DNA of 30,137 bases from an uncultured virus (IMG/VR IMGVR_UViG_3300034520_000374). Lineage: Duplodnaviria; Heunggongvirae; Uroviricota; Caudoviricetes. Positions 1-30,137 of the stretch are shown here, piece after piece. Positions within the stretch are counted from its first letter, which is position 1, and each line of letters begins with the position of its first letter. The notes below the pieces were generated by a model. The model was not told the DNA's origin and did not search any database. It saw only the letters and a program-made list of their open reading frames with translations. A program made the translations under genes and the position numbers. The stretch lies in IMG/VR virus record IMGVR_UViG_3300034520_000374; one strand, written 5' to 3'.

Positions 1-2
1 AA

Positions 3-1865
3 ATAAAGGAACTTGCGGGAATCCAAAACGAGGAGCTCAATCTCGCTTCACCTGCACAAGTAGCCAGGCTTTTCTACGACATAATGAAAGTACCGTTTAG
101 CGGAGATAAGCAATCAGTGGCGAAGAGGGCTATAAAGCCGTTAATGCAGATGAAAAACGAGGACGGTACGCCAAAGTACCCAGTCGTTCATTTATACTCG
201 GATTGGAAAAAGCTAGATACTTTGTTAACCAAGTTTTTCGACAACCTGCAGTATTACATGTATCCTGGAGGATTTATCTTCAGCAGGTATGGACAGATTT
301 CAACCGCTACAGGAAGAATGAGCTGCTCCAAGCCTAATGCCCAGCAGTATCCAAAGGATGTTACAGCTATAGTTATTCCAAGACCTGGATATGTAATGAT
401 GGACTGCGACTATTCACAGATTGAATATCGTGTATTGGTTGCACTTGCGAAGGAAAAGAACCTTCTGGAGAAATTTGAAGACCCAGATATGGACTACCAT
501 ACAATGATGGCATCATTAATGTATGGAGTGCCATACGCTTCAGTTACACCTAAAATGAGGAGTGATGCAAAATCGTTTAACTTCGGTATACCTTACGGGA
601 TGGGATTTAAGTCATTGGCATTACTGCTCACAGGTATGACCGGACCTGCACAAATCGAGGAAGCCAAGCAAAAATACGAGCTTTACTTCAAAGACCAGCC
701 AAATGTAAGGAAGTTCTTCGAGGAAGTTAAGGAAATAGCATTGATTAATAAATACACAAAGACATTCTGGAACAGACGCAGGTATTATTCCTTCACAGAC
801 GAAAGCGGAAGAACATCAGAAGCGAGGAAGGCTGCTGCATTGAGGCAGGCGGGTAATGCAGTCATCCAGGGCACTGCAGCAGACATATTCAAAATTGCGA
901 TGGCAAGAATATTCATGTTTATACGCAGGTATAAACTCTTCGGACATCTTCTCATAGTCAACATGATTCACGACGAGGTGCTCCTGGAGGTAAACTGTCA
1001 GACGCTTAATCCTCAGAGGGTACTGAAGGATATAGCGGACTGCATGCAGTTCAAAGTCGAAGGGTTCCCGCCACTTTATATCGGTGCAGGCTTCGGAATG
1101 AACTGGAAAGACGCCAAAGGAAAGCTTGCCGAAATCCATCCTCATCTTTGCGAAATACTGAGTTATGAGGTCGAAAACAAGTCAATATACGCTGAAGAAC
1201 CGCAGAAGCCTGAGGATGTAGTAGCATATTTTGATAAGAGGATACATGCATTCAATGAGAAGAAAATCATTGATTATCTGACCAACCCAGAGAACTTTGG
1301 TAAAGACCTGCATCCAGTTATCGGTAACATCCTAAACTTGAGGTTTAACTTTGGATTAGATAAGTCTGGGCTCGAAGGAGAGGAGCTGACCGCAGCCATA
1401 CTCCAGAAGTTTATTCAGGAGTATAACCTTGGAATTGACCCAAACAATTTCAAGGCCGGCAGTCACGATGAGCATAAGGACGAAGAAGATGAGAAGGAGT
1501 ACTCCGAGGAAGAAGATGAACAAGAAGAATATGGCGAAATAGCGGGAAACGACTTCGCATTAATTGATGAGGACAGCAGTTTGTACGGCGTATCACTGCA
1601 GGAGCTAATAAGCATCTTCGGTCTGGTTGTGTCCAAGGAACAGCGTATATGCGGTGTGGATGTTAGGGTTATACCTTCCAATAAATTCGATGAACTTGTG
1701 GATTATTTAGCAGACCATAAATGTGAGCCCAATGAGGAAGGGGCTATGGAGGTAGTATTTCTAAAGGAGCACAATGTAATACTTCGGACTGGCGTATGGG
1801 TAAAGGATATCGACGGCTCGGCTGTTGCTGGAAGACTTAGGCTAAATACATTAATGTATAAGTAA
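3..1865 (+). CDS. polA: Family A DNA polymerase, 5'-truncated by the window edge, with ~245-aa C-terminal extension
   Basis: Frame is open upstream of the ATG at 84 (IKELAGIQNEELNLASPAQVARLFYDI, thumb-like N.SP.Q motif). TATGRMSCSKPNAQQYP, motif A DYSQIEYR, motif B RSDAKSFNFGIPYG (Phe at the E. coli 762-equivalent position), motif C MIHDEVL, terminal GMNWKDAK. Confidence 0.95.
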   Translation: MKELAGIQNEELNLASPAQVARLFYDIMKVPFSGDKQSVAKRAIKPLMQMKNEDGTPKYPVVHLYSDWKKLDTLLTKFFDNLQYYMYPGGFIFSRYGQISTATGRMSCSKPNAQQYPKDVTAIVIPRPGYVMMDCDYSQIEYRVLVALAKEKNLLEKFEDPDMDYHTMMASLMYGVPYASVTPKMRSDAKSFNFGIPYGMGFKSLALLLTGMTGPAQIEEAKQKYELYFKDQPNVRKFFEEVKEIALINKYTKTFWNRRRYYSFTDESGRTSEARKAAALRQAGNAVIQGTAADIFKIAMARIFMFIRRYKLFGHLLIVNMIHDEVLLEVNCQTLNPQRVLKDIADCMQFKVEGFPPLYIGAGFGMNWKDAKGKLAEIHPHLCEILSYEVENKSIYAEEPQKPEDVVAYFDKRIHAFNEKKIIDYLTNPENFGKDLHPVIGNILNLRFNFGLDKSGLEGEELTAAILQKFIQEYNLGIDPNNFKAGSHDEHKDEEDEKEYSEEEDEQEEYGEIAGNDFALIDEDSSLYGVSLQELISIFGLVVSKEQRICGVDVRVIPSNKFDELVDYLADHKCEPNEEGAMEVVFLKEHNVILRTGVWVKDIDGSAVAGRLRLNTLMYK

Positions 1866-1882
1866 GCAGGGTGGTGAGTAGT

Positions 1883-2290
1883 ATGGAGATAAGGCTTCCC
1901 GGGCAACCGAGCGGAGGTTTTGAGAGTCTTAAAGGCTCCGACATAAAAGAGGCGTTGAGTGGTGAAGTTATAAAACCTGTGCTTGTACGTGAGGAGTCCG
2001 ATGTGGTGGCTCCTTCGTACATGCTGGATATGTCGGATGTGCCAAGTGTCACTGAGGACTCCTTAAAGGCAATAAAAGGCATGCTGAGGGGCGGCGACAC
2101 GGCTGTATACATTAGAAACAACAATGTTATGGCCTTGATAGGGTATGGCGACAGCGTTGTTTTATACTCTGTATTGACAGGGCTTGTCAAGCATTTATAC
2201 AGTGGCATGTGCAAGGTATACTTCAATAACGGTAGTGGGTTCAAGGCTGTGCGTGAAATGGATGTGCACGGCGTGAGATTAAGATTGTAA
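1883..2290 (+). CDS. Hypothetical protein; weak resemblance to the DnaE C-terminal domain
   Basis: ORF directly after polA; RBS-like AGGGTGGTGA before ATG 1883 (alternative GTG 1871). Contains LKAIKGMLRGGDTAVYI. Confidence 0.75.
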   Translation: MEIRLPGQPSGGFESLKGSDIKEALSGEVIKPVLVREESDVVAPSYMLDMSDVPSVTEDSLKAIKGMLRGGDTAVYIRNNNVMALIGYGDSVVLYSVLTGLVKHLYSGMCKVYFNNGSGFKAVREMDVHGVRLRL

Positions 2291-2354
2291 GGCACAGTTT
2301 ATCAGCGTTAATGTATTTGTTGTAGAACAAAAAGTATTTAAGGAGGTAGCAGAA

Positions 2355-2714
2355 ATGCCTCTTAATATGGAGAGCATTCTTGGTGCGTCGTTTGGTGAAG
2401 GCGAGAATAATATTCGCGTAAGCTTTAAGAAAACCGTCTCAATCAAACCCTATGAGACCGAAGTGGTGGAACTGGAGAGTACCTTAAAAATGAATAAGGA
2501 GCTCACTGGGGCTGAGCGCGTGCTACTTGCAGCATTATTGCAAGTACAGCTGGAGTATGAGGCATACGTAGGGCTTTTGTGCAAGGGACAGATTTCGCAG
2601 GAGGAGTTCGACGTCAGGAAGGCACAGCTGGAGCACGAGGCAAATATCATTAAAATGAAGGCAGAAAGTGTGCTGCAGAAACCTCTTGACGAATACTTCA
2701 CGTTCGGGAGGTAG
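2355..2714 (+). CDS. Hypothetical protein (119 aa)
   Basis: Strong RBS TAAGGAGGT before ATG; N-terminal beta-like segment IRVSFKKTVSIKPYETEVVE followed by predicted helices. Confidence 0.85.
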   Translation: MPLNMESILGASFGEGENNIRVSFKKTVSIKPYETEVVELESTLKMNKELTGAERVLLAALLQVQLEYEAYVGLLCKGQISQEEFDVRKAQLEHEANIIKMKAESVLQKPLDEYFTFGR

Positions 2715-2737
2715 ACGTAACAGCGAGGAGGTTCAAC

Positions 2738-3019
2738 ATGGATGAATTGTATCGAATCAATAGGCGATGGGTATTTGACGTTGCAAACAACATTGGATAC
2801 AATGTTGTGAGCATTGACAAAAATGGCATGGCCAAAATGGAAGAAGCGTTCAGAATTAGTGGCGACGGCAATAAAACAGTAGAATACTATAAAAATGTTC
2901 CAATAGGCGTTGTGAGAAAGTCCTTGCATCTTGTAACATTAAAGGAGCAAGGAAAACTGGAGGAATTAGAACGTGAGATTAAACCTAGAACTACAAAAAA
3001 TGGAGGGGTTCACAAGTAG
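2738..3019 (+). CDS. Hypothetical protein (93 aa)
   Basis: RBS GAGGAGG before ATG; co-oriented in the operon and overlaps the start of the primase gene. Confidence 0.8.
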   Translation: MDELYRINRRWVFDVANNIGYNVVSIDKNGMAKMEEAFRISGDGNKTVEYYKNVPIGVVRKSLHLVTLKEQGKLEELEREIKPRTTKNGGVHK

Positions 3020-3761
3020 ATATACCGAGTACGTAAAGGTTTTGAGGTCAAGAGCCGATAGCTCCAAGTTGGATGAGCTTGCAGAATTTAGGCATATGGA
3101 CAGGAAGGCTTTTGATGAAGCAGGTGTGTTCTATATCAAGGACATGGCTGAATTGCTTGTACCTGACTACTTGGACATCCTAAATGATTTTGGGCTCATT
3201 TCCAAAGTTAACGGTAAGCCAATATTTCATGAGCGGTACGTAATACCAATATTAAACACCAAAGGAAAAGTCATAAACCTAGTAGGGTACTCCTGGCTGG
3301 CTCCAGAAAGATATGTTTACGGGACATCTAAATACTACAGGCGCAAAGACACCCTGTATGGGCTGGAGAATCTGCATTTGGCGTATGAAATGGGTTACGC
3401 AGTTTTGGTTGAGGGTATTACCGATGCCATAAGGCTGAGGAGCCTTGGGATTAAAAACGTGTTTGCAAATTGCGGGACGCACAGCTCACCTTTTATAACA
3501 GCACAGTTAAACAGGTGCCGTTATGGTGTTATAAAGATACCTGATAGGGACGACGCTGGCCTTAGGGCAAATAGGCAGTGGGAGTTTAGCAGGTACATCA
3601 CAATATTTCCACCTGCAATGTATAAGGATATCGACGAGATGCTGCGTGATAATGGTAACGTTGAGTGGTTTCTGAACTACTTTAACGAATGTGTAAAAAT
3701 ACTTCTAGACGAAAGAAAAAGATGCCTGAAAGGAAAAATCCTAGAAACAACAATAATTTAA
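2973..3761 (+). CDS. DnaG-type DNA primase catalytic core (TOPRIM), no N-terminal Zn finger
   Basis: FHERYVIPI..GKVINLVG, LYGL, AVLVEGITDAI, NCGT, IPDRDDAG (DxD) and KDIDE motifs; GGAGG before GTG 2973 (alternative ATG 3000). Confidence 0.88.
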   Translation: MRLNLELQKMEGFTSRYTEYVKVLRSRADSSKLDELAEFRHMDRKAFDEAGVFYIKDMAELLVPDYLDILNDFGLISKVNGKPIFHERYVIPILNTKGKVINLVGYSWLAPERYVYGTSKYYRRKDTLYGLENLHLAYEMGYAVLVEGITDAIRLRSLGIKNVFANCGTHSSPFITAQLNRCRYGVIKIPDRDDAGLRANRQWEFSRYITIFPPAMYKDIDEMLRDNGNVEWFLNYFNECVKILLDERKRCLKGKILETTII

Positions 3762-3782
3762 GTTACATGGAGGTGTGCAATA

Positions 3783-4178
3783 TTGCCGAATAAGCATTAT
3801 TTTAGTTCAGAACCTTGGGCACTCAGGGAGTTTACGACCGGCATAGCGTGCTTGCATATAGGCAGTTATAAACTGTACGAGGATATTAAGGCAAAATGTC
3901 CAGGCTGCACAAGCATTACCGTAAAAATTGCAGACTACCTTGGAAATATACCTGTGAATATAATTAATAGGTTAAAAGAAAAATTGAGCGAGATATCAAT
4001 TGAGTTTGGTCCAGCTGTAATGACTGACTTCGGGGCAGTTCTAGAGTTGATTTACAACATGACAGAATTAGTGCCGAGGTTCATTGACGCCTATGAGGAA
4101 AACGGATATTACTTCTTCAGGGTAAAAATACCTGACATTGGCGAGATTGTCTTTGAGGCTGTTCCTGTTACAGGATAA
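3783..4178 (+). CDS. Hypothetical protein (131 aa)
   Basis: GGAGGTG RBS before a TTG start; one CPGC motif. Confidence 0.75.
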   Translation: MPNKHYFSSEPWALREFTTGIACLHIGSYKLYEDIKAKCPGCTSITVKIADYLGNIPVNIINRLKEKLSEISIEFGPAVMTDFGAVLELIYNMTELVPRFIDAYEENGYYFFRVKIPDIGEIVFEAVPVTG

Positions 4179-4212
4179 TAAAGCCAGTTACCATAAGCAG
4201 AGGCTTTATTAT
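4175..4212 (+). terminator. Hairpin / possible intrinsic terminator
   Basis: ATAATAAAGCC (4175-4185) pairs with GGCTTTATTAT (4202-4212), overlapping the stop codon; 16-nt loop. Confidence 0.45.
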
Positions 4213-4243
4213 ATTATGAGTGTATAAAAGAATTGGAGGTGAG

Positions 4244-4380
4244 GAGAGTTTATTTAGTTGGAGAGTCACATTGAGAGTTTGCAGTTGCGTTAAGTCTAGC
4301 ATGTTAGAGCATGAGAGTTATGTGAGACATGCGAGACGAGAGTCCAGAGAGTTTTTGAGAGAACATTAAGAAAGGAGAGA
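4244..4380 (+). repeat. Dispersed GAGAGT repeats in the 5' leader of the SSB gene
   Basis: Exact GAGAGT at 4244, 4261, 4273, 4313, 4338 and 4347, plus GAGAC at 4324 and 4333 and GAGAGA at 4357 and 4375. Confidence 0.75.
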
Positions 4381-4387
4381 AATCAAG

Positions 4388-5437
4388 ATGTCATTTTTGG
4401 CGGCAGCTGGTAAGAAAACCACAGATATTAGGACTTTCCTTAAAGAGGTAGGCGGAGGCAGTACTATTAAGTATAAGCCTGAAAAGGGAGTCAAGCATTA
4501 CGTTTACATTCCTTACCTGAATGTTCCTGTTCAGGACGAGGAAGGCAACGAGGTAATTCAGAAACAGGTCATCGCACTTAGCGGTAATGTCCATGAGTGG
4601 AACACGCCGGACGGCAAGTACAAAGCTTCAGTTTGCCTGAAGGACGTCGTTCGTAAGGCTGAGGACGGTACTCTTCTGAACGATGGTTCTTGTCCTCTTT
4701 GCGAAAGGGTCTCTGATGCATGGGACATTTACAGATATCGTTTGGAGATGGAGGAAAAGACCTGCGGGAAGACTGGAGAGGACCTCAAGAAACACATTGA
4801 GGGCATCAAGAAGGTCTTCGCAGACGAGCGGAAGGTGAAAGAGGCTAAACCCTACATTTACATGCTCGTTGTGCTTTACAAGACCGACAGCAAGGGTCAA
4901 CCTATCATGGGAGCCAACAATCTTCCTGAGTATGAACTCAAGATTATGAAGTTGTCGGCTTCCAGGATTGAAAAACTGCAACAGCAGATTGAAAATAGTG
5001 GAGACGAGCTTGCAGGCAGCGAGCTGATTTTCGAATACCCGAATGAGGACGACCCGAGACTTGTGGTGTCCCAGAGCACGACAGCCCCTGTATTCCCGAA
5101 CGCAAGGTTCATCACCAAGTATCCCGGTCTAGCACAAGCTATAGCCAATGATGTAGCCAAGTTTACTTGGGAAAGTATCGAAAAGGCGTTCCCGGAATGG
5201 AGCGGCATGACCACAGCTGAGGCTAATAAGGTTGTTGATGAGCTCTTCGGTAAATGGGACGAATACAAGCGCGAGCTTGCGGTTAACCCGAACGCTAGAT
5301 ACCTCGAATACGCAGGAGCCAACAAGGCTCAACAGCCTCCATTGATTCCTGGTGGGGATGCTGGAATTAAGCCACTGCCTGGAGGTATTCCTGATGTAAA
5401 TAAGCTTTTCGGTAGTGGCAAGCCTGTAAGCATCTAA
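4388..5437 (+). CDS. T4 gp32-like single-stranded DNA-binding protein
   Basis: Zn-ligand pattern H...C...CPLC (VHEW..SVCLK..GSCPLCE) like the gp32 His/Cys3 site; basic N-terminus; lies in the replication cluster; RBS AAGGAG. Confidence 0.7.
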   Translation: MSFLAAAGKKTTDIRTFLKEVGGGSTIKYKPEKGVKHYVYIPYLNVPVQDEEGNEVIQKQVIALSGNVHEWNTPDGKYKASVCLKDVVRKAEDGTLLNDGSCPLCERVSDAWDIYRYRLEMEEKTCGKTGEDLKKHIEGIKKVFADERKVKEAKPYIYMLVVLYKTDSKGQPIMGANNLPEYELKIMKLSASRIEKLQQQIENSGDELAGSELIFEYPNEDDPRLVVSQSTTAPVFPNARFITKYPGLAQAIANDVAKFTWESIEKAFPEWSGMTTAEANKVVDELFGKWDEYKRELAVNPNARYLEYAGANKAQQPPLIPGGDAGIKPLPGGIPDVNKLFGSGKPVSI

Positions 5438-5452
5438 GTAATATACCGCAAA

Positions 5453-5530
5453 AAGATTAGGGAGCACTTCAGTGGCGCGGGTGCACGTTGGTGTGCATCT
5501 CAGGGAGGCAAGGGGTGCTCCCTAATTTTA
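5453..5530 (+). terminator. Long branched stem-loop after the SSB gene (terminator or processing site)
   Basis: ATTAGGGAGCACTTC pairs with GGGGTGCTCCCTAAT, followed by TTT; internal hairpin GGGTGCAC/GTGCATCT. Confidence 0.6.
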
Positions 5531-5557
5531 TACATATAATAAAGGGTGGTGTGCACA

Positions 5558-5790
5558 TTGATAGAGTTCTTCAAGATAATTTTTGAGGAAGCTCCAAAGT
5601 ATTTAGAGTAGTAGGGGAGCGCTGGCAGCAATCCCATCAATTTATTGAGGTGGGAGGTTGTAATCGAAGGTTTGCTACAACCAAGAATGAACGCTGACCC
5701 TAAAGTTATGCTTGTGTTTATAATAATTGGATTAATTCATAACGAAATAAAGTTCCAGCTTGAGAAAAGGTTGCATAAGGAAGGAAGTGA
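5558..5790 (+). pseudogene. Possible decayed small gene
   Basis: RBS-like AAGGGTGGTG, then TTG 5558 (MIEFFKIIFEEAPKYLE), TAG TAG at 5609-5614; the same frame continues as the 5645 ORF with a hydrophobic segment VMLVFIIIGLI. Confidence 0.3.
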
Positions 5791-7124
5791 TGAGCTTAAT
5801 GAGTCAGGTAAGGTCATACAGTCCTATCAAGTTTCTACGAGTGAAGAATTTCAGGAACATCGGAGACATAACAATTAACTTTGATGAATCTCCAATAGTC
5901 TGCCTCGTAGGCGACAACGAGTCCGGTAAAACATCAATCATAAAGGCTTTTGCGGTATTAGCCCTGCACGCATACCAAAAAGACCAGAAGGACTTCATTA
6001 GAGACGGCACAAAAGGCTTCGGGATAGCATTAGGTTTACAGGACGGAACTGTAATAACACGTATAAAAGGTGTAGGAGTAAACACTTATAAGGTTGAGAG
6101 ACTGGATAAGACTGTTTGGGAGACATCCAAGATAGACGCTGGGCTTCCAGTTGAGGTTCAGGAAATAATGGGTCTTCTTGAGGAGCCTGAAACAGGCGAA
6201 TACTTGCATGTGAGAACTTATGAGGACAAATTGCTATTTATAGTTACACCAGGTAGCACAAACTACAAGGTGATGTATAACGCACTCAAGGTAGAGTACT
6301 TAACGAAAGCTATCAGGCTTGGGATTAACGAGACAAATGCGTTGAAGTCTAAACTGGACGACAATGAAAAGAGTATAAAGACACTTCTGGAAGAAGTGCG
6401 GAAGATAAAGATTTATGACATAGAGCCTGCAGTCAACATTAAGAAAAGGCTCCAAGGTCAGGTGGCTATACTCGAGAAGCTTGAGCGTGCCAAAGAGTTG
6501 TGTGATAATACACGGAGGATAGAAGAAAGACTTGGAGCAATAAATTTAATAGGCAGTGCTGGAGTCAAGGAAATTAGTCTTGGTGAAGCATTAAGATTTA
6601 AGGCTGTCTACAATCTGTTAAATTCTGTAGCGGATATCAAGAGAAGGTTAGAAGTATACGATAATCTCAGCAGCTTAAGAAGTATTGACGATACGATAAT
6701 CAGAAAGATTTTGAGCGTTAAGACAAAAATGGCTGAGCTTGAGGGTAAAAAACGGGTGGTACATGAGTTTCAAAATTTGAGTGGGTTGAAGGAAATCAAT
6801 GTAGGCGTGGCAGAAAAGCTCAGGCGTGCAGTGGCTATCAAGAGCAATATAGCTCGCATAGGTAAACGTGTAAAAGTTTATGATTTGACCAATGCGCAGG
6901 ATATAGATACCAAAGTGTTGAGTACAGTGGAGAAGTTCAAAAAGGCAGCCGGTTACTATAATAAAGCTCTTGAGACCTATAACGAGCTTAAAAATATAGT
7001 AGCAAGCATTGAGACAATTCAGAAAGAACGGGACGAGATGCTCAGGAAACTTGGGGTAAGAGTAGTTGAGTGTCCTAAGTGCAATGAGCTGATACCGTTG
7101 GAGGGGGCGAATATATTTGGATAA
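5790..7124 (+). CDS. Rad50/SbcC-like ATPase, N-terminal half ending in the CxxC zinc hook
   Basis: LRVKNFRNI strand, Walker A GDNESGKT (5910-5933), long helical arm, C-terminal CPKC (7071-7082); no signature or Walker B motif. Start likely ATG 5790 or 5799 after AAGGAAGG. Confidence 0.88.
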   Translation: MSLMSQVRSYSPIKFLRVKNFRNIGDITINFDESPIVCLVGDNESGKTSIIKAFAVLALHAYQKDQKDFIRDGTKGFGIALGLQDGTVITRIKGVGVNTYKVERLDKTVWETSKIDAGLPVEVQEIMGLLEEPETGEYLHVRTYEDKLLFIVTPGSTNYKVMYNALKVEYLTKAIRLGINETNALKSKLDDNEKSIKTLLEEVRKIKIYDIEPAVNIKKRLQGQVAILEKLERAKELCDNTRRIEERLGAINLIGSAGVKEISLGEALRFKAVYNLLNSVADIKRRLEVYDNLSSLRSIDDTIIRKILSVKTKMAELEGKKRVVHEFQNLSGLKEINVGVAEKLRRAVAIKSNIARIGKRVKVYDLTNAQDIDTKVLSTVEKFKKAAGYYNKALETYNELKNIVASIETIQKERDEMLRKLGVRVVECPKCNELIPLEGANIFG

Positions 7125-8067
7125 GGCAAGGATATTAATTTACGGAGACTTGCATTTAAGCTCGAAAAACTATGGAGCACATATAGACTACCCAAGAGAG
7201 TCTTTGCATTACTTTGAGGAGATAGCCAATGTAGCAGAGCGTGAAGGTGCAACCCATGCAATAGGTTTAGGGGACTTCACATTTGGAAGGTTCCACACAC
7301 TGGAGTACCGGATTAGCGTTGAGAAGGTGCTGGATAGGCTTTGGAGGATTACCGAGGGTAGGCACTATATGCTTAAAGGTAACCATGACTCAGCAACTTA
7401 CGGTATGACAGAATACGAGTATTACTGCAAGAAGGGTCTTCTTAAGCCTAGCGAGAACCTTTCAATAGGCGGTATTAATATATCAATGGTGGATAGCGGA
7501 AAGTACGAAAAGATGGACATAATACCTCCGGAAGAAGGTAAGACCAATGTAGTTCTGGCGCATGACTATTTCAAGTTCAAGGATACCCAGCTTCCTAACT
7601 ATGGGCAAGCAATAGAATTGGATGAATTTAGCAGGTGGTTTGGTGTAGACCTTTTGGTGTGTGGTCACATACACAATTTCGAGAGCTTCTCAGGTATGGT
7701 TGTGGACGGTTACAGGGCACGGAAAATGACCGTCATATATCTTGGGTGTATGGCCAGACCAGCATACAGGGAAGGATTCATGCAGGACATAGGTAAGCTT
7801 CTAATGCTCGATGTAGACGGCGAGAAGGTTGAGGCGGGCTTTATTGATGTGCCCTTATGGGCTTTGGATGAATCATTCAATCTTGAGGCAAAAGCGCGGG
7901 AAGAAGAGCAGAGTAAGCATTTAGTGGATATATCAGACATAGTAAAAAGGTTAGATGAGCATGAGAGGAATATAGGAAATCCTGAGGATTTAATTATGTC
8001 GCTTGAGGATATAGATATCAGGTACCGTAAAAAAGCGGTAGAACTGTTGCAGGAGGCACTTAAATAA
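7117..8067 (+). CDS. sbcD: Mre11/SbcD-like metallophosphoesterase nuclease
   Basis: GDLH, GDF, GNHD, LAH and GHIH motifs; RBS GGAGGGGG before TTG; overlaps the Rad50-N stop codon. Confidence 0.9.
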   Translation: MDKARILIYGDLHLSSKNYGAHIDYPRESLHYFEEIANVAEREGATHAIGLGDFTFGRFHTLEYRISVEKVLDRLWRITEGRHYMLKGNHDSATYGMTEYEYYCKKGLLKPSENLSIGGINISMVDSGKYEKMDIIPPEEGKTNVVLAHDYFKFKDTQLPNYGQAIELDEFSRWFGVDLLVCGHIHNFESFSGMVVDGYRARKMTVIYLGCMARPAYREGFMQDIGKLLMLDVDGEKVEAGFIDVPLWALDESFNLEAKAREEEQSKHLVDISDIVKRLDEHERNIGNPEDLIMSLEDIDIRYRKKAVELLQEALK

Positions 8068-8106
8068 TATTAGTGAAAGATTTGAAAATGTGGAGGTGCA
8101 TTTGAG

Positions 8107-8517
8107 ATGGAAATTAGTCTCGAGAGGATAAAGAAGTATAACGAGACGCTTAAGGCTTACAATGAGAAGGGGGCACAGTTAAAAGCTGAGTTATCATTCA
8201 ACATAAATGAGCTTAACAAGCTGTGTCAGGAACTATCGCAGGAGCTTGGGGTGGAGGTCACAACGGATAACATCGAGGAAGTGTACAAGAACTACGTAAG
8301 CAAGATTGAGGAAACCTTGAGAGTCGGTGAGGAGATTTTTGAACGTATACGTGCTGAGGAGCAGGGTACAGTAGTGCAGAGTAGCGAAGGCATTGAGCCA
8401 GATGATGCTGGCGCAGTAGAACCAATTGGCATTGGCAGTGGAGATGATAAAGGAAACCTGCTTGGGAAAGACTTTCAACTGCCTAATATGTTCGGCAAAG
8501 GAACTATAAAAATTTAG
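8107..8517 (+). CDS. Small coiled-coil protein with disordered tail
   Basis: GGAGGTG RBS; first ~85 aa are helical/heptad-like with an ELGV turn; acidic linker; ends FQLPNMFGKGTIKI. Confidence 0.85.
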   Translation: MEISLERIKKYNETLKAYNEKGAQLKAELSFNINELNKLCQELSQELGVEVTTDNIEEVYKNYVSKIEETLRVGEEIFERIRAEEQGTVVQSSEGIEPDDAGAVEPIGIGSGDDKGNLLGKDFQLPNMFGKGTIKI

Positions 8518-8538
8518 CGTGTGAAAGGAAGGTAGAAC

Positions 8539-9762
8539 ATGAAAGTATCTTTAAGCGCACTGATAAATGCAGTTTATAAGGTAGGAGCTTTTACAGAAGG
8601 CCAGAAGAGCATCCCTGGTGTGCTGTTTGACATCAGAACTGATGAGTTTCGCGTTTGTTATTCTGACGGGCGTAAAGCTATCATCTCTAAGCTACCTTTG
8701 GTGAACGAGGAAGGATTTGAAGGTAAGTTAGTTATACCCTGGAATAATCTTTTAGCAGTGATTAATGCCAATCAGCCAAAAGGTATGATTTTTACCGATG
8801 AAATTGAGCTTGTCATTGGAGATGGCGTAATAGTAGTTGAGGCTGACAAGAAGATTAAAGTAAAGAGCAGTGAGGATGAAGTAGTAGACAAAGTAGTTTC
8901 CAGGCTGTCACAGAAGATGGTGTACCATAAGACTGAGGAAAGTGTCAAGTACGGTATATTAACTCGTGTGGATTATGATAGTATCTTTGAAAGTGCCGAT
9001 TTCGACCTTTGGGACAAAGAGACATTTAGGAGTATGCTTAGCAGGGCGTCTTCCGATAAGCTTGGCATGAGTTATATTTCATCATCCAGGCAGGCTTGCT
9101 TTGCAATCAACGTGGCTTTTGTAACGAACATTCCTATTGATGAGCAGATTTCGTTTGGGTTTACTGTATCGGCAGCACTTGCATCAGCAATCGTGAATAT
9201 TCTATCCAAGACACCTGGGGATAAGGTTCGCATAAGCGTATCGGAGAATAGGTACATGAACATCGTATCGGATGATGCAACCACAGGAATTTGGTTCGAG
9301 ATGCCTCCAGGGAATAAATCCGACCTAGCAGTACTCAGCAGTTTTGAAGGTAAGGAATATAACAAGTACAGGATGGCGTTCTGCAGACCAGTATTGGAGA
9401 ACGTGCTCGAGTGCATTATAAGCTCCGACAATAACGAGAAGGTAGAAATGAGTTTAACAGACATTAACGAAGGAGAGCCAGCAATAAGAATCTCAACTAC
9501 GAGCAGCGGAGCATCAATGGGCAATGATTTCAGGGTTGTGATTGAGCATCTGGTGGATAATGTCGGCGATGTAAAAGACCTGAAGCTGCCGATTAATCTT
9601 AAGGTGCTTAAGGATATGGTTAACAACTGCATCGAGATGTATATTGTGTTTGACATTGCAAAAGACGATAGAGGCACCTACTTAAGGGTTGGGGATATCG
9701 TTGGTGCAGGTGAAAATGACCTTAAATTAGGTACCATTCACTACACCATGATTGGAAAGTAG
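8539..9762 (+). CDS. DNA sliding clamp (DNA polymerase III beta-like)
   Basis: 407 aa. N-terminus KVSLSALINAVYKV..IPGVLFDI..FRVCYSDG..EGKLVIPWNNLLAVI follows the beta-clamp domain I pattern; AFCRPVLENVL and INLKVLKDMV follow domain III. Replication context. Confidence 0.7.
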   Translation: MKVSLSALINAVYKVGAFTEGQKSIPGVLFDIRTDEFRVCYSDGRKAIISKLPLVNEEGFEGKLVIPWNNLLAVINANQPKGMIFTDEIELVIGDGVIVVEADKKIKVKSSEDEVVDKVVSRLSQKMVYHKTEESVKYGILTRVDYDSIFESADFDLWDKETFRSMLSRASSDKLGMSYISSSRQACFAINVAFVTNIPIDEQISFGFTVSAALASAIVNILSKTPGDKVRISVSENRYMNIVSDDATTGIWFEMPPGNKSDLAVLSSFEGKEYNKYRMAFCRPVLENVLECIISSDNNEKVEMSLTDINEGEPAIRISTTSSGASMGNDFRVVIEHLVDNVGDVKDLKLPINLKVLKDMVNNCIEMYIVFDIAKDDRGTYLRVGDIVGAGENDLKLGTIHYTMIGK

Positions 9763-9775
9763 AGCAAGCAGTGAG

Positions 9776-9810
9776 AAATAGCAGGCTACATCTATAGCCT
9801 GCTATTTTTA
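9776..9810 (+). terminator. Rho-independent terminator
   Basis: AAATAGCAGGCTA-CATCTA-TAGCCTGCTATTT followed by T-rich sequence. Confidence 0.85.
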
Positions 9811-9844
9811 TATATTTTTGCTACATGTAAATGACAAGTTAGCG

Positions 9845-9873
9845 ATGTCACCATACGCTAAAGTATTTATAGT
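9845..9873 (+). promoter_or_regulatory. Possible sigmaA-like promoter
   Basis: ATGTCA-N17-TATAGT between the terminator and the GGGAGGT RBS of ORF 9902. Confidence 0.35.
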
Positions 9874-9901
9874 GTAAAAACGAATTTGGGAGGTATAGCG
9901 T

Positions 9902-10294
9902 ATGGTGAGCTTTATTTATGGGGTTTTATCCTTTGTAGCTATAGCTGGAGTGTCCTGTTGGGTTAGTGCCTGCATCATGAGGGTCGAGCACGAGATTGCT
10001 AAGGGCAAGGGTATAGGGCGTATAGGTAAAAATAGAATAAGGGGTATAATTTGGAAAGAAATCAAGAGGGGCTTTACGGTAGCTTTCTTTGGCATGTGGA
10101 TTTCTCTTGAGTACCTTATGAAGTGTAATCATCCAGACCATATTCTTGGAAGTATGCTGTTGAATTTGAACGTAGCAAAAATTATCGAGTTGCCTATGGC
10201 CATTGTATCAGGCATTTTGTGTGTGCTATTTACTGTAGCAGGGTATTACATCTACATGGAAATGGAGGAGAGAACTCATGCCCATCAAAGATAG
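9902..10294 (+). CDS. Small membrane protein (about 3 TM segments)
   Basis: GGGAGGT RBS; three hydrophobic segments; overlaps the start of Rad50-C. Confidence 0.8.
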   Translation: MVSFIYGVLSFVAIAGVSCWVSACIMRVEHEIAKGKGIGRIGKNRIRGIIWKEIKRGFTVAFFGMWISLEYLMKCNHPDHILGSMLLNLNVAKIIELPMAIVSGILCVLFTVAGYYIYMEMEERTHAHQR

Positions 10295-10961
10295 GGTGTC
10301 AGAATTTATTAATCAGGTTGACGAGCTGGAGGTACGCCAGCTCGCCAATATAAAGACAAAGGAGAAGCTTGAGAAAAGTGTGCAGAGGCTCATTGAGGAG
10401 TCTAAGGTTACAGCAGAAGAATTAGAGATAGTCACTAACGCAGTAAATATTTTACACCAGATAAGTGATGAGGCCATTCAGAAGTCGTACGAGTTTATTG
10501 CGGAAAACATAAACGCAGCTCTAGAGCGCATATTCACAAACACTACTCGTCGGATAAGGCTCAAGGAATATACGAGGGGGCAATATCCACAGCTTGAAGT
10601 TGAATTAATCGTTGAAGGCGGCAAGACAAGGTCGTTGCGGGCGGATAGCGGTCACGGTATCATGCAAATTATATCGCTACTTTGCATACTTTGCATAATC
10701 GTAATAACAAAAAGCAGAAGGACGCTGTGGATTGACGAGATACTTTCAGGGCTGTCGGCTAATTCGAGAATGATTATTGACGAAATACTCTGGAGCTTTG
10801 CCGAAATAGGCTTCCAATTCGTTATTTCAGAACACGGCTTCGTGCCCAAAGGAGCCAAAGTCTACAAGCTAAAAATGGAAAACGGAATCAGTAGGATTGA
10901 AGACGAATACATCGAACAGGACGGTGTATACCTTGACCTCAGCGGTAATTCGGTAAATTAA
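10278..10961 (+). CDS. Rad50/SbcC-like ATPase, C-terminal half
   Basis: ~80-aa coiled coil, ABC-signature-like DSGHG (10644-10658), Walker B/D-loop LWIDEILSGLS, H-loop ISEH; no Walker A; GGAGGAG RBS. Confidence 0.88.
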   Translation: MPIKDRVSEFINQVDELEVRQLANIKTKEKLEKSVQRLIEESKVTAEELEIVTNAVNILHQISDEAIQKSYEFIAENINAALERIFTNTTRRIRLKEYTRGQYPQLEVELIVEGGKTRSLRADSGHGIMQIISLLCILCIIVITKSRRTLWIDEILSGLSANSRMIIDEILWSFAEIGFQFVISEHGFVPKGAKVYKLKMENGISRIEDEYIEQDGVYLDLSGNSVN

Positions 10962-10983
10962 CATATCGTGGAATGGCGGTGGT

Positions 10984-11178
10984 GTGATGGCTAAAAAGGC
11001 AGTTAACAAGGGTAAAGTTAGCAAGAAAAAGAAAAGCGGTGTCATGGGTGTATTAATGAGTAACAAGAAACTCAGGTATATGGCATCGCTAAAGCCATTA
11101 GTTTACATGACGTATCTGCTTTACGGGATACTGGCTTTGACAGCAATAGGAATCCTCATTAGTGTGATTAGGAAGTGA
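10984..11178 (+). CDS. Small membrane protein with basic N-terminus
   Basis: Lys-rich N-terminus and C-terminal TM helix; GGCGGTGG RBS-like site. Confidence 0.7.
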   Translation: MMAKKAVNKGKVSKKKKSGVMGVLMSNKKLRYMASLKPLVYMTYLLYGILALTAIGILISVIRK

Positions 11179-11182
11179 GCCA

Positions 11183-11485
11183 ATGGACACAGAATTAATA
11201 CCTTTAGAGGTGATGCGGGATATCCTTGGTTTGGGGCTGGTTTTACTGTATTTTTTAATTCCAACTATTGTAGTGGTAACCACTGCGGCAACTATCAGAT
11301 ACTATAACAGAGTTCTAAAGAGCAAGCCAAACAAGGCAAAGACACATAGCAGTAAACCAAAAGAGGCGAATAAATTTGATAAAGGCAACGTTGTAGAAGT
11401 AGAGGACAGCGGTAACAGTGTTGAGGTTGAGGTAAGTGGGCTTAAATTAGATTTTGATGAGCATGGAAAAATATCAAAGAAGTAG
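11183..11485 (+). CDS. Single-pass membrane protein
   Basis: N-terminal TM segment ILGLGLVLLYFLIPTIVVV and hydrophilic tail; AGGAAG RBS. Confidence 0.75.
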   Translation: MDTELIPLEVMRDILGLGLVLLYFLIPTIVVVTTAATIRYYNRVLKSKPNKAKTHSSKPKEANKFDKGNVVEVEDSGNSVEVEVSGLKLDFDEHGKISKK

Positions 11486-11519
11486 TATAAATAGGCTAAT
11501 GTATAAGGGGGTCAGTAAA

Positions 11520-14500
11520 TTGTATTACGAAAGGCAGAAGCTTGTAGACAAATATGCCAATAAGCTACTTAAGGTCTTAAACAACATACTGCCTAAGTTG
11601 CCCAATGAGGCAGAGTTCAGAAGGCATGTAGATAGGCTTATAGATGACTTCAGACAAGAAGCAGGATTACCAGAATTCAATAACATGGTTGAATTCACAA
11701 TAGGTTCAGGACGAGCGGATTCGGTTCTACATCGTGTAATAATTGAATACGAGCGTCCAGGAACACTTACACCAGACTTAAAAGACAGGACAACAGCACA
11801 TGCAGTCGGGCAAGCCGAGCAGTATATCAAGGAACTTTCGGAAAAGCTAGCCTTCTCAGGCAGGTACATGAGTGCCATAATTACGGATGGCTATTACATC
11901 ATATTCGCTCGGTGGCGTGAAGGCAGGTTTTATGTAGACCCACCAATTAAGTTGCACTTCCAGTCGGCACGCCAGCTCTTTAGTGTACTTGACGGTTTAT
12001 CAGTAAGTTTGCCATTAACTGTTGACAATCTATACGCTGACTTTAATTTAGAGAACCCTCGTGCAAGAAGAATCATTAGAAATCTTTACGATGGCTTTAA
12101 GGAAAATCTAGACAACGATAAGAAAATAGTTGAGCTACTATTCAAGCAATGGCGGTTATACTTTAGCGAAGCTATTGATGCCGATAAAATATTTAGTGAG
12201 AACTTCAGCAGTATTCGGGATTGGGCACGGAGTGCAGGTATTGAGCTCAAGAACTCCAGGGATGCGGAGCATTTCATTTTCATCATGAACACGTACTTCT
12301 CCTTACTTGCGAAATTTCTTGCCTACGCATCACTTGTAAGGCACATGTACAGCATATTTGGTGCACCGATGTTTGAGAGGCTGGCTACACTTGATTCGGA
12401 TTTGCTGTACGAGGAGATGCTTAGGATTGAGTCCGGCGAGCATTACAGGAGGCTCGGCATCAATAACCTCCTGGAAGGGGAATTAATGATTTGGTATATA
12501 AAGGGTTGGAACAAGCATGTAGAGTCAGCCATTCGCGATATGGTTCAGCGTCTGAGTGAATACGACCCTGGGACGTTGTCAATTATACCTGAAGAAACAC
12601 GAGACCTTTTCAAGGGACTTTACCACAGAATTATACCGAGAGAAGTTCGGCATGCACTTGGTGAGTATTACACGCCAGACTGGCTGGCTCAGCATACATT
12701 GCTTTGTGCAGATGAGGAGTTCTTCATATCAGATGATTACGCAAGGCTACGGGATAAGCTTCTCACAAAGCGTTGGCTTGACCCAGCATGCGGTTCTGGA
12801 ACATTCTTAATTATGGTAATTAAGCGCATGAAGGAAATAGGTAGGCAGCTAAATATAGACGATGGAACACTGCTAGACATCATTACGCATAATGTGGTTG
12901 GCTTTGACATTAACCCATTGGCAGTTCTTGTGTCAAGGGTAAACTATATACTCGCAATACAGGATTTACTACATGCAAGAAAGCATGAGGTAAACATTCC
13001 AGTTTATTTGACGGATTCTATTCTGATGTGTGCAGTTAAAGAGGGCATTGTCAGCAATACTCACGGAGACATTAGAGTATACAACATGCCACTTGTATTA
13101 AAGACATTTGAATTACCGGAGGTAATTTGCAAAGATAGAAGATTCGATGAGTTTACTCTGATTTTAGAGGGTTGTATAGATAACGAGTACCCAACAGAAA
13201 GCTTCCTTGGACGTGTGAAGAAAGGGCTTGGTTTAGGTGAAGATGAATTTAATCCAGTAGTTGAAGCTCTTCTACAAGATTTGTATGATGTAATGCTCAG
13301 ATACCATAAGAGGAACATGAACGGTATTTGGGCAAGGCTCTTGAAGAACAATTTTGCACCAATAGCGGAGGAACAATTCGATTATATTATGGGTAACCCA
13401 CCTTGGGTAGCGTGGAAGAACTTGCCCAGCATGTACAGGGATAGTGAAAAGGCATTCAGAGATATATGGGACTATTACGGTTTACTGGAGTTTGATGGGA
13501 AAATAAATGTTAGCATAGGGAGCAAGCAAGCTGACTTATCGTTTCTGATGACTTACGCTGTCGCAGATGCTATGCTTAAGAATGGCGGAAAACTTGCTTT
13601 TGTTATACCACAGTCAGCTTTTAGGGCACATGGAGGTTATGGATTCAGACAATTCAAGATTAGGAAAGGTAACGGTTATATACCTCTAAAAATTGAAGGT
13701 GTGGACGATTTAACCAGCATGCAACCTTTTGAAGACGCATCCACATTCACTTGTGTGTTTTCAATGGTCAAAGGAGAAAGCACTGAATATCCTGTTAGAT
13801 ACTTCGTGTGGCATAGGGACGGAGCAATAGACTATAACTTAAGCCTCGAGGAGATTAAAAGCAGGTGCACAATAGGGGAGTGCACGGCAATTCCATCAGA
13901 TGTAGAGGATGAGCAATCACGTTGGGTAATTACTAGTGATGATGGGCAAGCTATAAGCAAATTGCTCAAGAGCTCTTATTATGATGCTCATAAAGGAGCT
14001 ATGACGTTAGCAAATGCAGTATACTGGGTAGATATATTGGAAACCAGACCTGATGGTGCTCTTATCATAAGTAATTCCACAAAAGGTAGTAAGATTGAGG
14101 TAGACCAAGTAACGGTAGACATAGAAGCAGAATTCATTTACCCGTTGATACGTGGTAAGGACATAGGATACTACGGAGTAAAGGTTGATAAGCATATAGT
14201 ATTTCCGTACGACGATAGCGGTGTAGTACCACTGAGTAAAATGCAGATAGACTATCCAAAAACTTATAGGTACTTCAAAAAATTTGAGGAGATTCTTTTG
14301 AAACGACCAGACGTGATAACAGGATTATGTAAGAAAGGCTTTCCATTTTACGTGTGCTACTCTGCTAAGGATATAATTTCTGAGTGGAAGGTGGCAATGT
14401 CCAGAGTGGGTAGTGTTAGGGCAGCAGCTATAAGCAAATTGAACGGAAAGGTTTTCATCTTAGACTCTGGTGTAACCTATGTTAGCTGCAGTGATGAAAA

Positions 14501-15041
14501 TGAGGCTTATTACTTGGCAGGCATGATAAATTCTTCGATATTTCAAGCATTGGTGAACTCAAAAATAAACAAGGAGGTAAACGTTGGTTACCCAAGGATA
14601 CTTAAAGAATATTACATCCCAACATTCAATCCATCCAACGAGCTCCACCTCAAGATGGCTGAGCTCTCCAAGAAGGCTCACGAGGCCGCAGCAGTTAATG
14701 ATAAGGAAACCTTACTGTCTGTACAAAAAGAAGTTGATGAGACAGCAAGACAAATTTGGGGCTTAACGGAAGAAGAAGCCGTCGGCATAATAGCTACCTC
14801 CAGAATAAACCTTGCTGAGCAGCTGGAGAAAGAGCTGAGTGGAGAAGATGGAGAGGCACAGGAAGATATGGTGGAAGACGCAGATGAAAATGCCGATAAA
14901 TCTGAGGTTCAAGTTGTAGAAGAGCCTAAGAAACCTAGAAGAAAACGTGGCAACAGCTCCAGCAAACCTAAGAGGTCAAAGCTTGATACGTTGATGGGCT
15001 TCTATGACGCTATATCAAAGTTAAATGACTCTGACAAGTAG
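11520..15041 (+). CDS. Type IIG/IIL-like restriction-modification fusion (N6-adenine methyltransferase with N-terminal PD-(D/E)xK-like domain and C-terminal TRD)
   Basis: Motif X LGEYYTPDWLA, motif I LDPACGSGTFL, motif IV GNPPW, GGKLAFVIP, TRD-like PLIRGKDI..YYLAGMINS; N-terminal GRADS..IIEYERP. RBS AAGGGGGT favours TTG 11520 over 11454. Confidence 0.9.
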   Translation: MYYERQKLVDKYANKLLKVLNNILPKLPNEAEFRRHVDRLIDDFRQEAGLPEFNNMVEFTIGSGRADSVLHRVIIEYERPGTLTPDLKDRTTAHAVGQAEQYIKELSEKLAFSGRYMSAIITDGYYIIFARWREGRFYVDPPIKLHFQSARQLFSVLDGLSVSLPLTVDNLYADFNLENPRARRIIRNLYDGFKENLDNDKKIVELLFKQWRLYFSEAIDADKIFSENFSSIRDWARSAGIELKNSRDAEHFIFIMNTYFSLLAKFLAYASLVRHMYSIFGAPMFERLATLDSDLLYEEMLRIESGEHYRRLGINNLLEGELMIWYIKGWNKHVESAIRDMVQRLSEYDPGTLSIIPEETRDLFKGLYHRIIPREVRHALGEYYTPDWLAQHTLLCADEEFFISDDYARLRDKLLTKRWLDPACGSGTFLIMVIKRMKEIGRQLNIDDGTLLDIITHNVVGFDINPLAVLVSRVNYILAIQDLLHARKHEVNIPVYLTDSILMCAVKEGIVSNTHGDIRVYNMPLVLKTFELPEVICKDRRFDEFTLILEGCIDNEYPTESFLGRVKKGLGLGEDEFNPVVEALLQDLYDVMLRYHKRNMNGIWARLLKNNFAPIAEEQFDYIMGNPPWVAWKNLPSMYRDSEKAFRDIWDYYGLLEFDGKINVSIGSKQADLSFLMTYAVADAMLKNGGKLAFVIPQSAFRAHGGYGFRQFKIRKGNGYIPLKIEGVDDLTSMQPFEDASTFTCVFSMVKGESTEYPVRYFVWHRDGAIDYNLSLEEIKSRCTIGECTAIPSDVEDEQSRWVITSDDGQAISKLLKSSYYDAHKGAMTLANAVYWVDILETRPDGALIISNSTKGSKIEVDQVTVDIEAEFIYPLIRGKDIGYYGVKVDKHIVFPYDDSGVVPLSKMQIDYPKTYRYFKKFEEILLKRPDVITGLCKKGFPFYVCYSAKDIISEWKVAMSRVGSVRAAAISKLNGKVFILDSGVTYVSCSDENEAYYLAGMINSSIFQALVNSKINKEVNVGYPRILKEYYIPTFNPSNELHLKMAELSKKAHEAAAVNDKETLLSVQKEVDETARQIWGLTEEEAVGIIATSRINLAEQLEKELSGEDGEAQEDMVEDADENADKSEVQVVEEPKKPRRKRGNSSSKPKRSKLDTLMGFYDAISKLNDSDK

Positions 15042-15046
15042 GTAGG

Positions 15047-15084
15047 TATAGCAAAGCGGGGGTGTATACCTCCGCTTTGCTGTA
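15047..15084 (+). terminator. Strong intergenic hairpin without a U-tract
   Basis: TATAGCAAAGCGGGGGT-GTAT-ACCTCCGCTTTGCTGTA, directly before the next RBS. Confidence 0.5.
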
Positions 15085-15100
15085 ATCAGGAGGGGGCACC

Positions 15101-16279
15101 ATGGAGAACATAAAGGAGGTAGCTTACAAAATCATACCAGCACTAATAGTAACGATAGTAATATATGGTTTAGTGGCATTTTCTGACATTCCAGGCATAA
15201 AAGATTTGCGCGAGCTCTACATCGAAACAGCTATGTCAACCATGACAAAGCAGTGGTTGGCATACATATTTCCCAAGTCTGTCGTGAACGAAGTTATTGC
15301 AAAGCGTGACCAACAGACTGAACAAATAAATCAAATAGTAGAAATGTGGAAAAATGTGAAGTTATTCAACAGCGCAACAGCACAAGCTACAACTTTTGAC
15401 ACAGATGTGAGCAACGAACAAAGCTTCTTTAAGACATTCTGGGAAATAGACAGAGGCAGTTGGAGCAACTACATTGCAACTCATCCTGAAGTCATCGAGA
15501 ACGGCTATAACGAAATTTACATCAACGATATAGAAAATAATGCGGACAGGTTGAAAACTATATTTGGTGAAGAGGTTTTAGTATTGGACGTCAAAAACAA
15601 TTTATTAATCGTGAAAGTGAAGGGAGGGGAATTTGAAGGTAGATTAGCCATAGTGAAAGACCCAAGGCAGGTCAGGGTAGCAGTGTCATCTAAATTGGGC
15701 AAGGAAGGGCAGTTTGTAAATGAGCTTGTGGAGGAAAACAACGCATTAGTAGGTGTAAACGCTAGCGGTTTTGCTGATTACGGTGGTCACGGCAATGGAG
15801 GTACAGTTATGGGATTGTTAGTATCTCAGGGTAAAGTTTATAATAAACCTCTTGGCGGAGAGTATACCATGATAGGATTTGACAGGGATAACAACCTCAG
15901 GGTAGGCAAGTTCGATGACATCTCAATGTTCAGGGACGCAGTAGAATTCAGACCTGCCTTAATCGTAAACGGAGAAAAGGTTGTCAAGGACTCAGCAGGT
16001 TGGGGTTTACAGCCAAGGACGGCAATAGGTCAATCACGTAAAGGTGAAGTGATGTTACTTGTAATTGATGGAAGGCAAGTAGGGTATAGTATAGGAGCCA
16101 CAATGGAAGACTGCGCAGACATCATGTTAAAGCATGAAGGCTTTACAGCTGCGGCGGTCGACGGCGGTTCAAGCTCAATCATGGTTTATAAAGGTAAAGT
16201 CCTCACAAAGCCTTCAAATGGTAACTGGAATGGCAGGAGGGTTCCAGATGGTTTCATAGTATTACCAAGTGTAAGGTAG
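15101..16279 (+). CDS. Membrane-anchored phosphodiester glycosidase family protein (NAGPA/DUF2233-like)
   Basis: N-terminal TM segment; GVNASGF, PALIVNG, QPRTAIGQ, VIDGRQ, AVDGGSSS motifs. Confidence 0.9.
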   Translation: MENIKEVAYKIIPALIVTIVIYGLVAFSDIPGIKDLRELYIETAMSTMTKQWLAYIFPKSVVNEVIAKRDQQTEQINQIVEMWKNVKLFNSATAQATTFDTDVSNEQSFFKTFWEIDRGSWSNYIATHPEVIENGYNEIYINDIENNADRLKTIFGEEVLVLDVKNNLLIVKVKGGEFEGRLAIVKDPRQVRVAVSSKLGKEGQFVNELVEENNALVGVNASGFADYGGHGNGGTVMGLLVSQGKVYNKPLGGEYTMIGFDRDNNLRVGKFDDISMFRDAVEFRPALIVNGEKVVKDSAGWGLQPRTAIGQSRKGEVMLLVIDGRQVGYSIGATMEDCADIMLKHEGFTAAAVDGGSSSIMVYKGKVLTKPSNGNWNGRRVPDGFIVLPSVR

Positions 16280-16292
16280 GGGGTATGTACGT

Positions 16293-16490
16293 ATGATTAA
16301 ATGCGACAGTTGTTTCATGGAATTTCCAGCAGAGGTCATGAACCCAACAGTTCTAATTGGAAATAACCTGAAGATAATGTTCCTATGCCCAGTTTGCTAC
16401 GATAGGGTAGTTAGTATACATGCCGGTGCAGTAAGACGTCTTCCAATAACGCGAGAGCTTGTGAAATACATTAAAGAAAATTACAAATAG
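16293..16490 (+). CDS. Small zinc-finger protein
   Basis: CDSC...CPVC; GGGGGT RBS. Confidence 0.75.
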   Translation: MIKCDSCFMEFPAEVMNPTVLIGNNLKIMFLCPVCYDRVVSIHAGAVRRLPITRELVKYIKENYK

Positions 16491-16504
16491 CAAGGAGGAT
16501 TTCA

Positions 16505-17014
16505 ATGGGTGCTTACGGTTCGCCTGAATTACTACCAGTAGATGGTGGTGGAGAACTTGTAAAATGCAACTCTTGCGGCAACGAGTATTACAAGACAATG
16601 GCGAAATGCCCACAATGTGGTAGCTTCAACGTTGAAAATTGCAGGTATGCCGGATTTTGGTTGCGGTTTGTAGCGAATCTGGTCGACGGAGTAATTATAA
16701 CAGTTATCAGTGCAGTTTTAGAAGCAATACTTAAAGATGGTATATTGTATGCGATACTTTTAATACTTCCTTGGCTTTATTATGCCGGATTTGAGTCATC
16801 AGAATCAATGGCTACACCAGGAAAGAAACTCCTTAATATTAAAGTAGTCGACCTCAACGGCAACAGGATTTCATTCGGGAGGGCTACTGCAAGGCACTTT
16901 GGAAAAATACTATCAGCGTTAATACTTTATATAGGCTTCATAATGGCAGGTTTTACGAAACGCAAACAGGCACTACATGACATAATTGCGAAATGCTTAG
17001 TAATAAAAGTTTAA
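16505..17014 (+). CDS. RDD family membrane protein with N-terminal zinc ribbon
   Basis: CNSC..CPQC, YAGFWLRFVANLVD, ATPGKKLLNIKVV, KQALHDIIA; AAGGAGG RBS. Confidence 0.92.
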   Translation: MGAYGSPELLPVDGGGELVKCNSCGNEYYKTMAKCPQCGSFNVENCRYAGFWLRFVANLVDGVIITVISAVLEAILKDGILYAILLILPWLYYAGFESSESMATPGKKLLNIKVVDLNGNRISFGRATARHFGKILSALILYIGFIMAGFTKRKQALHDIIAKCLVIKV

Positions 17015-17067
17015 GGGTACAGAATGGATGGTCGCGAATCAAAACCTGTATACATGGAGGTGGGGCT

Positions 17068-17385
17068 ATGAAGAAGGTTTTCATCTGCTCACCATACAGA
17101 GGTAACATAGAGTTTAACAGGCAACGAGCTTTAGAATACTGCCGATACGCTGCAGTGAAGGGCTATTTACCTATAGCCCCTCACTTATATTTCACGCAAT
17201 TTCTCAGTGAGGACAATGATGAGCGCGACTTAGGAATTTCAATGGGCTTGGAATTAATGGATATATGCGACGAGGTATGGGTGTGTGGAGAACATATTTC
17301 AGAGGGCATGAGGATTGAGATAGAGTACGCGAAATCAGCACATAAACCTATTTATTATATAAATAAGGACACAAAAAGTCCATGA
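17068..17385 (+). CDS. DUF4406-like (nucleoside 2-deoxyribosyltransferase-fold) protein
   Basis: KVFICSPYRG, PIAPHLYFTQFL, CDEVWVCG..ISEGMRIEIEYA; GGAGGT RBS supports ATG 17068. Confidence 0.85.
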   Translation: MKKVFICSPYRGNIEFNRQRALEYCRYAAVKGYLPIAPHLYFTQFLSEDNDERDLGISMGLELMDICDEVWVCGEHISEGMRIEIEYAKSAHKPIYYINKDTKSP

Positions 17386-17400
17386 GGCATTCAAGAGATT

Positions 17401-17636
17401 ATGGAGACATTCAATAAATATGAGTACATTAAGAACATCATTGAAGCCAATAGGCTTTTCAGCACAGACCCAGTATTGGTATCACAACTGAAGACATAAT
17501 AGACTTCAGTTGCGGCACCGAGTTTCCTCCATACACACTCACAATTTACAAAGGTGGAGTAGTATTAATATAGTTTACTTGGAGACGATTACCTGCAGGC
17601 CGACATTATCGTAATTATATAAAGGAGAGGAAGTGA
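17401..17636 (+). pseudogene. Possible fragmented gene remnant
   Basis: Protein-like fragments METFNKYEYIKNIIEANRLF.. (17401-17499) and, in a shifted frame, EDIIDFSCGTEFPPYTLTIYKGGVVLI* fill a gap in otherwise gene-dense DNA. Confidence 0.25.
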
Positions 17637-17649
17637 GGAGGCGAGAGTT

Positions 17650-17838
17650 GTGAGAAATGCATATAAGGGAGACATAGTGAGGGAGATATACAAGCCAACA
17701 GAATTTATATGTATTACCGATGGGGAGGAAAAAGAACCTGAGAAAGATAAGTATTACGTGATAGAGGACATTAAACCATATTTCGATGGCAAGCACATAA
17801 TTGAGGTGTCTTCTGTCCGATTTTTAGAAGGGGCTTAA
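17650..17838 (+). CDS. Hypothetical protein (62 aa)
   Basis: AGGAGG RBS before GTG; followed by a terminator. Confidence 0.7.
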   Translation: MRNAYKGDIVREIYKPTEFICITDGEEKEPEKDKYYVIEDIKPYFDGKHIIEVSSVRFLEGA

Positions 17839-17851
17839 GTTAATAAGGCAT

Positions 17852-17909
17852 AAAAATAAAGACTGCACCACTTTGATATTATCTGGCGGTGCAGTTTTGT
17901 TTTTATTTT
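17852..17909 (+). terminator. Rho-independent terminator
   Basis: AAAGACTGCACC ... GGTGCAGTTTT followed by GTTTTTATTTT. Confidence 0.75.
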
Positions 17910-17977
17910 ATGACAGGTCATACGACGCTAGAAGGAATTTGAGGTTAGAAGATAAGGAAGAAAAGGGATGGTGCAAT

Positions 17978-19078
17978 ATGGGCAGTGTAATAAACTTAGA
18001 TAAGCTCATCAGTAGTATGATACACTTTCCAAAAGTAGACGGTATACCACTATATACTCGTGTTGACAATCAGATAGATGAATATATAAGAAGTCAACTT
18101 AACAAAAGCCCTAAATGGGTGGAGTACTCTAAAAGGATTTATGGCTCACCCGATAACATCAGGAGAGTGTTTATAACTTACAAAGGGGTTTATGTGCATT
18201 TATATAGGCCTGTAGCAGGAGGAAAAGACAAATCACTTGTCAGAAAAACCTTGTTTTCACCAGCATTCGATGTGGTGTACAACGATATAATGACCAGTGC
18301 CATGACAGGTGCAAGGTCCAAGTATAAAGTTAGGCGATACGGTTTGAGGGCACTGTATAAACCTTGGGTGTGCTCCAATGTAGAAGAAGTCTACTTTGAC
18401 TGGACCTTATTCTTAAGTGAGGATATCAGGAATATAGGTTTCGGAGACCTTTTAATGTATTACAAGAGCGGAGAAAAATCCGTTGAACCGATTAAAACTA
18501 TATTCGAAGCAGCTTGTTTGTCAGACGGGTGCAAGCTGGCAGATAGGTATCCAAGGTTAAAATGCATCGGGTACATTAGCAGCCTGGAGGAAATTTACAA
18601 TGCTATCCCAATCAAGCCTGGTGCGGATTCTCTGGATGATATGATGAAGCCTTGGTACAACAATAACGTGCTCATTGAGGCGGTTAGGAATGGCTCTTGT
18701 AATGCGGCTGTATATGACATACCTGGTGTGCCGAAGCTCAATGCAAAATACTCTGTGAAAGATGGAATATACCTCTTCGATAGGGATGTACTTAAGGATT
18801 ATTTCTTGGCACTTGAGGAGAGAATTAAGCAATACCAGAAAGGCAAACGGCTCAGCGAAGTAGAAAAACAGAAAGAGGAACTGATTAAGAAGGTAAAGAA
18901 CACCAAGAGCGGGCTGGAGCTTCTAATAGACGAGATATACGCCAAAGAAGGTGCCGAAAAGGCCCGGCTAGCCTTGAGAATCAGTTTTGATGGGCTGAAG
19001 AAATCAGAAATAGAGGCAATACTGAACGAGATGAGCACAGAAGGAAATGAAAGGTACAGAGCATTATTAGGTTTATAG
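17978..19078 (+). CDS. Hypothetical protein sharing a domain with the downstream ATPase
   Basis: ATG 17978 after AAGGGATGGTG; the track start at 17873 lies inside the terminator. 366 aa with a helical C-terminus. Confidence 0.85.
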   Translation: MGSVINLDKLISSMIHFPKVDGIPLYTRVDNQIDEYIRSQLNKSPKWVEYSKRIYGSPDNIRRVFITYKGVYVHLYRPVAGGKDKSLVRKTLFSPAFDVVYNDIMTSAMTGARSKYKVRRYGLRALYKPWVCSNVEEVYFDWTLFLSEDIRNIGFGDLLMYYKSGEKSVEPIKTIFEAACLSDGCKLADRYPRLKCIGYISSLEEIYNAIPIKPGADSLDDMMKPWYNNNVLIEAVRNGSCNAAVYDIPGVPKLNAKYSVKDGIYLFDRDVLKDYFLALEERIKQYQKGKRLSEVEKQKEELIKKVKNTKSGLELLIDEIYAKEGAEKARLALRISFDGLKKSEIEAILNEMSTEGNERYRALLGL

Positions 19079-19094
19079 AAGGGAGGGATGAGCC

Positions 19095-22000
19095 ATGAGC
19101 GTACCAAAAGACATTGTAGAGAGACGAGCAAAGCTTATAAGTGGGCTATCTGGGCCTGACGAGAGAGCTCGCAGGGTTAGGTATAACATGTATTTAAGGT
19201 ACGGAGACCTTGCAATAGCTATCTACAAAGACCCAGTAAAAGAGGGGTTAATACGTGGAAACCCTGATACATTTGCTGTATTGACAGACCCTACAGTAGC
19301 TTCGTGGGCTTATGTTGGCAAGAGTAGTGATGAGTTCAGGCTAGCCGCAGATAAGTATCCTGAGCTCAATAAGCTGTTTTCTAATATTGAGGCTTTACAA
19401 AATGGCATAGCCAAAATAGTGTCAATTATAGGCAGCGAAAGGAAGGATATATCATACGAGGAATTTGTTAAAGGCATAACGGAATTTAAGCCAAACAATA
19501 TAGTTCCTCTTATGGATGACATAGATAAGACCGAGGAAGAGCAATTTATAGACACGGACTCCTACGAAAACCATGACGATATAGAAATAGATGAGTCGGA
19601 GTACTATGTTGACGATGAGGAAGCTGAGGTGGAGCCAGAAGTAGAGACTGAAGCGGAAATAGAGCCAGAAGAAAGTAGCGGAAACCTCTGGGAAGATGAG
19701 CCAGACCCAGAGCTAGAGGCCAACACAGCAAGAGTGATGTATGTTTACAAGGATTTATATGAGGCTGGCTTTGAGCTACATGTCCCTTACGGTATTCTCG
19801 TAAAAGAGGGCGTATTAAGGTTAGTAAATGGTAGGACGGAAGTTAAGAGCAACGCTTCATTTGCTAGGATATACGAGTTAATAAATAGTATAACAAACAA
19901 GTTTTTAGTTCAATCGGAAGTAGTAAATGGGATACCTGCTAGCAAGCTCAGGGACATAGAAATGAGGATGGGGACAACATATTATCCCGCATTTCAGCTT
20001 GGCAATTTATACGGGATAATAGGGGACAAAAAGGTAAAAACGTGGAGTGAGCTGGCAAGCATCCTGGAGCCAGAAGTAAGGAGAAATATAAAAGCCAACT
20101 TGGAGGCTGGGAAGGACATAAGGTTCATCACGGATGCGCTCACGACATCAATAGTTGTATCGGAGTTTGACTCTAAGGTAGCGTTAAAACTTCGGATTAA
20201 TATAGGTAATAGATTGCTGGACACTAATCTTTTCAAGAGCGAATACGAGAAAAGAAGAAGCAGCATAATGGCAGGTATAGGAGAGCTCTTCCATATTCAG
20301 CAGCTACGTACGGGTGTAGTGGAGGTAATAATAGTTTTTAACAGAGCAGCATACCATAACAGACCTATATTTGCTTATGAGGCTGTCCAAGAGTTGAAAA
20401 AGCGCGGACGTGAGCCTAGCATATCCAATATGATTTTAGGTCAGGATACATCCGGAAAAATTTATATAAACAACCTCAACAGGCAGAACGCGAGCATAAT
20501 ATTGATTGGCGCAGGCCCTCGTTCAGGGAAAGGCGTACTAACCTTAAATCTTGTTGGAGCTATTTTATCAGATGGTTATCCTCTAGTTTATGTAGATGGT
20601 AAGCCGGATATGGCTAAGGAACTTTGGAGGGTTGCCGAAAAGCATGGTATTAAGCCAGCAGTTTGGGATGCTTTTGACCCTCACGATAACAGGCTCGGAA
20701 CAGGAGCTCCAAAAGAGGTAAGGGCTGAGAACAGTACACTGCTCGGTATACTGGCATATCTAAAGGTTTTACAGCTGATGATGGCTGCTGCACACCTCAG
20801 GTCGACCAAAGGCATAATGGTAGGTGGCGCAGATAAAAGACCATTCTTCGTATTTGATGAGGTATTAGCGGTTCAACAGAACCTTAAAGGATGCTGGGGG
20901 TACGTAGTTAGTAAAGCTAAACAAGCTAAGAATAAGCAAGGTGACGAAGTAACCGAGTGGTGCAAAGCCATAGTAAAATGGGTAGAGGCACTATCATACA
21001 GTTTATCAGGAACATTAAATTCACAGCTTCCTATGAGCGGCATATCTACGGTTTGGCTATTCCAAACTATACAGCCTACTACATGGAGCGGGCTCAAGCT
21101 TAATGGTTTGGACAGCGATTTTGACTTATTCAAGCATCCTATTATGGCCAGAACTTCCATTAAAATACTCGGTAAAGGCACCACAGACAGTGAATATGGT
21201 TTGGGCAACAGAGAAATAAAAGGAAATAAGATTGTAGCGGAATTAATTGCGGCTGAGGGAGGCAGACACTTTGCTTATACGGAAGTGCAGAAAATTACGG
21301 ATATTGAGCAGATAAAGATATTTAAGCCATACCTGGTTCTTAATAGTGCAGAGCCCGATGCTGACTGCGTGAGGGAGCTCAAAAACAATGTATCGAGCGA
21401 GGTATGGAACGTAATAGCTCCTGGAGGAAGGTTGCATCCAGCCGCAGGCTTTGAGGGATTCCTACAATTACTTGGGCCACAGGTTATAGGCAACCTGGCT
21501 TTAGGCAGGGCATTTCTAGAAGAAATAATGCAAGCAGTAGGGTTAGCCGATAAATACAGTTCAGTTGAGGAATATCTGTATGATGCTTCCGTCGAGTCTT
21601 TCAAGTCTCTTGGCAGCCTGGTGCAGGACCCTGAGGTAGACGAGGAAGCTGGGCCTGATGGTTACATGTATGTCACTGGAGAAGGAGAAAAAGGAAGTCC
21701 AGAGGGATTTAGCTATATCACTTCTAATAAGTTGGATGATACACAACAAAAGAGTCAGATTGACACTTTTGGGGTACCATATAAGGTTGTTGGTGGTGCA
21801 AGAGGTGCTGTAGATGAGCAGTTTGAGATGGAGAGACAGGCGCGGGAAGCTCTTGAGAACAGCATAGAAGTTGAGACTGATGAAGGCGTAAGCACAGACG
21901 GTATGGAGGAAGTTACAGATAACGATTTACTGAGGGCAGTAGAGCAAGGTGAGCTAGACGCCAAAGAAGCTCTCAAGATACTTGTAGAAAAGCGGATGAG

Positions 22001-22862
22001 ACAATCTACGAGTATGACCGGCAATGACGGTAGGAGAGTTGTCGTAGACCAAACGCAGACTCAGAGTTTTTCTAAACTGACCAAAGATAACTGCATAGAC
22101 TGCCGTAATGTGTCTCCAGGACCGTTGTCAATGATTGAAAAGCTTATGTTAGATACACCTGCTGGAGCTCAAAGGTACATTGACAAATTGTGGAACGCAA
22201 TTCTTGAAGGTGTAGTATCTAAAGGGTATAAAAAGGCGAACATTACGAGAGTAAGTATATATGGTGGTCAGATGTACGTCAACGGTAGAATAGTTAACCT
22301 TAATGGAGTTATCGGCGGATACGAAAATATAAGGTTACGCGACATAGTGTCCTTCAGAGCTCTATTCAGGAAGTTCTTCATGATTAGAGAGTTAAGGCTA
22401 GACATGGATATGCTTAGGGTAGCCATAGCAGAACTTGGAGATAGTCCGATAGAGAAGCTTTTTAGACTTGGACAGAAGCTTGAAATAGTGTATATTCAGA
22501 AAGAAAATGGGGAAGTTGTAAGCTTTGATAGGACAAGTGTAATGAGTAGTAAGGCAAAGGAAATTTCCAGCAGGGGGCATGCAGCGAACGAGCTAGACAT
22601 GTACTGTATGGCAAAGTCTAAAAATAAGTGGTCCGATAACAGGACTGGAGACAACCTATGGGCATTGAGGATGGCAAAGAGTGGTTTGTACACAGCAGGT
22701 AAGATGTTCATGGACAGGAATAAACCTAGTGTTGGACGTGCAGCAATAATAGCGGGAGCAAGTTTAATGGTTGGCACAGTTGGCGCGGTAGTATGGGGCG
22801 TATCGAGATTTATTAGCGGTGTTCTTGGATTGAGCAGCGCTCTAACAGGTACCAATAGGTAA
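19095..22862 (+). CDS. Large VirD4/FtsK-HerA superfamily P-loop ATPase with acidic linkers and C-terminal hydrophobic segment
   Basis: MILGQDTSGK, Walker A IGAGPRSGKGV (20508-20537), YVDGKPD, Walker B FFVFDE (20844-20861), GISTVWLFQ; GGGAGG RBS. Confidence 0.75.
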   Translation: MSVPKDIVERRAKLISGLSGPDERARRVRYNMYLRYGDLAIAIYKDPVKEGLIRGNPDTFAVLTDPTVASWAYVGKSSDEFRLAADKYPELNKLFSNIEALQNGIAKIVSIIGSERKDISYEEFVKGITEFKPNNIVPLMDDIDKTEEEQFIDTDSYENHDDIEIDESEYYVDDEEAEVEPEVETEAEIEPEESSGNLWEDEPDPELEANTARVMYVYKDLYEAGFELHVPYGILVKEGVLRLVNGRTEVKSNASFARIYELINSITNKFLVQSEVVNGIPASKLRDIEMRMGTTYYPAFQLGNLYGIIGDKKVKTWSELASILEPEVRRNIKANLEAGKDIRFITDALTTSIVVSEFDSKVALKLRINIGNRLLDTNLFKSEYEKRRSSIMAGIGELFHIQQLRTGVVEVIIVFNRAAYHNRPIFAYEAVQELKKRGREPSISNMILGQDTSGKIYINNLNRQNASIILIGAGPRSGKGVLTLNLVGAILSDGYPLVYVDGKPDMAKELWRVAEKHGIKPAVWDAFDPHDNRLGTGAPKEVRAENSTLLGILAYLKVLQLMMAAAHLRSTKGIMVGGADKRPFFVFDEVLAVQQNLKGCWGYVVSKAKQAKNKQGDEVTEWCKAIVKWVEALSYSLSGTLNSQLPMSGISTVWLFQTIQPTTWSGLKLNGLDSDFDLFKHPIMARTSIKILGKGTTDSEYGLGNREIKGNKIVAELIAAEGGRHFAYTEVQKITDIEQIKIFKPYLVLNSAEPDADCVRELKNNVSSEVWNVIAPGGRLHPAAGFEGFLQLLGPQVIGNLALGRAFLEEIMQAVGLADKYSSVEEYLYDASVESFKSLGSLVQDPEVDEEAGPDGYMYVTGEGEKGSPEGFSYITSNKLDDTQQKSQIDTFGVPYKVVGGARGAVDEQFEMERQAREALENSIEVETDEGVSTDGMEEVTDNDLLRAVEQGELDAKEALKILVEKRMRQSTSMTGNDGRRVVVDQTQTQSFSKLTKDNCIDCRNVSPGPLSMIEKLMLDTPAGAQRYIDKLWNAILEGVVSKGYKKANITRVSIYGGQMYVNGRIVNLNGVIGGYENIRLRDIVSFRALFRKFFMIRELRLDMDMLRVAIAELGDSPIEKLFRLGQKLEIVYIQKENGEVVSFDRTSVMSSKAKEISSRGHAANELDMYCMAKSKNKWSDNRTGDNLWALRMAKSGLYTAGKMFMDRNKPSVGRAAIIAGASLMVGTVGAVVWGVSRFISGVLGLSSALTGTNR

Positions 22863-22895
22863 AAGCTGTTTCAGCTTTTACCTATACCTGTTTTA
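22845..22895 (+). terminator. Rho-independent terminator
   Basis: TAGGTAAAAGCTG-TTT-CAGCTTTTACCTA, extended by ACAGGTA/TACCTGT, then TTT. Confidence 0.8.
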
Positions 22896-22959
22896 CATAT
22901 GTGAGTAATTTTTAGTAGAAGGCATTTTCAGTTATTAGGCATCAAAAAATGGCTGTCAG

Positions 22960-22997
22960 CTTTAGGGTAAAAATCGAATATACTTTAGGGGTAAAAT
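22960..22997 (+). repeat. Tandem CTTTAGGG(G)TAAAA motif
   Basis: CTTTAGGGTAAAAAT at 22960 and CTTTAGGGGTAAAAT at 22983. Confidence 0.6.
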
Positions 22998-23052
22998 TTA
23001 ATAGGCTTTATAACTGGAAAAATGAAGGTGATTAAGGGAAGGTGCTATAAGC

Positions 23053-23793
23053 ATGAACTGGGAAAGACACTTCGATGATGTTTGGGGAATAACAACGAAT
23101 ACTTTTGGAAACTTTCCAGTTGTAATAGATAAACGGAGGAGTCATATAGCAGACATAAAGTCTATAGCATTAATACTGAGTGATGAAATCATATTTCCCG
23201 ATGAGGTTTCTTCTATGACAATAACGGCTATAGACGGAGAAAAGAAGGAAGTTTACAGGGTAGGAGCAAAGCTAGGTGCAGAGGCACTTGTGGCTTTAAC
23301 TTATTGGCTGAGGTTAAATGGCAAAGAGGTAGACAGCATAGCACTAGTAGGTACTAACGGTCTTGAGATAAAAATAGATGGTATAAGCCATTATGACGAC
23401 ACTTTGCGGATATTTGTAGACGATAGCTACAAAGCCTTTATAGAGGATATAATTAGCATAGATGACATGCGATTGCATAATATATACGTATGCAGAATAA
23501 TAGAGTTTGATGAAAGTAGCCTTGCAGACCGAGAGGAAATCATCTATTTGGCTATTAAAAATACCTTTGAGGAAATTGAGTACACAGTTGTTAAAGCAGG
23601 GGATAAAATGATAGGCATATCGGATGCTCTTGAAGCAGTATGTATAGTCGAAGGTACCATGTTAATGGTCATGTATCCGAAAGACGCAGGCAAGAGTATA
23701 GTGAGGAATCTTATAGCTAGTATTAGAAAAGCTTGTGAGATACATGGTGAGGACAGTGACATAAAGGTTTCTACCGAGATTTGCATGTTATAG
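23053..23793 (+). CDS. Hypothetical protein (246 aa, acidic)
   Basis: GGAAGGTG RBS; long ORF; no recognised motif. Confidence 0.85.
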   Translation: MNWERHFDDVWGITTNTFGNFPVVIDKRRSHIADIKSIALILSDEIIFPDEVSSMTITAIDGEKKEVYRVGAKLGAEALVALTYWLRLNGKEVDSIALVGTNGLEIKIDGISHYDDTLRIFVDDSYKAFIEDIISIDDMRLHNIYVCRIIEFDESSLADREEIIYLAIKNTFEEIEYTVVKAGDKMIGISDALEAVCIVEGTMLMVMYPKDAGKSIVRNLIASIRKACEIHGEDSDIKVSTEICML

Positions 23794-23806
23794 TGAGGTG
23801 AGAGAA

Positions 23807-24796
23807 ATGGCGGGGTACTGCAGATTAAAAGATGTTGACATTGAGAAAAACGTGGGGAACAGAGTGTATATTATTTTTATGGCCAGAAATGTGGATGTAA
23901 GACCACAAAAAGATGGCGGAGAGTACATTACACTAGATATGGTCGACAACGATAAAGTTGTCGAGGCCAAGATTTTCGGTATCAATAAGGAGACCAAGGA
24001 GAAGATATCCGAAGGAGGAGTTTACAAGGCAGCAGTAGACATAAAGACGTACAAAAGGAATGGCAGCGCATCATTAAGCTGCATTATTTACTCCATTGAT
24101 TATTGTGATATAAGCCCTATAGAATTTGTGGAGAAAGTAGAGAATCTGGAGTATTTTGTGGACATAATAAGGGCAGGTTTAGAATTAATAAAAGGCACTG
24201 TATATGAGGCTATAACCACTAGGATTTTAGGTAAGCATTGGGAGAAGTTTTCAATGTGGCCTGCAGGTAAAAGCATACATCATACGGAAATCGGCGGTTT
24301 GGTAATGCATACAGCTTGCGTATTAAAATCAGCAGTAGCAATAGGCAGGGTGTACAATGATATTTACGGGGATAAATTTGTAAATATGCCTTTGCTTGCT
24401 AGTGCAGCTATCCTACACGATGTAATGAAAACACGAGAGTTCGAGCTGGACATAAGTTCTGGAGCCGTAACCTACAGTAACTGTGGTGCCCTATCTTCGC
24501 ATATACTAGAGTGTTTACACGAGATAGATTTGGAGGCACATGAGCTGGGTATTGAGAATACTGAGGAGATAACTTTGCTTAAGCATGTAATAGCAGCACA
24601 TCATGGTAAGCTTGAGTTCGGTAGCCCAGTAAAAGCATGCACGACTGAGGCAATAATATTAAGCACTGCGGATAGCCAGGACGCGGAAATGTGGCAGTTC
24701 AATCGGGATGTCAAAGGTGTAAAAGCAGGTTCACATTCGGCTTTGTGGAAGCGTGGGGAGTTAGTGGTGAGGTATAAAGACACAACCAAAGAATGA
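23807..24796 (+). CDS. yhaM: YhaM/Cbf1-family 3'-5' exonuclease (OB fold + HD domain)
   Basis: OB-fold KDGGEYITLDMVD..VEAKIF; PAGKSIHH..GGLVMHT, AILHDVMK, IAAHHGKLEFGSP, STADSQDA; GAGGTG RBS before ATG 23807. Confidence 0.9.
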   Translation: MAGYCRLKDVDIEKNVGNRVYIIFMARNVDVRPQKDGGEYITLDMVDNDKVVEAKIFGINKETKEKISEGGVYKAAVDIKTYKRNGSASLSCIIYSIDYCDISPIEFVEKVENLEYFVDIIRAGLELIKGTVYEAITTRILGKHWEKFSMWPAGKSIHHTEIGGLVMHTACVLKSAVAIGRVYNDIYGDKFVNMPLLASAAILHDVMKTREFELDISSGAVTYSNCGALSSHILECLHEIDLEAHELGIENTEEITLLKHVIAAHHGKLEFGSPVKACTTEAIILSTADSQDAEMWQFNRDVKGVKAGSHSALWKRGELVVRYKDTTKE

Positions 24797-24824
24797 CCGT
24801 AAAATAAAATTATAACACATGTGT

Positions 24825-24860
24825 AAGATGCGCAGTCCATAAACTGCGCATTTTTGTATT
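24825..24860 (+). terminator. Rho-independent terminator
   Basis: AAGATGCGCAGT-CCATAA-ACTGCGCATTTT followed by TGTATTT. Confidence 0.85.
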
Positions 24861-24897
24861 TGTAATAAGTGAAGTTATTTCAAGGAGGTAGTTTGCA

Positions 24898-26193
24898 TTG
24901 AACAAGCATGTATTAAAACTGAAGGAGCATCTGTGTAGCACCAAAGAGAAACTTGCGGGGAACGCACAGATTAAACGGTGTGTTAAAGGTACATTCGGGA
25001 TTACACGCAGGCTATCCGATGTCTCCAAAGGTATTTCTGGGTGGCTACTGAAGGTACTTAACTTTAAGCTTGAGAAAATCGTGTTTTATTCTTTGATTTT
25101 AGGGCTAATAGCCGCAATAGTTCTATCATCTGTAGGGGCTGTCAAGGCGGGCAAGTACCTAACCATAAGGTCAAGAGCATTAAATGAGATACAACAGATA
25201 ATGAACGACATATGGAATTCCAACTACTATACTCAGATATACATCGAGAACGAGAAGTTTATAGCTTTTCTGCATAATAAAAACAAGGAGGCTTTTGCGC
25301 AGTCTAATACCGGTGGCGTAGCAGTTTTTAGGAACGACGGAAAGACGGTATCATTTGGCAAGGAGTTAACTATTGAGTACGGAGTTTGCCCGTTGAGACT
25401 TATCGAACTTGGCATGGACATGGTGAAGAAGTTCCAAGCCACAGTATCAATTCCAGACACCAATGCACAAGGTAGGCCCGACTACGTGAGTTATGAAATT
25501 CTGATTAAGGGGAAAGATAAAATATATAAACTTTATGAACAGGTAAGCAAGGAGTATGCTGATGAGATAATGCAACAGCTTTTTTATAACGGCTCCGAGC
25601 TAAATCCTAAAGACATTACGATGAAGTTAACACTTGTAAAAGGTAAAAATGGTGAGCTTGGTGGTGGATGTTGGTTAATTTCTAATGGCAAGGAATATAC
25701 TAGTTGGTATTTTGACGGGTACTTAAAGATGTTCGATTGGTCATTGACAAAGGACTGGTATTCTAACGATACCAGCGATACCAAGAAGTGGCAGCAACTG
25801 ATTGATGACCTTGTGGCCGAAGTAGATAAAAAGACCAAGGAATATGCCGATGCCAACGGTATAGATATCAATAAAGCAGGCGAGGAGTCTAAAGAGCAAA
25901 AGCAAGAGCAAACTGAGGGTAAAACGGGGGCTTTTAGTATTAACGGCATAAATTTCAATGGTGCCAGAGCAAATAATGTAACATACAAAGAGTGGAGCAG
26001 CATGACATCAGATGAAAAGGTAGCACTAGTGAACGAGACACTGGAAATTATTAAGAAGCAAGGAAAGAAAGTCAAGCAGGACGCAAAATGGTTTGCCGAC
26101 GAAATAGAGGCTTTCTATAGAAGTAACGACAAGACACTGGTAGTGTCACATGTTATAGTCGTTATAGGTACAGGTATGGGCGCTATAGAATAA
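24898..26193 (+). CDS. Single-pass membrane protein with large, probably extracytoplasmic domain
   Basis: AAGGAGGT RBS before TTG; basic N-terminus then TM segment IVFYSLILGLIAAIVLSSVGAV. Confidence 0.85.
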   Translation: MNKHVLKLKEHLCSTKEKLAGNAQIKRCVKGTFGITRRLSDVSKGISGWLLKVLNFKLEKIVFYSLILGLIAAIVLSSVGAVKAGKYLTIRSRALNEIQQIMNDIWNSNYYTQIYIENEKFIAFLHNKNKEAFAQSNTGGVAVFRNDGKTVSFGKELTIEYGVCPLRLIELGMDMVKKFQATVSIPDTNAQGRPDYVSYEILIKGKDKIYKLYEQVSKEYADEIMQQLFYNGSELNPKDITMKLTLVKGKNGELGGGCWLISNGKEYTSWYFDGYLKMFDWSLTKDWYSNDTSDTKKWQQLIDDLVAEVDKKTKEYADANGIDINKAGEESKEQKQEQTEGKTGAFSINGINFNGARANNVTYKEWSSMTSDEKVALVNETLEIIKKQGKKVKQDAKWFADEIEAFYRSNDKTLVVSHVIVVIGTGMGAIE

Positions 26194-26208
26194 AGGAGGT
26201 GTAAAACA

Positions 26209-26496
26209 ATGTTCGATAAGGACATAAAAAGGGTAATAATAGGTGTAGCCGATGACATAGAACAAGATAAAAATGCCTGGACGCCATCATGGCGTCCGGG
26301 CTATGATGAGGCATCAATAAACATAAGCCTACTTGTAAATTATATTGCCAGGACAACCGGGACAAGTCTGGATAGCCGTAGTTATGGTGAGTTTTATGAT
26401 AGTTGTTTGTTTTCACTTTTAGAGGAATTAAGGAAGCGTAAGCTTTATAATCGTGTGGAGGGAGATATACTGTATATCTTTAGGAAGGTAAAGTGA
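26209..26496 (+). CDS. Hypothetical protein (95 aa)
   Basis: AAAGGAGGTG RBS. Confidence 0.8.
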   Translation: MFDKDIKRVIIGVADDIEQDKNAWTPSWRPGYDEASINISLLVNYIARTTGTSLDSRSYGEFYDSCLFSLLEELRKRKLYNRVEGDILYIFRKVK

Positions 26497-27110
26497 GGCG
26501 TGGAGTCATGAGCAGTATGAGCGTTAGAGAAGCAATGAGTTTGCTTGGATTTACATCTGTTGATGAGTTAAGCCAGGAGAGTATAAAAGTAAAGTGGAGG
26601 AATATAATCAAGAAGATTCATCCTGACATTGGCGGGGATGAAGAACTTACAAAGAAGTGCAATATGGCATATGAAGTTCTCATGAACGCATTGCCAAATA
26701 TAGATTACTTGCACAAGGTTGAAAAGAACGTTATAAAGCTTATAGGCATCAAAGACCTAGTAGCCATTTATGAGGAGAGGGCACGTAGTTCTAAGCTCGG
26801 TGTGAACTTTGGGGATATAATTGGTGGAAAGAAGAAAGAAGAAAGGTTGCTTATTGAGATACCTGTAGCTATTAAGTTTAGAGATTTGATTGTCGAGAAA
26901 AGTTTTTTAATGCCACAAAGCAAAAACGATATTTATACATGCACAATTTTTCTGGATGACCATGACGATATATTTAAGGACGAGGACATAGAGGTCATTG
27001 TGGTTGACAAGGCTGTCCATAATGCTATGGGGTGCAAGAAAGTATTTAAGTTTGATTTTGGATATAATGTTACAGTTCTAGTACATGTTGAAAGGGTCAT
27101 GGCTACGTGA
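26493..27110 (+). CDS. J-domain (DnaJ-like) protein
   Basis: AMSLLG..IKVKWRNIIKKIHPDIGGDEELTKKCNMAYEVL with intact HPD; start may be ATG 26508. Confidence 0.9.
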   Translation: MRRGVMSSMSVREAMSLLGFTSVDELSQESIKVKWRNIIKKIHPDIGGDEELTKKCNMAYEVLMNALPNIDYLHKVEKNVIKLIGIKDLVAIYEERARSSKLGVNFGDIIGGKKKEERLLIEIPVAIKFRDLIVEKSFLMPQSKNDIYTCTIFLDDHDDIFKDEDIEVIVVDKAVHNAMGCKKVFKFDFGYNVTVLVHVERVMAT

Positions 27111-27135
27111 GACAGTAGTAAGGAGGTAAATCAAT

Positions 27136-27723
27136 ATGGATAGGGAAACATTAAGGGAATTGGTGGTAGACTATAGGGAAAAGGGGTATACCTTCTCAAA
27201 AATAGCAGAAATACTTAGGGAGCAGTATGGTATCGTAAAGGACAGGCAGAGTATTCACGGTATTTACAAAAGAGCAATCAAGAATACAGATGAGAAAAAG
27301 GAGTTGCTCGTTAATATTGCCAACCTTTACGTATTAGGTTATAAAAAGGCAGAAATCAAAAATATACTGCTTGGAATGGGAATCAAAACGTCCTACTACA
27401 CAATCAGGAATGTTATTAATGAAAACGCTGATTATATGCGGGAGGTACAGCTTGGGTACGTTTACAAAATAGCAACCTCGATATCAGATGGGAAATATTT
27501 AGAGGAAATCAAAGAAAGCATAGCATACAAAGGTGCACTTCCAACTGATAAGGGGTTCAAAAAGCTGTTAATTGAGGCATACACGCTTATAGTCAAGGAG
27601 GCATGTACTAAAGAGATAGCAAAGGTGTACAGGGACACTGATGATAGCGAAATTGTTGAGCACGTAATAGACAAGTTGGGTGTTAGGGGTGTGACAGTAA
27701 AGGATATAAAGGCAAGGCTTTGA
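27136..27723 (+). CDS. Putative DNA-binding protein with tandem HTH-like units
   Basis: GYTFSKIAEILREQYGIVKDRQSIHGIY and GYKKAEIKNILLGMGIKTSYYTIRNVI; TAAGGAGGT RBS. Confidence 0.7.
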   Translation: MDRETLRELVVDYREKGYTFSKIAEILREQYGIVKDRQSIHGIYKRAIKNTDEKKELLVNIANLYVLGYKKAEIKNILLGMGIKTSYYTIRNVINENADYMREVQLGYVYKIATSISDGKYLEEIKESIAYKGALPTDKGFKKLLIEAYTLIVKEACTKEIAKVYRDTDDSEIVEHVIDKLGVRGVTVKDIKARL

Positions 27724-27761
27724 AAACATGATTGTTTGTAAACTACCATTGAGAGATTAGT

Positions 27762-27802
27762 AAAGCCATAAAGCTGGGCGTGAACAGCTTTATGGCTTTT
27801 TA
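27762..27802 (+). terminator. Rho-independent terminator
   Basis: AAAGCCATAAAGCTG-GGCGTGAA-CAGCTTTATGGCTTT followed by TT. Confidence 0.88.
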
Positions 27803-27883
27803 CATTGTATAAAGCATGCTTAGCCTTATGCAGGTGGGAGTATATAAGGTTTATACAGCATCTTTAAGGACGTAAGGAGGTTA

Positions 27884-27995
27884 AAAATAGTTTTTAGCTA
27901 TACATTAGCATAGTGAAAATAGGTTTGGTAAATGACATTAAAAAATAAACATAAGGTGAAAATAGTTTCTGTAGCTACATTTATATAGTGAAAAA
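27884..27995 (+). repeat. Imperfect ~37-bp direct repeat, 75-bp period
   Basis: AAAATAGTTTTTAGCTATACATTAGCATAGTGAAAAT (27884-27920) versus AAAATAGTTTCTGTAGCTACATTTATATAGTGAAAAA (27959-27995). Confidence 0.65.
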
Positions 27996-28128
27996 TGTTT
28001 CTAACGGAGGCATTGTTGGTGTAATCCGTAGGGTAAATTATTTGGTGCCTATGAAGAACATAGATATCAAAATAAGCTTATTTACATTTAACGGCATAGT
28101 TGACATATAAATAGTGGCAAAGCATTAG

Positions 28129-28245
28129 TTTTTGCTCAAGTTAGCCGAGTGTAATTGGTGTTTGAGTTGATAGCAAACGACAGTAAGTTTATAGTCGAAG
28201 TTTGGAAGTTCAACTGGTTGCGACCAGGTTCAGTTGAGCATAAAA
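28129..28245 (+). ncRNA. Candidate multi-branched structured RNA
   Basis: Closing helix TTTTGCTCAA/TTGAGCA(T)AAAA encloses three hairpins; folded by eye only. Confidence 0.25.
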
Positions 28246-28636
28246 TATCGTAGTCATAGACATATTAACGAAAAATTTTTACCTTGCTCGTGTGCATGAT
28301 ATTGATTTTTTCTTAGAGTTAGGGTAAAATTGAATGAGAGGCGGTTTTCTGGAGCGAAAAAGTGGTGTGAAACTGGGGTTCTGGGAAAAATAAAGGGTAG
28401 GCAGGGTATAAGGTAGAGGGTGAGGTTAAGGACAACTGGAGAAAATTTCAAGGGGATGAGGTTCGAAAGCGTTAAAGATTGGGCTAAGCATTGGAGTTGT
28501 GGCGAGAGCCGAAGGCAGGGTTGTGTAGCTACAGGATAGCACAGCGTAAGGCGATAGATTTAACTGGTTTATAGTACAGGAATAAGGCTAGATAAATGTT
28601 ACTTAAATAAAACATGTGTGAAGGAGTGGTAAAGCA

Positions 28637-29473
28637 TTGAAATACCGGAATTACTTCGATGAAGGTTACATCGGGAGTAGGCTGGGTTCCTTCGAAGTTG
28701 TCGGCATACACAAGAGCGAATTCGGCAGGGCAGCTATATGGGATTGTAAATGCAGTAAGTGTGGCAAGGTTATCAGTGTAGTGGCCAGTGAAGCCATTAA
28801 TGGCAGGCGTCTACAGTGCGAATGTGGGAACACATTCAGTAGCAAGGAAAGTTATGATGAATGGAAATTTAGTAATCTTGATACTATCAGGTTAAGAAAA
28901 ATATACAGACGTATGCTAAGTAGGTGCTACAACGAGAACGACAGGAGTTATAAGCTTTATGGCGGTGCAGGCATTTCTGTGTGCCTTGAGTGGTTGGTCA
29001 GCTTCAATAACTTTGTTGGTTGGGCCATAGCTAATGGATATAAGCCTTGGCTGGACCTAAAGCGTAAGAATAATAAGTATGACTTTTCACCTGAGAATTG
29101 CTACTGGGGAGTTATTAACTGCAACGATGAGGAAACTTGCATAAACAGTGAGGAAATTGAGGAGTTATGCAGGGAATTTGGTCTTGACCCTGAGAGGGTT
29201 AAAACGGACGTTCAAAATGGAAAAGTCAATATAGTGCATTTGAGAGACATGCTATCACGTGGGAACATCAATAAGTCACTTAAGAATGACATTAAAAAGC
29301 TTGCCAGGATACGTGGCGAGCTTGTGGAGCTTGGGACAAGGTTGAGGGCATACAGTTATGTAGGTAAGGCATGGCCTGGGATTGAACACGTTGAGAAAGA
29401 TGTGGACACTTGCATATACAGGTTAAGTAGCGCATTGAATCGTATGATAAAGGAGGTAGACGATAGTGAGTAA
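28637..29473 (+). CDS. Phage HNH-type homing-endonuclease family protein with degenerate active site and C-terminal helical extension
   Basis: WDCKCSKCG, RLRKIYRRMLSRCYN..SYKLYGGAGISVCLEW..F..WA..NGY, FSPENCYW; AAGGAGTGG RBS before TTG. Confidence 0.85.
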   Translation: MKYRNYFDEGYIGSRLGSFEVVGIHKSEFGRAAIWDCKCSKCGKVISVVASEAINGRRLQCECGNTFSSKESYDEWKFSNLDTIRLRKIYRRMLSRCYNENDRSYKLYGGAGISVCLEWLVSFNNFVGWAIANGYKPWLDLKRKNNKYDFSPENCYWGVINCNDEETCINSEEIEELCREFGLDPERVKTDVQNGKVNIVHLRDMLSRGNINKSLKNDIKKLARIRGELVELGTRLRAYSYVGKAWPGIEHVEKDVDTCIYRLSSALNRMIKEVDDSE

Positions 29474-30137
29474 CAGATTTACAAGGCAGCTCAAGGACTT
29501 GGTAGCAGATTTTACTGATGATAAAGGTAATATTCTTGAACAGCCAAAAGGCAGGTTTATAAGGAAGAAGCTAGACGAAAGGAGGTTGTTATTCCTTAGG
29601 AGATTTGTTGATTTACTTCTGAATACAAGATTTACATCCAAGGAAACTAAGTATTACATTTCCGATAGGTATATAACCATGGAGGGAGTGGCTGAAAAGC
29701 TTGCGCAAGATGGGAAGAAGGCATCTGTAGATAGCGTTAGCAATAGGGTGTGGTACGATAAGAATAAGATAATATCATGGTTTGGTGAAAAGGTAATCGT
29801 AGACATGACCGAGTACAGCAATATAAATATAGATGAGTACGAGAAAAAGCTTGAGGTGGCATTTTCGCAGTACGGAGGAAAGAGGCTCAACGACTATTTA
29901 GCAATAAAACTACCTGAGGGTAAGTATGAGGGCAAGCTGAGCAACGAGCAGTTTGTCAGACTGCTTGAGCTGCTAAAGCCGTATACTAGGAAGTATATGA
30001 AGAATCTTGCCAAGAGCATTCCTGCTGGACATATAGGATATTTGATGTATATCCTATCATCGAATATACTCGACGATGAGGATTTAAGGCGAAAGCGTGA
30101 ATTATGCGGTATGTTAGAAGGGGAGCCAGAGGATTAG
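29466..30137 (+). CDS. Hypothetical protein, possible HTH
   Basis: AAGGAGGT RBS before GTG; overlaps the upstream stop; ITMEGVAEKL..SVDSVSNRV is HTH-like; stop is at the last window base. Confidence 0.8.
   Translation: MSNRFTRQLKDLVADFTDDKGNILEQPKGRFIRKKLDERRLLFLRRFVDLLLNTRFTSKETKYYISDRYITMEGVAEKLAQDGKKASVDSVSNRVWYDKNKIISWFGEKVIVDMTEYSNINIDEYEKKLEVAFSQYGGKRLNDYLAIKLPEGKYEGKLSNEQFVRLLELLKPYTRKYMKNLAKSIPAGHIGYLMYILSSNILDDEDLRRKRELCGMLEGEPED

Follow-up and report, generated by a model that had tools for sequence, protein, structure and literature searches.

Can one Rad50-type ATPase be encoded by two genes that lie 3.1 kb apart? This question arises from the window, a 30,137-nucleotide stretch of DNA from an uncultured virus (Caudoviricetes), which holds a block of genes in the order R50N (N-half), Mre11-type nuclease, ORF 8107, DnaN-type clamp, terminator-like hairpin, membrane ORF and R50C (C-half). 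Every element that a sequence-only reading had listed here was found at the coordinates given, including the clamp, the terminator and the membrane gene between the two halves. Positions 5700–11000 are moreover spanned without joints by contigs from three further runs of one study. The features are the following:

4388..5437, + strand: ORF 4388, putative gp32-type SSB, 349 aa, directly upstream of R50N (invariant residues, weak Pfam match)
5790..7124, + strand: R50N, Rad50/SbcC-type N-half, 444 aa (Pfam AAA_23 1.2e-10, AAA_15 4.9e-10)
5910..5936, + strand: Walker A GDNESGKTS, G41–S49 (alignment of 24 N-halves)
6423..7052, + strand: arm of ~5 tandem helical repeats of 37–40 residues, residues 212–421 (AF2, hhalign)
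7071..7082, + strand: zinc-hook motif CPKC, C428–C431, 13 residues from the stop (24-sequence alignment, AF2)
7117..8067, + strand: Mre11/SbcD-type nuclease, 316 aa (Pfam Metallophos 4.4e-9)
8107..8517, + strand: ORF 8107, 136 aa (no family found; position conserved)
8539..9762, + strand: DnaN-type three-domain beta sliding clamp, 407 aa (AF2, Foldseek)
9774..9809, + strand: terminator-like hairpin with 15-bp stem and T tail (sequence)
9902..10294, + strand: small membrane ORF, 130 aa (no family found)
10278..10961, + strand: R50C, Rad50-type C-half, 227 aa (phrog_15167 'ATPase' 4.5e-6, motifs)
10647..10658, + strand: signature-like SGHG, S124-G125-H126-G127 (invariant, 27/27)
10734..10739, + strand: Walker B D153-E154 (invariant, 27/27), with the D-loop SGLS, S157-G158-x-S160, next to it
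10833..10835, + strand: H-loop H186 (invariant, 27/27)

R50N follows its own ribosome binding site (AAGGAAGGAAG) and is built from an ABC lobe I, which bears Walker A, plus a base helix, the repeat arm and a zinc hook, shortly after which the chain ends (...ECPKCNELIPLEGANIFG), just as had been read from the sequence. Walker A residues G41, N43, E44, G46, K47 and S49 and hook residues C428, C431 and G432 (CxxCG) are invariant in all 24 aligned N-halves, and AF2 places the hook motif in a beta hairpin beyond the last helix. The AF2 lobe I (residues 11–158) superposes on the Rad50/SbcC heads 3qf7, 3qku, 5f3w and 6s6v (Z ~11, rmsd 3.1–3.6 Å, 18–24% identity), a fit that SMC and RecF heads achieve as well as Rad50 heads. 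The best Foldseek matches of R50N are the Rad50 structures 3aux and 1f2u (27–29% identity), and its best PDB sequence matches, 1f2t_A and 1us8_A, are Rad50 N-half chains of 147–149 residues. The aligned N-halves lack a signature, a Walker B and an H-loop, and the expected Q-loop glutamine is not conserved among them; the residues there are R142-T143-Y144-E-D146, with low AF2 certainty over residues 143–171. The family comprises 649 matches, the 120 listed of which span 331–504 aa.

R50C has its own ribosome binding site (GGAGGAGAG) and starts with ~60 variable helical residues, followed by a conserved head part that corresponds to ABC lobe II. Its SGHG, Walker B and H-loop are those that had been noted beforehand, and the 27-sequence alignment shows no Walker A, so neither half alone carries the full ATPase motif set. 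The R50C family has 314 matches, and the 120 listed span 221–302 aa. Pfam holds no family for R50C, and its matches to solved ABC ATPases are weak and non-specific (C-part of the SMC3 head, E 0.078; ABC transporters, E 0.026–0.9); its Rad50 identity hence rests on motifs and context.

The Rad50-type ATPase is genuinely split at the zinc hook, and the split is conserved among relatives, a group of uncultured giant phages. Both halves are present in 43 of the 83 loci surveyed, in each case on one strand, although these 43 are not independent and show 32 distinct tail combinations, which were sorted by hand into 16 clade representatives, one of them the window. N-half, Mre11, ORF 8107, clamp and C-half follow each other in 39 of the 43, while the remaining four keep this order with the clamp undetected; the halves lie 2568–7048 bp apart. 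In line with the earlier view, the split is no frameshift. The N-half frame itself is broken in two in two of these loci (L047, L052). A one-gene fused relative, named in advance as the counter-example to look for, was not found: no ORF in the 83 loci is matched by both half profiles, a search for longer relatives returned no fused form, and when 1.84 billion representatives were searched by profile, the best 150 of 488 matches were all stand-alone C-halves of 45–336 aa. A complete relative of 264.6 kb with terminal repeats has exactly one match per half. Two distant relatives, whose C-halves are ~25–30% identical to that of the window, show the same order, and their N-half hooks read CDNCG and CGNCG. 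In six loci with 5.3–9.5 kb of upstream sequence (L024, L026, L040, L046, L064 and L082), no other block gene was found near R50C. On the similar four-gene clusters suggested for Bacillota, the one genome scan returned two short contigs of one Lachnospiraceae MAG, and no description of a split Rad50 was found in the literature searched.

The arm of R50N consists of tandem repeats whose number differs among relatives, a feature newly recognized here. It is ~250 residues long, with AF2 helices across residues 168–420 (within the repeats 212–256, 264–291, 301–332, 338–361 and 374–420). Three arm sub-alignments match each other by hhalign with 91–96% probability (E 1e-6 to 2e-9), whereas the base helix and unrelated helices score at most 32%, and R50N relatives differ by indels of 30–56 residues. 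Measured against these helices, the ~60 helical residues of R50C are too short for a return strand, as had been suspected.

The next gene codes for the nuclease, which starts with TTG at 7117 and overlaps the R50N stop by 8 nt. Its five phosphoesterase motifs (D11, H13; G52-D53; G88-N89-H90-D91; H149; G183-H184-x-H186) are invariant in 19/19 sequences, and no sequence match was found among solved Mre11 structures.

Like the Mre11-Rad50 complexes T4 gp46/gp47 and bacterial SbcC/SbcD, the locus pairs an ABC ATPase (Walker A, signature, Walker B and H-loop), whose helical arm terminates in a CxxC zinc hook, with a neighbouring calcineurin-type nuclease that carries all five motifs, and it is likewise part of a module for phage replication and recombination. 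By tblastn, there is no sequence-level match to gp46 or any GenBank phage. Unlike gp46 and SbcC, which are one chain with an intramolecular antiparallel coiled coil, the chain here stops 13 residues past the hook, lobe II has a gene of its own 3.1 kb downstream, tandem repeats make up the arm and the signature reads SGHG. Head halves as separate polypeptides are also found in the engineered two-chain Rad50 of Pyrococcus furiosus (1F2T, 1F2U, 1US8). Those are laboratory constructs with arm and hook deleted, whereas the present split is natural and conserved and the N-half keeps the whole outgoing arm with its hook. In the excerpted parts of a jumbo-phage survey, SbcC/SbcD is called practically universal, and RNAP beta/beta-prime and a minimal Pol III alpha are described as encoded in separate, sometimes distant genes and thought to reassemble (PMC7824862). 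The locus is similar in that a multi-domain enzyme is encoded as separate genes; the same excerpts do not list SbcC among the split enzymes, naming RNAP and Pol III alpha alone (PMC7824862). A Rad50/SMC-like head also occurs in the short-armed or hook-bearing ABC ATPases of defence systems (RloC, Lamassu LmuB, PtuA and OLD/Gabija), some of which have a CxxC hook, as is reported for RloC (PMC3458546). Each of these proteins, however, carries lobe II on its single chain and is tied to toxins or other nucleases, whereas the partner here is an Mre11-type nuclease within a replication module.

A protein between nuclease and clamp might add to this assembly. ORF 8107 has a conserved helical N-domain of ~90 residues (N12, C40, L43, N55 and G74 invariant across 22 sequences), a low-complexity linker and a C-terminal peptide, LPNMFGKGTIKI; no family was found for it. 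The neighbourhood survey proposed by the sequence-only reading found its homologue after Mre11, inside the Rad50 block, in 43/43 loci. In distant loci the counterpart is only positional (L084, hhalign E 0.0025, probability 12%). Docking of ORF 8107 with R50N scored 0.49 (runs 0.50, 0.49, 0.49) against 0.00 for the best of the controls, one of which replaced R50N. The tool calls this result 'weak support', reported no interface for it and places it in a class in which errors outnumber correct calls unless the pairing already looked likely. The mark was passed by 116/157 solved complexes and 2/215 mismatched pairs, and passes at 0.60 or less account for only 18 of the 157 solved complexes and for both passing mismatches. 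At least 79% of contacts agree between runs, with a partner pLDDT of at least 73. That ORF 8107 is a physical subunit seems to us quite possible, if somewhat short of probable; that it completes the arm we consider unlikely.

The C-terminal tails of ORF 8107 and ORF 4388 resemble each other. ORF 4388 as an SSB is a lead taken from its sequence: H69, C83, C102 and C105 are invariant, and the Pfam gp32 family is matched by only 2/17 members (best E 0.017). The likeness of the two tails is greater within a locus than across loci (mean 7.44 vs 3.83 for shuffles, sd 1.15, p ~0.0016, for 16 hand-picked clade representatives and a statistic that ignores clade relatedness). Because of this co-variation, an adaptor role for ORF 8107 is as likely as arm completion. 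Many R50C relatives likewise end in a similar ...GNVIxI-type peptide, [ILVM]x[ILV]-COOH closing 34/66 distinct R50C C-termini vs 31/472 background ORFs.

The split Rad50 might work without ORF 8107 in its arm, with ORF 8107 as a separate adaptor or mediator. The R50N repeats would then be a self-sufficient rod, as zig-zag helical bundles or by parallel pairing to a second R50N, and the SSB-like tail would compete for, or recruit to, an SSB-tail partner such as clamp, polymerase, helicase or SSB itself. The repeats, real and variable in number, fit this reading, as do the dissimilarity of ORF 8107 to the arm repeats and the R50C helix, the tails just described, its position directly upstream of the clamp and the near absence of linker and tail in clades L001, L010 and L047. 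Against it stand the dependence of the docking score on R50N, the constant presence of ORF 8107 inside the block and the AF2 model of R50N alone, whose pTM of 0.36 means that no compact arm fold is confidently predicted; we hold it as a tentative but serious possibility. Rather doubtful, in our view, is a five-gene clamp-tethered Mre11-Rad50 machine in which ORF 8107 and the tails serve as clamp-binding adaptors. The clamp itself is firmly assigned (AF2 pLDDT 90.8, pTM 0.87; Foldseek DnaN beta clamps, E ~1e-18, TM 0.69–0.72), and it lies between the halves in 39/43 loci. At the same place in distant L084 is a clamp-like ORF with atlas feature matches of 0.95–0.96 to viral clusters, one with DNA_pol3_beta on 50% of members. 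The tails hold xP(D/N)xNx[LMVI]F, which we take to resemble clamp-binding peptides, and the sole polymerase of the window is of family A. The T4 clamp gene, however, also lies next to genes 46 and 47, and is not known to be linked with them. Two of three records of relatives encode elsewhere a DnaX-like clamp-loader subunit (PF13177, E 4e-33 and 7.5e-23), which fits an ordinary replisome clamp, and four of the 43 loci lack a detectable clamp. Interactions have been reported between PCNA and Mre11-Rad50 of archaea (PMC6009593) and between the beta clamp and RecBCD (PMC13254535), both of which count in favour of tethering.

It is most improbable that the halves are not partners at all, with R50N an AAA_15/OLD-like or RecF-like protein that acts on its own and R50C (ORF 10278) an unrelated or decayed ATPase fragment. 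Some sources do label N-half relatives 'ATP-dependent endonuclease of OLD family', R50N shows weak structural and sequence matches to PtuA, OLD and GajA, and R50C is without a Pfam family. We disfavour this reading because the motifs of the halves are complementary, both are clearly constrained, their hundreds of relatives keeping a constant length, their order is fixed and the complete genome has one match for each; hook and adjacent Mre11 are, furthermore, Rad50 hallmarks.

The idea that a separately transcribed C-half acts as a switch is not supported as a general feature by the relatives, in which the C-half frame adjoins or overlaps the clamp frame (68 bp or less) in 34/49 loci. Terminator and membrane gene hence look like a local insertion. 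Homologues of the membrane ORF were seen in no more than three loci: clearly in L002, weakly in L008 and L014.

With gene structure, motifs, conservation, synteny and the clamp fold established, we infer that a two-gene Rad50 assembles in trans, which we consider quite probable. R50N would supply lobe I with Walker A, the base helix, the repeat arm and the CxxCG hook, after which its chain ends. R50C would contribute a helix of ~60 residues, expected to pair with the R50N base helix, and lobe II, which bears the signature-like SGHG, Walker B, D-loop and H-loop. Both halves would join into one ATPase head, and ATP would bring about a dimer of two such heads, while zinc may bridge two R50N chains at the tip via their CxxC pairs. 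The Mre11-type nuclease, active and coupled to R50N at translation, would dock at the arm base. As there is no Rad50 return strand past the first 40–60 residues, the arm must gain stability in another way. Its repeats might pack on each other or on a second R50N; alternatively, the always co-encoded ORF 8107 protein might be the stabiliser, its helical N-domain being weakly predicted on R50N, where its place and role are conjectural. Since its flexible tail ends in a peptide of the same type as that of the neighbouring putative SSB, ORF 8107 probably tethers the complex to the SSB-tail partner.

Taken as a whole, the region probably serves an uncultured large phage as its module for recombination and end processing, with a Rad50 subunit made of two polypeptides. 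The significance of the split lies in the architecture it would alter, as the long arm of Rad50 is normally a single chain that folds back on itself.

The window looks like a phage module for replication and recombination. All its long ORFs are on the plus strand, and every element that a sequence-only reading had listed at 5790–10961 was found there. The features that matter here are as follows.

3–1865, plus strand: family A DNA polymerase
2973–3761, plus strand: Toprim primase
between the primase and the split-Rad50 block, plus strand: ORF 4388
5790–7124, plus strand: R50N, the Rad50/SbcC-type N-half, 444 aa; Pfam AAA_23 (1.2e-10) and AAA_15 (4.9e-10); C-terminal end ...ECPKCNELIPLEGANIFG
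7117–8067, plus strand: Mre11-type calcineurin-type phosphoesterase (Metallophos, 4.4e-9), its TTG start overlapping the R50N stop
8107–8517, plus strand: ORF 8107, 136 aa, without a Pfam or PHROG family
8539–9762, plus strand: DnaN-type clamp, recognized by AF2 fold and Foldseek, without a family by sequence
9774–9809: terminator-like hairpin, 15-bp stem followed by a T tail
9902–10294, plus strand: membrane ORF, 130 aa
10278–10961, plus strand: R50C, the C-half, 227 aa, with its own ribosome-binding site GGAGGAGAG
11454–15041, plus strand: Eco57I/MmeI-like methyltransferase (Pfam)

The methyltransferase, a 1195-aa protein of the N6-adenine type directly 3' of the block, has a C-terminus rich in lysine and acidic residues, in which Pfam called no nuclease domain. 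Further downstream, 16993–17385 and 23798–24796 encode a nucleoside 2-deoxyribosyltransferase-like protein (DUF7768, phrog_355) and an HD-domain protein, which could serve nucleotide salvage or DNA base modification. For three large ORFs within 17873–22862 and 24898–26193 (401, 1255 and 431 aa), no Pfam or PHROG family was found.

Our analyses showed that the motifs of a Rad50-type ATPase are shared out between two proteins. R50N carries a Walker A motif, GDNESGKTS, of which G41, N43, E44, G46, K47 and S49 are invariant in 24/24 sequences, and the same alignment contains no signature motif, Walker B or H-loop. These are found in R50C, where S124-G125-H126-G127, the Walker B residues D153-E154, the D-loop S157-G158-x-S160 and H186 of the H-loop are invariant in 27/27 sequences and a Walker A is missing. 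Neither half can thus be an ABC ATPase alone. The R50C signature is the variant SGHG, the usual Rad50 signature being SGGE/Q. At the strand end where the Q-loop glutamine is generally expected, R50N has no conserved Gln and reads R142-T143-Y144-E-D146, with an AF2 pLDDT below 50 at 143–171. Its zinc-hook motif is conserved: C428, C431 and G432 are invariant in all 24 relatives, the chain ends 8–15 residues further on, and the AF2 model places the CxxC on a beta hairpin after the last arm helix.

In the AF2 model of R50N (pLDDT 70.9, pTM 0.36), lobe I (residues 11–158) superimposed on 3qf7, 3qku, 5f3w and 6s6v, that is, T. maritima, P. furiosus and M. jannaschii Rad50 and E. coli SbcC, with Z 11.0–11.1 and an rmsd of 3.1–3.6 Å over 137–140 residues, a score that SMC and RecF heads reached equally well. 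The best Foldseek matches were the Rad50 structures 3aux and 1f2u (27–29% identity). By sequence, R50C alone found only weak, non-specific matches in the PDB, and the best R50N matches were the N-half chains of the engineered P. furiosus catalytic domain, which is also the closest earlier example of a head made from two chains. Judged by motifs, hook, adjoining Mre11 gene and modeled lobe I fold, R50N and R50C together would qualify as a Rad50/SbcC protein, and the pair is predicted to share the working principle of Mre11-Rad50, SbcCD and T4 gp46/47. Unlike these systems, in which a single chain forms the antiparallel coiled-coil arm, it lacks this defining feature, as it is encoded by two genes 3.1 kb apart.

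The phosphoesterase retains all five nuclease motifs, with D11, H13, G52-D53, G88-N89-H90-D91, H149 and G183-H184-x-H186 invariant in 19/19 sequences, and hence should be an active Mre11/SbcD-type nuclease. A phmmer search of the PDB gave weak Vps29-type matches only (E ~0.08), so that the Mre11 label is based on motifs and context, without a specific PDB match. Its gene adjoins R50N in 43/43 loci that contain both Rad50 halves. In L084, a distant IMG/VR record, a second, shorter calcineurin-type phosphoesterase (4092–4832) lies directly 5' of the N-half, the Mre11-like one being on its 3' side.

Each half belongs to a large family of constant length, with 649 matches for the N-half (331–504 aa among the 120 listed) and 314 for the C-half (221–302 aa among the 120 listed). 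Searched against 1.84 billion representatives, the C-half profile found 488 matches at E <=1e-3 and 137 at E <=1e-10. The best 150 of the 488 all measured 45–336 aa, and thus no fused Rad50 is among them. A search limited to longer proteins returned no fused form either, in itself weak evidence.

We compared 83 loci fetched around C-half relatives. Both halves were present in 43, always on the same strand and with a spacing of 2568–7048 bp (median 3354 bp); no ORF among the 83 loci was matched by both half profiles. The order N-half, Mre11, ORF 8107 homolog, clamp, C-half was found in 39 of the 43, and the other four (L075, L076, L079, L081) have the same order with a stretch of ~2.4 kb without an assigned gene in place of the clamp. 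These 43 loci are not independent; they contain 32 distinct tail combinations, from which 16 clade representatives, window included, were picked by hand. For a locus scan, the narrower alignment A6 yielded 2 loci. Of the 83 loci, the 40 that lack an N-half mostly offer too little upstream sequence or reach the end of their stretch with just the distal block genes covered. In six of these 40 (L024, L026, L040, L046, L064, L082), 5.3–9.5 kb upstream of R50C contained no other detectable block gene; here, the N-half may lie elsewhere in the genome or be absent. In L047 (6257–7384) and L052 (2510–3471) the N-half frame is broken into two ORFs, which could reflect a frameshift, a sequencing error or decay.

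The arrangement extends to two distant IMG/VR records, L084 and L085 (129 and 158 kb), whose C-halves are only ~25–30% identical to that of the window. Their order is kept: an N-half (hooks CDNCG and CGNCG), Mre11, in L084 then a dUTPase, a helical protein whose tail is acidic or of low complexity (311 and 246 aa), then a 380- or 427-aa ORF and the C-half. The positional counterpart of ORF 8107 in L084 matched it with an hhalign E of 0.0025 at a probability of 12%. Another candidate for this role, L084 ORF 7311–7802, was rejected, as it is a dUTPase. For the 380-aa ORF of L084, Atlas feature matches of 0.95–0.96 led to viral clusters, one with DNA_pol3_beta on 50% of its members; the clamp profile aligned to it with an hhalign probability of 2%. 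A complete relative of 264.6 kb (direct terminal repeats, CheckV completeness 100) contained one match per half. GenBank phages gave no tblastn match to R50N, R50C, the L084 C-half or P0275, and a single-sequence search of IMG/VR found no close relatives; the phage lineage is so far known from metagenomes only.

A frameshift, an intron, an intein or an assembly artefact might each mimic a divided gene. We rejected all of them, because four conserved genes separate R50N from R50C, both of which have a ribosome-binding site of their own. The 43 loci, which come from many assemblies, agree on the split, and contigs over 5700–11000 from three further runs of one study (X2–X4) are collinear with the window, without joints. 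The proposal that Rad50 is split at the hook was right. This Rad50 variant occurs naturally, is widespread and conserved, and has no return strand; its lobe II exists as a free subunit.

After lobe I, the AF2 model of R50N continues with helices at 168–205, 212–256, 264–291, 301–332, 338–361 and 374–420. About 250 helical residues thus lead outbound, against ~60 variable ones that precede the conserved head in R50C, and the return strand is indeed too short, as had been suspected. Rather than being a featureless coiled coil, the outbound arm is built from repeats, a finding that is new here. R50N 212–421 consists of ~5 tandem repeats of 37–40 residues, each a helix of ~30 residues and a loop. 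In profile–profile comparison, repeats r1, r2 and r3 matched each other with probabilities of 91–96% (E 1e-6 to 2e-9) and repeats h2 and r4 matched the others with 52–91%, against <=17% for the base helix 168–211. Among relatives, the indels that distinguish the arms are about one repeat in size (30–56 residues). The AF2 model (pTM 0.36) does not show how the arm packs, and alignments of the arm by Foldseek and VIA, with rmsd values of 13–90 Å, carry no meaning.

ORF 8107 had been proposed to complete this arm. Its co-occurrence with the split Rad50 is strict, 43/43 loci, and its gene always sits between those of Mre11 and the clamp. The protein comprises a conserved N-domain of ~90 residues (N12, C40, L43, N55 and G74 invariant), then a low-complexity linker of very variable length and, in most clades, a short end peptide. 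The family matched Pfam and PHROGs at chance level only, and in the Atlas it fell into viral hypothetical clusters, with a poor Atlas model (pLDDT 0.58). R50N, R50C and ORF 8107 residues 1–95 were also predicted together as three chains, ORF 8107 being the partner scored. Values of 0.50, 0.49 and 0.49 for the runs stand against 0.00 in three controls, one of them replacing R50N, which we take as weak support. The docking mark was reached by 116/157 solved complexes and 2/215 mismatched pairs, and the range up to 0.60 holds 18 of the 157 solved complexes and both mismatches that passed. The runs shared at least 79% of contacts, with a partner pLDDT of at least 73. Compared by hhalign with R50N segments including the arm repeats, ORF 8107 and the R50C helices stayed at probabilities <=32%, as did ORF 8107 against the R50C helix; nothing hence points to a detached piece of the return strand. 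As a third subunit ORF 8107 is plausible, yet unproven.

A further trait of ORF 8107 is its C-terminal tail, LPNMFGKGTIKI in the window, where the upstream ORF 4388 ends in IPDVNKLFGSGKPVSI. The tail peptides at 5390–5437 (ORF 4388) and 8470–8517 (ORF 8107) are alike, as they are in loci including L003, L004, L055, L065 and L075. The two tails change together: ...LFGSGKPVSI goes with ...MFGKGTIKI, and ELDEALGL with DLDDLLGL in L075. Among the 16 hand-picked clade representatives, same-locus tail similarity was 7.44 versus 3.83 (sd 1.15) for shuffled pairs (p ~0.0016 by a statistic that ignores the relatedness of clades). Many R50C relatives end in a ...GNVIxI-type peptide, and [ILVM]x[ILV]-COOH occurs in 34/66 distinct R50C C-termini versus 31/472 background ORFs, the R50C of the window not fitting. 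ORF 8107 and R50C tails of the same locus are not alike (1.25 vs 3.56 for shuffles), and the likeness between ORF 4388 and R50C tails was not significant (p 0.13). We rejected at least one tail per complex as a rule, because R50N, ORF 8107 or R50C showed the strict pattern in only 15/32 locus combinations.

ORF 4388 itself is putatively an SSB; H69, C83, C102 and C105 are invariant in its family, of which 2/17 members matched the gp32 family PF08804 (best E 0.017), and a PDB search gave no match. The co-changing tails suggest a docking site on a hub protein that ORF 4388 and ORF 8107 may share. We read ORF 8107 as an adaptor or accessory subunit of the split Rad50, one that shares this site and may also stabilize the arm. 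One may also imagine an arm in which Rad50 does not pair with itself as a coiled coil; it would be a modular rod, in which each N-half repeat of 37–40 residues binds one helical hairpin of ORF 8107, repeat number sets arm length, and several flexible SSB-like tails tether the nuclease to a replisome hub, either the clamp or the partner of the SSB tail. Such a rod would make this a four-component Mre11-Rad50 with a hetero-oligomeric arm; we regard it as unlikely and prefer to see ORF 8107 as an accessory subunit or adaptor.

The clamp is predicted as a three-domain ring subunit (AF2 pLDDT 90.8) and matched many DnaN beta clamps in Foldseek (E ~1e-18, TM 0.69–0.72, 9–13% identity), with no Pfam match by sequence. 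Family A polymerases are usually clamp-independent, and this DnaN-type clamp occurs in a phage whose only polymerase within the window (3–1865) is of family A. A DnaX-like clamp-loader subunit encoded away from the block in 2/3 related records (PF13177, E 4e-33 and 7.5e-23) fits an ordinary replisome clamp; among related records, L086 and L087 have such a subunit far from the block. The sequence-only reading had further seen separate transcription of the C-half as an activation switch. This idea was not supported: clamp and C-half frames adjoin or overlap (<=68 bp) in 34/49 loci and are 428–7439 bp apart in the other 15. In the window, 515 bp from the clamp stop to the R50C start hold the strong terminator-like hairpin and the membrane gene, which hence look like an insertion rather than a conserved regulatory design. 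The spot between clamp and R50C varies from overlap to 7.4 kb of other genes (window 9763–10277; L042, L017, L037, L008, L014, L044). A functional link between clamp and nuclease is possible. Contacts are reported between archaeal PCNA and Mre11-Rad50 (PMC6009593) and between the beta clamp and RecBCD (PMC13254535).

Jumbo phages split other large proteins, RNA polymerase and Pol III alpha, according to a survey that, in the excerpted part, lists SbcC/SbcD as practically universal with a split unmentioned (PMC7824862). Full-text searches, confined to main texts outside subscription journals, found no description of a split Rad50 or SbcC. Two large phage protein families now gain a name, one sometimes called 'OLD family endonuclease', the other unnamed so far; without these names, annotation pipelines would miss Rad50 in such phages.

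In general, a long arm in which one chain folds back on itself defines Rad50, SbcC and SMC proteins, and there is still debate over how arm and hook pass the changes driven by ATP on to DNA binding and cutting. With the split Rad50, the need for the return strand can be tested directly. It also lets one ask whether a hook can function where a single chain ends, and whether repeats or a helper protein can build arms. Specialists in these proteins would not expect a Rad50 that is conserved yet lacks a return strand and builds its arm from repeats, and through it the function of the arm can be probed.

Follow-up and report, generated by a model that had tools for sequence, protein, structure and literature searches.

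A widespread ATPase-partner operon of pXO16-like megaplasmids and its possible role in plasmid segregation

FtsK-type DNA motors combine a P-loop ATPase core with an N-terminal membrane segment, alpha and gamma domains and an arginine finger in front of the sensor strand. HerA/FtsK ATPases are also present in defence systems, and partition systems of the ParA, ParM and TubZ kinds couple an NTPase with a centromere-binding adaptor. Features of the FtsK/HerA superfamily, including a sensor glutamine after strand 4, are listed in a passage of PMC11703096. Passages of PMC6199540 identify the ~350 kb plasmid of Bacillus thuringiensis as pXO16 and describe it as very large and low-copy; it has long been studied, and its relaxase and oriT are unidentified according to passages of PMC9673590.

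Here, we analysed two adjacent genes, A and B, in a window (the whole stretch of DNA under analysis, 30,137 nucleotides) that belongs to a 154 kb contig filed as a virus record. They represent a widespread ATPase-partner module of pXO16-like megaplasmids, which is real and unannotated. The best explanation that we can offer, with a probability of about 0.4, is that A and B would form a membrane-tethered FtsK-type DNA motor for plasmid segregation. Slightly more tentative is the wider proposition that pXO16-like megaplasmids, a widespread family of uncultured elements, may be inherited or transferred by an undescribed DNA-moving machine, in which a motor derived from FtsK, anchored in the membrane and with a rewired active site, would be flanked by two or three copies of the fold-orphan domain, one of them from a docked partner. 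If true, plasmid partition systems would gain a further class, or pXO16 transfer its missing relaxase-independent step. The operon can be tested directly on a cultured plasmid, where it corresponds to two named genes.

The operon and the megaplasmid that carries it

Two ORFs between terminators had been claimed in the original prediction. Both are present (Table 1), and the ten motifs quoted from the two proteins were all found in place. Strong hairpins occur on both sides, the second beginning ~10 nt later than had been stated; none of 200 shuffles matched the upstream one (z -4.8) or was as good as the downstream one (z -6.9), which overlaps the stop codon of B. A consensus terminator scan picked up the downstream hairpin only. 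The spacing between A and B is 16 nt. An alternative TTG start of A at 17873 gives a longer ORF and is less likely because relatives start at the methionine at 17978. Neither A nor B was assigned to any Pfam or PHROG family in profile scans.

Table 1. Positions of the operon, its domains and its flanking hairpins in the window
Feature	Position	Strand	Remarks
Upstream hairpin, likely terminator	17850..17906	.	U-rich tails on both strands; z -4.8 and -5.1; inverted repeat I15
Gene A, partner protein	17978..19078	+	366 aa; no Pfam, PHROG or PADLOC family; model pLDDT 91
A copy of the shared alpha/beta domain	18110..18592	+	residues ~45-205; SPxNIRR, SNIEEVYFD and RFPRL motifs
A C-terminal helical bundle, predicted docking surface	18911..19030	+	residues 312-351; missing from most fused forms
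Gene B, multidomain P-loop ATPase	19095..22862	+	1255 aa
B N-terminal domain	19095..19499	+	residues 1-135; 2-21 and 66-74 are predicted A contacts; missing from most fused forms
B conserved pre-motor domain	19707..20321	+	residues 205-409; at the position of the FtsK alpha domain, candidate counterpart by position only
B ATPase core	20322..21614	+	Walker A, hhhDxKP, Walker B DE, invariant Q657; no conserved arginine finger
Walker A AGxRSGKGV	20511-20537	+	within B core
Walker B DE	20856-20861	+	within B core
Invariant Q657	21063-21065	+	within B core
B copy of the shared domain (C-domain)	22155..22556	+	residues 1021-1154; own gene in some relatives
Glycine-rich hydrophobic helix, likely membrane anchor	22740..22802	+	residues 1216-1236
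Downstream hairpin, likely terminator	22855..22885	+	perfect 14-bp; z -6.9

A and B form a real hairpin-bounded operon. Across 37 non-redundant related loci, 44 of 46 gaps inside the module measured 30 nt or less and the upstream gap was at least 100 nt in 25 loci; a hairpin with z below -3 was present upstream in 23 and downstream in 17, these z values being rough (12 mononucleotide shuffles each). Neither a conserved DNA motif downstream of the module nor a centromere-like repeat array adjoining the operon was evident.

The contig is ~68% complete by CheckV. Nearly all of its long ORFs lie on one strand, and GC skew is one-signed along its whole length. No capsid, portal, terminase or tail gene was found with Pfam (29 + 102 ORFs) or PHROG (29 + 77 ORFs), four border-spanning ORFs being outside the scan. 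Its gene content comprises PolA, primase, DnaB, gyrase and a split SbcC with SbcD, furthermore HerA-like and FtsK ATPases that cluster together; a ParA-like gene belongs to the transfer cluster, and there is also a ParB_N-HNH gene. Of the 350 kb of pXO16 some 230 kb were compared; twenty genes of the contig match there, largely in conserved order, and the contig is a capsid-less relative of this conjugative megaplasmid; kinship with Inocle elements was not established. Within the window, ~7 kb of accessory genes intervene between the replication/SbcC genes and the module, and an RM-type gene lies 3 kb upstream. Sequencing runs with this DNA were from the subsurface, a possible source, plus one hot-spring study at 0.62 of words; no RNA run was among the listed ones.

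On pXO16 of B. thuringiensis sv. israelensis (pAM65-52-2-350K, NZ_CP013277.1) the pair corresponds to the adjacent genes ATN07_RS31555 and RS31560 at 177.6-183.9 kb, directly after the SbcC C-terminal half, so that the pair follows the same primase/SbcCD cluster. The core (E 4e-110) and the C-domain (E 8e-34) match our profiles, the A domain weakly (E 0.007); both genes are annotated as hypothetical and, compared with the window, A there is much diverged (655 aa). The review passages on pXO16 state no function for the two genes, which the primary papers (Makart 2015, 2018) may mention, and a megaplasmid literature search listed no paper with this pair in its title. The annotated FtsK of pXO16 is a different gene ~170 kb from the pair and orthologous to the second FtsK of the contig; B as the known transfer FtsK was therefore excluded, the two being separate genes. 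A cluster with FtsK, HerA-like and NlpC/P60 genes is located at ~338-350 and 0-3 kb, and probably represents tip, the 25 kb transfer locus of 16 genes with two ATPases and a wall hydrolase, outside of which the pair lies.

In pXO16 and many other loci the gene order primase, SSB-like, SbcC-N, SbcD, clamp-like, SbcC-C, A, B is conserved. Together with the one-signed GC skew, this order would suit a pair that serves replication or recombination of the element, e.g. as a membrane tether or drive for the plasmid-encoded replisome or for the split SbcCD nuclease. We consider such a role quite improbable: the module is a transcription unit of its own, judging from the upstream gaps (25/37) and hairpins (23/37), the 8 kb flank has no SbcC C-terminal half in 30 of 52 loci, and the accessory genes separate the two groups in the window.

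Linkage, fusions and the predicted docking of A on B

Protein searches returned 41 A-like and 73 B-like relatives, and 125 related loci were collected, many near-identical (50 after redundancy filtering). In 112 of them the ATPase gene contains an A-family domain or has one upstream. A directly precedes the ATPase gene in 90 loci and is separated from it by one gene in 8; it forms part of the ATPase gene in 14 and escaped detection in 13, the calls coming from an iterated A profile whose E-values are circular after iteration. Eight of the 13 loci have ~200 bases or less of upstream DNA and two have 0.6-1.5 kb; in L113 A is found downstream of the ATPase gene, and in L051 and L112 the iterated profile found no A in long upstream DNA.

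Six of the 14 fused loci (L018-L023) possess a separate A plus an A-type domain at the start of B, L046 is truncated where its contig stops, and L047, L048, L049, L067 and L111 are fused with no separate A upstream. The C-domain of B is encoded as its own gene in 13 further cases. On a FastTree phylogeny of 51 cores the fusions correspond to at least three changes, two of them forced by starred branches, and the C-domain splits to four; several long branches make the placement of both unsure. In three of the 125 loci, B is interrupted by a 2.3 kb TnpB-bearing insert, which gave no intron match.

The ATPase core family has a sharp edge, with 603 clusters at E 0.001, 585 at 1e-10 and 538 at 1e-30. 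Among 72,556 plasmid records only 10 carry the core, all copies of one ~350 kb B. thuringiensis plasmid; no phage record matched, and viral contigs scanned for FtsK with an alignment of two sequences yielded no match. Named relatives belong to Clostridia, Bacilli and Lachnospiraceae bins. The core is thus a clean marker for collecting a large element family that now sits within viral and metagenome collections.

In ten fusions (L047, L048, L049, L066-68, L111, P0077-79) the spacer between the A domain and the pre-motor domain measures 94-130 residues, against ~361 in the split form of the window. Three recent-looking fusions (P0085, P0086, P0089) kept all parts, and three others have long spacers. 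The parts missing from most fusions are the C-terminal helical bundle of A and the N-terminal domain of B; docking of the one on the other was therefore predicted and then modelled. The complex of A with residues 1-135 of B scored 0.72, the best control 0.00, on a scale where 116 of 157 solved pairs and 2 of 215 mismatched ones attain the mark (a rough guide, the alignments being self-made). At least 94% of contacts recur between runs, the partner has a pLDDT of 89 or more, and neither chain has a solved relative by sequence. The modelled interface sets A 312-351 against B 2-21 and 66-74, and what is new here is that the docked parts in the model, the A bundle and the B N-terminal domain, are exactly those missing from most fusions.

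A dedicated system of an ATPase and its partner, as had been proposed, is supported by the conserved linkage, the tight operon spacing, the natural fusions and the predicted interface. The further notion that the partner is a paralogue of the C-terminal domain of B is probably right, but the predicted contact uses the C-terminal bundle of A and not the shared domain; the model input included the A copy of that domain and excluded the B C-domain copy and the motor.

The ATPase B and a domain probably shared with A

In 49 diverse cores the Walker A lysine, the Walker B DE and the glutamine at the sensor position are invariant (49/49), as are GKGV and hhhDxKP. Examined against GxxxxGK[ST], the GK is invariant and the next residue is G, not S/T, in 49/49; the Walker B pattern hhhhDE was found, with DE in 49/49. 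The sensor glutamine, a feature of FtsK/HerA, is represented by the invariant Q657 after a hydrophobic strand, its position being set by motif order. There is no conserved arginine before the sensor strand, where the finger would be sought, and a mostly conserved arginine is found inside the P-loop instead; the Pfam-positive FtsK of the element likewise has no arginine finger. No match of B to Pfam FtsK/SpoIIIE (PF01580) was obtained at E 10, and no solved relative at E 5. The FtsK alpha family (PF17854) matched nowhere on the contig, including its Pfam-positive FtsK, and a gamma-like domain was not evident in B.

Compared with the FtsK family of the element itself, the N-terminal part of the B core aligned over 67 columns (Prob 53%, P 1.3e-4) and the whole core at P 0.0065; the likeness to the HerA-like ATPase of the element was weaker (E 0.27 against a single sequence). 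A QLPxSG motif common to B and the transfer FtsK was dropped, being restricted to the close clade of the window. The glycine-rich C-terminal helix is likely a membrane anchor, as suggested by hydropathy: the best 19-residue value of the non-redundant tails exceeds 1.2 in 77 of 94 and 1.6 in 42 of 94. It should be added that one relative has no hydrophobic tail and that an internal helix of B scores 1.7. On these sequence features, B resembles an FtsK/HerA pump and we do not file it as a member; it may pump something other than DNA, or be inactive.

Five blocks shared in order by A and the C-terminal region of B had been noticed at the outset. Compared directly, the two are no more alike than chance would give (BLASTP best E 0.53; 87-215 of 300 shuffles did equally well), and with shallow profiles block 1 alone matches (E 1e-3 to 0.04, not significant). 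Profiles built from diverse members align colinearly over ~100 columns, with results that vary with depth and trimming; four deep runs gave Prob 38.7% and P 3.2e-4, 74% and 2.8e-5 (99 columns), 10% and 0.003, and 56% and 1.1e-4. The P values are optimistic, since the segments were picked after the likeness had been noticed. Reversed alignments reached E 0.18-0.27, other domains E 0.06-0.6, and none of 40 block shuffles the real score. Each of the four deep runs aligned blocks 1, 3 and 5; block 2 was loosely aligned in the runs at P 0.003 and 1.1e-4, block 4 in the latter but not in the former. The HHalign comparison foreseen for this case spans P 3e-3 to 2.8e-5 and 10-74% probability, and the original observation is partly confirmed. 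In a reciprocal HMM test, A domains made up 15 of the 30 top non-self matches of the C-domain profile, and C-domains 1 of 30 for the A profile. The predicted models (pLDDT 91 for A, 87 for the C-domain) have in common the order long helix, beta hairpin, helix, strand, helices, strand.

The likeness could have arisen by convergence through LRR-like strand patterns, which would concern homology only and leave the partnership unaffected. The pairwise scores at chance level, the 1/30 return of the A profile and the hhalign probability of 10-74% fit convergence. We nevertheless hold it to be unlikely, for ~100 colinear columns cover a beta hairpin that is not LRR-like, reversed and shuffled controls fail, the helix/strand order is identical in both models, and L018-L022, with a second A-type copy at the N-terminus of B plus a separate A gene, demonstrate that the domain does duplicate. 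Homology of A and the C-domain of B is probable rather than proven.

The proposed fold search brought no significant match for A or the C-domain. Foldseek with the A model returned nothing at E 0.001; VIA with A reached Z 5.9 at best, on the C-terminal bundle alone, the A domain itself being barely probed; the best value for the C-domain was Z 4.1, not significant, and ESM Atlas gave no usable match for either domain. These missing matches do not show that the folds are new. LRR-likeness, also claimed, holds as a resemblance of motifs, with weak, sub-threshold matches (Z 3.0-3.4; PDB sequence E 0.07 or worse; F-box protein E 0.22). The N-terminal domain of B as a third copy in the window was rejected (no match, E 0.06-0.2). 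The suggested HMM scan recovered conserved neighbours across related loci, and no additional copies on the contig.

Candidate functions and comparison with known systems

Transfer, segregation and defence had been offered as roles; we favour segregation, with transfer as the main rival and defence as the least supported. In the segregation reading, B would hydrolyse ATP and form a membrane-anchored ring, A would dock on its N-terminus and supply a second copy of the shared domain, and the two copies might recognise DNA or a partner. During division or sporulation, such a motor would drive the 150-400 kb plasmid through the closing septum and thereby secure its inheritance. This reading is favoured because the operon belongs to the backbone and adjoins replication genes, with the SbcC C-terminal half within 8 kb in 22 of 52 loci, because it is unlinked to the transfer cluster and because the complete pXO16, although described as very large and low-copy, matched neither ParA-type (AAA_31) nor tubulin-type profiles, with controls positive in 14/14 and 13/14 genomes, respectively. 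In searches for actin-type partition genes the controls barely matched. Counted against segregation are the ParA-like and ParB_N-HNH genes on the contig of the window; GKG in place of GK[ST], with no conserved arginine finger, PF01580 match or gamma-like domain; and the TnpB insert splitting B in 3/125 loci together with L051 and L112, where A was not found.

The pair might instead belong to the transfer machine of pXO16 despite its separate location, as a second DNA motor whose task is to load or pull DNA with no classical relaxase involved, which we find doubtful. Such a motor would help to account for the movement of non-mobilisable plasmids, for retromobilisation and for long transfers of chromosomal DNA; according to the passages of PMC9673590, such DNA is moved although relaxase and oriT are unidentified. 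No tyrosine recombinase was found in pXO16, B matched the FtsK of the transfer cluster among the P-loop families compared, both have an RSGK P-loop, and a likely membrane anchor is compatible with transfer. Against it, the pair is distant from the transfer cluster in pXO16 and in the contig, that cluster already has two ATPases, and the usual neighbours are SbcCD, clamp-like and DnaJ genes, with a single wall hydrolase among the neighbours tested (L051).

That the pair works in anti-phage defence or exclusion, the LRR-like domains sensing and the glycine-rich tail acting as membrane effector, seems improbable to us. HerA/FtsK ATPases of defence systems, the LRR-like motifs with their weak matches (Z 3.0-3.4; F-box protein E 0.22) and the RM-type gene 3 kb upstream in the window would agree with it. 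Unlike mobile defence cassettes, however, the pair keeps a fixed place in the backbone even between deep branches. A search for effector domains, nucleases included, was negative, PADLOC 2.0.0 gave only marginal, P-loop-level partial matches (E 0.001 and 0.004) for two of eight proteins and none for A, and the pair was not found on other plasmids or phages.

Returning to the segregation motor, the known systems resemble A-B in different respects. LRR domains (RNI-like, F-box, TAP/Mex67) have xLxxLxL strands like the two in each shared domain; the latter differs in having two units only plus a beta hairpin, is not a solenoid and gave no significant match. ParA, ParM and TubZ partition systems are, like A-B, hairpin-bounded two-gene operons of an NTPase and a small partner, whereas the NTPase of A-B is of another class and A has no recognised DNA-binding fold. 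With FtsK/SpoIIIE and the pXO16-type transfer FtsK, B has in common the order of pre-Walker-A strand, Walker A, hhhDxK, Walker B DE and sensor Q, as well as acidic linkers and a likely membrane segment. It differs from them by its GKG P-loop, by having no conserved arginine finger or gamma domain and by falling below the Pfam cut-off; furthermore, the likely membrane segment of B is C-terminal instead of N-terminal, and B alone has a predicted docked partner and a repeated, unnamed domain.

Interrupted and variant forms of the module

In three of the related loci (L031, L041 and L044), the gene for the P-loop ATPase (gene B) is split at the same site by a 2.33 kb insert that carries an IS605-type TnpB gene. 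The Rfam search of the insert in these loci returned no intron match, and its junctions are not those of a canonical group I intron. A four-gene form of the module occurs in L052, L116, L119 and L121, where it consists of the partner gene A, a gene of 280-366 aa, the ATPase gene and a gene for the C-terminal domain of B with its tail. Furthermore, one A-B pair (P0026 and P0087, with neighbouring locus tags) was found in a bin named as an archaeon, which is probably due to a mis-binned plasmid contig.

Surroundings of the module and the wider contig

A small DnaJ-domain gene was located close to the module in 21 of 52 loci (the window, L016, L018, L069, L118 and L123 are examples), frequently immediately 3' of it. 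A 900-nt non-coding stretch of the window, which lies where the G-skew of the contig is highest, is a candidate origin region. On the whole 154 kb contig of the same element (G000:C1), a series of short pilin-like genes resembles by eye a Tad/Flp pilus cluster; Pfam yielded zero matches for these small genes.

Coordinates of features in the window, contig G000:C1 and locus L031
Feature	Sequence	Position	Content
SbcC/Rad50 in two genes	window	5760-10961	N- and C-terminal halves; between them SbcD, coiled-coil gene, clamp-like 407 aa gene
TTTAGGG(G)TAAAA, two copies	window	22960-22995	3' of B
DnaJ-domain gene	window	26493-27110	
Non-coding DNA	window	27723-28637	900 nt; perfect 15-bp hairpin, 36-nt direct repeat
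Transfer-type cluster	G000:C1	14000-39000	clamp-loader AAA+, YdjM, 1632 aa protein, HerA-like ATPase, FtsK ATPase
Pilin-like genes	G000:C1	78500-88900	hydrophobic N-termini; upstream, 3264 aa surface protein and M23 peptidase
TnpB insert	L031	9045-11370	

Comparison with pXO16

The repeated word 3' of B was not evident in other module loci; a similar one is also present 3' of B in pXO16, the related conjugative megaplasmid of Bacillus thuringiensis sv. israelensis. The FtsK ATPases of the transfer-type clusters of G000:C1 and pXO16 both lack the arginine finger. SbcC/Rad50 is likewise split in pXO16, and the transfer-type cluster is collinear with 327-350 kb and 0-3 kb of this plasmid.
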